From Octopus sinensis (taxonomy: Eukaryota): a stretch of DNA of 64,000 bases. Positions 1-64,000 of this stretch are shown piece by piece. Made by a program: the position numbers and the translations under genes. Position 1 is the first letter of the stretch; the number at the start of each line of letters is the position of its first letter. The notes beneath the pieces are model-generated. The model had not been told where the DNA came from. It ran no database searches and saw only the letters and a list, made by a program, of their open reading frames with translations. The DNA is taken from NCBI RefSeq assembly GCF_006345805.1, contig NC_043010.1:3906001-3970000 (forward strand). Direction: 5' to 3'.

Positions 1-40
1 CCATGTTTTATTGTCCTTTTCCATTAATTGTTTCTATGCT

Positions 41-259
41 GGACCCCCCTGGAACCTGTACAGGTGGCATGTAAAAAGCACCCACTACACTCGCGGAGTG
101 GTTGGCGTTAGGAAGGGCATCCAGCTGTAGAAACTCTGCCAGATCAGACTGGAGCCTGATGCAGCCCCTGGCTTCCCAGACCCTGGTCGAACCGTCCAAA
201 CCCGTGCTAGCGTGGAAAACGGACGTTAAATGATGATGATGATGATGATGATGATGATG
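41..259 (+). mobile_element. (GAT)n-tailed interspersed repeat family A (SINE or LINE 3' end)
   Basis: GGTTGGCGTTAGGAAGGGCATCCAGC...GGACGTTAAATGATGATG; related copies at 9343-9535 (+), 30062-30330 (-), 50361-50692 (-). Confidence 0.8.
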
Positions 260-505
260 TCTCATTTGGAATTTTCACCTTGATTTCTGGTGCACACTTC
301 ATTTGAGTATTGTATCTCTCTGTATGTAAATATATATGTATTATTGTGTATATCATAGTTTTAAAATTGGATACATTACATTCCTGCATGTTACAAGAGT
401 TGACTGCAGAAATAGCATTCTGTTGTAAAACACTGCCATAGATAACTTATCCAACCCATTCCAATGCAGAAAGTGAACAATAAGGATGATGATGATGATG
501 ATATA

Positions 506-1282
506 CAGGGTGTGATGGGTAAATTATCACCATATCATATTTTTAATTTCATGCATGCACATTGTTTGTTTTTGATTTTTTCGACTACACTGTAGAGTAG
601 GGTCAGTTGGGCACCGTCTGTGAGAAAATCAGCACCATGACACAATTCACTCTGCCAGAAATTTGGAAGCGACATGCTGTACTGCTTGGCATTTGCACTG
701 GAAGCTCTAATATGAAGATTTCAGAGTGTTTGGATATTAGTCTGAGGACACGAACTCCCGGACTTCCCACACAGACTCAGACTCAACATGGTGGCCTACA
801 TCTAGTGCCTAGAGGAGGTAGTGCTGCCCTGGGTTGAGAGGGTGGCTGCTGGAAGACCCTATGTCTGGAAACAGGACTCTGCACCATGCCACATGAGCAG
901 GAGAACCCAGTGATGGCTGTTAGACAATTTCTGTGCCCACATCATCCCTAACATCTGGCCACTTAACTCCCCAGACTGCAGCCCCCTTGATTATAATGAG
1001 TGAGAGACCAACCAAACTCCTTGTAACACCAAAGATGAACTGGAGGCAAGGATTATGGCTGCATTCACTGACTTAAACAAGGAGACTGTCCAGATGAGTT
1101 GTAAGAGATTCCAAAGTCGTATGGAGGCTGTAGTTGAAGCCAATGGTGATTTTATTGAATAATTTACTGCTTAGTAATTCAAGACATTTTTTTTGTAATT
1201 TTGCTAAATATATCTGTTGAAATGAGATATCAGTGTTATTTTCATTTTTGCATAACTTAGACAACAGTTTATTCACCACACC

Positions 1283-1285
<3 letters not shown>
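506..1285 (+). mobile_element. Internally deleted Tc1/mariner-superfamily DNA transposon (maT/DD37D-like)
   Basis: TA-flanked imperfect TIRs CAGGGTGTGATGGGTAAA / rc CAGGGTGTGGTGAATAAA; C-terminal transposase remnant WPLNSPDCSPLDY...ETNQTPCNTKDELEARIMAAF...VEANGDFIE-stop. Confidence 0.85.
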
Positions 1286-1344
<59 letters not shown>

Positions 1345-1517
1345 ATAATATTAGGGAATAAATCCAAATTTACAGGGAAAAATCAGATTTAGGATTAAAT
1401 CCAATTTTATAGTAAAATATTATATAATATAATTCGAGACAAAACCACTATTTTGCAAAACAAACAAGGAAAGACTTAATCAATACATAAAAATTTTTAA
1501 TATAAAGAAATAAACCG

Positions 1518-1560
1518 CCACTACAATCGTTTCATGTCTTCAATGACATTCGTCAGGTGG
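1518..1560 (-). ncRNA. Minimal type I hammerhead ribozyme motif (mirror copy in the left palindrome arm)
   Basis: Exact reverse complement of 1629-1671. Confidence 0.7.
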
Positions 1561-1628
1561 ATTTTCGATCTCCTAATCTGTTTTAATTTATGAAGTCATA
1601 AATTAAAACAGATTAGGAGATCGAAAAT

Positions 1629-1671
1629 CCACCTGACGAATGTCATTGAAGACATGAAACGATTGTAGTGG
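1629..1671 (+). ncRNA. Minimal type I hammerhead ribozyme motif
   Basis: CCAC-CTGACGA-ATGTC(attgaa)GACAT-GAAA-C(gatt)GTA-GTGG: stem I CCAC/GTGG, core CUGANGA, stem II 5 bp, GAAA, minimal stem III, GUA cleavage triplet. Confidence 0.7.
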
Positions 1672-1911
1672 CGGTTTATTTCTTTATATTAAAAATTTTT
1701 ATGTATTGATTAAGTCTTTCCTTGTTTGTTTTGCAAAATAGTGGTTTTGTCTCGAATTATATTATATATATATATATATAAATAGATATAGATACACACA
1801 CGCATAGACACATATACACATATATCATTAATAAGTATTGGATGTATGCTAAAATACTCATTAGAAAATCCAATGAATTTAATCTAATTAACCTATAGTT
1901 TTTTTATGCAG

Positions 1912-2020
1912 ATGTAAAATGTATGCAGGAGTTAAAATCTCTTATCATTTACTTCACACAAAGAAATGAAGAAGATTATTCTGACATGCTTCATGTCTGC
2001 TTGGCCAGTATCAGACTGAG
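1912..2020 (+). CDS. Candidate internal exon A of an unidentified plus-strand gene (xVKCMQELKSLIIYFTQRNEEDYSDMLHVCLASIRL)
   Basis: Acceptor tttttttatgcag|, donor GAG|GTATGC, only one of three frames open, phase 1 to 2. Confidence 0.6.
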
Positions 2021-2421
2021 GTATGCCTCATTCTTCTGTCCATGAAGAAAACTCATAGCAATCGCTATTTAAATCAGCTACAAACAAGTATCCAGCTGAA
2101 GTGGTGTGCTGAATTTGTATATTGTTCATCTGTTAGTAGCATGATTAAATAATAAGTAATTGTAAATGATATCCATTACAAAATTTAAGATAAACTTAAT
2201 GTAGTTACAGTACAGGATTAATTCTCTGGAATGTAAACAGATATAAATATATCTTATCATTCTCTTCACAAACAAAACAATAAAAGGGATTATCCTGACA
2301 TTTTTCATGGCTGCTTGGCCATCTTGTCTTCTGCACCAGAAGAGAATATATAGTAACAGTTATTCAAATCAGATGCAAGCCAGATACACATATATGAATG
2401 TTAGTTGTATATGTGTGTACA

Positions 2422-2517
<96 letters not shown>

Positions 2518-4499
2518 GTAAGCAAAATTCACATACATATGCACACATGTGTATATGTATGTCTAGTGAATAAGTAAATATATATATATATATGTAGTTG
2601 TGTGTGTATTTGTGCCTGTTAAAACATTTTTATGTGTATATATAAATATGCTTCTGTATATTAATATAAGTGTGCTTTTAAAAATGTTAAAAGCACACAC
2701 ACACACACACACACACGTACACACATGTTTATATATGTGTGTATTTAAATTCAAGCGATGGGAAAATTTTTGTTTGATTGGGTTGAAATTGCTTTTTGAT
2801 TGCATTTGAGACTGATGTTTGTGTTTCTCTACAATTCATAATGACTGTTTGCTCTGAAACAGAGCTGAGATACAATAATCAATAGACATATAGTTTCTAA
2901 AGCCAGTCAGATAGCAATTTTTGCACGTAACCTCTGCAGTGTAAAAGAATTGTTCTGAAGCTGAGCATTTAGCCTTTAATTCAGTTTTACTCTGGTGTCA
3001 AATGATTCTATTGTTCAGTTCAGGCAAGTAGTTCTTGAACAAACGAACTTTAGAAATGCTAGTATTGAATCAAATTTTTATTATTTGAAAATAAGCAATT
3101 CACAACTATAATAATATTCATTCTCTCCCAGACTCATGATAGGCTGTGATGATATCTCCTATCAGAAACTCTAATAGGTATATACAATAATTTCTCCTTT
3201 TTTTTTTCATTTTTCATTTTTTTTCTTTTCTGTTTTTTTTTTTCTTTTGCAAATAGGGTTGCTGGCAATGTTATTTATATTTGAAATGTTATCATTGTGC
3301 TATTTATGTTTAAAATGTGAGACAAGAAAACACATTTATATACATACAGACATAAAATATAATTTATAAATATGAAGTCAAATTCAGAAAATAATGATAA
3401 ATTACCAATAATTCAATATTTCTGAGAAAATATGTATATTTTATATGTGTTTAAGTTAAAATAATTGAACAACATATATGTGTTATACTTTGACACTAAA
3501 AAAGCACTTTTTTCTTCTGACTCAGGTTTTTATTTGCTTCTGTAATAGTTGTGTCATTTTATCTATAATAATAGGTTTTTCATAAGATGAAATAATAATT
3601 TCAAATTATAGAAATTAAAGGGTAAATCATCTTGCTACATTCGCTTATAAAATTTTTTTTTTCTTTTTTTCTAATATTTGTGTTTTACATGTATATATTG
3701 TTTATTTTTTAGTTTTATCATTGCCTGCTGATATATTCAAACTGATATATTTGTTTTGGATGAACCATAAATTTGATACAGGCCTTCAAATATTATCTAA
3801 ATTTCAGTATTCATTTAGCACCATAGTTTATAAGAAAATAAAATCCTTATAATATAATCCAGTTTGAAATATTTTACCTGTTTCAGTTGATTTTGTATTT
3901 CCTTTTCCTGCTTATTGCTGAATATGTTGAATTGTGTGTAGGTTCCTTTTAGTAATTGGTAAGCCTTTTCATATATATGGTACATCATTAGAAAATAACT
4001 TAACGGCTGAAAATAATTTTAATCAGCATTACTGAGCTTAAAGAAACAAAATATCAATTTTAGTTTAATTTGTATCATTATTTAATAATAAATAGCCTTA
4101 CTATATTGAATTTATGATTAATTATTGGACCAACATACAACTGACATGTAAAAATCTAACATGACCTTAAGTGAAAGTAATGTGACTTTTCATTTTCAAA
4201 TTAAGAATTTGTTACCAACAACATCTTGAGACTCTTTTGCACTTTCCTTACTGCAGAGACTACCATCTCATTAAATTAGTAATTTCAAGCATAGAAACAA
4301 TGTTAATATTTAGAACCAATAAATATTTAATGCTTCTAGTTTTCTTTAATGTGTGTTTTCTTAATGTTTTGTCTGTTATGATCAAGGAATTGAAACTGAA
4401 CTCATTAATTCTTTGCACAATAGATTTCACTTTGAATCGGTGTAAGTGGTTTGTATAAAAATTGTAAAACTGAAGGAAATTATACATTGTTCACTAGCA

Positions 4500-5500
4500 T
4501 GATAACTAAGCCTAGTCTTTTTATTGAAAAGTTTGAGAGAAGTATATATGAAAGAACACTGATGCACTTGTTCTAACCAGACTAGAAAAGAAAGCCATAA
4601 AAGTGTTAACAGTGTGTACTGAATGAGCAATGGATTAAGGGAAGGAGAGTTAGGGACTATTCAGGTAGAATCAACACATGTATCTGCTGCTTCAGTATGG
4701 TTATTAAGGAGATACAGGTAGTATAACAAGCAATCCATGAAGGATTAGTTGCTGTGTTGTTGAAAGCATGGATTACCAGGCAGCGCAGAAAGTCATCCTA
4801 AATAATTGTTGTAGAAGACCCCTCATCAACTCCTGTGGGACAAACTGGAGAGAAGCTGTTACTTAGGACTTGTGTACATCAATCGAATTTTGAAAGTATA
4901 TAAAGGAGATTTACCAAAATTACTACCAGATTATCTTGAAATGCAGTTTCAGTGTGTCCATGACATGGAATCTTAAATGCCATATTCCTTGTGAGATAAT
5001 TGCAAAAGAAGTTCTTAACTGAGAACAAAGCACTACTTTGTATATGTTGTTTTGGAGAGAGAGCATTTGTGAAAGACTCTTGTTCTGTAGTCTGGTTTCC
5101 TCTAAGGAAATAAATATTAATGAATGGCATTGATATCAGATCAAGGCATGAATGAAGTAACTGGAAGCAAGGTTAGAGATGGTAGTCTCTGCAGTAAGGA
5201 AAGTGCAAAAGAGTCTCAAGATGTTGTTGGTAACAAGGAGTTTATTATTTAATAGCCAGAACAGTAGTGGAATATGTGAAGTAAATTGTATGAAAAATGT
5301 AATACAAACTACCTGAGAAATCATTTATACATTAAAGTCATTGGCTGAAGTAAGCAGTAGAAGTGTTTATGGTGGGAGGACAAGAACTAAGTAAAAAATA
5401 ATTTGTGTTGATAGTTAGATGGTGCACACTATGGAGTGTGGCAGGAAAAATTAAGGAAGAATATTCAGGTGAGATACAGAATGCTTGACCTTGAAGATAT
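4500..5500 (-). mobile_element. Highly degenerate non-LTR retrotransposon RT remnant (L2/CR1-like)
   Basis: NFFCNYLTRN...GHTETAFQDN resembles the W..YL..R...G..S.....SGVPQG RT segment; many stops; boundaries approximate. Confidence 0.35.
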
Positions 5501-8500
5501 GATGATAGATTACAAGTAGCAATAGTGTGTGAAGCAGACTGATGCAATCTAAGTTAATATGTCAAATGGATATCAAACTATTGACGATGATTATACATAC
5601 ATACATACATACATACATACAAACATACATACATACATACAAACATACATACATACATACATGCACACATATACACATGTCATCATCATCACCATTTTTA
5701 TGCCCACTTTCCATACTGGCATATAACTCTGATATAAAACCTGTGGCTCAGTGGTTACTGATGATGTTGACTTGTTCTTCTTTTCGGATTATGGCTTCTG
5801 TTACTTAGTGAGTGGGATTGACTCAGTGCACAGCCTTTCCCCACTTTAAAAAAAATCTTCTTGCCCAGGCATTGCACGATAACAACATTGATTAAGCTTC
5901 ATGCAATAGCCTTACTTGATAACGAGGGGCAGCCACCATATATATATATATATATATATATATAAACACTTATACACACAAGGAAATATGAAGTGACTGT
6001 TATTTCAAAGTTTTGTAATGGCTCATCTGAGTGTACTATTGCTAGTGAAGCATTGAAGGCAAAGAAATGCTGTTTTCTTGCCTCACATAATTAAACTGTA
6101 TTCTTTGAGTCATTTTCAGTTTCCAATGGTTTTTTTCATTTAATTTTAAGAACATAAACTTCAAATCAAATATATATACAATACATATATACATGTATAA
6201 GTTTGTTTGTATAAATGGGAGGAAAAGAAATGAATATATAAATTTGAGTATGTTTATCATTTGTTAGCTGTGAAATTACATGAATGACTCAAAAGTGTAG
6301 AGTTTTGTGCTAAGGAACTTGGCAACTGTTTTGGCCACTTATATGACTTCACAGTGAATAATACAATTGGATACACATATGTACACATACACGCACATGT
6401 ATAAATATGTGTGTGTGTGCGGCCATATGTCACGACAACCTCTATGTGTCAAAGGAGTTAAAAACCCATGAGATGACATAGATATGTATATGTGTGAGTG
6501 TGTATACATATACATATATATGGAGGTGAGTAGGTCAATGTATGAGTGTAGTGTGTGTGTGTGTGTTTATGTATGTATGTATCTGTTGTATGTAGGTGTG
6601 TGTAGCTAGGTATGTAAATGTATGTGTGTGCATGCATGTCCACACATGCTGAAATATGTATTTGGGTTAATATCAGGTTAATAATGCAATAAAGTAAATG
6701 ATAATGTTATTGTTGAAGAATCCATTCATTTTTCAGTATATATATATTGTTTTTATTTTTGTTACTTGAAAGAAAAACCTATTAGTATCTCTGTATATCG
6801 TTTCAATAAGTGAAGCAGTGTAGCAGATTGTAAGATAGATTTATATCCTTTCATGGTTGGCAAAAATTGGCCTTGTTTTCCACAGCAACTATTGCAAGTT
6901 GAGAGCTGTATGAAATTTGGTTGTTTCATTGGAGATAATTTAATTGTTGGTTAATGCTGCGTTACTTTAGATGTTAGATGAGGTCTATACATCAGAGGAA
7001 AGCATGTCTCAGGAATGACTGCTTTGACATAGACTATTAAAATTGAATAAGGTATTTGAAATAGCTACATTGTAGTAGGACCTGTAATTCTATTTCTGAA
7101 GTACACTGAAATCTGTCCAGTAGATTAGTTCCAGTTCAATGGCGTATGTGTTTGCACATCGTTCAAGTATACTGGGTAGTATTCAATTGATGTTTAGGAT
7201 CATTTACTTCTCTCTCAAAAAACAGCAAAGTAGCCGACCCCATGGGCAACATAAAAGATGCTTGTAACAGAGATGTAATGTTGTGAAGAGAATTTATGCA
7301 TGAGTAGAGCCTCATATAACAATATTGAGTTAACTCTTTTTACTGTCAGTGCTGTAGCAAACAGACATATCTAAGTATTTACATTAGTTTCCAAACAGCA
7401 GTCCTTATTATTTGATAGCAGACATGCAAGTTACTTACATTACGTGCTTAAATGGATTTTGTGAGCATAGTTCTCTGACAGACTACGCTTTGAATAGTGT
7501 TGAGATACGCTCTTGTAAAATTTACACATAAAAATATCCCGTGAGTATAGTAACTTTTATTTGGTAAGAGTTAGAGTTATTATATGATAAAATATCCCTT
7601 ATTTGTAGATTGTCAAGTTTGTGAATACAAGCAGCGATTGGTTACATCAACTTGTGTAGATTTTAAGTTTATGATATTTTTGTCTTGGTTAAAATATCTA
7701 AAGTAATGTTGGTTCATACATTTGCTGGATGTGCCAAAATCTTTAGGTTTGCTGAGTGGCTGGAGTAAGGGCTTCTTACCTGAACTTGGAGTCTGTTCTT
7801 GCGGAAAATACTTTAGACCTGTACAAGAATAAAGATTCAATAATATAAAATCACATGTGAACGTATTTGCATGTGAAACTATAAACATGAATGTCAACAA
7901 ATATATATGCATGTAAAAGTATACAAACTTCTTTTCTATGTCATATTACTCATATGATTAAATAATGTAGTCGTAAAGTGTATGAGTGTATGTATAGGTC
8001 AGTTTTGTTCTTTACTCATGATAGAAATTATTATCAGTAAATAAATTGCAGTAGTAGTAGCAGCAGTAATGGTAATTATTAATAAATAAATTATTCACCA
8101 TCCTCATTGCAATTTTACATCTGCTTTACATACTGGCATGGATTGGATGGATCATAACAAGTTAGTTCTCATTCGGAGTTATTACCTTTGTAATCTGGTT
8201 CAAGATTGACATCGTAATTATACATTTCACTTTTGGTTTGATTTCTATGTGTAGATGCCCTTCCTAACACCATCTTATCTACTTGATTATGTTGTCTCTG
8301 TTCACTCACCAACAACTTTACAGAGTGTATTGGGTGCTTTATATCATGGCACCAATATTTGATTGACTGCCTTGTTACAGCAAGAATAAAACAAAAAAAT
8401 TCTTCTCTATTCTACATTGTCTTACTCTTTCAAGATATTCATGACGAAGAGCATTGAATAGGAAAGGATAATAACTATGAAAGTGAAAGAAGAGACAGTA

Positions 8501-10002
8501 GGAGTGTAATGGAAGAGATTGAGAAGAATGTGATGGAGAGACAGCTGGTTTTTGGTATGAGGATGAATGGGAAACAGTGTTGTTACTAATGTCATGTTCG
8601 TTGTTGATCTATGTTGAAGCACCTGGTTATTTTTAATAAAACTGTAAAGTGGGATTATATCCAATTCATTTTGATGTAAGATTTCACAATAATCGTGTCT
8701 CAAGTCCATCACTTGACAAAAATTTTGCCCTTTAGATTTTTTTAAATTCTTTTTAATTGTCAGTAATTAATAATATAAGCAAGCATCTTCAGGGTGAGCA
8801 GGAAGAAAAGTTAGTTACAAACCAATGTAGCACTAATTACACCTACTAAAGAAAATTTGGAGCAAAATATTAATACTGAGTTTAAAAAGAAAAACAGTCA
8901 TTTACACTTTAGCAGATAAAAAAACAAAAACGCATGGACATTGATGTGTTGCTTGTTATCATTTTTTCTATATAATATTATAGATTGTGTGGATACGATA
9001 TGAATTAGTACGTAAATATGCAAGTCTTTACAATCCTTTACGACTCAAGAACTTATTCCAGGGCTATATTTCCATTAAGGGAGAAGAAAGGAAAACAGCT
9101 AAATTGGTACCAGTAACAAAAGGTGATTATGTTCATGGGATGCCCTGAAGCAACCGAGGTGGTGCCTTCAAACTCATGTGTGGGTGGGTCGTCCTTATTT
9201 TTGTTCCACTCTTCATTTTTATATAAATATACTTATGTGTATCTTCACATATATTATAAACCTTTTTCATAACATGTATGAATGGACCAGCCTTTATGGT
9301 AAAATTAAGTGATAAGTTATTGTTGCTGCAGTTCTTGTGCTACATAAAAAGCACCCAGTACACTCTGTGGAGTGGTTAGTATTAGGAAGGGAATCCAGTC
9401 ATAGAAACCAAGACTATGGAACCAGGTGTGGTCCCTGGCCATACCAGTTCCTGGTATGTCAAGCTGTCCAACCAATACTAGCATGGAAAATGGATGTTAA
9501 ATGATGATGATGTTAAATGATGATGATGTTGATGACAACGACAATGACGGGTTTGCAATATTTTCAGGTTTCTTACTGCTGTTTGGAGTATATTCTTTCT
9601 GTAAAACTTCTGGGGTTTCCACCAAGTGCCTTTCATATTTACAACTTATGTCAGCATTAGTTAATTTTATTGGAATTTAAAATGTTCTAGTCTTGTTGTT
9701 GCTGCTGTTGATTATACATGTGCATGTGTGTGTGTGTGTGTGTGTGTGTACATGTATTTATATACATAAATTTATAAACATATATACATGTATATACATA
9801 CATATATATATACTCACATATAGAAATGGTTACATGTATATAACTATATGAACACACATTATTGTATTCTGCATCATTCTTGAAGATAACGTGTGTGCTT
9901 AGCATTAGTTTTTTGCTACATTCTAAATAAAAGACTAATCCTGTTGATAAGAGTAGTTGAAATTCCAACTCACAAACGATAAATGAATATTGGAGTCTAT
10001 GT

Positions 10003-10049
10003 TTAAAAATGCTCTGGAATGAAATGGTTTGAATAAAGAAATGTTATGC
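10003..10049 (-). CDS. Probable terminal coding exon of the protocadherin (G-ITFLYSNHFIPEHF-stop)
   Basis: Acceptor gttgttaatatttcag|GC at 10050 after a 129-nt intron; phase 1 compatible; stop TAA at 10005-10003. A second in-frame acceptor at 10014 would give EHF-stop. Confidence 0.45.
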
Positions 10050-10178
10050 CTGAAATATTAACAACTCTCATGTAAAATATAATTTATTTCTCTTTTGTTT
10101 TAAAATCGTCTAAAAAGTCACAAGATTTTATGAAAATAAACTTAATCTTTTATTACAAGAATAATGTCAAATTTATAC

Positions 10179-10335
10179 CTGGTAGAGTTTCATAATGTCC
10201 AGCATTTCTTTCATTCCATTCTTGATTATTTTCTGCATTTGATGGGATTGTTGATATGTCATTAAGACGGTCAAGAGACACAATTATAGGCTCATGTTGG
10301 CCTATGTCCGAGGCCCTGCTTGAGAGAAAATTGAT
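10179..10335 (-). CDS. PCDH: Protocadherin cytoplasmic exon (INFLSSRASDIGQH...WNERNAGHYETLP)
   Basis: Acceptor ctattgtatttacag|ATC in phase 0 matches the 11581 donor; 157 nt open frame; donor CCAG|GTATAA in phase 1; a clear paralog of this exon is at 50054-50204. Confidence 0.85.
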
Positions 10336-11581
10336 CTGTAAATACAATAGGCGGACCACTGTAATGTAAAACTACATCTGGAATTATAGACTAAAATGTA
10401 TAAGGGATAAAACTACTGTCAATCAGTAAGTTTATATGGATACTTGACATAGCATTATTACTAAATTAAATTTAAAATAGTATTGAATCATGAATTAAAA
10501 GTCTAACTACAAAACATTGGCATCAACAAGATAGGTCAATACTAATGATTTATTAGAAAAAATATTTTTTAAAATATCAGTTTTGCTATAATCAAATTGT
10601 TCTCTCTAATTACTATCTCTATGCTTAATCTAATTGAGATGCTGTGTTGTGATAATTAATGTTTTTTTTCTTGCATATTAATTAGAAAATACAATTAATC
10701 ATGTAAATAGCTGAAAAAAAGTTCATGTAAACACTTTTAGAATTTTTTCATTGCTAGTATTAAGTATCCTTAGCAATAATGTTAATGTGTTTGATTCACA
10801 TCTGCTTATACACGTGGGTATGCAATTTGTGATATGTTATTATGTCAATGCATAATGAATCACTTGTTTCTAAATGAAATGATATGTATTCTGTTATATG
10901 GGGTATAATTTATTCTCTGTTATATTATGTATTCTATTGTAAAATGCAGCTTATAATTATTTATATCATATGTTAGAAGAGATGGTATGTATATACATTG
11001 TTGTGTAAATCCTTTCCATAACGGCATGCATATTAATAACCATTTTAAAATCATAAATATCTCTGAAGGTAATTTGAGAATATCAAATTGACTAGTTTCC
11101 TAAGGATGAAAATGGAAATTATCTTACTCAGAGTTTAAGGGAATAGAAGAATAAATATAAAAATAAACTACAGGAAAATTTCTGTCATTCAAGATAGAAG
11201 GAAACCCAAGTGGGATATTTGCATTTTAGTTCTTCATTTTTCTATATCTTTTGAAAATTTAAATGCTAAGGAAGATAAATTATTGTTTATGAAAATATTT
11301 ATTATTTTCGCCATTTTCTTGTACTCTCTGATTTATATAATTTCCGTTTCTATGAATTTTAATGCTAAGCAATTAACCTATTATATAAATCATTGAAGGC
11401 TTCTTAACTCCACTGCATAAGCTATAATAATCTGTGATGTAATGTGTATTCTACAGAAATTTCAGCTTAATGGTAAAGTTGAACATAGGTTTAGAGGAAA
11501 TTACTTCTGGTGTAATAAACATTGATAATTGCAGGAAAGGAAACAAAAGAAAGAGAAGTAGGAATGAAGGAAAATACAAAC

Positions 11582-13969
11582 CTGGTGAGATTGTGTAGTA
11601 AGGAACTGAGGATGGACTTCTGCAGAGGAAACTTCCCAGTCACACCCAGGTTCATAATCAGAATTTGGGTCTCTTCTTATTAGTGTTGCTTTAGGGGTGC
11701 GATTGCAGTCTGCATCTGTTACCATAGCAACTGGGATATCATATTTAGGTGACATTAGTTCACAGACATATCCTGACTGTCTTTGTTCACCAACAAACTC
11801 ATTGTTTGTAGCGTACTGGACGTCTCTTTGATGCCTTTTATGGACAACACATACTATCACTGAAACTACAATGGCCACAGAAACTATCACTGCTGCTACC
11901 ACAATTATAATCATCAAGTTAATATGAATTCTGTTGTCTGATTCCGTGTCTTCAGCTGTGTACATTCTGGCTGTTGTATTGCTAACAGTTAGTGTCAAAG
12001 ACAGTGTAGTGGTTGCTGATAAAACTGGAGTGCCACTATCTTTGACAACTAAGTTCAAAGTATATGATCCAGCATCATTTTGGTAAATGGGACGAGAGAA
12101 TGATATAACACCAGAATAGGGGTTAACTGAGAATAATTGTCTGTTATTTCCTCCAAATATTTCATATCTGAGGAAAGCATTCACATGACTGTCTCTATCA
12201 GAAGCTCTTAATGTTGTTATCTCGGTGTTACTTTGTGGATGGTAGTGGACATCCAGATTAAAGGGATCAACACTAGGAAATGTAAAATATGGAACGTTGT
12301 CATTTTTATCCATCACTTCAACAATTATATTTGCTGTATCACTTAAAGAGGGTATTCCTTTATCTTCTACCAAGACTTTGAACTTATAAACATCTTGTTT
12401 TTCATGGTCTAATGTTGAAATTGTTGAAATAAATCCAAAGTTTGAAATCTTGAATGGGAGAATATCTTCATTGTTATTCAACAGGGAATATTTTAATTCT
12501 CCTCCAGATCCTAAGTCTGGATCTGAGGCATTTATAAAGCCCACAGGAAAGTTTGCTTCTTCATTTTCATATGTTTGGAATCTAAATAAGGATTTGATAA
12601 ATTCTGGTTGTACATCGTTTATATCCATTACTTGTATATAAAAATGTTTGTCTGTCTTCAGGGGTGGAAATCCTTTATCTTCACAAGAAATGGTAAAATT
12701 GATATAACTCTTACTTTCTCTATCTATAACCTTTTTTACTATAACTTTATATTTATTTCTTCCAAGACCTTGGAGCTGCAACTTATCATGGTGAAGCAAA
12801 CAATGAACTTCACCATTCTGTCCAATATCATTATCAGTGACTTTTACATAAGCAATAAAGCTACCAATTTTTACTCCCTCTGAAATACTGGCTAGATGTG
12901 CTGCTGATTTTGATATAAAATTCATGTCTATATCAGGAGGATTATTCTCTTGACTATTTATATTCACTAAAACCATAGCAACTGAGCTCAAAGATGGATT
13001 TCCTCCATCCTTGGCTTTAACATACAGTTTGTATAATTTTTTTGATCCTGGTGGAAACTTTTGCAGTTGCCAGATTTCTCCTGTTGATTCATTTAATTTA
13101 AAATAGGCTCTGGCACTCTCTGATGTTTTGGAACTGAACTGGAACATTACTTTACCATTTTCACCAGAATCTAAGTCAGTTGCTGATAAAGTGACTATAG
13201 GCATTGATCTTTGATAACTATTTTTGATAGAAACATTGTAAATATTTTGGGAGAAAATTGGGGAATTGTCATTTTCATCTCGAATTAATATTTGGAGATT
13301 TAGAACACCTTCTTTAGGGGGATGGCCACCATCTTTTGCAATAACTTGAAGTTGATAAGAATCTTTCAGTTCTCTGTCAAGTTTCTCTTGTAAAACTATT
13401 CCAAGTTTAGCAGAACCATCTAAGTTTCTGAAAACAGATAATGTGAAAGGTTCTTGTTTTGTTTTCTTTAGATGATAAGTTATCCGTGAACTTTGAATGC
13501 TTACATCATTATCCATAGCATTTGGTATTGCTGTCCAAGATCCAATGCTGTCTCTTTCAGAGAACATTATTTCTACTTGTTTCTCTGGAAATTTAGGTTG
13601 ATTGTCATTGGCGTCTTCAATAATAACTTTGATTTCTAATATTTTTACAAAAGATTCTTTGTGGCTGACTGCAACATCTACTATTCTGAAACATTCTGTC
13701 TTGTATTTACAAAGAGATTCAGCATCTAATATTAATGAGGTATAAAATTTCCCTGTCTTAGAGACATTAAATAGCTGAGAACTGCTAGTAAGTTGGCTAA
13801 ACCAAAGAAGACTGTGATCTTGTGATGGAATACTGCTTCCTAAATGTGAGTCAATAGCAATGTCTCCAATGTATGTGCCTGGAGCTTGGTTCTCTTTCAC
13901 ATTATAGGTTATGTCAACAGTTTGTGATAATTTCGGAAGAAATAGTAGTAACAATATTGGCACCAACAT
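11582..13969 (-). CDS. PCDH: Protocadherin, large coding exon (796 codons): signal peptide, six cadherin repeats EC1-EC6, transmembrane helix, proximal cytoplasmic region
   Basis: 822-aa ORF; MLVPILLLLFL signal peptide; EC1 with LDAESLCKYKTECF (Cx5C typical of protocadherins); DANDNQP, DENDNSP, DINDVQP, DKNDNVP linkers; LDRE, IDRE, LDHE motifs; TM IHINLMIIIVVAAVIVSVAIVVSVIVCVV. Acceptor ttttggtttcag| at 14009 (exon starts 14008); phase-0 donor CAG|GTTTGT at 11581. Symbol is family level only. Confidence 0.97.
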
Positions 13970-16848
13970 TATCTTTATAATGATTTTATGAAGTCATTGA
14001 TAGTAAATCTGAAACCAAAAAAAGAAATGTACTTCTCAAAAACCTATTAACAACAAAATATCAAGAAAATATACATATGTTTCACATTTTAATATTTTGT
14101 AAGATAATATTTAGAATTTACAAGGTGTTGTTTCTATTATTGATAATATTTAAAAGAAAAAGTCTTTAGCTGACAATATATATTATTCAGTGGTTCAATA
14201 TTGTAGTATTCAATATTTTTAAGCATATTTTCAGCTTTGAATTTTTCAGATGTTATAAATTTTTCCATAGTCAAATTGACATTGTAATCATTCAATAAAT
14301 TGCCTCTATTATGATCAAATTTTCTAAATCAACTGTAAAACAGTAGTATGTATGTTGTAGACTGAATGCTGTATCTAAGTTGTAAGCAGTACATTCTAAC
14401 CACCATGAGAAAATAAATTTTCTTATCAGAGCCAATATCTTAGTCTTTCTATTAGGCCTACCGCTGATTAATATCCTTTCTGTGGGGAAACTCATTGTAA
14501 CCTAGATTCTGGCAAGATTTAATGCAGAAATTTGGTTCTGCAGGATATAAGCAGGGAAGGTTCAATCAAATAGAATATGGGTGAAGTATCTTGATTTCTT
14601 TTCTTTTTTCCTCTTTTCCTTTCCTTTTCTTTTTTTTTTCTTTTCTTTTTTTCTTTTCTTTTTTGCTTCAAATGAAGTAAACAGTGTAAGAATTGCTATG
14701 CTGTACCACATTGACTATTATCTTCTTGGCAACAACACCTTATTAATGAGCAAATCGTGCAGGCAATGTAGTGAAGAGATTAATCTGAAAAGAATACATT
14801 AACAACAAAGGGGTTTTTTTTCTGCTTTGCTCACAATTCATTGATGAGACAAGTCTTCTGCTAGTTGGACTTCTAACAAGAAGAAAGTAAGAGATTACAT
14901 GTGGGATTGGGTTAGGAAGGTGGTAACGATTGAGGTTAGAGGTGAGGAAGCAGGCCTTATCTTTGATTCAAGATGTTCTTCAAAGATGCTAGAGGTGGAT
15001 ATGAAAAAGGTTGTGAGGAATGCTTCCAGGTTAATGAAGGTGAGCGGTCAAAATGGGTTTTGTTAACTCACTTTCAATATAAAGCAGTTATGGTGGAGTG
15101 GAGTAGGGTGGTGTTGAGTGGGGGGAGGGGGCTTGAAGATTGCAGAAGCCTCTGGCTGGTTGTTTGGATTTGAATAGAACCTTTAGATGTTAGTTAAATG
15201 AGAATGAACAAATTAGGTATTGAGTGGTGGTGGGATGCATAAATTTTGTGAACAAAACAGAATTATTTCTTCATCATTAATATGAATACAGATATTGATT
15301 AAATTTTGTTTCACTGGTCAGTGCTGTTATTATTAGAACCATGTTCAAGTTTTAATGCAAATATTACATCAAATAATACTTCTGTTGCTAAATAGATAGG
15401 AATTAATAAATCTTGCAAAATAAAATATTTAAAAGGAGTATCTAATATTTTATTAAAAATAAAAGTATCAAAGAATTCAAACTGGAAATTAGTCTATCAT
15501 GTCTGTGAGTATAAACTTGATGTCTTTATAATCTGGAACCATTTTCTCAAACTTTAATACAACCATTAATTCCAGTACTTCTCCCCCCTTCCTCTCCTCA
15601 TCCCCCTCCCTCTCTCTCTCTCATATTAGCTCACTTGAAATTCAAGAAATTTATATTCTTGCAACATGACCAATAAAACATTGAAGCAAATGAAAAGAAA
15701 ACAAAGCAACTGTATTAATTATTGCAAAGTGATTTCTTTAGTGCAGTTTGCTTATCTTTGTTTCAAGTCTGCATTATCTTCTAAAGGAACAACTTTGATG
15801 TAATATTGTAAATTGATATCTAATTTAACTGAAATGTAGCTGATCAACATATAGCATTTTAGAGCATTTAAGCTAATTTATATGTATACTTTTTAGCTCT
15901 GGCACAATATCACTGATGATATGAGAATCACATACATGTTGCCTAATTTAATTTGTAATGTTTTAACATTGATTAAGTTAACTTTCAAAGAATGTAATTG
16001 TTAAAGACGGTGCCTTATAATTGCAACTTTAGCTTGAAGTCTTAATACAATTAAATCTTAATACAATTAACAAAATTTGTAGGCTGAATGAATGTTGAAT
16101 AAAAGAAGGAAAATACCAATTTAAATTGCATTTGACAAGAAACGAAGTCATTCAGTGTGTATAAACAGTTTTGAAATTTCTATGTGAATGATAAAAATTT
16201 GAAATATATGATGTACTTATTGATAACTAATCACATAATTCCAATGCAATTAATAATAGCCAATACCTGTACATGTTCATATTAATTTTTACACCTTTCT
16301 TTATAAGTATAGAAGCTAATAATAATAATAATGATGATGATAATAATAATAATAATAATAATAAGGATAATAATAATAGTAATAATGATAAATGCAATTT
16401 TCATAGGTAAACAAATAGATCTAAAAATGTCATACACTGTTTAAAATAAATATACATTCAAAGATTGACAACATATACCAACTGCTTGTAAAGGAGTCTA
16501 TCATGTAACTGAGTTAAATGTACATTGGTATATTCTGTATATATATGTAATGTGTGTGTAATATATGCCTATATAAGTATATATATATATATATACACAG
16601 ACACAATGTTTATATGTACATGTACACACACACATCATCATCATCATCATCATCATCATTATCATTGAACATCTGTTGTCCATGCTGATGACATGGGCTG
16701 GATGGTTTGATCAGGGCTGGTATATATATATATATGTATGTATATATATATGTATATGTAATATAAATGTGTGAGTGTATATACGCATACATGTGCAGAC
16801 ACTTTCATGGAAACATCATTCATACAAATATGCATATATATTTATTTA

Positions 16849-16884
<36 letters not shown>

Positions 16885-17695
16885 GTGGATGCAACAACAT
16901 TGTAGTATGTAAATATATACAAGCACAAAATATATTGAAAGTAACAATACCTCCATGCAAATATTGTTTATACACATACATATATAAACATATATGTATA
17001 TCCATCTATATATATATATATACATATACACATATATGTATTTAATTAGGTATACCTACTTATACATACACATTTAAACTAACACGCATATATACACACA
17101 TTATATATGATGTTTGTCTGGAAGTATTGTTACTGTCAGTATATTTTGTGTTTATATACATTCATACTGCAATGTTGTTGCTTCCACATATCATCACAAT
17201 ATATACACTAGCATACCTCTATATGAAATTTAATGCATTGTGTGCCAGTATATTTTTTGTGTATGATTTTTATCTATGCATTATGTATTTGTGTTGTGTG
17301 TATTTTGTGTTTATATGTGTATGTATATACATATCCATATCTCTCTATCATCTATGTCCATCCATCCACCCATATATATATTTATTTATTTATTGTGTAT
17401 ATATGTGTGTTGTTGATACACACACCCACACCCATATATATATATATATATATATATATGCATATGCCTCTGTGTGTATTTAATGTAAGTTTCCACAAAA
17501 ATACTTTAGTGTCTGATAAAAGCTATTGCATATAGTCTTCAAAATATATTATATTATTTACTAATTTCGTTTCACTAATTTTTGATAAAATATTGTAATA
17601 TTTGAATACCTGTCTTACATGTGTGTGTGTGTTTGTGTATGTGTGTGTGTGTGTGTGGTGTGTGTGTGTGTGTGAGTATATATATATATACATAC

Positions 17696-17745
<50 letters not shown>

Positions 17746-17794
17746 TATACATATATATATATACACACACACACAAACATATACATAAATATAT

Positions 17795-17848
<54 letters not shown>

Positions 17849-18705
17849 TTGTATCTATGTTGCTAAATAATATTAGTTAAACATAATTATCATGTGGTTG
17901 ATAACATTAAAAAAAAAAAAACAAAGAAAAATCAAGCAAACCAAATGTGTGATATTTCTAAATAACAGAATGTCACCAATTTTATATTACCTGAATGTCA
18001 CATATACTTCACTGAAATGAAATGTCAAATATTCAACAATAGACTAAATTAGTGATATTTCCAAATAGCCAAAATTGAGATATTCATATAGATTAAATGT
18101 TAGATATTCAGTAAAGTATTTCTAAAAATGCTATATGAAAATTATTTAAAAAGTATGTGTTTATCATAAGAACAAAGTAAAATGTATTCAACAGAGTTAA
18201 CTTTCTTCAATAAAATCTCTTTAAAGTATTTCTCTGTAGTAAATTGAAAAATAATTTCTACTAATAAATAGTATACTAGAGTCATTTTAAGTTGAGATTA
18301 TAAACAATTCTTTTTCTTTTCATTTACTTTTTTTAAATATCTGAGTGATGTAACTTTATTTTTCTAGGTATTTGTGAAAAGAACTTAAAGTAATTGTACA
18401 TGTAATAAGACTAAACTCTAAAGATAATTTCTTTAATGATTAGATTTTAGTTATGAAGCTGCATAGATTACCCTCTCTATTTAAAAAGTAGACTATATTT
18501 AAAATTTTAAACATTATATAGTTATCTATACACTGTAGTATATTATATACTTTTCAAAATTCACAACACTTGATTCGTTTTAACTTGTAAAATGAAGAAT
18601 CTGATTTTGATTTTTTTTAAAAGTGATACTTTTAATTTCTTTTTCTGTAATAGAATGCAATATAAAGTAACTGTCTTTAGAAATAGAAAAGATGTGAGCA
18701 CTTAC

Positions 18706-18860
18706 CAATACTGCAAATTTTTCTCCAATGTGCCGATAGCTGAACTGTGTATGTATCCTGCTGTAGAGTTGTACAGTTACTGCTGCTGATGTGAGCCAGC
18801 AATACTGTGTGGCTTGGTCTGTGTTGTGTGAGTATGAGAGAGAGAGGTTTACATTTCTAT
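18706..18860 (-). other. Putative 5'UTR exon of the protocadherin (5' boundary uncertain: about 18850 if promoter-proximal, 19109 if internal)
   Basis: Consensus donor TTG|GTAAGT at 18705; locally higher GC; (CT)n tract near 18840; would splice across a 4.7 kb intron to the acceptor 39 nt upstream of the ATG. Confidence 0.6.
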
Positions 18861-18889
18861 CAAGTATAGTGTGTATGTAATGTCTGCTA

Positions 18890-18990
18890 CAACCAATAAC
18901 AGGCTGTTTATGGTTCCCATGGAAGGAAAACGGAAATTCTGCTTCAGATTCCAGCTGTAAAGAAGTAGATTTAATACAGAGATGAGTCAC
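18890..18990 (-). promoter_or_regulatory. Candidate protocadherin promoter region
   Basis: CCAAT box 18893-18897, ETS-like CGGAAA near 18932, AP-1 site TGAGTCA 18983-18989, immediately upstream of the putative UTR exon. Short motifs only. Confidence 0.4.
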
Positions 18991-19926
18991 GTATATTCTT
19001 AAAAACACTAAATAATTGTTATATATACACTTATTTATTGCTAATGTAAAAGAAAAGAAAAATCTATCAATAAGTATAGACATGCAACTGTTTGAAAATA
19101 CCTTCATACCTGTTAAAAGAAACCTGTAAACCTATGATAACTAGGTGGTTTTTTTTTTCATAAACTGAAACATCAATCACTTTTTCCCCCCATTTACAAA
19201 ATCTTAATATCACTGTTACTTTTTTTTGCTTATCAGTTCAGTTCTTATTTGATGAACATAGATTTATCCATAATCAAAGTAAAAGAATTATCAATAATAA
19301 ACATTACAAAGAAAGGTTTAAGATTTGAGTGATCTACGTCAATATGAAGAAAGAAATTTGTCTTATAATAATAATAATAATAATAATAAAAATTCAGAAA
19401 TCTGAAATGAAAGAACTAGTGCTATCAAAGAAATGTCTATTGCGATATTATTGAAAGAGAGAAAATAATACTTTTCCTGAAAACACTCAAACTAAATAAA
19501 AGGAGTAAAAAAAAAATGTTGGCTGAAAACTATGATGTCTCAAATTTTCTTTTGCTATCAAAAGACACTTATTTTATTTTTCAATAGAGGTAGTGGAAAA
19601 AGTGAAAGTGTTTAAATATAAGAATTGAATTAATATTTCTAGCCTTAGTAGAAAAAGAAAAGTTTTAAAGTTGCCCAAAACCAAACATAATTAAAAGCTA
19701 AATATCTCATTTATAGTGATAATTTGTGTTTTTGAAGATACTTTCTATTCAAGGTAAAGAACTAAGTTGGTACCAGGAACAAAATACATGTTAAATTTTA
19801 CACATATGGACACATGCAATTTTACATATCAATGCACACTATCCTGCACTGCACACACACACACATGTGCTGCACACACACTCTCTCTCTCTCTAACTCT
19901 CCCTCTCTCTCTCTTTCTCTCTCTCT

Positions 19927-19989
<63 letters not shown>

Positions 19990-21548
19990 TTTCTAAACCC
20001 TGACTGTTAATATGAAGTTACAACTTGCAAGGAAAGGAAGGTTACTTATATCATGAATTTAGCAAAACTTATTAATTAACAAGGGAAATAACTTTATGAG
20101 AATGTTTACAAAAATTTCTTGTTTTGAATCAAATCAAGAAAATCATTTCCTCAGCTTATGAAATTGGAAGCCATCAACATTTTGAAATACATTTTTTCTT
20201 TTTCTTTTATTTTTTTTCAATAAAATTTCAATAATTTAATTTAACAGATGAAGTTCAAGTGATCTCACTTAAAATGTTGAAACCATATAAGTTTTAAAAT
20301 GAATGTAATAAAATGAATTAAATAAAGAAATCACTTGATAATAAACATTATAGGCATTAAAATGTCAAATTAAGAAATGTGAGAGTATCTTAAAGTGAAA
20401 TGTATGTAATTTGATCTGAAATAATTGTAAGAAACAATGTCATTTCTCTAGATAATAATATGACCTTGTTGTGTTTCACAGTTTCTATTTTTGTCAAATA
20501 CTCTTTTTTTACCCCTCATTATTTGATATTACCATAGACAGTATTAGAAGAACAAAATATATTGATGTATTAAAACAAAATGAAAATATAAGATATAAGA
20601 GAATATTGGCTTTTTATCATGTTAATTTTCTGATAATTTTATAAAATATTCATCTCTCGGTAGAAAAAACCCCCCAGAATATATAATATATAATATATAT
20701 GCAACAGAAAAGACATCCAAAAGATCTTATTACATTAAAGTAGCTATTATGTATTCTGATTACTTTCCAAACATATCTCAGCCAAATTTTACAGATCCTC
20801 CAAAACTGGGAAATCTTTATGTAGTGTTGCCAAAGATAATAGTTTGGCTTCACCTTTTCAGTTTCAGCTTCTGGTTTGATACTTGATGTTAAAATATCAT
20901 TACGGTAACATATTGCTTCCTTTACAGCAACATTTGGTGAAAAATTCAATGTCAAAACTTTATTCCTATTAGATTTATTGAAACGATGTACCATATAGTT
21001 CCCCACTCACATTCAGTTTATATCCAAGCTATTTCAGTATTGTAACCATGCCTCATGAAAACATGCCAATATTTTACCATAACAAAACAGAGAGAAAATC
21101 TTTTATTTCTCTCTTCTTTCCAATATTGTAAAATAGAAAAAAATGAAACTGTTTTGTTTCTCTAAAATTTACTTCTTAGTGTCTGTTCTTTAAAGCAAAG
21201 TGATTGATTACCTTAGTTATAAGCAAGTGGGTTACGTTCATAAAATATTTAGGTAAAAATAGCAAATACATCTTATTGTGATTTCTGAACTAGGTGTAAA
21301 CCCTGTCTTTCTTCCTTTTTCTTCTTCCTTTTTTTTTTCTTCTTGCAAGTGTGTGTGTTGGGGAGAAAAGAGAAAGGGCTTAATTATATTTAATTGAATT
21401 GCTTTCAATATATTACTGGTATATTTCAATACTTAGCTTTGATTCAGAAAAATTTAGATGAATATACTAGATAAAAAAAAGTCCAGCTAAATATCCTATT
21501 GTTTAAAAAATTTTGTACCTGACTAAGATTTACATATTATACATCTGT

Positions 21549-21856
<308 letters not shown>

Positions 21857-23135
21857 GATTTTTCTTTTACTTGGAACAATGTCACTTTTCTTTTTGTAGT
21901 TGCAAGTACTTGTGTGTGTATGTGTGTGTGTGTGTTTTGCTGCATAAAACAATAGCTAGTACCTTACTAGCTCTTATTTGATCAAACTTCAGAGGAGAAA
22001 AGTCAAAAGATATTACTTTTTTTTCACTCGAGCTTAATTATTTTTAGTTCCTTAAAAGTCAGTTACCTAAAGGCATAAAATTTTGCAATTAGAGAATGCA
22101 GTTAAACTGAGAAAGATGAAGGATTGAATTAGATATTCAAAAGCCTCTAGTCTGATTTCCTATTGCCTGGTCATTTCTCTCTCTCTAAAATTTGCATATC
22201 ATAATTGATAAAACAGATGATAAGACATGATTCAAAATAATTCTCTCAGGTTCATGTCTTTGTATAAAGAAAATTTACCCCAGAGCCCTGAGTGAGTCAT
22301 TGTTCTAATAAGTTTATTTATATTCAATAACAACAATGAAAAATAAATCAGTTTTCGTTTTCTTTTAAATACTCCTAAAAATGCTTTATGCACTGCAATG
22401 ATGTTTTTGCAGCATTTCTCAAACTTTTAAGATTGTTCTTAATTTTGAAGTAGGTGCAAAATAAAAATAAAAGCCTATAAATATCTCTTGGTATGCTGTA
22501 TGTATAGAAAATAGCTTCTGAAATTCTTCAAGATTATATTTAAAATTTTGGTACTAATTTCAACACTGGTCATACTAACAGCTGCACAAAACTATTTACT
22601 GAAATCTGACTAAAATCATATCAAACCCGACTTTCTTTAACCCTTTAAGCATGGAGGTCATTAACAAGCAATTTGATGAATGTATGCCCAGAGCATAAGT
22701 CAGCAATAAGCAATTCTGATTGTCATACAATTTCTGAGTAGTATAAATTTCAATTTTAAAATATTAATTGTCATGCTGAAATATTACTTAGTGTAATGAA
22801 AGGGTTAGGAATAAGAATTCTTGCACAGCTAAAATTCTCTTTAACTTAAACATTTCCATGATATTGAAGAAATTAATAAATGGTAATAGTTTATAAAATA
22901 TTGATTTCTAACAGTTGCATACACCTGATTAAGTTGACTCTAGAACTTTACTGGTACTTTATTCTATTGACCCTGAAAGGATGAAAAGGAAAGTTGACGT
23001 TGGTGGAATTTGAACTTAAGTCATAAAAAGCTATTGCCAAAACAAGTTTGTCATGCTTGTTTTCTATTTATACAAGTGATCCCTTGGAAGAAAAGAAGAT
23101 GTTTTTAATATCTGTAAAGAATTTTGATTAGGATT

Positions 23136-23488
23136 TACTCTTTTACTCTTTTACTTGTTTCAGTCATGTGACTGAGGCCATGCTGGAGCACCGCCTTTAG
23201 TTGAGGAAATCCACCCCAGGACTTATTCTTTGTAAGCCTAGTATTTATTCTATCAGTCTCTTTTGCCAAACTGCTAAGTTGCAGGGACATAAACACACCA
23301 GCATCAGTTGTCAAGTGATGTTGGTGAGACACACACAAACATACACACACACACACACATATATACGACAGGCTTCTTTCAGTTTCCAACTACCAAATCT
23401 ACTCACAAGACTTTGGTCGGCCCGAGGCTATAGTAGAAGACACTTGCCCAAGGTACCACGCAGTGGGACTGAACCCAGAAACATGTGG
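23136..23488 (-). mobile_element. SINE family B copy
   Basis: High similarity to 52299-52718; a further partial copy is at 28007-28134. Confidence 0.85.
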
Positions 23489-26026
23489 ATTTCCAAAGAG
23501 ATACCTTAAGAAAACTATGCTAATCTAATATGCTTTAATTTAGCTGTCTCACAATTATCCATTAAACCACATACAAATGAAATCCAGTGTAGATCTCTAA
23601 AGTTTATTTATATAGCAAAATATTAATATTTCACTTCTATGTTGATTGGTATATGACATACCTTTTAGTTCAAAATCTACACCTGTAACAATACGAATCA
23701 GTATTGGAAAGTATCTATAGAAAAACTGCAGTTTGACTGGCAAACTATCATAATCTGTTCCCCAGTATATACCACTGAACTGTTACCTACTACTCTTCTT
23801 ATCTTACTTACCTTAATTTCCACCCACTTAAATACCTTTATCTGTCATTTTCTTGTCCTCCTATTAAACATCTTGACTTTTCTCTCTAGAACTTCCTTGT
23901 GTGTGTAACAATCTGAATGCTAACCTCCCACAGAACTTCTTGAACTCCAGAGGTGATAATGAACTTTTGGTTTCTGTCCTTCTCCTCTAGACAATTCAAT
24001 AGAAATCCTGGAAACTAAAGAGCTAATTATATCTCCCTGATTGATGTAAAATGTGAAGAAGACAAATGCTTCAGATAATGTAATATAGATTCTAATACTT
24101 AACTTCTGTTGCAGTACTGCTTGATGATACTAGAGAGATTAACGTATTTTAGTGGATGAGGGAGTTAAATTGATCACCACTAACTTCACTTCACTTCTCT
24201 GTTTATTCAACTTAAACTTTGCTTAATGTTTATTATGCTAATATTTCATATTAGTCTTTTAAGGACATTAACAACTAATCATTTGAATGTTGCATGTCCT
24301 CGTAAGACAATGGCTATCTCTGCTTCGTTGATATGCATCTTTATCATTGTGTTGATCATCTTCATTCTCCCTTCTTATGTCTTCATGAGTAGTGTTAATG
24401 TATTTTGTTTGATAGTTTGTTTTCTTTTAAATATCGGAATATTATTTTCAACATCAGTTAGGGGGACATGATCAGTCCAGTATACTGATCATACCATCAC
24501 ACCACTCTACAAGGAATGATATAATTCTGAGATATTTACCATACTTCAAGTACTTGAGATGATGAATTCACTAATTCTAGAGTGTGTTCCTTCCGGCATT
24601 TGTCAAAGAGTTTTTAGATTAGCTTCTTCCTGAGATTGATTGTCATCTTCAAGATTTGAGGGCTTTTTTTTTTTCTTCTTAAGACGGGTAATTGTAAACA
24701 TTAATAAGAATTATAGTTGGTAGAATGACATAGCAAGGCAATACAATGAAGAAGAAAAAACATTAATAGGAATGGCTGAGTGGCATCAAGGAAGCAGGAC
24801 AGATATTGAGTTTTAGAATTACATAAAATATAATTATGCCTCATGTTGTCCAGAATGAAACAGATTGTTTGTAATTAATTTTGTAGTATCTTCAATTTTA
24901 GTTACACATATACCAAACAAAAATTTGACTAAAAGATTCATTTCTTCAAATTAATATTGAAGGCAACTTTAGGTATAATAAATTGCCTATAAATAATACT
25001 AATAGTATAGTATGTATTTTGTAACTGTCAAAAAAAATTTTAAGTTGGAAGATGTGCAAATTATTAACTTTCTCCCTACTTCAGTATGAAAGTAAATCTT
25101 TAGTAATATAAGCAAGTTAAACTAATTCTCTAAAATATATGTTTATTAAGAACACAAAGAAATAATATTTACCATATTCACTATCTTTTTATTTTTCACT
25201 TAGTGTTTTGAAAGATTTTCAATGAAAGTCAGAAAGCAAATAATTCCAGAGGGTATTTGCATTAAGCTTCCTTGTTTATTTTTATTTCTTTAAATACTTT
25301 TTGAAATATATGTTATTGTTTATTAACAGGAGTCTTTTCATTCAATTTTACCATTAGAAAGAAATTTGTATTTTTTTTCTTTCAAAAATGTGAGCTAAAT
25401 TTTATGTTAATTTTACACTTAGAACAAAAGTTGTAATGAATGTATCATTTTTTTTTTTTACATTTTAAGATATACACAATGATGACACCCTAACTAAACA
25501 ATTTCTATTGCGCTCATTAATAATGAAAATATAGTTTTTATATGTCACTAATCAAATAAGAAAAAATATTATTTTTGCTTTCACTCATACTTAATTATTA
25601 ATACATCCTTACAAAACAGTTACCTGAAGGCATAAAGTATTGCAATTAGAGAATACAATTAATTTTCTATTTCTAACAAATCTTTTAAATGGCTTCTAAT
25701 GGCTAACCTTCTTTTCCTTGTCATGAAAAAAGTTTTTTCAGATATTTTATAGCAATTATAAAACAATAGATGGACAAAAAGCAAATATTTATTTTATGAC
25801 TAATCACTACTATTTTTTGAGATTATTTATTATTGACAGCAAATTTTTATTCAAATGGGTTGTTTTGCTCTCCTCTAATACTTTTAATTTGCTATCTGAA
25901 TTGAATTGGCAAACAGATTGAATAGTAGTGTAATAACATACATAATAAATTTATTTCATAATTTGATTTGAGTATAAAGTGTTTTTAGAAAGAAAATCTA
26001 TTTAATTATTTATTTTCCAACTGCAG

Positions 26027-26099
26027 CAATGGCAAACCTAACCTTGAAATTTTGAAATACTATTTAATAGCTATGTGCATATATTGCTTGAAGCATGAA
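26027..26099 (+). CDS. Candidate internal exon B of the plus-strand gene (S-NGKPNLEILKYYLIAMCIYCLKHE)
   Basis: Acceptor tatttattttccaactgcag|, donor GAA|GTAATT, phase 2 to 0, compatible with exon A and exon C. Confidence 0.55.
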
Positions 26100-26510
26100 G
26101 TAATTTTTAACAAAATTTTCCTTTTTGATTATGAAATTTTGTCATAAAGTTGAAATGAAAAATGTCTCACAAATTCATTCTCATAATTAATTTTCATTAC
26201 TACATTTATTAATCCTGAATATTATTTTTTTTAAATACCAATTTATATAACCAAATATTTCAACTAGATAGTATAAAACATTTTTATAACTTTTGATTAG
26301 GAGGTTTTAAAAGGAAAACACACAAAATTCATCGTCATCAGAAGAGCCATTTCTAACAGATTAGAAAATAAGTAACTTGTTTATTTTCATTATTGCCACA
26401 AACTCAGAAACTCAACAAATCTTTAGATTTAAAAGTATCACAGCTATCTATCTATCTGTCTGTCTGTCTGTCTATTTGTCTGTCTGCCTGCACCCCGCTC
26501 TCTCTATATA

Positions 26511-27762
26511 CAGGGGTTGGACAAAAATAAAGGAAACACCTGGCATCATAGCATCATAATTTTGGAATATCTATAAAACCGTCAAAAGGCTTGTTTGTTT
26601 TATGTTTTTCTGATTTATTATTAGTGTTGCTCAATAGGTTTTGCTAAAATTGCTGTTTCTTTTCAGATATCATCAGAAAGAGGTTATTAAAATTCATTAA
26701 AATGACAGATCTATTGGACTTTCAAAGAGGTCAAGTTGTTGGTGCTCGTATGGCCGGCATTAGCATTATGAAAACAGCCAAAATGTTTGGTGTATCTAAA
26801 AGTACAGTCTTGAAAGTAATGACAGCCTTTGAGAAAGAGGGAAAAAAAAACCTCCTTGTTGAAACAAAACTCCGGAAGAAAACCAAAACTTTCAGAATTG
26901 TTAGAAAGGATCACAAAAGTACAGCTCCCAAAATTACTGCAGAGCTTAATGACCACCTCGAGAACCCAGTTTCCACAAAAATTGTTTGCCTGGAGTTGCA
27001 CAAAGCCAGATTTCATGGGAGGGCTGCGATCAGAAAACTGCTACTCTCAAAAATAAATGTTGCAAAGCATTTACAGTGGAGTAAAAACCTACAGAATTCA
27101 TCCCTAGAGCAATGGAAGAATATTATTTTCTCGAATGAGTCAACCTTTACCCTATTTCCGACCACTGGCTGAGTATACATATAGAGACAGCCAAAAGAAG
27201 CATTTGATCCAGTCTGCCTTCTTCCAACTGTTAAACATAGAGGAGGATCTGTAATGATCTAGGGGGCTATATCTTGGAAATCCGCCAGCCCAATGGTTTC
27301 CCTTCATGGCAGAATTAATAGTCAAGACTATTTAAGCATTTTATCTAATCAAGTTCATCTTATGGTTACAGAACTGTTTGGAGGGAAACGCAATCTTTCA
27401 GGATGATAATGCACCAATTAACACAGTTAAATTTGTTACTGAATGGCATGAGGAACATTCTAGTGAAGTTGAACATCTTATCTGGCCACCACAGTCCCCA
27501 GATCTCAATATTATTGAACATTTATGGTACATTTTAGAAAAGCAAGTAATGAGTTGATATCCTCTACCATCATCACTACAAGAACTGGAGACTGTTTTAC
27601 CTGAAGAATGGACAAAAATTCCTTTGGAAACAATTCAAACTTTGTATGAGTCCATACCTAATTGAATTCAAGCTGTAATATCTGCCAAAGGCAGTCCTAC
27701 CCCATATTAAAATTTATTTGTTTGAAATTTTAAGGTGTTTGCATTATTTTGTCTGACCCCAG
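26511..27762 (+). mobile_element. Full-length but inactivated Tc1-like transposon
   Basis: TA-flanked imperfect TIRs CAGGGGTTGGACAAAAATAA / rc CTGGGGTCAGACAAAATAA; transposase from 26702 with IIFSNES (D to N), TVKHRGGSVMI, QDDNAP, WPPQSPDLNIIEHLW; stops and frameshifts. Confidence 0.93.
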
Positions 27763-28558
27763 TATATATTTGATGCTGTTGGTAGATATTTAGTGTTCTG
27801 GATGAAATAATTCTTATTGTTATGTTTCAGTTTCAGAATATCAAACCATAATGAGTTGTTGGTTCTTAAAGTATTAAGATCAGTAACATTATTATTGATA
27901 TTCTAATCAAGATTATGTTGATTAATAATGCTGTCAATGTTCTTAGGTTTTCTCTACGTAGATGTTAATGACTTATACTCAGTATTTTACAGTTTTTAAA
28001 AGTATATACTCTTTTACTCTTTTACTTGTTTCAGTCAGTTGACTGCGGCCATGCTGGAGCACCGCCTTTAATCGAGCAACTCGACCCTGGGACTTATTCT
28101 TTTTTGTAAGCCCAGTACTTATTCTATCGGTCTCGATAGAATAAAATCTAACCTTATGTATAATTTTATATAACAAGATCCATCAAATATCTAAGGAATA
28201 TCAAAAGTAAGATTGAAATTTATAGAACTACCAAATCTTTAGACAAATTTTAATGTTGTTAGAATTTTACATATGCATAATTCTTCTGCGCTGGAAATCT
28301 TTTATTGTTCAGTAAATAACTAATTTTAAGTCAAATGGTTTGTATTTAAATGTGTAAGTTTTCTACTTTTGTTGGGTGAAAATTAGTTTTTAAGGAAATC
28401 AAATTTGTTGTTATTTTTCATCTTTGTTGTCATTAAACATTAATCTAATAATGATAAGTTATAAACTTCCATCATTTCATACAGTTCACAACTTCAATTT
28501 TAACTACTAAAGTATTATATTTATATCAATAAAAAACATAAACCCCATTGTGTGCTGC

Positions 28559-28795
28559 AAGGTGGCGAGCTGGCAGAAACGTTAGCACACTGGGCGAAAT
28601 GCTTAGTGGTATTTCGTTTGTCGTTACGTTGTGAGTTCAAATTCCGCCGAGGTCGACTTTGCCTTTCATCCTTTCGGGTCGATAAATTAAGTACCAGTTA
28701 TGCACTGGGGTCGATGTAATCGACTTAATACCTATGTCTGTCCTTGTTTGTCCTCTCTGTCTTTAGCCTCTTGTGGGTTATAAAGAAATAGGTAT
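28559..28795 (+). mobile_element. tRNA-derived SINE family C
   Basis: Head GGCGAGCTGGCAGAA...GAGTTCAAATTCC; central GCCTTTCATCCTTTCGGGTCGATAAATTAAGTACC block; reverse copy at 53209-53430. Confidence 0.85.
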
Positions 28796-30061
28796 TAGTG
28801 AATAAAATATTTTGTCTCTTGACAAAAAGAAACAGAATGAAAGAAAGAGAAGTAAACAAGATATTTGAAAGTTTTAAAAAGTTTTCTTCCAAATTCTTCG
28901 TTTACTCATTTGCTAAATACTTTCTCTAACGTTATTAACTAATCCCAGTCGAAGTAATGAATATAGAAGTAAGTAATTAAATGTTTAACAGCAGTGGTCT
29001 GCACTGTTACTTAATGAATATAGCTTGTTCAAAAATCGAATAAATTGGTTTGCTGTAAAGCAGTGGTTCTCAACTGGGTTCCTTATGGTCCCTGAAGATT
29101 TGGTGGAGGTGGTGGTGGTGGGATGCATACAAAAGGAAAGGCTGTACATTTCAGTAGAAACTGATCACTGCCTGGCAAAGGACACTGGTCAAGTATTGAA
29201 CTTTATACTTTCCTCAGAGCAAATCAATTCTTTCTACTTATTGAAGAGTAGAAAATATAGCTTTACATGGCTTAAACCAGCAATTTTAGAAATGTTTGTT
29301 TTACAAAAAATTGGATCAACATAGATTTTCATAATTCAATCAAATTTCAATCAAAATGCCTTTCAAGTACAAATAAAAAGATTTCGCTGAGTCTCTCAGT
29401 TTTCTACAGCTTTTCATAAAATTTACATTGGTGTTAATCATTTAAATTTGAATTCTTTGAAAATAAAATCTAACCTTTCTAATCAATAAACAAATTCTCA
29501 GAGCACAGGTTAAGTACTTCCAGGAAAACCTATCAAAGTTTGTTTCAAACTAAACTTCTAAGTGAGAGTATGGTATCAAAGTGAGAGGTGGTATCAAAAA
29601 GTTCCCAGTCTAGTTCTGCAGTGCACTAACTGACGGCAGCACATGAATGTGTGTATACATCAAGCTACTATTTTCTCCATCACCTGGAATGAGCAACAAG
29701 CCTTTAATGAATCTTTAACAGTAACTGAAGCTTACCCAACATCACTTATTTTCTTGGCCACATACAGGAAAAGTGGCAGTTTAACGAAGGCGCCAGACTA
29801 AAAGTCTATAAAAAAAAATTGAATTTTACCATAATTTCTACATGCGCACATGTACTCTCTCTCTCTCTCCCACACACACACTCTTTCAGTCATCATTTTA
29901 TCAAAAGTATTTCAGCTGAAATATGTCAAATACTATATGTAGCTTGTGGCCTGCTCTGTTCCTCACAAGCATTACAAACTTGAAGGAATTTTATATAAAG
30001 TTAATTGGTAAAGATAAAGCAACGAAGCAAAAAGTTATCCAGTAATTCATTATGGTTGTGA

Positions 30062-30330
30062 ATCATCATCATCATCATTTAGCGTCCGCTTTCCATGCTA
30101 GCATGGGTTGGACGGTTCAACTGGGGTCTGTGAAGCCAGAAGGCTGCATCAGGCTCAGTCTGATCTGGCAGTGTTTCTATGGCTGGATGCCCTTCCTAAT
30201 GCCAACCACTCCGTGAGTGTAGTGGGTGCTTTTTACGTGCCACCCGCACAGGTGCCAGACGGAGCTGGCAAACGGCCACGGACGGATGTTGCAATTTACG
30301 TGCCACCGGCACGGGGGCCAGACGAGGCTA
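30062..30330 (-). mobile_element. Repeat family A copy
   Basis: Reverse complement of 41-259 including the (CAT)n tail. Confidence 0.8.
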
Positions 30331-31541
30331 CAGAAAATATCACTTTGCACCTGTGAATAGCAAACAATCCTTCCCCCTGGGTGGTGAAGAAGACCAGTTT
30401 GCAATGATGTAGTTTGGAGTTTAGTCCCACAACATGGCACTTTGAACAAGTGTCCTCTCCTATAGTCCCAGACCAGCCAATGACTTGCAAGTGAATTCCA
30501 TAGGCAGAAACTGCATGGCAGCCTATCATATGGATATGTGTCTGTGTTTGTCTCTCCTACCCAACTGCATGACAACTGTTGTTGGCTTATTTACATTCCT
30601 CTAACTTAGTGGTTCAGCATTAGTACCAGACTTCAAAACGGGAAAAACAGAATATAAGTCCTGGGGCTTAGTTTGACTAAACAATTCAAGGGGTGCCCTC
30701 ACATTGCTATTATCCAATGACTGAAATAAGTTAAAGATATAATATGTTGTTACAAATGTTCCATACTCATATTTCTCTATTGCTGTTTATACTATTATTA
30801 TTATCACAGCACCGTCACATAGATACATAGAGTAATTTTTGCATTGAAATCATTATTATTCATTTATTCTTTCATTCATTTAATATCCGTTTTTTGATCT
30901 CATGCTAGAATGGATTGGAAAGAAATGTGTGAAGAAACATTTTATGGCCAAATGGCTTTCCTCTAGCCAATCTTTCCCTTCTTTTTTCAAGTAAGGGATC
31001 TTTTTATTTCACTGATTTTCAAAAATGCTGAGCAGTGAGTCATGTGATATATATCAACTGTGAATTATTTCTAAATTTCAAACCACTTCACACAAAAGGT
31101 AACAAGCAAAGCTGTAGAATGCTAACACATCCACACATATCTGTAAAAATTATGAACTTCCATGCAGTTTCTTTCTACCAATTCTATGACAAGGTATTGG
31201 CTGACTGGTGACTATAATAGAAGATTCTGCCCTAGATACTACACAGTGAGACTGGACTTGAAACCATCCTATTCTAACCATTCAGTTATGTCTGTAATTA
31301 TATCTTAGTAATAATATGGATTAAGGATGAAGCTCTGCATATTATATTAATTTTATCATTTTGTCAATATTTTTTTATCGTTGTTTAAGTGAGTCCATCT
31401 TATTTCTATGACCAACAATCTAATATTATGGTTAGCACTTAAATTTTTTTAAAAAGTTTTCCCAAGTGTATTTGTCTACCCATTTATGCATTAAAATATA
31501 TCTACCATTTCAGAGTTTTACTACTTTTTTCACAAAGAGAA

Positions 31542-31572
<31 letters not shown>

Positions 31573-32171
31573 AGTGAGAGAGAGAGAAGAAAGAAAGAGA
31601 GAGAGAGAGAGAGAAAGAAAGAGAGTAAAAGTTGAGTTTGTTGCATTACTTATTTTGAGCACTTGGCAAAGAATATATAGAACTTGTCTACAAAATAATG
31701 TTTATATATGATCCATTGTTTTCTGTTAGAGCATTCAAGTATGATTATTTTTTTATGTAGTTAAGCAAGATCATTTTCTTGATCATATTTTTTTAAAGGC
31801 TATTATTCTGCTCATATTCTTTTGATTATCATCAACCCGTGTAATTAGGTATTTAATTTTCTCTGCAAATCTCTTCTTTCAGTAACAAGCTTGAGAATGA
31901 ATTTCTATGTTCATTTGCTCTGAGCTCCTTGTAATAAAGCTTCAAGTTTTTGTATTCATAAAGCTAAGGCCAGTGATACGGTGGGTGCTTAATAAATACT
32001 GAATTAATCTGAGATGTTGACTTTGGTCTTCAGTTTAGCGCTATAATACATAGACTAACTAATCATAAGATGCCTTTCACCAATGCTTAGCTTTTTTCAA
32101 AAAAGATTTTCAGATTTGAGCATGTTGAAACAGATTGTCTCTCATACAGAAAAAAAAAAAAAGAAAAACAA

Positions 32172-32202
<31 letters not shown>

Positions 32203-33633
32203 GGTATAAAATAATGAAGGGATATTTTGTTAGTGGTCTCTTGTTTTAAGTAAAGGCATTGTGTTATCTGAGATTAATGGGTTTTTTTCTCTCTCTAAGA
32301 ATCTCAGAAAGCATGACATGTTTCTCAGCTTACACTCTATTGATAGTCATGCATGTATATATTGTTGTGATCTATACGGCTGTCCCTTTAATCAGATCAA
32401 TATAGATTAGTTTCTTTCCACTGATAATTCAGGCTGTGCATCCTCTCAGGAACACTTCTAATGTTTTCTGTTTTTATTGTCACAATGCTAGAACCAACCT
32501 TATTAACTTTACACAGATATATATATATATTTCTTTTTTTTATTGATATCATGATTTGTCTTCACCATCTGACATGCAATCTTCTCACATTCCATCCTGC
32601 TTACACCATATTTAGAATATTCATGCTGAAACTACAACCATTCTTGCCAATTATATATGCTTTCTAGACTTCTAGCTATTTTACTAAGCATGATGAGATA
32701 AGAAGTATTTTATTCTATTCTCTAAACATGATGAAAAGTACTCTATTCAGTAACCCTTCTTGAACAAAACTATGGCTGAGGAATACTTTTATAGCCTCAA
32801 ACAACAAGACGGTGACTGTGTTTGATATATAGAAAAATGTAGGTTTGTGTTCAATAACAGATACACAATGCAATCAGTGAATGTGCTGTATATTTAGTAG
32901 TATTTTATGTAGGCTTACTGTGAATGAACACCTCAACTTATAGAGATACAGAGAAGCCTATGAAATAAACACCTGAAAGACTAAAAAAGTTAATAGATGT
33001 TGGAATTTATTATTGTAAGAGGAGCAAACATGTTAAGATTGTAAATTTAAGGTAGAGGTAATTTTATTATATATCCAACCATTCCCTGTATAAAAGAGTG
33101 ACTGGTTTATATTTAGTTCCAAATCAGCCTGGAACATGCATATATAAGATTTAAAGGCATTCCAGCTGTGTCCATTTCACTATTCTTGTATATATATTGG
33201 ATTACAATGACCAATGTCTCCTTATATTTTAAGATGGTAATACATGATTTAATGGATTTATGGCTACTATTTCTAGCAGGTCAAATGATATTGAAGAGGC
33301 TCCCTCATTAGTTTTAGTGGCATGGTATGGATATTAGAAGTTCTGTGCCTTTAAGCATTAAGACAGGCAAAAATAGCTGCATAACCCTCCATTTTTTAAT
33401 GGAATACTTTTGAGTGATACAATCTGATATATATTTATATATATATATATAAATATATATAAATATACATATTATTTTATTGGATGGATGTAAGTTCGTC
33501 CCTTTAACTGGAATTATTTCCAAAGATTTCTAATGTCTTTTTGTCATACTTTACTTTCGAATTATCTTATATAAATTTGTATAGGTATGAAAGCTTGTAT
33601 AAAAATAAGTCATACACTGATTATTTATATATA

Positions 33634-33890
33634 TAAAATTATAATTTAGGGCATCTAAGAGATACCACCATGCTGGAAATAGCAGTCAAAACTTGACTCT
33701 AAAGCCACATTAAATGTTCATACATCACCGGGAGAGAAAACAAAGAAACAAAATAAACTACCAAAAAATTACTTGCTAGTTTATTTTCTCTCCTGGTGCT
33801 GTATGAACATTTAATGTGGTTTTAGAGTCAAGTTTTAACTGCTATTTCAAGCGTGGTGATATCTCTTAGATACCCTAAATTATAATTTTA
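33634..33890. mobile_element. Foldback/MITE element with about 107-bp inverted arms
   Basis: 33634-33740 is a near-perfect reverse complement of 33784-33890 (few mismatches). Confidence 0.85.
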
Positions 33891-33986
33891 AATGATTATT
33901 ACCTTTGAAAGTGAAAGGTTTTTATTCCCATGCTGGCCACCTGATAGGATCGGTATTTAATATCGATCTTATCCATATTTACATAA

Positions 33987-34035
<49 letters not shown>

Positions 34036-37000
34036 CATACACACACAACTTTCATTCTATCTTTCTTTTAATCTTCTCATCTCTATGCTTTCCTTTCCAT
34101 TCCTATAGAACATCATTTTCCATCACATTACTTATACACATGCCTTGTCCTAATGCTGTTTCAGAGCTGTACGACCTTTATTTTGTTTGTATATTTATAT
34201 TCATACCAACTATCTTTGTCGTGTTTGCTTTTGTCACTGTTTGCTCATTATTCCCAGCACCTTTTTGCTGTTGACACCACCAAAATGAACAGTAAATGTT
34301 GATGATGATAATGATAATGATGAATCATCTCTTGCTCTCCCATATACTCTTGCAGCTTCTACCCATCTACATTCTCCTGTCCCTACTCACTTCTGCTCAC
34401 CTAATATTTAGAGGATACATCTTGACACTTCATCACCACTAATTTTATCTTTTTCCAGCTCCATCCCTTTCACACTTACCCTCTATTCTATAATTTGAGT
34501 AGCTCCTCTACTGCATGAAATCTGTTCTGGTCCCTTTTCTTACACTTCAACACCTCCTCATCTAGCAGCATAAGGTTGCCTTCCTCTCTACTGTAGCCCC
34601 ATTCTATCAAAAGAGATCTTAATCTTGTAGGTTGCATGGTGACCTCATTAGTGGTGGTACCATGAAAAATAGTACCCAGTGGCTGGGAGAGAACATCAAG
34701 TCATAGAAGTCTTGCCGAAGAAAGCATTGGAACATGGTGTAGTGTTTGGGATTGTCAGATTCTGTTAAAACATCTAACTTGTGTCAAGATGAAACTTGGG
34801 TGTTAAATGTTGATGGGATGGTGGTGGTGGTGGTGGTGGTGGTGATAAAGATTGGCTTTGTTGTTACTCTGAGGTTCTTGCTTATTTATGTGCATTCCAC
34901 TCTGTGAACAAATTTCCATTGGTGAGGGGCACAGAGTGACAACAGCATGAATTACCAGTTTTGAATATATAAATTCAACTGCAGGTATTGGGTAGTTTTC
35001 TCCTGTTTGTACATTCAATTACAAATGTATTTGCATCCATGCATCATTATGTCACATGCACACACACACTTATATAGAAATGTAAATTTAAATTACATAA
35101 CATCTAACCAGTATTTAGGACTTGATACGCAAACTTCTATAACAAAAGAGAAAATTAAAGAGAACTTGTGTTATAGTCCAGGTTTCCTTTCACTGGTCTT
35201 TACAGTTTGAAAGATCACTGAGTACAAATAAAAACAAAATGAAACAAAACTGGACAGTATATTTGTAAATTACCCATATTTCATCAACAATTTCTGTTAT
35301 AGAAGGAAAAATTGTAACTAAATTATCAATGAACAAACACTCCAGTTTTGTTACATCCACACACAGACTCATACACACTCATTATATGATATTATATAAT
35401 GCTTGTGTAAGTATGTATATATATATATAGGGAGAGTTTACGAAAAAAACAAAAGTCGAAGACGGGGTGTACAAAACAAACAGATGTATTAGTATAACGC
35501 TCAGGAATAGAAAAAAGTCTTTTATGTTTCGAACCTACGCTCTTCTACACTATATAGTGTATATATATTATATAATATTTTACATTTATCTAATATGTAA
35601 ATATTATAATACACATATAAAAGCACTCACACACACACACACAAACAAATATTTATATAGATGTATGTATAAGTGTGTATATTTTACATAGTTGAGCAGT
35701 TTTAGCTTAGAATGCACAAAACGTATATTCTTCATGTTAGTTAGCCTTACTAGATTTCTAAAACCAGTCAATGTAACCAATATTTGGTGACTGAGTTAAG
35801 CGTGCTCAGGAATTAACAAACAGGCTAATTCTCTTAGTGTTGTATGATAGTCAATAAAATATTCAACAGATTATATTGCAACCCGAATTATATTGAATAT
35901 AAACTTTGTGGCAAATAGACAGTATGAAATGCTCTCATTATCATCATCATCGTTTAACGTCCGTTTTCTGCGCTAGCACGGGTTGGACGCAAAGAGTCAG
36001 CAGAAGTTCGCCATTACCTTCTGCTGGAACCGCGTGAAGCTTAGTTGTTTCACTCATAAACACACACATTGTCCGGTCTGAGATTCGAATCCGTGATCGC
36101 TCGACCGCGAGTCTGCTGCTCTAACCACTAGGCCATGTGCTCTCTTAATTATAATTACTTACTTCATCCTATTTTGTTGACAGTAAACAATAACATTGAC
36201 AATTTATTTTGAATAATTGTTATATAGAAATAATCATGTTGTAAAGTTATAGTTATTATTATTGTTATCATTTTTCATATAAAATCAACATAAAACTGAG
36301 TCAATTAATCTTAAGTTCAGATTTCGTTGAATGCAAAAATAAAAATAAAATTCAAAAAACAAAGTAAATTGTAATAGCAAAAATTATAATGACATTTATG
36401 GACTATGAATTTTTGTCTTTTGAGAGAAAACAAAAAGAAAGCGGTTTAGATAAGAAACTTTTTTAGAAAATAGTTACAATATTGATATAAATATTGATCA
36501 ATAGTCATAGATAAAACGTTATATGACCATAAGATACTTCATGAGGCCTTTAGGTTAGAGGATCATATTCTTTGAAAGACAGTTTTAAAATATTAGAATA
36601 ATAAAAAGATTATGATTTCTTTTTTTTTTTTTTGAGAATATCACATTAAAATGCTAAATTTTTCATTATTGCTGTCCCCCATTTCATTTCTTTCACCACA
36701 TTGTAATAATTCATTTTGTTTCAAAGGAAAAGTGACCATCATGTCAATTCTAAAATTAGTCTAAAGAGGTGAAACAAGATTACATTGAAATTCTTAAAAT
36801 ATGCTTTAAATTAATACCTAAATATTGATAATTTGTACTTTAAAAAAAATCAAACAATTCAAATTAGATAAAACTAAAAAAGTATCTTAAGGCTTACTTA
36901 AAAAATAGAATTAAAGGATTAAATTAAGCTATATAGTCACAGTTATTCGTACAGTTAATTTATTTCTTTACAAGTTTATGAAGAAAAGAAACGCCATTTT

Positions 37001-38348
37001 AATTTGTCAAATGAATTTCTGATCAAAATGAATGAACCTTTTCTTTTAGAAATCAAAACTTTTTCAATTGTAATTATATTTTCAGATTTAACTATTAATT
37101 GATACTTGAAAAGATACAATTCATTTAATTGATGTAGCACTTAGCAACTGTTATTTGTTACAATTATAAATAAAGAGAAAGAAAAAGAAATATATATAAA
37201 ATTTTCTTTTCTTATATCTATTTTTTTGCTATTATTGCTTTTTTTTTCTTACTTTAGATGATTTTATGGTGCCATGTAACTAATTGTGAAATTAAATTGT
37301 TCATGTAGAAAACGACAAGAACAATACTGTTTGAGAATGATTACGTTTTGAAGTCATTAAACTATATTCTATAAAAGAACATTATTATTGTTTCCACAAA
37401 CAGTAAAAAGTAAAAAAAGTAGTGAAATCTCTGTTAAAATTTTTTGCATTCATAAGGGATATCTAAAAGTAAACAGTAACTATTAATCTATAGAATTAAA
37501 GAAAAATATGAGATTTTTAATTTTCTCAGGCAGTGATGTGAGACTAAACTTATTATATACAAGACTGAAGCATTAGAAAGAAATCCTTAATTTGTCAAGT
37601 TAATTAAAGGCTGTTATTTCTGATATCATTATGTCATGATTTGGACCTTATTTATATTTTTTGTCCCTGAAGGATGTTTTAAGACTGTTGCTGATTTGTG
37701 TTCTACTGATTCTTTCTCAAAATTCTAGAGCCATATTTTTGGCACACTTATTTTTAAATAATTGAGAAGTAGTGCATTAATTTTGTCATGGAACAAAAAC
37801 ATTATTCTTCATGCCCCTTGGACTCAAACTACAACTAGAGCAACAGCTGTAGCTGGTATAACTTCCTGAAATGTGAAACCTTGTGCCTCTACCAGAAAGC
37901 AATATAGTTTTACAATTTGCTATGGTTCATTGAAGGTGTTTGATTCTTATAATGTTAAGTTATTGAACAGTTTAAGTTTCAGCAGAACAAATTTTTCATA
38001 TTCCATCTCTGAATATACAAATCAACTTTTGGTCATTATATGAATGCTACATTTTTATTGAAATACTCTTTCTGTAATCATGTATTACCTCTTTGTTCAT
38101 AATTTTTCATGATTAAGTTATATATTTGTCTGTGTATTAGTGATAAATTATTTCCCTTGTATTTTATCAAGACTTTGTTTTTGTTTTTCTTATTTGTATG
38201 TCTGTGACCTTTTGCCAGTCTCTCCAAAAATAAATATATCAAACTGAACTTATCAGATGTTTAATAGCATTGTTACATCCTTATTGTATTAAATATATTT
38301 TACTTGATATTTGAGATTTCACTATTTCGTTGTGAATTTGTTCTAGTA

Positions 38349-39246
38349 CATGGTCTGATCAATAAGTATCCGAACTGTCACCATCGTAACGAAGCTAAAG
38401 CAGGTAGAGCAAAGCTGCTTGGCATAGATTGACTTTGAACACTGCTATGCTATGCATGTGCACTAAGCTTTAATGTTCTAGCTTACTTCCACTGTTCACA
38501 GCAGTGCTTGGAAGGAAGGTGTGTAGCGTGTGATCATCACATTGACCATGACAGAGAAAGTCAAGCAGAGAATCTGCATCAAATTTTACCAAAAGCTTGG
38601 CAATACCTGCTCAGAGGCCTATGCAAAGTTTTCAAGAAGTTTTCATCATTCTCGGCACATTCAAAGAGATCTTGTGCAATTGAAACCCAAGTGTATTTTT
38701 GGTCAGCTGAAAGCAGTTTGGGCACAAACTTGGCAGATATACATCTCATCCCCAAATCTTCTGTGATAATGGACTGAACTGAATCGTAACTAACCTTCAC
38801 ATCCTCTGATAACTCATGGATGGTGATTTGATGATTTCTCCTCACAGCTGCATGCACATCTGCAATGTTTTTCTCAGTTCTGCTGGTTGCGGGTCACCAA
38901 GAACTTTTGTCAATATTGACATTTTTTTGGCCATCTTGGAAATGTCTGAACCACTTGTAAACTTGTGTGCAGCTCATACACTCCTCTCCATACACTTTCT
39001 GCAATTTTGCATAGGCCCCTGAGCAGGTATTGTCATGACAATTTTCTCTGTCATGGTCAATGTGACGATCACACACTACACACCTTCCTTCCAAGCACTG
39101 CTGTAAACAATTGAAGTAAGCTAGAATCTTAAAACTTAGTCTGCATGCACAATGGAGTTCAAAGTCAGTCTTTGCCAAGCAGCTTTACTCTGTGCTTTAT
39201 TTTCCTTACTATGGCAACAGTCCATATACTTATTGATCAGACCTCG
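38349..39246. mobile_element. Mariner derivative made of two inverted 5' ends
   Basis: TA-flanked TIRs GGTCTGATCAATAAGTAT; transposase start MTEKVKQRICIKF on + (left arm) and N-terminal half (KWFRHFQDG...KFVPKLLSADQK...ENDENFLK) on - (right arm); no catalytic DDD region. Confidence 0.88.
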
Positions 39247-42200
39247 TATATAGTTAAATTTTATTTTGATAAGAAAACATTTTATTTCCATTATCCAGTA
39301 ATTGATTTTCTTAATATTTTCCTGATTGATTCATTTATTTTTGGTTAATTTTCTACATTTTCCTTGCTCTTTGTGGGACAAAACGAATTATACAGGTGTA
39401 GCTATGTGGTAAGAAGTTTGCTTTCCAACCATATTATTTCAGTATTTCAGATTCAGTTCCACTGCAAGGGACCTTGAGCAAATGTCTTTTACTAATACCC
39501 CGGGCTGACCTAACTTTGTAAGTAGATTTGGGAAATGGAAAGTGAATGAAGCCTGCCATACACACACATACATGAGCGTGGGCAGAAAAAAATCATAGGC
39601 TGACTATTAAGGAGTGATGCTAGAAATGTGAAATCGTGCATGCTCATCAACTTCCACTTCTCTTATTAATAACTGCATTTTGTTTTTTTTCCACATAAAC
39701 TAACATCTGACCATTCAAAGAAGACTTCAAAAGTAACTAGTAGCAATTTCTCTTGAGAATTGACAAAATTTGGCTGAAGGGCTGAGCTCTCAAGGAAATT
39801 TATCTTGACATGGTGGCTACATCATGGAATGATACCCCAGTTTATCAACTGTGCAAAAGTGAGCAGCTGAAATTAGGAGGGGAAGGGAGAGTCAGTTCTT
39901 CTCTAGAAATGCATAACTTATTACCTCAATTTTGAATTGGTGATTCTGATGAAGTTATTGTTATGGATCGGGACTGACTTAAATTTTTAAAATATCTACT
40001 TACAGAAACCAATTCTCTAAAGACTTCTATTTAAATTGTTCTGAACTTCAAAACATTTCTAGTTTTCACCTGTCAGTACAAATGCTCAATTGTTTAACAT
40101 CTGAAACTACTTCTAAACTAGTAGTCTTTCATTAATTATATAATGTAATTCTGTATAAAAACTTAATAGAGGGCAGTTATTTACATGTATTTATGTTTAA
40201 AAGGTTGTTCAGAAAATTGCTGTTGTTAAAATTTAAGTTGACTATAATTATGAGACTGAATTCTCTAAAGATATATATTAAGTAACTATCTGAGAGGCAC
40301 AGAGTAAGCAAACCATAACATGAAATATACTATAAATACATGTGTGTATGTGTGGGTATGCATGTGTGGATGCACATATATATATATATGAGTTATATTT
40401 GCTTCAGCTTTAGTTCTGACAAGACATTCACGGGTCTAAACCCTTTGTGACTGTGAAACCATTGGTCACTCTATGACTGAACATAGACTTAACTACTTAT
40501 AAATACACACACACACACATATATATAAAACTATGTTTTGACAAAGCAAAAATTATTGTGTTTATAATTCAAACTACTGTTTTGTATTTGTTTCATTGTC
40601 TTTCATATCTAAAAGCCTGAAAAACTGAAAAGTGAAAAGCAGTAGCTGGATGCCCTTATTAAGATCAAGCACTTCACAGTTTGTAGTGAGTGCTTATATC
40701 ATGCCACCAGCTCTAGTGAGGTCCCCATGTAGCTTGCAAGGCCACAACCATTGAGAGAAGTAACTTTTCTCTACAAGATAAAGAGTTATGAGGGAAAGAG
40801 CCGGAGCAGAACAGGTTTCTTGTTATTAAGGGTCTAGTTGGTTACTCACATTTTTGAAGAGAGGGTGGGGATGATTGGGGTGGAACTGGGAAAAGATAAA
40901 AGAAGTGTAAAATTGAATAACAGGGGAACCAGGAGTGTATATAGGTAGAGTTTTGCAAGAATGTAAGAGGAAGTGAGAGATGGGAATGGTTGAGGGTGTG
41001 TTAATATAATGATTGTAGAACAAGTGTTAAGGGATGGATGTAGTGAATAGTAGTTGAGGTGTGGATTTGTGTGTCAAATGAATGAAGTGCAGAGCAGAAT
41101 TTCAATGCTGATACAGTAGATAGGGTTAAGATGAAAGTGAGAGAGAGATGACATATGGTTGTGTAAGTTGTCAGGGTGTGGTGGTGGTGAGGGGGGGGGT
41201 GTGATGCAAGCATAGCGTGAAGGGAGATTGAGAGGCACATGGGGAAATGGAGAAATAGTTTGGTAGCTCAGGGATGGGAGTGATTGGGGTTAAATGTGGG
41301 TGGAAAGGACAGAATCAGGATGACGGATGGCTTATCAAGTGAAATGTTTACGGGCAATGAGAAAGCTTAGAAGTATCAAGGAAAAGAAGCAGTTAGATGG
41401 GCTGTGGAGGTGTCTTGAGGAGGAGGAGGAGATAGGGTGGAAGCTGTGCATATATTGTGCTTCCAGAACTTAGTTTCACTTGTTAGGGGAGGTCTTCCTA
41501 GGAACTGCATTATTGTATGTTGCCTGGTATCCCAGAAAATATGTATGTATGTGTGTGTGTGTGGAGAGAGAAAGAGATAAATATACATATGTATGTGTAT
41601 GTCTGTACATACATGTATACATAGATTACATACATATACATGTGTGTATATATATGCATGTACTGTATATTATGTACATATAACTTTTGATTTTGTATTT
41701 TTTTTGCATTGATGTTTTCAGTAGAAGAGCATCTGGGGAAAAATGAAGGGTGAAAGAAATGGCAAATAATTAATTGTGCATACAAGGATGGGAATCATTT
41801 AGAAAGGGAAAAGAGGAGAATTTGAGAGAGAGAGAGCAGCTGTAAGTGGAGAGAGATGAGTGTGAAAATGAAGCAGAGATTTAGCATAGAAAGAAAGGAG
41901 ATGTATGTTGGTCAGTTTGAGGCAGGGAGCATTTTTTTCCTTATTGGCCAGATCAGTGACTGTGGTATGCAGCTTGTGAAAACCATTATTCATATTCTTG
42001 TCTTTACATACTTTATATACATATACATGAAAGTAGTGGAAACTGGACTGCTAGTGGAAAAATATTCATGCATAAGTGATATATCTATGAATATGGAGTT
42101 GGATATGAAGAGTCACATAGAAAGAGTGTATGTTGTATTACTAGCATGTATGTTCTAATATATATGCACAACACGCACACACATGCATGCATGCACATAC

Positions 42201-43138
42201 ACACATACACAGAGTGGTACATGCACTTGTAATGAACAATATCATGTGTATATATGACGCCTGAACACTTGCAGAGAGCAGACATCATGGTGGAGTAAGA
42301 ATTGAGGTGATTATGGGGTTGCAAAATACAGGATTGGAAGTTATGTTCTGCATCCTTCCTTCTTATTCCAATTCAATCTGCCTGTTGAAACTATCTTTCT
42401 TGTAGATTCCCTTCCTCTTTCTCTCCTATCAATTTGTTTCCTCCAAACACTTCTCTCCAGTACATATGCGGCATTTTGCAATTTTCTGTATTTCTTCGCA
42501 TATCCCTTATTCTCAGATGCTAAGGATGAAGAACCCCTTTTGCAAGTTTTCCAAAGAAAAAAAGTATTATTTAATAATCGTAAAATTAACAGTTGATTAT
42601 TGTTAAACACCTACAGCATTACCCATATCATATGATATTCCCCTCATCATCATCATCATCATCATCATGGTATATATGTATATATGTCTGTGTGTGTATA
42701 AATATAAATAAACTAACATTTGTTTTTTTATTAGAAGTGTGAAAATGTGTATTGTACAATACAAACAAAAAGAAGGTAATTTTTTTTTTTTAATGTAGAA
42801 TTGATGTCTTTGTGTGTGTTTGTCCCCACTATTACTTGACAACTAATGTTAGTATGTTTATGTACCTGCAACCTAGTGGTTTAGCAAAAGACTAATAGAA
42901 TAAGTGCTAGACTTAAAAAGAAACAAGTCCTGGGGGTCGATTTGTGTGACTAAAGCCCTTCAGAGCAGTGCACCAACATGGCCAATATCAAATAACTGAA
43001 AAAAGTTAAAGGTAAAAGATAAAAGATGATGAACTTTTAAGAAAACATTTTGGCGGAGCAAAAATTATTGTGTTTATAATTCAGGATTTGTTGCATATAT
43101 TTTACAATAACTATATAAAATAATACTGGTTTAAATAT

Positions 43139-43295
43139 ATGTGTGGTAAGTAGCTTGCTTACCAACCACATGGTTCCGGGTTCAGTCCCAGTCCCACTGC
43201 ATGGCATCTTGGGCAAGTGTCTTCTTCTATAGCCTCGGGCTGACCAAAGCCTTGTGAGTGGATTTGGTAGACAGAAACTGAAAGAAGCCCGTTGT

Positions 43296-43364
<69 letters not shown>

Positions 43365-43575
43365 TGTGTGTGTTTGTGTGTCTGTGTTTGTCCCCCTAGC
43401 ATTGCTTGACAACCGATGCTGGTGTGTTTATGTCCCCGTCACTTAGCAGTTCGGCAAAAGAGACTGATAGAATAAGTACTGGGTTTACAAAAGAATAAGT
43501 CCCGGGGTCGAGTTGCTCGACTAAAGGTGGTGCTCCAGCATGGCTGCTGTCAAATGACTGAAACAAGTAAAAGAA
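43139..43575 (+). mobile_element. tRNA-derived SINE family B (internal TA/TG microsatellite), near full length
   Basis: Head GTGTGGTAAG...GGTTCAGTCCC; body and AG-rich tail shared with copies at 23136-23488, 52299-52718, 62653-62990. Confidence 0.88.
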
Positions 43576-44579
43576 AAAGAAAAAAAAAAATTTGAATCCA
43601 GTATTTCATATATTTCAAATTTTGGCACAAGGCCAGCATCTCTGAGGGAGGGGCAAGTCGATTACATCTACCCCAGTGTTCAACTGATACTTATTTTATT
43701 AACCTCAAAAGATGAAATGCAAAGTCAACTCTGGCAGCACTTGAATTTAGAACATAAAGACAGACAAAATGCCACTTAACATTTTGCCCTGTGCAGCAAC
43801 AGTTCTACCAGTTTGCCGCCTTATTTCTCTACTATGATATATTGAAAAAGATATAAGTTATTAGAAAACTAAAACAGCCTCTCATAATAGTAATATGTGT
43901 TCAGCCATTTCTAATTCTGTAAGAAATAACTGTTTAAATCAATAAGTAGGTAAACTAAATAATTATGATCAATAAAAATGTCTTTTTGTGATTGTAGTTT
44001 AAAATTCAATTACTAAAGTCATTATTGTCAAACATTGAGCATCAAAAGAGTATATATGTATAAATATATATATATATGTATGTATGTATGTATGTATAAT
44101 TCTTTTAGCAGCATCCTATTAAATTATTGTTAAATTAATCTTTTCTCCAAACTAATGGTAAGGTGATACTTAAGTATCATTATGGAGAACCTTTCAAATT
44201 AGATGCAAGCAGACAAATTTGCTCTGCTTTATAGTATCTAATGTGGTTAGGTTTTCATTCCTATCAGTCATATATATATATATATATTCTTCCTTAGACA
44301 TCAGAAAGATCAGAAATGCAGCAAAAATTTAAAATATTTTGGTCAAATTAAAGAGGATCATGGGAAAATGGCACATGATATGAGATTAATGAACTCAACT
44401 AAATGCAAAACTTCATCATAAAATACTAACTACAGCTTCTTCACAATCTGCTCGACCAGCTCTCCATCTGATATATTTATGCAGCATGCAGTTAAAGAGC
44501 AGAAATTATTGAAATTAGTCATTACTCATTTTGCCCCACTCTAGACATGCTTATTTATTTATCTATTTATTTTTAAAAG

Positions 44580-44767
44580 TTGAAAATTATCATATTAGAC
44601 ATTTGCATGGAAAAAAAATTTATGTGGGATCTAACAGAGGAAGGAAATTATCCAAATATTTTATTAGCAACCTCAATCATAATCAGATCGAAGTTGAGGA
44701 AAAATTTCTTGAAAAAGAAGTACCTGGCACCTGACTATGTTTCAAGCTTCCACAACTCCAGCTACAG
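44580..44767 (+). CDS. Candidate internal exon C of the plus-strand gene (LKIIILDICMEKKFMWDLTEEGNYPNILLATSIIIRSKLRKNFLKKKYLAPDYVSSFHNSSY)
   Basis: Acceptor ttatttatttatctatttatttttaaaag|, donor CAG|GTATGT, 188 nt open, phase 0 to 2. Confidence 0.5.
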
Positions 44768-47007
44768 GTATGTTGACCAAATTTTACTCCCGTAGATGAT
44801 GCAACAGGGCAGAATAATTGCAATGCAATGGTTTCAAAGAGGTAGGAAGAAAATAGCAAGAAATAAGAAATTACTTAATTCGCCCCACTTTTCTAATCCC
44901 ATCACCATTTTGCTGTTTTCAAATTAAACTATGGATTCACAACTGTCACAGTTGAATTACAAGCAAGCTTACAGTGAAGAAAATCTTCATATGTCACAGA
45001 TACATGAATATTTAGCAGTAAGAGTAGCCATGAAATTTTCACCTGTCTCTTTAGAAATTGCTGATAGCTTCCTTAATAAAAAGAACCTAATAAGCAGTAG
45101 AGGCTGGGATCAGGCTGCATAGAATCTTGAGTAAAACTAGGAGGCAGAATATATTTATATGTGAGTCTGTATGAATATGCTTACATGCAAATACTTGTAC
45201 TAACATGCTATCTTGAAAGTAGTGTTTTGGCTGTGACATGTCCTTTCACATATAATGATTATTCAGTTATGCTTATGTATTTGTTTTGCAAGATTCCTGA
45301 TCTGAAATCATGTGTTGAAACAGATATTGTTATATTTAGGGATGGTTGGGTTTTTTTTTTCCCCAAATAAACACATGCACTATATATATTCATTCTTCAC
45401 TTCAGATTCATTATTGTTTTTATTTTATGTCCGTTGTCTGGAAATCTTTCATCACGCATCCTGTGACCTCTTCAGTGACTCTCCATCCCATGTTTCTCCA
45501 TTTGTTCTGTTTAGTCCATCGTGTCTTTTTATGGACTGTATTCTTGTGTGTGTGCACACATGAGAGTGTATGCTTGTTTAAATGTTTTGTGTGTGTGTGT
45601 GAGTATGGGTTTGCACACTATACTGTTTGTATCCATGCCCTTTATTTAGTTTTGTTTTTTACTTATTTACTTATTCACGTCTCTATTTTTTTCCAGTTTT
45701 GCCTTAGGTATATGCATATGTATCATTTGATTGTTTGTATATGTGTTGCATAGGATTAATGGGGTAAATGATGAAACTCAACATTTGGAGGGGGTAAATC
45801 ACTGGTGTTGAGAATTCATTCACTGAAAACAGTACAGTTGTTAGTGTTTAGGCTTTGCATTAAACCTGATTGCAATGATCCTGATCATCATTAATCCTGA
45901 TTGACCATCGATCTATCGATATATTAAGGACTACTTTCTCTCATCCTATGTTTTATATAGATGCATTTTGCTTTGGGCACTAGCGTGACTGGGTGTGCTA
46001 CCTGGGTGGCCCTTTCGTTTGCTGCCCCTGGACCCCACAAAAAACTCATATTGCCTACAGCAACAGCCTACAACAGGATGAAAAGTGCCAGACCACCACT
46101 ATCCCCACTAGCTATGCTTCTGGCTTTGGGTTATTTGTTACTGGCCAAACTACAAATCAGAAGTTACCCCTGTAGGTAGCATTCACACACACACACACAC
46201 ATATATTTTGTGTGTGTGTGTGTATTACTTTATATATATATCCATCATATTTTTGTAGAGTAACTAGGATGGTTTTCTCATTGGAAAAATGCACTCCTTT
46301 CCAACAACTTGGAAATACATGCATTCATGTTTTATATATTAATATGTATGTGTATGTGTAAGTATGTATGGACAGTATTTCTCTCTCTCTCTCTTCTCCT
46401 TCCTCTCTCCTCTTCGTCTCTCTCTTCCCTTCCCCCTCTCTCCTCTCTCTACACACGCATCATGAGTCGTTATATAATTTGTCAAAATCATATAAATAAT
46501 TATCATTAATACATTGATAAAAATACATGTTCGCAAATGGAAAATTAAAAATTTATGACATGAAAAGGATAGAATGTAAAGTGAATGTGAAAACAAAACA
46601 TTCAAAGCATATTCTTACTGAGAAAGTTGTTTATACCCACCGTTATGATAGGCCACCCTCTATGAATTTGGAAATCTGTTTCTTGCAATTTTTCGTGAAA
46701 GTATTGGTTTATTTATATCTGTGCAATCACCCCAGAGTTTCCATAACAGGAATTTCTATTTTACTATAAATACCATGTGTTTTTTAATCTAAAGGTTACA
46801 CAAATTGGTACTTTCATTATCTATAATTTCCAGCATCGTAACAAAGGAGTTTGAAACTGTAATTTCCCATTTAACAAATCCCCAAAATGCTGAAGATCTA
46901 AAAGTATATACATACTTTTTTTTCACAGTTTAAGTCAGCTTACCTATGACAAGATATAGCTTATAATGATCAACTCTTTAATGACGACAGTCTTACACTA
47001 TAAACAG

Positions 47008-47394
47008 TGGAGGTGCAATGGCCCAGTGGTTAGGGCAGTGGACTCGCGGTCATAGGATCGCGGTTTCGATTCCCAGACCGGGCGTTGTGAGTGTTTATTG
47101 ATCGAAAACACCTAAAAGCTCCACGAGGCTCCGGCAAGAGATGGTGGTGATCCCTGCTGTACTCTTTCACCACAACTTTCTCTCACTCTTACTTCCTGCT
47201 TCTGTTGTACCTGTATTTCAAAGGGCCGGCCTTGTCACTCTCTGTGTCATGCTGAATATCCCTGAGAACTACGTTAAGGGTACACGTGTCTGTGGAGTGC
47301 TCAGCCACTTACACGTTAATTTCATGAGCAGGCTGTTCTGTTGATTCAGATCAACCGGAACCCTCGTCGTCATAACCGATGGAGTGCTTCCACC
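47008..47394 (+). mobile_element. tRNA-derived SINE, intact, with 13-bp target-site duplication
   Basis: Box A (TGGCCCAGTGG) and box B-like (GGTTTCGATTCCC) head; ACACTATAAACAG at 46995-47007 and 47395-47407. Confidence 0.9.
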
Positions 47395-48479
47395 ACACTA
47401 TAAACAGCATAACTAGTGTAGCATTTACTTTTGAAGATATATGTCAGAATTTATTCAAATACACATTTGAATGGAATTTGGAGTGGTTGAATATAGGAGG
47501 TTTTTGTGGCTGAAATTTGACAAATATTTTGTATGTTGTGAAGGCGTGTAGACTGGCTCTTAGAGTGTCGCACTCATGATTGACAGATCATGGGTTTGAT
47601 TTCCAGGCCAGGCAGCATGTTGTGTTCTTAAGCAAAACACTTCATTTCATGTTGCTGTAGTGGGTAGGAGAGTAGCAGAATCATTTGCATGTTGGTAGAA
47701 ATGTTTTACAGTATATCTTCTGGCTCTCTAAATTCTGAGTTCATAATATTAATATGAATGTGTGTGTATGTGAAGCAATGGGAAACCAGTACAGTAATCA
47801 TTTCAAGTTTAGTCATGGATAGCTGTAGTTAATGGTGGTAGAGTAGGATATGGGTCATATAGAGAGTGCTAAAGAGGGTTCACATGCTCTTATATAAAGT
47901 GCTCCTGTAGTGAGGAGAAAATCACCAATTTAATTAATATACCTAGTTGTGAGAAGCTGAAGAAACTACTTCATAATTGAAATTAATTAAAATTATTAAA
48001 GAATTGAATGTTTCTTTAGGCAATGTTTTGATATTATTAAACCTCATCAGCAAAGATAAATTCAGCTCAACTGCTTGATCTTAGATTACTGGTGAGATAT
48101 ATAGGGTTTAAATCAATAAACACTCAGTTGTCTAATAACTTAAAAGAAAAAGTGCAAAAAATATCCAGAATGAAAAACTAGCGGTAAAGTGTGTGCTCGT
48201 AAACTTGATGTGATAGACCAAAAACATTGAAGTAACATTGTACCAATAATGAGGGAAAAATTTATTTAATTGAATATATTTTGGTCAAGCAAAGCAATCA
48301 AAATGATTTTAAAATGTTAATTCATTGTTTTGATACAAAACTTAACAATACTTTTTTTGCCATTGATACTTTTGTACTGAAATACTAGAAACTGTGATGG
48401 AGGTGAAAAGACTCTTCTTAGTCTAAATATATTTGGTATTTAAAAAAATAGAAATTTGGTAATAAATAGGAATTTATAA

Positions 48480-49640
48480 ACGTGGTGGTTAAAATTTCAC
48501 TATTAAATGGTTCATTTGTAGAGTGTTTTGTGCTATGACTGCCAGAAAGTTTACTCCTGGGTCAAAAAGGAAGATGAAGAACTTTTAAACATATTTATGA
48601 GATACTTTGATGCCAACATTACCTGAGAACCTGAGAACCTATACTGTCTTAGATACCATTATAAATGAATAAACTCCTCTAGCATCGGATTACATGGGGA
48701 CAGCGGTCTGTCAGTCTCCCTTAACATAAATAAATGGCCATAGCATGGACTATCAGCACAAACATTAAAATTATCAGTTTTTAGACATTACATTGCTCTT
48801 AATTAGAAACAGGCAATACTCTTATACAAAAGGAAATTGAGTTATACATAAAAATAAATGGCGCCAAATCACTAATTACCTTTCACAGTTACAAAACCCT
48901 TGAGAATATATGAGAACACCCAACATGTTCAGTGAATCCTCAATAAAACCACAGCTTACTACAATGATGCTTTAATAAGTAGTGACTACAAGAATATGTG
49001 GAACATGCCCCACATTACAGGGGAACTAATGTAAGAAACATTTCTAGCACAAGTGTGGCATTCAATATTGCTGTGATTTTCAGTCTTTGATGAGAAAACT
49101 TTTTCCCGTGACACATGAATTTCGTAAGTTCTTCACTAAAAACTATGTTAAGGTTACCTAAAGTTATTTACTAATATTGCACTTCAAATATACAATTGTA
49201 ACTAAAAACTGCATTGATATAGAACTTCATCCATCCCAATTGCAATTGTGGTAACACCACATCTCTCTCCATTTAACAGTGAATGTCTTATAAAGGTTCC
49301 TGTGTAAAATCCAAAGACATCTGATGATGGCAGTAAAAGGAAGTGCACCATATTCATAGAAAATGCAGTCAATTCAGGCATACAGAGCACACATTTTCTT
49401 CATATTTGATCCAGAGTGTAGCAGCTCCAATTTTTCCATTTCAATTTATTGGGAAACTGAAGAATGGTGAAACAAATAACATCCCTGCGAGATGGAGCAG
49501 TGCTAAATCTGAAACATCATATTTCGATGTAAGATGCAATTTATATTTATAACATCTTGATTCAACATTGCAACATGTTAAATAAGAAGAATGAAATTTT
49601 GTCTCTGTGAAGGCATATGAGCGTATTCCATCTGAAAAAC
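48480..49640 (+). mobile_element. Degenerate Penelope-like retroelement (RT plus GIY-YIG endonuclease remnant)
   Basis: Broken frames give PWVKK, SIGLHGDSGL (cf. GLYRDDGL), FLDITL, LFPVTHEFRKFFTKNYVKV, FRHTEHTFSS, RCNLYL, LNKKNEIL, in the order expected for a Penelope ORF. Boundaries approximate. Confidence 0.75.
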
Positions 49641-50053
49641 ATTTCAAGTGAAAACTCAGTAATAACCCGACTTCAATTTGCATAAAGTCGTCATAGGAAA
49701 TATAAGCCCCTGAAATAGTGGCTTGTTTGGGCCAGAAAAGAGCCTGTGCCCAAACCAGCAATCAAGTCAATACAGACTATCAACTTGCTGTGGTTAACAG
49801 CAGAATTTCTGTCAGATGCTTCCCCTGTTAGTTTATAAGTGAAAAACATGTTGGAAAATTCACTTGAAAAATAAAAAAACTAAACTCTGCCAGTTTAAGT
49901 GCAGAACTTATTAACTCATTCTAAGCTTGTTTAAAAAAAGAAAGATTATGACATTGGTTGAAAATTCTATACCATAGACAGCATTTTGGCAATAAAAATG
50001 AAATTAAAAATAGTACAAGATTGCAAACAATATAAAAATTTCAGTGTACTTGC

Positions 50054-50204
50054 CTGGTAATGTTTCATAGAGTACAGTATCTGATTCAATCCAACCATGC
50101 CCATTTTCAACATTGGAAGCTATCGATATTTGTTCACTGAATTGGTCAGGAACCATAAACATATGTTCTTTTTCTTTACCAATACAAGATGTCATCATTG
50201 ACTC
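50054..50204 (-). CDS. PCDH: Cytoplasmic exon of a second protocadherin paralog (ESMMTSCIGKEKEH...WIESDTVLYETLP); ectodomain exon not in window
   Basis: Ungapped 14/38 identity to exon 10179-10335 over the C-terminal part (SNxEN, W, YETLP); same phases (0 to 1); acceptor ttttcttatacatttgagccttcag|; donor CCAG|GCAAGT. Confidence 0.8.
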
Positions 50205-50360
50205 CTGAAGGCTCAAATGTATAAGAAAAAAAAAATTAAAAAATTAAAAGGAAATTATGCATTTTCATGTTATTGGTGTAATGGCACAAAACATCCTAAA
50301 AGAGTATATTTATTATTATCAATATTTGTGATAAATAAACAATTTTGCATGAATTCAATA

Positions 50361-50692
50361 TCATCATCATCATCATCATCGTTTAACGTCCGCTTTCCAT
50401 GGTAGCATGGGTTGGACGTATGACTGAGGGCTGATGTACCAGATGGCTGCACCAGGCTTCAATCTTGATCTGGCAGAGTTTCTATAGCTGGATGCCCTTC
50501 CTAACGCCAACCACTCCGAGAGTGTAGTGGGTGCTTTTATGTGCCACTGGCACACAGCCAGTCAGGCGGCACTAGCAACGACCTCGCTTGAATCTTTTAC
50601 ACATGCCACTGGCGCGGGTGCCAGTAAGGCGATGCTGGTAACAATCCCACTCAAATGGTGTTTTTTACGTGCCACCAGCACGGAGGCCAGAT
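50361..50692 (-). mobile_element. Repeat family A copy
   Basis: Reverse complement of 41-259 including the (CAT)n tail; lies about 160 bp upstream of the second protocadherin exon. Confidence 0.8.
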
Positions 50693-52298
50693 ATATCAAA
50701 TACAATTTTGATAGTAATTATTTTGGTTATTTTTCTAGTTATAAGTTCAGGAAAAACAAGACTGCACGAAAGTAAGAAGCACAAAGTTCAAAACACATAA
50801 AATAGTGTGTAAATGTTGGTAATTTATCTCAATACAGCATTAGTGCTTAATTCATTTAACTTAGAAGGGCAGAAGATCATGTCGATCAAAGTAGGATTTC
50901 AACTCAGAGTTGTAATATACCAAACATTTAATCTATTATTCAGTCCATTCTCAAAATTTACAACTATACCTTCTAACTTCATTGTTATTGTCATATTCTT
51001 CTCCATGTCGCTAGTTTGAATATAAAATAACCATCATCCAGATGTTGCTCATCATTCTCACATATTTGCTAGAATGGATTAGATGCATTATCCCACTTGG
51101 CCAGTTCATCATTTCTTCCATATTCTAGCTGAACTTTTCTCAGTATCACTTCATCAACTCCTAATTACTATTATTTATTCCTTATTGCTATGTTTTAGTT
51201 TTTTTTTTTTTTCCATTCTGTTCTCATAAATAAGCATGCACGAGCTTATTATCTTTAAATCCAAGTTGACTTCATATTCATAGCTCCTTTCTCTGATTCA
51301 TATATCACATTTATCACACAATCAATTCTTTCAAGCAGGGAGATCATTTTTGGATGACAGAGAAGATGTATTTGAGTGAAATTATGCTGTATATTAGTGA
51401 TACCTATTTTATCATAATCCTGTTGACGAAAAGGCAGATTTGATACTATTAAGATTGAAATTGAGAAGCATGAGTCACCATAAAACGCATGCATTCTGCA
51501 TTCATAACCAACTACACCAGCCTATATTTGACAAAAGATAAATGTCAAGTTCCTTTGTTATTTCTATTAGTATTTTACTTGTATTGATTTTAAAGAATAT
51601 TTTACTTCTAAAAATGAATTAGTCACTTTGGAAAGCAATTTTTAAAACCACGTAGAATCAATTCATAAAGTTTTATCAAAAGACTTTGAATCATTATTAA
51701 CACAGCATTGCTTACAAAACCTTGCATTCTCTTTATAATATATCTCACACAGTTTCATTTCTCTTATTTTATCTTTTACTTTGTTCCAGTCATTAGACTG
51801 TGGTCATGCTGGGGCACCATCTTCAAGCATTTAGTCAAATAAATAAACCTCAGTGCATTTTTTTAAAGTGTAGTATTTATGCTGTTGATCTCTTTTAACA
51901 AACTGTTAAGTTATGGGGCTGTAAACAAACCAACTCTGGTTGTAAAGCAGTGGTTGGAACAAACACACACACACACACACACATACACACACACACACAC
52001 GCATGCACACACACACACACACACACAGATATATATATACATATGGGTGCCCATTCAGTTTCCGTCTACCAAATTCACTCACAATGCACTGATCAGCCTG
52101 GGGTTATAGAAGACACTTGAAAAGGTGCCAAGGAATGAGACTGGACTTAAAACAATACAGCCGCAAAGCAAGCTTCTTGGCCACAAAACCATGACGGGAT
52201 TTATAAATAACTTTTGCATGTTTATTGAAGTTGCTGTAAATATTGAGTAATTTTTTTTATTAAACCTGTAATATTCAAACAAGTGGTAATTTTTCATA

Positions 52299-52718
52299 TA
52301 CTCTTTTACTTGTTTCAGTCATTTGACTGCTGCCATGCTGGAGCACCGCCTTTAGTCGGGCAAATCGACCCCGGAACTTATTCTTTGTAAGCCCAGTACT
52401 TATTCTTTGTAAGCCCAGTACTTATTCTATCGGTCCCTTTTGCCGAACCGCTAAGTGACGGGAACGTAAACACACCAGGATCGGTTGTCAAGCAATACTA
52501 GAGGGACAAACACAGACACACAAACACATACATACACATACATATATATATACATATATACGACAGGCTTCTTTCAGTTTCCGTCTACCAAATCCACTCA
52601 CAAGGCATTGGTCGGCCCGGGGCTATAGCAGAAGACACTTGCCCAAGATGCCACGCAGTGGGACTGAACCCAGAACCATGTGGCTGGTTAGCAAGCTACT
52701 TACCACACAGCCACTCCT
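52299..52718 (-). mobile_element. tRNA-derived SINE family B, full length
   Basis: Reverse complement of the 43139-43575 family; contains a 22-bp tandem duplication at 52376-52419. Confidence 0.9.
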
Positions 52719-53159
52719 ATTCATTAAGACTATACTTGTAAAATATCTTCTCTTTGAAATTTGCTGTATCTTAAGTTTTCATATTTCCTTTATAAATCTA
52801 TTCCCATTAATTAGTATTCTTCTTATTTTTTTGTTTTTGTTGCTCTTTGTTCTTCATAGACAGCTTTTTGATAATTGAAATATTTCAAAATAGCAAGTTC
52901 CTTTTATGTATGTATCCCAGGTAGTAATGCAAAGTGCATTACTTCAAACCTTCTCATGGCTCTACCAACATTTCTACGTCCCATGGTTTTGCTCAGAATA
53001 TTTTGTTTGCAAATGCTTTCTCAATGAAGAACATGATGTTTGCTTATGCTTTCTGGAATTTATATTTGACGTAGTTTACAATACTTGTAATATAGTGCCT
53101 GTGTCAAACTTTACCTACTGAGCTAAATATTTAAAGTGTGTAAATACAAACATATTACA

Positions 53160-53205
<46 letters not shown>

Positions 53206-53208
53206 ATA

Positions 53209-53430
53209 TTTCTTTACTACCCACAAGAGGCTAAACACAGAGGGGACAAACAAGGACAGACAAACGGATTACATCGATCCCAGTGCGTAACTGGTACTTA
53301 ATTTATCGACCCCGAAAGGATGAAAGGCAAAGTCGACCTCGGCGGAATTTGAACTCAGAACGTAATGGCAGACGAAATACGGCTATGCATTTCGCCCAGC
53401 CTGCTAACGTTTCTGCCAGCTCACCGCCTT
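53209..53430 (-). mobile_element. tRNA-derived SINE family C
   Basis: Reverse complement of the 28559-28795 family; degenerate copies near 22900-23040, 43610-43815, 50810-50920, 60380-60490. Confidence 0.85.
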
Positions 53431-53448
53431 ATATATATATGTGTGTGT

Positions 53449-53483
<35 letters not shown>

Positions 53484-54319
53484 CACATACACATATACTC
53501 ACATATGGGCACATGCATGTGCACACACTGGCACAAATTCACCCATATACCTTTAAAGGTATTCTCTTCTATACAAACTAAATATATTTTTGCAATGTGC
53601 ATAATGTATCAGGTATAAAAATACAAAATCTTAAAAAAAAAAATTGACTAATAAGTTGCACATAAATAATAAGGTTTTGAATTAGATACACAATAAAAAT
53701 AATTACATTCTTAGCCTCGGTTATCTCGCGCAGCATTCTTAATATGAAGGAAATAGGAGATAATAGAAAATAATGAATTTGGATATTGATCTTGCAAAGA
53801 AAGGTTAGTTTAATAAGAGAGAATAAATAAATAGAATGTAGAAAATGTAGAGATATATCCATTAATCCTCTTGCATCACCTATGATTAGATTTCTTTTAC
53901 TTATTTTTGATTAGCTACCGAGTTTGGGGGAAGGAAACCCATCACAGATTCCTAAGAATGTTGCACCAGTCCTTACATCTTTAATTATAGTATTTAATGC
54001 ACCTAGCATAATTTATTCTTAAATTATAATTTATACAATTATGGTAATACATGTGTGTAGATGTTATCAGTATTGGCTTCTCCTAAGAATTGACTCATCC
54101 GCTTTCAAGTTGTTGTTGTTGTTGCTATACTCTTGCATTGCTGATTTGGATTAGAGAAAATGTAATCAAATTTTCAGTCTATTCTAGTATTTAAAAGATT
54201 AAATTTAGTTCTGTATTTCTTGGGAATTTCATTCTATGTTTCTTCTTCAATTTTAAATATATCATGACTTGTTAATATGCACTTTAATGAATATATTAGT
54301 TGACCTGATGTGTATATGT

Positions 54320-54351
<32 letters not shown>

Positions 54352-55310
54352 AAGGGGAGAGAGAAAGAGAGAAGAGGTGGGGTCTGTAATCTTTCTGTTT
54401 TTAAAACTTTTCTCACCATAACCTCAGGCATCTGACAACTTCAGGGTGAGAAACTTAAAATTACTATTGAATGGAATTTTTTTTCCATAATGAAGTGTTT
54501 TCCCAACAGTTTTCAGATGACTAATGGTCTGCAGGGTACGTTTCCAAATGAGAAAGCACCTTCATAAGCCAATATACAATCTTTAATAAATTTTTGAATT
54601 GTGAAACTGAATAGGGCTCAATACCTTTACACCAGCTTTAATAATGAATATGGTCCTTTAGGTTATTGACAATGATATTGTCATCATAGTTGTTGATTGC
54701 AATAACAAGCTGAGAAACATCAGAACCGATACACTGGCAAGCACGATGATTGTAATCTAAAGCACAAAGTAATCCAAAGACGGCCCAGGGAGCCTTCTTC
54801 TGTGGAGTAAGGGATCTTAATAATTCTAGCATAATCTGCAGAAAAGTAGCTGTCCATCGTTTAGTATCTTCTATCCAATCAGCTTTGATGGTCAAATTGG
54901 TTTTATAAAGAGAAAACAAAACAGGAAAATGGTGTTACATATTATGTCTCTTCTCGATGAGGAGTGTGCTTCTCAAGAAGATTTTATTATTTTTGTGCTT
55001 TATACTATAAATTTTGTAAACAGTAGCTTCATTGGTTAAAGGTTCCCAAAAGCCAATCACTAGTTCACTGCATTTCTGAGGCAAGAGTGACAAGGGACTC
55101 TCTGTATCTCAGGTAAAATAAATACTATGATGCTTCTGTTTAGATGCATCAATTTATTAATTTTTTTCGCTGATGTGTACATTGACAAAAGGTATATACT
55201 TTATCTATATATATATATATATGCTCTCTATCTTTTATGTTAAAAGTCTCTTGACTGTCATTCCTTTTTATATATGCATCAATTGAGATTGTGTGAAACT
55301 TTCACTAAAC

Positions 55311-55604
55311 CAGGGATCAGCAACTTATTTTTGTAGTGACCCACTTTTGATGTTTTTACATTTTCCCTTGACCCATTTGTATACTATATCACATCACACA
55401 TTTAAAAATATCCAAACATATCACTTCGTGTCCATCACTGGCAAGATTATGTAAGCAAAAAAGAAATTTAAAAGTCTGTGGCACTAGACTTTAAAAGCCA
55501 TCATCTACTCAATGACCTACAAACACATTAAATATGAACACTTTTTGGAAAAGGTTTGAAGCCCACAGTAAACACCACAGTGGTTCAGTTGTTGCTGATC
55601 CCTA
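55311..55604. mobile_element. hAT-like MITE
   Basis: TIR CAGGGATCAGCAAC / GTTGCTGATCCCTA; 8-bp TSD not evident. Confidence 0.55.
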
Positions 55605-56500
55605 AACAAACCAGCAAGATTTCAAAACTTCCATACCTTCCTTCTCCTACATAACATTTGTTCCATAACCTTTCCCTTTTCAAGCTGAAATTGCTTACAG
55701 TAATCTGTAGGTGCAATAATGACTGTGTGTTAAGAAATTTGCTTTCCAGCCACATGGATCTTGGTTCGATCCCACTGTGTTCCACCTTGAGCAAATAACT
55801 TCTGTCATAGTCATGTCAGTGTAATTTAGTGGGTAGAAACTGTGGCAAAAGGCATTTGCTTCAGGTGCAGCAGAGTGTAATCAAATCAGAAACTGTACTG
55901 TTGTGAAATGAACTTCGTAACCACACAGCCATACCTTCACCTTAACTATATACCATACCTCTATCTATAGATTAGTGCTTACATCAGAACATACATGTTA
56001 TGCATTAGAAGGAAAGGATGCAAATTATGAGATCCCAGTGTTTAGTTGAACCTTAAAAAAACACTAAAATATGCATATTTAAACAAGAATGAAGATATAG
56101 AAACCTTTAACATAAAAGATAGCTGGACATTTTTAGGATGCAACTTACTGAAAAACATTCATTAGTCCTGTGCTTGGAGAAAGAAGCAAATTGTTGCTTA
56201 GTAGCTCCCTGATTACGGCTCGAAATGCCATACAACAGTTCTTAAAAGCGAGAAAGAAAATTAGTAGTAAAGACTGATATCAGAATGCTGACTATCAGCT
56301 CCATTTGGGAAAAAGTGGTATGTGAATGTTCTAGCTATGATAGTGTAAGCGATAAAGTTTTACTAGTTTGCCAGATAGTGTGTTTGACTGATACAGGATT
56401 CTTTGAAAACAAGTGCATCCGAAATAACAATGACATTTTTAGGGACATTGAAATGAAATGGATGGGAGTATGATTTTAGGATAATGAAAAGGTACCTTAA

Positions 56501-56721
56501 CCCTTTCATTGCCAACCTGGCTGAAACCGGCTCTGGCTCTGTAATACAAATGTCTTGTTTTCGTAAGTTTTGAATTAAAATCTTCTACCAAACTTTAGTC
56601 ACACTTTATGTTCCTAACAGTAGCTTAATGATAACTAAGTTATCTTAATAAATTCTTTGTTACATTTAAAGTAACTGAAAGAAACACAGAGCATCTAAAA
56701 ATAAATACAGTAACAAAAGGG
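56501..56721. mobile_element. piggyBac-type MITE
   Basis: TTAA target duplication on both sides with CCCTTT...AAAGGG termini. Confidence 0.75.
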
Positions 56722-57161
56722 TTAAATGGGAGATGAAGAATGGCCAGTTACTTTTTTAGGTTAATTTTAACTTGATTACTCAGTTAACCAAAATGATGTT
56801 CCCCTAATAGGTTCCCCTTGATTACTTGAGACCGGGAATGTTGAAGGTATGTCAGGAATAGTTGCTGAGATGTTTGAAAGCATCAAACTACATAAATAGT
56901 TAAATGACTAATAATAATAATAATAATGTTAAAATCATGAGATAATGAGCTTAATGCATACAGATCTCAGGTGCACTTCATCGCATCAGAAAAAATAACC
57001 AAATCTGCCTGAACAGATCATTGAACATTGAAGTCATGGGAGAATACACATCACATTATGGGATTCCTCATTATGGGGTAACTTTTGGGAACACAACTTT
57101 TGTGTAATATGGGAAAGTTTGGGTGGAATTATGAAATAATTATTTTGCAATACACTTGTAA

Positions 57162-57553
57162 TCTCTCTCTATATAAAGCTGAAGTTGTCTGTGTATGGCA
57201 GGTTTGGTAGCCTTCAACTAACACTATCTCCTCCGAGACCCTGAGGTGCAAAATGACCAAAATTGAGAGTATGATAGAAGAAGGCTTGCTCTTCCTTCCA
57301 TAGAAGAAAAAATTCAAATCAGACCATGTTAACACAAGAAATTATTTACATCAAAAAGGTGCTTTTTTCTATGAAAATCCCAATTTTTTTACAATTTTTT
57401 GACTGCTCTGTCGTCATTTTTTGGTGTATTTCAACCAGAAAAATGTTCACCTAAAGAGAATAACAAGCTACATAATGCAAAATTTTTACTTTTCAAAAAT
57501 TCCAATTCTAAAGGGTCGAAACAAATCCGAGCAATGCCGGGTGATACTGCTAG
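57162..57553 (+). mobile_element. Non-autonomous Helitron-like element
   Basis: Inserted between A and T; 5' TCTCTCTCTATATAAAGCTGAAG; subterminal GC-rich hairpin-like CCGAGCAATGCCGG; 3' CTAG terminus. Confidence 0.75.
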
Positions 57554-58312
57554 TATGAAATAAAAGTAAAATATTGAGATATGTTTACAAACACTGTTTG
57601 GATTGATGTTTAACTCTTTGAAAGGTAAATTTGTTCAATGAGTGCTCCTTATCCAACTTACAATATCATTTTCACCTGTCTTTTTTTTTTGTTTCATTGT
57701 CGCTAAGAACTAATATAGTTGTGCCATCAGATTTTTCAATAATATCTGTTATAGTTCTCAAAATGCTTTCAATTTTCTGTTTACAATATTTATCCCATTT
57801 GGTAATCCCTTATTTGTTATATTCTTGGTAATTATTTCTATATTTTGATTTATGGCCAGTATCACTCTCTCTCTCTCACACACACACACACACATGCACA
57901 CTTGCACGCACACACACACACATTCCTCTTTTTTTTTTCTTTTCTCACCTAATGATTGATTTAATGCAGTCTCCTATCAGGCTATTCATTTTTTTTTTTC
58001 ACGTGAGCTCCTGGATCTTTAAAATTTTAATGGAGTTTCTCAAAAAGACTGAGCCATTCATTATGGCTAATAAAGCAAAACTTCAGAAGAGAGAATTTTC
58101 AGAAATTAGATCACATGCTACTTAATAAATTCTTCTTTGTGTTTATTGACTCAGAATGAAAGGGTGAGTGAGGTTAGTGTTGTTAATATTTCATATGAAA
58201 TATTCATAATTAGTTTTGGAAAGTAATACATATGCAAATATGGAATTCCACAGCACTTCAGTGTATGTTAGTTATATGGTCACATTGTTACTGCCATCAT
58301 CATCAAAGTTGA

Positions 58313-58343
<31 letters not shown>

Positions 58344-61229
58344 GTCGTCGTCATCGTCATCATTATCATCATCATCATCATCCTTATTTTATATTACTCT
58401 CCAAGTATGCCTGTTTTCCTATTACTTGAGATTTCTTGATGGAGAAGCAATTATCAGGTACTTATATCAAGAAAGAGAGTCCCCCCCCCCATACACACAC
58501 ACACACACACACACATGTGTGTATCTGTATATGCTATATGAATTATGCCTATCTGGAACAATTGTGCATATTTGATTGATGCATATCTTAGGAAAGAATC
58601 TCAGAAAAGGTGACTTAGAAAGAAAGTATAAATAAGTAAATTTTTATTAAGGCTAGGATAATGGTATCTAGTTTAGTGCAGCAGAAAGTATCGTCAGATT
58701 TGCAGAGAAGTAAAGAGAAATCATAGCTGCTGCTGATGGACAAAAATACTGGAAGTTTATGCTGGAAACAGTTTCATTTATAGAAAGAGTTATCTAGTTT
58801 ATCTAGTCACTTATGCAGTCAAAGAATAATAATGGTTGTAAAGTTTTTTTTTTTTTTTTTTTATATTTTATTTTGAAGATTGTAAGTATAGAATATAAAA
58901 TAAATGAAAAATAATAAAAAAAAAGATAAAAGACAAATAACTTTAATTAACCGTGTGATGCACATGAATAAATATAACTGATGTTATGGCAACCTATAAA
59001 AACAAATGAGTTGTAAAAAGTGGGGAAAAAATAACTGATTTGTAAGCAAATTGTTTTATTGATTTCATAATCTGAATTTATCAACACTTTCCACAAAGGA
59101 GGAAGTAGTACAACAACATTGTGACTGAAAATCTGAAATTAGATTAATACTGCCAAATTATATCGTTACGCATCTGAATTGATTACACAGCTATACATTT
59201 TAGATAAGATTTTTAATATAATATTCAAATCTGTAGAATAATCTATGTATTATTAGCTTCGTTGAGCCACTATGATGTCTAGAGTAAAAAGAAAATAAGT
59301 TAGAACTTTGATTTCACTATCACTTTGCCTGTGATACTAAAATGTAGGAGTAGAATGATAAAATAAGAAGTGGAATAGAACCAGTGAGTGTGTTCATTAC
59401 TGGCATAATGATCCTCCTGTGATACAGCAAAACATGTCTGAATACACAGGTTCACACCAAGAATCTTGCAAACCAAATAGAAAAATGTAATATAAGAGAG
59501 AAAAAGGTGAACCAACTGACTGACATAATGTAACTTGTCAACATGCACAAGTCTTTAAACCAGAGTCGGGGTGAGGCGTCCTCTCTCTGTTATTTCCATT
59601 TCTACAGCAGTCTTGTGCCAACTCCCTTCTCATCTCACACAGTTCCCCTCCTTCCGTCACCTTAACTATGACCCTTCTCCCTTACCCTGACTTCCACTGA
59701 CTCCTATGCCTTGGCTTTCCTCACTACAAAGTTGACACAATAGAATTTCCATTCACATTTTTTTTTTCTGTATCTGATAACATGGAGCTATTCAGTAGAA
59801 ACAGTAATGCTAACAATCACGCTGGTCTCTGAATACTTTCAAAGCAATGACACAGCCCATTTCTCCATACTGCCAACCACTTCCAAAAAATTATGCTTGA
59901 CGTAAACACTAAAAATAAAGGTGTTTTATCTGCAATTGGAGAGGGATAAATACAACAAACAAAATCAAACATAATATGAATCAGGATTCTTTTCTACCCT
60001 GAAGATATACATCTACTTTGGTGTTGATGACTGTTAATGTTTGGAAATGCTGTCTAGAGTTGACTGTATAGTATTACTGGTTCATTTACAATCCATTTAG
60101 CAGTTTCATTGGCTTTGTTCTTTCTCAGAGTTTTAAAATATTAAAGAAATGGAATCTGACAAACTAGTTGAAAAACTTTTTCAGTTGCTTGGGTTAGAAG
60201 TGAAAAGAAAGTTTAAAGAGAGCCTAGTAAATATCACTAGAAACTAATCCGAGTAAGTATAAGCACTTTATTAATAAGAAGACTATGTTCAGTGAATATG
60301 TATATGAAATAAATGTCATTTAAAGAAGTGTATTGGTAGAGAAAGAATAAAAATGCATAGTGAATTAATGCAAGTGATGCTTTATTAAGTGCAGTGAATT
60401 GGCAGAGGCATTACAACTGTAGATATTTAGAACAGTATTTGTTCTCAATCTCTGCACACTGAGTTCAAATCCTGCCCAAATCAATTTTGCAATATTTATT
60501 CTGGCTTTTTGTGTCCTCAGTTCGAATTCTTCCATGATCAACTCGGTTAAGATACTTAATCCATTGCCTGGTTTAGTACCAATCTCTGATACTTTGGGTG
60601 TCTTTTGCAAGCATTTGAGTTAGGTCTTCAGTTTGAATGTGCCTTCATTCGTTTTTTCCCATCAATATCAATCTTGACACTGGTCATGGTCAAGGACACT
60701 AACTTACACACTTGCTTTGTTATATTAAAAAAATATAATCATGTATGTATATTGACATTGAAGATTTAAACCAGGAGTCAGTCAGAAACATATGCTAAGA
60801 ATGATGCAGAATGCTATGATACATAACTGTTGAAAACAGATTTCAAGATGGAAGTAAAGGATTGTTTTTTTAATGACTTTATCAGAGGTGAAACTGCAGC
60901 ATGCATGATCTTTGCTAGGTCTCTAAGACAGGTGAGGGGGAAAAGAAAGAAGAGGTAACTAGGTTGCAGCAGGAAAATGCAACATATTTCAAAATTCAGT
61001 TAGGCTCTGGTATAAGGCCTGGTCTAAATAGTTCTGATAGAGAAGACTTCATAAAAGGCCCCAAAGGATTAGATGGAAGTGTTAAATCAAATTACTAATT
61101 AAATCTGCCACTGAAGTACAGATACAGACCAATGGGATTACATATGATTTCAATTCATTTTCACTTACAAGGTTGAAATAATCTAAGGGTTAGGAGGAAG
61201 AATTGTCTCCTTCACTGCGTTTCTGACAG

Positions 61230-61560
61230 TGAGCTAACTTATAGAATTTTAAGATGAAAATAGCAACCAACATAGTATCTGTCAATTTACTGGGTATTGG
61301 ACTTAACCCTAGTTTGCTGTGAACTCCGTATACACCAAACGGCCACCCTCTGTAAGTAGATTCATGTTCTAACCATCCACTAAATATTATTAAGCAAATA
61401 CCTATAACGACAAATGATGAAGCAACCTTCCATGGATTTGAGAAGAAGGTCAGCCAAATACTCATCCATAGCTTCTTTGAAAACACAACAGCAGAGGACT
61501 CACCCATGACAGAAATACAAATTAAGAAAAGCAATATGACCTGGTTCAAATGACCATACA
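61230..61560 (+). mobile_element. Penelope-like RT remnant
   Basis: IATNIVSVNLLGIGLN (cf. VNFLDVTxNL) and SCSNHPLNIIKQIPI (cf. SNHPPxIIKQIP). Confidence 0.6.
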
Positions 61561-62009
61561 AGGAAAACTTAACTCACATGACAAATGATAATTCTCCTTA
61601 ATCAACAAGCACTTCCACACTCATCTTTATTCTACAAGAACAGCATCATCATCACCACCACCACCACCACCACCATCAGCATTTAATGACTACTTTTTTC
61701 TGCTTGCCTGGGTCAGAATGGAGTACATTGGAGTAGTTTCCTTCAGCTGGACTCCCTTCCTGTTACCAAAACCCACTTGTTTCCAAGCAAGGTTCACCAC
61801 TAATCTCCCACTCTAATGAATAAAAAGCAGCTCAGATGTTTCTGTGAACAACTGGAAACAAAGGACACCAAATAAATTGGGCAGCATTTTGAGACATGGC
61901 CAGAAGCTCAGATGGTGGACTACAGGCAAATAACACCTTTAGTGAAGTTTCTGTTTACAATCAGTAAAAGAACCATGTAGTCAAGAGAAATACAATTTCA
62001 AACACACAT

Positions 62010-62055
<46 letters not shown>

Positions 62056-62652
62056 GCACGCACGCACGCACACAGAATGCTTCTTTTAATTTCTGACTAC
62101 CAAATTCACTCATAAGCCTTTGGGTTGGCCCAAGGCTATAGAAGAAGACACCTACCCAAAGTACCTTGCAGTGGGACTGAACCTAATCTATGTGATTGAG
62201 ATGTTTAGCTGTGTAGTTACTTCATTTAAACTGAATCTTAAGCACACATATATATATGGGTTTTTTGCCCCATAACACTCCTAAAAGGAAACTAATTTTG
62301 TTGCATAACCACGGAAACCTTCAGTTTTTAATCCTTGATATAAATGTTAGACATTCAATGTCCTTTTTATATATCACTGCATACCTTTTCTGGTTTTTGG
62401 TCTTTTAGATTTTCTGTTACACTGTGACAATATTCATTGTGTAACAGTATTGGATTGCCTTGAGCTCCACTGTTAGTTGGACGCTATCTTTTGACCATAA
62501 TTGGGAGTAGCAGTCAAGGTGGCAGAGAACAAATTTTCTTTATCATACGACAAGGGTGGCAGTGTGGATGATAGAAGAGACCAATATAGAGTGGGTTAGG
62601 GTTATATATATGTGTATATTTTGAATGTTTGCATAGAAGATATATATATATA

Positions 62653-62990
62653 TACTCTTTTACATGTTTCAGTCATTTGACTGTGGCCATGCTGGAGCAC
62701 CGCCTTTAGTCAAGCAAATCGACCCTGGGACTTATTCTTTGTAAGCCCAGTACTTATTCTATCGGTCTCTTTTGCCGAACCGCTAAGTGACGGGGATGTA
62801 AACACACCAGCATCGGTTGTCAAGCAATGCTAGGGGGACAAACACAGACACACAAACACATACACACACATACATATATGTACATATATACGACGGGCTT
62901 CTTTCAGTTTCCGTCTACCAAATCCACTCACAAGGCATTGGTCGGCCCGGGGCTATAGCAAAAGACACTTGCCCAAGATGCCACGCAGTT
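62653..62990 (-). mobile_element. SINE family B copy (5' truncated)
   Basis: High similarity to 52299-52718. Confidence 0.88.
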
Positions 62991-64000
62991 GAAATTTACA
63001 GAAAAACGAATGTGAAGACAGGTGTAAAAACAACAAGCAGGTGTAAAGAGAATATATGTGTGTGTGTGTGTTTATAGTGAACATTACTGTATATAAAGAA
63101 ATTCTTAGATTTGTCTTTTGAGAAGTATTCTGTCAAAGTAACAGAACTAATGTCCTCTTTGAAGACTCACACACACACACGTACATGCATATTATTTGGG
63201 TTGAGTTTAGTCTGTTGCTACCCTGAGTTTCACCCATGGGTATACAGGATCTTTAAACAAGTTATCACTTGGCCTGTAACTCAAACTGACTAATCAAAAC
63301 AGAATATGTTATTATGGCATTGAGTATTCTTTTCTCAGATTGGTAACATAGAAAAGATTAATGCCATGAAGAACAACAATAATGGTTACAACAACAATAT
63401 ACAAACATAGAAAGATAGAAGCATACAAAAGAACAAACATGCAAACATAGAAGCATACCAAACTTAAGGACCAGAATAGCCATAGTATTAGCAGTGAAGA
63501 TAATGGAAGCAAACATAGGGTCAGCAGAATGGGAGATAATAGCCATAAATTTAATGGAGGGGGGACGGTAATAACAGTAACAACAACAACTATGAAAATA
63601 AGAATAATGGCAATAATAAGGCTGCGTACAACTACAACAACAACAACAGAGGAAACAACTGTATAAACATGCAAACTAATACAAACATTACTGACAACAA
63701 CAATATACCACCACCACCACCACCACCACCAATAACAACAGACACCACCAACGAGATGGTAACCAGAGAAATGATATGATAGTTAGTAGTACAATGGGTA
63801 TAAATGACACCAACCCTTTCTATTCCTTATTCTTCAATCCATGGGATAAATCATACAATATGAGCAGATATGAGCCGTATGTATTTATCCGACAACCCTA
63901 CCCTTCAACAAAAGAGTCTGCACTCCTCAACAGACAAATGGCAAAATAGAAGCTCGCTTCACCATAGCCAGTACTAAACTTTGACAAATTTTAGAACAAT

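What the first reader, a model, noticed from the sequence alone, without database searches (positions are those of the whole stretch)
50054..50204. Orphan protocadherin cytoplasmic exon with no ectodomain exon within 13.8 kb
Seen: an intact, stop-free paralog of the 10179-10335 exon with intact splice sites, but no cadherin ORF or recognisable remnant between 50205 and 64000, whereas the equivalent intron of the complete gene is only 1.25 kb. Established: vertebrate clustered protocadherins splice many large variable exons to shared constant cytoplasmic exons, while cephalopod protocadherins are generally described as tandem full-length genes. Inference, three options: a long intron to one exon outside the window; a shared constant-type exon serving several upstream ectodomain exons (the exciting case); or a relic of a deleted gene.
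Basis: partly seen in the sequence, partly recalled or inferred. Interest (0 to 1): 0.75.

Follow-up and report, generated by a model that had tools for sequence, protein, structure and literature searches.

The report
Second exon of an ordinary protocadherin gene
The "orphan" exon is the normal second exon of an octopus protocadherin gene; it looks orphaned only because its first intron is about 43-45 kb long, so the large first exon lies beyond the end of the window.

Summary
The window is Octopus sinensis CM016872.1:3,906,001-3,970,000. The exon at 50054-50204 (minus strand) is real. It has 50 open codons, starts in phase 0 and ends in phase 1, and has an AG acceptor behind a long pyrimidine tract. 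Its donor is GC (AG|GCAAGT), not GT. No cadherin sequence lies between 50205 and 64000.

The exon is not an orphan. In O. vulgaris the nucleotide-identical exon is annotated (CAI9732405.1) as spliced to one ectodomain exon 43.0 kb upstream. In O. bimaculoides the same pair is 42.4 kb apart. In Argonauta hians (GAB1604332.1) the pair is 17.2 kb apart. The next gene downstream sits at a conserved distance: 36.1 kb in the window and 35.2 kb in Argonauta.

Across the O. vulgaris locus there are three ectodomain exons and three tail exons, strictly alternating. Each upstream neighbour has its own tail exon and its own third exon.

The exon is much better conserved than its introns (150/151 against 90%; 149/151 against 80%), so it is not a relic.

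The shared-constant-exon and relic options are not.

Caveat: the O. sinensis first exon, predicted about 32-34 kb beyond the window end, could not be fetched.

The parts
50054..50204 (-). Exon A: second coding exon (50 codons + 1 nt, phase 0 to phase 1) of a protocadherin gene. It encodes a cytoplasmic segment ending in the family motif GHGW.E....YETLP.
   Evidence: sequence and frame. O. vulgaris CAI9732405.1 reads ...MAQRSHQ|ESMMTS...YETLP|AGI, with this exon 100% identical. Argonauta ortholog; conservation 150/151 and 149/151 against 90% and 80% in introns.
50205..50264 (-). Acceptor AG (50206-50205) with its pyrimidine tract and branch region. It is conserved like the exon.
   Evidence: 57/58 identical to the Logan contig L001, against 86% in the downstream intron; 97/98 identical to O. 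bimaculoides over the upstream 100 nt.
50048..50053 (-). GC-type splice donor GCAAGT (AG|GCAAGT). It is GT in Argonauta hians.
   Evidence: The O. vulgaris model uses it.
50205..64000 (-). The 3' 13.8 kb of intron 1, which is 43.0 kb in O. vulgaris and about 45 kb predicted here. It holds repeats and microsatellites and no coding remnant.
   Evidence: window 47975-62074 is collinear with O. vulgaris L007 56332-41985; nothing cadherin-like there.
50360..50691 (.). Insertion of about 330 nt, starting about 155 nt upstream of the acceptor. It includes a SINE-like repeat (50360-50554). It is present in O. sinensis and O. vulgaris and absent in O. bimaculoides and in L001.
   Evidence: repeat copies at 49-259, 9342-9532 and 30062-30329; the alignment breaks at this point.
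18955..50053 (-). Intron 2 as annotated in O. vulgaris (GC-AG, about 31 kb here). No family-type third exon lies in it.
   Evidence: junction; no exon-3-like hit between 14000 and 50053, nor in the orthologous regions.
18944..18954 (-). Last coding piece of the O. vulgaris model (ttacag|CTGGAATCTGA, which gives ...P|AGI*). The surrounding 300 nt are 100% identical in the window.
   Evidence: Whether this junction is biologically meaningful or a read-through towards the next gene was not tested.
11582..13969 (-). For comparison: exon 1 (ectodomain, transmembrane segment and proximal tail) of the neighbouring complete gene, XP_036365145.1 'protocadherin gamma-B6'.
   Evidence: 100% identity.
10179..10335 (-). 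For comparison: the private tail exon (exon B) of that neighbour, paralogous to exon A.
7781..7818 (-). For comparison: exon 3 of the neighbour as used in the RefSeq model (G|LKYFPQEQTPSS). Its fourth coding exon lies about 19.3 kb beyond window position 1.

Best explanation
Exon A (50054-50204, minus strand) is the private second coding exon of a conventional, tandemly duplicated octopod protocadherin gene.

The gene's first exon is about 2.4 kb and encodes the signal peptide, cadherin repeats, transmembrane segment and membrane-proximal tail, ending ...MAQRSHQ. It lies upstream on the same strand, beyond position 64000. By collinearity with O. vulgaris it should sit at about 95.6-98 kb in window numbering, roughly CM016872.1:4.0016-4.0040 Mb.

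Transcription starts upstream of that exon. An intron 1 of about 43-45 kb is removed, joining the phase-0 donor after ...CAT CAG to the acceptor at 50205/50204. Exon A adds 50 cytoplasmic residues that end in the family-wide motif GHGW.E....YETLP. A GC-AG intron then follows.

Shown here: the exon, its frame and its splice signals; the orthologous exon pairs and their distances in three other species; annotated exon1-exonA junctions in two species; synteny; the 1:1 alternation of ectodomain and tail exons; and selective constraint on the exon.

Inferred: that O. sinensis itself still has the intact first exon; that the O. vulgaris junctions rest on transcript data; and that the YETL / YEEI tyrosine motif is a sorting or SH2-docking signal (from general knowledge of YxxPhi and pYEEI motifs, untested).
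For: Identity of the window. XP_036365145.1 matches 100% and the locus maps to CM016872.1, so the window is bases 3,906,001-3,970,000.

O. vulgaris. CAI9732405.1 (P0144) reads ...MAQRSHQ|ESMMTSCIGKEKEH...YETLP|AGI. In L007 exon 1 is at 8715-11107 and exon A at 54108-54258, nucleotide-identical to the window, so intron 1 is 43.0 kb. The window is collinear with L007 at 96-98% identity. That annotation was built with Iso-Seq, RNA-seq, PASA and EVM (PMC10700109).

Argonauta hians. GAB1604332.1 (P0041) reads ...MAQRSHQ|ESMMTSYIGKDKEH...YETLP. Exon 1 is at L004 10001-12340 and exon 2 at 29515-29701, so the intron is 17.2 kb.

Synteny. From exon A to the ATG of the next gene is 36.1 kb in the window and 35.2 kb in Argonauta.

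O. bimaculoides. Exon 1 ends at L009 10363 and exon A is at 52777-52927, so the intron is 42.4 kb.

One-to-one pairing. The contiguous O. vulgaris loci L006 and L007 hold 3 ectodomain exons and 3 tail exons, alternating. No ectodomain hit lies inside any of the long introns.

Constraint. Exon against intron identity is 150/151 against 90.3% for O. bimaculoides (Fisher p = 1.4e-5) and 149/151 against 80% for L001 (p = 2.8e-11). Against Argonauta the only length difference is an in-frame 12-codon insertion, and dN/dS is about 0.40.

Literature. Cephalopods are reported not to splice multiple first exons to shared final exons (PMC9068888).
Against: The O. sinensis first exon was not seen. About 41.6 kb between the window end and locus L008 (record 3,970,001-4,011,611) could not be fetched.

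No O. sinensis protein model containing exon A or this ectodomain turned up among representatives or in the three relevant clusters.

The O. vulgaris first exon carries a 1-nt deletion in an A6 run that splits it into 418-aa and 417-aa models. This is either a residual error of the Nanopore-based assembly or a real, very recent frameshift.

The O. bimaculoides RefSeq products of this gene (125-150 aa) do not read exon A in frame. The gene's coding range ends at the first out-of-frame TAA inside exon A. However, that assembly has a 1,420-N gap inside exon 1.

The gene lacks the family's usual long third exon.
Confidence: 0.87

Rival explanations
1. Shared constant-type exon. Several upstream ectodomain exons (this gene's own, plus those of XP_029644834.1 and XP_029645598.1 further upstream) are alternatively spliced to exon A, as in vertebrate clustered protocadherins.
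For: Only permissive evidence. All genes in the cluster have the same orientation. All first exons end in phase 0 and all tail exons start in phase 0, so such splicing would stay in frame. Intron 1 is very long.
Against: Each upstream ectodomain exon is followed by its own tail exon about 1 kb away and its own third exon (P0145 at L008 10001-12379, 13436-13588 and 24010-24279). The count is 3:3 and alternating. None of the retrieved isoforms of the neighbours contains exon A. The ESMMTS-type tail occurs only with the syntenic ectodomain exon in O. vulgaris and Argonauta. Identical C-termini seen on two Argonauta proteins come from separate physical exons, not a shared one. There is no Pfam match to any known cadherin tail family. 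Published analysis denies this mode in cephalopods (PMC9068888).
Confidence: 0.03
2. Relic or dying gene. In Octopus the ectodomain exon is broken or, in O. sinensis, deleted. Exon A would then be a leftover, no longer part of a productive protocadherin mRNA.
For: There is a 1-nt frameshift in the O. vulgaris first exon. No O. sinensis protein model was found. The O. bimaculoides RefSeq products skip exon A or read it out of frame. The donor has changed from GT to GC in Octopus. The usual third exon is absent.
Against: Exon A and its acceptor region are significantly better conserved than the flanking intron in two independent comparisons. The reading frame is open in five sequences. Apart from the single homopolymer indel, the 2.39 kb O. 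vulgaris first exon is open in both halves. That assembly is Nanopore R9.4.1-based. The truncated O. bimaculoides models are explained by a 1,420-N assembly gap inside exon 1. AG|GCAAGT is the normal context of functional GC donors (my own knowledge).
Confidence: 0.08
3. Chance open frame. The exon is not real; the similarity to 10179-10335 is coincidental.
For: The within-window similarity is weak: 35% over 40 aa, E = 3.6e-4. A 50-codon open frame has roughly a 2% chance per position in this base composition (my estimate).
Against: The exon matches the tail exons of dozens of octopod protocadherins, down to E = 6e-20. It is annotated as coding in two species. It is conserved at 99% where the introns are 80-90%.
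Confidence: 0.01

Closest known systems
O. vulgaris gene models CAI9732406.1 + CAI9732405.1 ('putative protocadherin beta-18', OX597827.1), the ortholog in the sister species
   Same: Exon A is identical at every nucleotide. The flanks are 98.4% identical and the neighbours and order are the same. The annotated junction is ...MAQRSHQ|ESMMTS....
   Different: There the first exon is split into two models by a 1-nt deletion in an A run. In O. sinensis the first exon was not seen and no protein model was found.
Argonauta hians GAB1604332.1 ('putative protocadherin beta-18, partial'), the syntenic ortholog
   Same: It has the same two-exon core. The tail exon begins ESMMTS and ends VLYETLP. It occupies the same position, 35 kb upstream of the gamma-B6-like gene.
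   Different: Its intron 1 is 17.2 kb rather than about 43 kb. Its donor is GT rather than GC. It has a 12-codon glycine-rich insertion and is 56-58% identical in amino acids.
Cephalopod tandem protocadherin arrays (Albertin et al. 2015 as cited in PMC6339937; Albertin et al. 2022, PMC9068888)
   Same: These are head-to-tail, multi-exonic, full-length gene duplicates with signs of gene conversion. This gene fits that pattern.
   Different: Nothing of substance differs, except an unusually long first intron (17-45 kb against 1-3 kb in its nearest paralogs).
Vertebrate clustered protocadherins (alpha and gamma clusters: variable first exons spliced to shared constant exons)
   Same: Both have a large first exon encoding the ectodomain, transmembrane segment and proximal tail, followed by small cytoplasmic exons. 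In both, the genes lie in tandem in one orientation.
   Different: Here every ectodomain exon has its own tail exon. No shared exon was found. The tail has no detectable similarity to any Pfam family.

Membership tests
Conventional (one gene, one tail) cephalopod protocadherin gene | A single large ectodomain/transmembrane exon lies upstream on the same strand and is joined to this exon. | tested here: met
   Met in the orthologs. O. vulgaris: 43.0 kb upstream, with an annotated junction. A. hians: 17.2 kb upstream, with an annotated junction. O. bimaculoides: 42.4 kb upstream. In O. sinensis itself the exon lies outside the window, in sequence that could not be fetched.
Conventional (one gene, one tail) cephalopod protocadherin gene | Ectodomain exons and tail exons correspond one to one across the locus. 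| tested here: met
   There are 3 ectodomain exons and 3 tail exons, alternating, over about 134 kb of O. vulgaris (L006 + L007). The loci from the other species each showed one ectodomain exon and one tail exon.
Conventional (one gene, one tail) cephalopod protocadherin gene | Conserved synteny with the flanking protocadherin genes. | tested here: met
   The order P0027-type, P0031-type, this gene, gamma-B6-type holds in O. vulgaris (accessions ...408 to ...404). It is consistent with the positions found for three of the four genes in A. hians. Spacing to the next gene is 36.1 kb against 35.2 kb.
Conventional (one gene, one tail) cephalopod protocadherin gene | The exon is under coding constraint. 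| tested here: met
   Exon 99% against intron 80-90% (p = 1.4e-5 and 2.8e-11). The only indel is in frame, and dN/dS is about 0.4 against Argonauta.
Conventional (one gene, one tail) cephalopod protocadherin gene | The exon1-exonA junction is present in transcripts of O. sinensis. | not testable with these tools
   No read-level RNA data are available here. There is indirect support only: the O. vulgaris annotation was built with Iso-Seq and RNA-seq.
Vertebrate-type variable/constant protocadherin cluster | Several variable first exons lie upstream of the shared exon, with no private downstream exons of their own. | tested here: not met
   The upstream genes have their own tail exon and third exon.
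Vertebrate-type variable/constant protocadherin cluster | Two or more distinct ectodomain exons are joined to the same downstream exon in transcripts or models. | tested here: not met
   Only the syntenic ectodomain exon carries the ESMMTS tail in any retrieved model. A suspected shared C-terminus in A. hians comes from two separate exons. Read-level data were not testable.
Vertebrate-type variable/constant protocadherin cluster | Sequence relationship to the vertebrate constant region or known cadherin tail families. | tested here: not met
   No Pfam match for exon A or for a full paralogous tail at E <= 1.
Decayed pseudo-exon / relic | The exon diverges at the same rate as the surrounding intron, with frame or splice sites lost in some lineages. 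| tested here: not met
   The frame is open and the acceptor intact in five sequences. Conservation is far above that of the intron. The donor changed from GT to GC but kept the AG|GCAAGT consensus.

The most novel reading that the evidence does not exclude
The most novel reading not excluded is that exon A, besides serving its own ectodomain exon 43-45 kb upstream, is occasionally reached by read-through transcripts from the two genes further upstream, which would skip their private tail exons. That would be a rudimentary variable/constant arrangement in a cephalopod. A milder variant: the annotated O. vulgaris junction from exon A into an exon 5 kb upstream of the next gene's ATG reflects real transcriptional coupling of neighbouring protocadherin genes.
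Probability: 0.03. Interest if true: 0.8.

Novelty: already known. Interest (0 to 1): 0.1.

Why it matters
It matters little beyond annotation. The result removes an apparent exception to the published rule that cephalopods diversify protocadherins by duplicating whole genes rather than by splicing variable exons to shared constant exons.

Three practical points follow. First, the O. sinensis protein set seems to lack a model for this gene, which could be added. Second, first introns in this cluster can reach 17-45 kb, so a 64 kb window can easily separate an exon from its partner. Third, a tail exon without a nearby ectodomain exon should not be read as evidence of a constant exon.

There is also a small evolutionary point. 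The ectodomain exons of neighbouring genes are homogenised within each lineage, while their tail exons stay distinct and orthologous between species.

Tried and rejected
1. Searching the 50-aa exon peptide in the 5.8-billion-protein set returned only an unspliced Logan genomic ORF. This looked like 'no model contains the exon'. It was misleading, because the O. vulgaris model is a non-representative member of another cluster and was found only through the listing of cluster members.

2. tblastx and blastn of the two gene regions against each other gave only repeats.

3. I tried to reach the O. sinensis first exon through the upstream neighbour XP_029644834.1. The 10 kb flank stops about 7.6 kb short.

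4. Two Argonauta proteins (P0153, P0030) have identical 87-aa C-termini, which suggested a shared final exon. I rejected this. P0030's last exon lies upstream of where P0153's gene must be, and no P0153 call appears inside P0030's locus. They are therefore separate, homogenised exons.

5. There is a weak tail-like hit inside intron 1 of O. bimaculoides (L009 37549-37680). It matches repeat-derived sequence that an old gene model had read into, and is not a tail-exon remnant.

6. The truncated O. bimaculoides products looked like evidence of pseudogenisation. They are explained by a 1,420-N assembly gap in exon 1.

7. The Logan runs SRR11869394 and SRR11869384 could not be assigned to a species. 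The contig is only 88% identical to O. bimaculoides. Against the window its introns are 80-86% identical. It therefore comes from a more distant octopod.

8. Pfam found no family for the tail exon.

Full report
**What the window is.** The long minus-strand ORF at 11501-13969, joined to the exon at 10179-10335, matches XP_036365145.1 'protocadherin gamma-B6 [Octopus sinensis]' at 100%. That gene was located on CM016872.1. Aligning the fetched locus to the window shows that the window is bases 3,906,001-3,970,000 of that record, on the plus strand.

**Checking the observation.**
- On the minus strand, 50054-50204 reads ESMMTSCIGKEKEHMFMVPDQFSEQISIASNVENGHGWIESDTVLYETLP with no stop.
- It is preceded by ...ttttttttttcttatacatttgagccttcag| and starts in phase 0.
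- It ends after one extra base (phase 1), exactly like the 10179-10335 exon of the complete gene. That gene's first exon ends in phase 0 at 11582, so its intron 1 is 1,246 nt.
- The donor is GC, not GT: CCAG|GCAAGT.
- tblastn of one tail exon against the window finds the other at 35% identity over 40 aa, E = 3.6e-4.
- The exon matches tail exons of many other octopod protocadherins much better, up to E = 6e-20.
- Five ectodomain queries and 60 tail-exon queries find nothing else in the window. Between 50205 and 64000 there is no cadherin remnant. The ORFs there are repeat or microsatellite junk.

The observation therefore stands, with the correction about the donor.

**Finding the partner exon.**

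A direct search with the 50-aa peptide returned only an unspliced genomic ORF from two Logan assemblies.

Searching with the complete neighbouring protein listed the family. Inspecting the C-termini showed one protein with an obviously orthologous tail. This is Argonauta hians GAB1604332.1 (P0041)...MAQRSHQ|ESMMTSYIGKDKEHVFMIPEQLNERLSISSNTDNN(G-rich)GHTWIESDNVLYETLP. In its locus the ectodomain exon is at L004 10001-12340 and the tail exon at 29515-29701, an intron of 17.2 kb.

The Argonauta ortholog of the window's complete gene (P0003) starts 35.2 kb downstream of that tail exon. In the window the corresponding distance, 50054 to 13969, is 36.1 kb.

Listing cluster members then uncovered O. 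vulgaris CAI9732405.1 (P0144, 417 aa). It had been hidden as a non-representative member. It reads ...MAQRSHQ|ESMMTSCIGKEKEHMFMVPDQFSEQISIASNVENGHGWIESDTVLYETLP|AGI, with the exon 100% identical to the window's.

In the 97 kb O. vulgaris locus L007:
- the ectodomain exon is at 8715-11107;
- exon A is at 54108-54258, nucleotide-identical to the window;
- the next gene's ATG is at 92659;
- intron 1 is therefore 43.0 kb.

The window is collinear with L007 at 96-98% identity; window 62074 corresponds to L007 41985.

In O. bimaculoides the same first exon ends at L009 10363 and exon A is at 52777-52927, an intron of 42.4 kb.

**Where the O. sinensis first exon should be.** The O. sinensis locus of the next gene upstream (XP_029644834.1, L008) ends at record position 4,011,612. 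That point aligns to about L007 1125. The first exon should therefore lie some 7.6-10 kb further on, at roughly 4.0016-4.0040 Mb. In window numbering this is 95.6-98 kb, about 32-34 kb past the window end. I could not fetch that stretch. This is the one link not seen directly in O. sinensis.

**Testing the shared-exon idea.**
- Over the contiguous O. vulgaris loci L006 + L007 (about 134 kb) there are three of each, strictly alternating. No ectodomain hit falls inside any long intron.
- The upstream O. sinensis gene XP_029644834.1 has its own tail exon 1 kb after its first exon and its own 270-nt third exon 10 kb further on.
- The gene above it (XP_029645598.1 / XP_029645599.1) likewise has its own tail and alternative 3' ends.
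- None of these isoforms contains exon A.
- Two Argonauta proteins with identical 87-aa C-termini looked like a shared final exon. The gene ranges show two separate physical exons, so this is homogenisation, not sharing.
- Published work states that cephalopods do not splice multiple first exons to shared final exons, and it notes gene conversion in these arrays (PMC9068888).

**Testing the relic idea.**
- Against O. bimaculoides the exon is 150/151 identical and the 100 nt upstream 97/98, while the rest of the flanking 2 kb is 90.3% (Fisher p = 1.4e-5).
- Against the more distant Logan octopod the exon is 149/151 and the introns are 80% (p = 2.8e-11).
- Against Argonauta the only length change is an in-frame 12-codon glycine-rich insertion, and dN/dS is about 0.40.

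This is the signature of a working coding exon.

Points that pull the other way:
- The O. vulgaris first exon has a single-base deletion in an A6 run, TTTTAAAAAACCC to TTTT-AAAAACCC. The annotators therefore produced 418-aa and 417-aa halves. The rest of the 2.39 kb is open, and the assembly is Nanopore R9.4.1-based with polishing. An assembly error is plausible but unproven.
- The O. bimaculoides RefSeq products of this gene are only 125-150 aa and use other downstream exons. The gene's coding range ends exactly at the first out-of-frame TAA inside exon A (L009 52805). This suggests that an isoform enters exon A after a frame-shifting intermediate exon. However, that assembly has a 1,420-N gap inside the first exon, which by itself explains the truncated models.
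- No O. sinensis protein model for this gene was found.
- The family's usual long third exon (...NDVIDLKS...WNLP...KPLP...) is absent downstream of exon A in Octopus and in Argonauta.

**Gene structure after exon A.** The O. vulgaris model uses the GC donor and a GC-AG intron to reach ttacag|CTGGAATCTGA. The 300 nt around this site are 100% identical in the window, where the coding piece is 18954-18944, about 5 kb upstream of the next gene's ATG. This adds only Ala-Gly-Ile and a stop. I did not test whether this is the biological 3' end or a read-through towards the neighbour. The Argonauta donor is a canonical GT (AG|GTAAGT). All four Octopus-type sequences have AG|GCAAGT.

**Likely role of the exon.** By my pattern search, sixty of the 158 family proteins collected carry a tail ending in Y[ED][TSNE][LIV]P, usually preceded by ..SGHGW.E... 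YETL fits the YxxPhi endocytic sorting pattern. The YEEI of many paralogs is the classic Src-family SH2 ligand. This comes from general knowledge and was not tested. Pfam has no family for this segment.

**Verdict.** The exon is real, functional-looking and already annotated in two related species as exon 2 of a standard protocadherin gene. Its apparent isolation comes from a 43-45 kb first intron and the window boundary. The shared-exon and relic options are not supported. Interest is low.

Noticed in passing
L007 8715-11107 (O. vulgaris), L008 10001-12379 (O. sinensis paralog) and L004 10001-12340 (A. hians ortholog): The ectodomain exon of this gene is 94.7% identical in nucleotides to the first exon of the neighbouring paralog, even across species. 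It is only 83.9% identical to its syntenic Argonauta ortholog. In Argonauta the two paralogs fall in one 90% cluster. The tail exons, in contrast, are clearly orthologous between species and only about 44% identical between paralogs. So the ectodomain exons evolve in concert (gene conversion) while the tail exons stay distinct.
   Followed up: partly
window 50048-50053 (-); L004 29702-29707: The donor after exon A is GT in Argonauta hians (AG|GTAAGT). It is GC in O. sinensis, O. vulgaris, O. bimaculoides and the Logan octopod (AG|GCAAGT). This is a lineage-specific switch to a GC-AG intron.
   Followed up: partly
window 50360-50691: An insertion of about 330 nt, including a SINE-like repeat (50360-50554), begins about 155 nt upstream of the exon A acceptor. 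It is present in O. sinensis and O. vulgaris and absent in O. bimaculoides and L001. Other copies of the repeat lie at 49-259, 9342-9532, 30062-30329, 35935-35989 and 40644-40708.
   Followed up: partly
window 7640-7818 (-): Exon 3 of the complete gene begins G|LKYFPQEQTPSS. The open frame continues past the RefSeq donor (GKKPLLQPLSKPKDFGTSS...NIINLKSTQVD...) and then stops. It looks like a decayed copy of the family's long third exon, without the WNLP...KPLP end. The RefSeq model instead splices from 7781 to an exon about 27 kb away, 19.3 kb beyond window position 1.
   Followed up: partly
window 26702-27172 (+): A truncated Tc1/mariner-type transposase ORF: 156 aa with Pfam HTH_Tnp_Tc3_2 (E = 3.6e-9) plus HTH_23. 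It lies in the 36 kb between exon A and the next gene.
   Followed up: partly
window 23134-23488, 43140-43580, 52299-52718 and 62653-63013: A dispersed repeat family of about 350-420 bp, 79-93% identical between copies. Two copies lie inside the long intron 1. The same element was translated into the C-terminus of an O. bimaculoides protein model (P0130).
   Followed up: no
L007 about 9958 (O. vulgaris OX597827.1): A single-base deletion in an A6 homopolymer splits an otherwise open 2.39 kb ectodomain exon into two annotated 'genes', CAI9732406.1 (418 aa) and CAI9732405.1 (417 aa). It is probably an assembly or annotation artefact worth correcting.
   Followed up: partly
L009 8481-9900 (O. bimaculoides CM046614.1): A 1,420-N gap inside the ectodomain exon makes RefSeq call LOC106871765 an 'uncharacterized protein' of 125-150 aa that starts at an internal Met. 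One isoform's coding range ends at the first out-of-frame TAA inside exon A (L009 52805).
   Followed up: partly
L010 (A. hians BAAFZT010000037.1:21823414-21895921) and L003: Long introns are common in this cluster. The Argonauta P0030 gene spans 52.5 kb and the window's own complete gene spans 33.3 kb of coding range.
   Followed up: no
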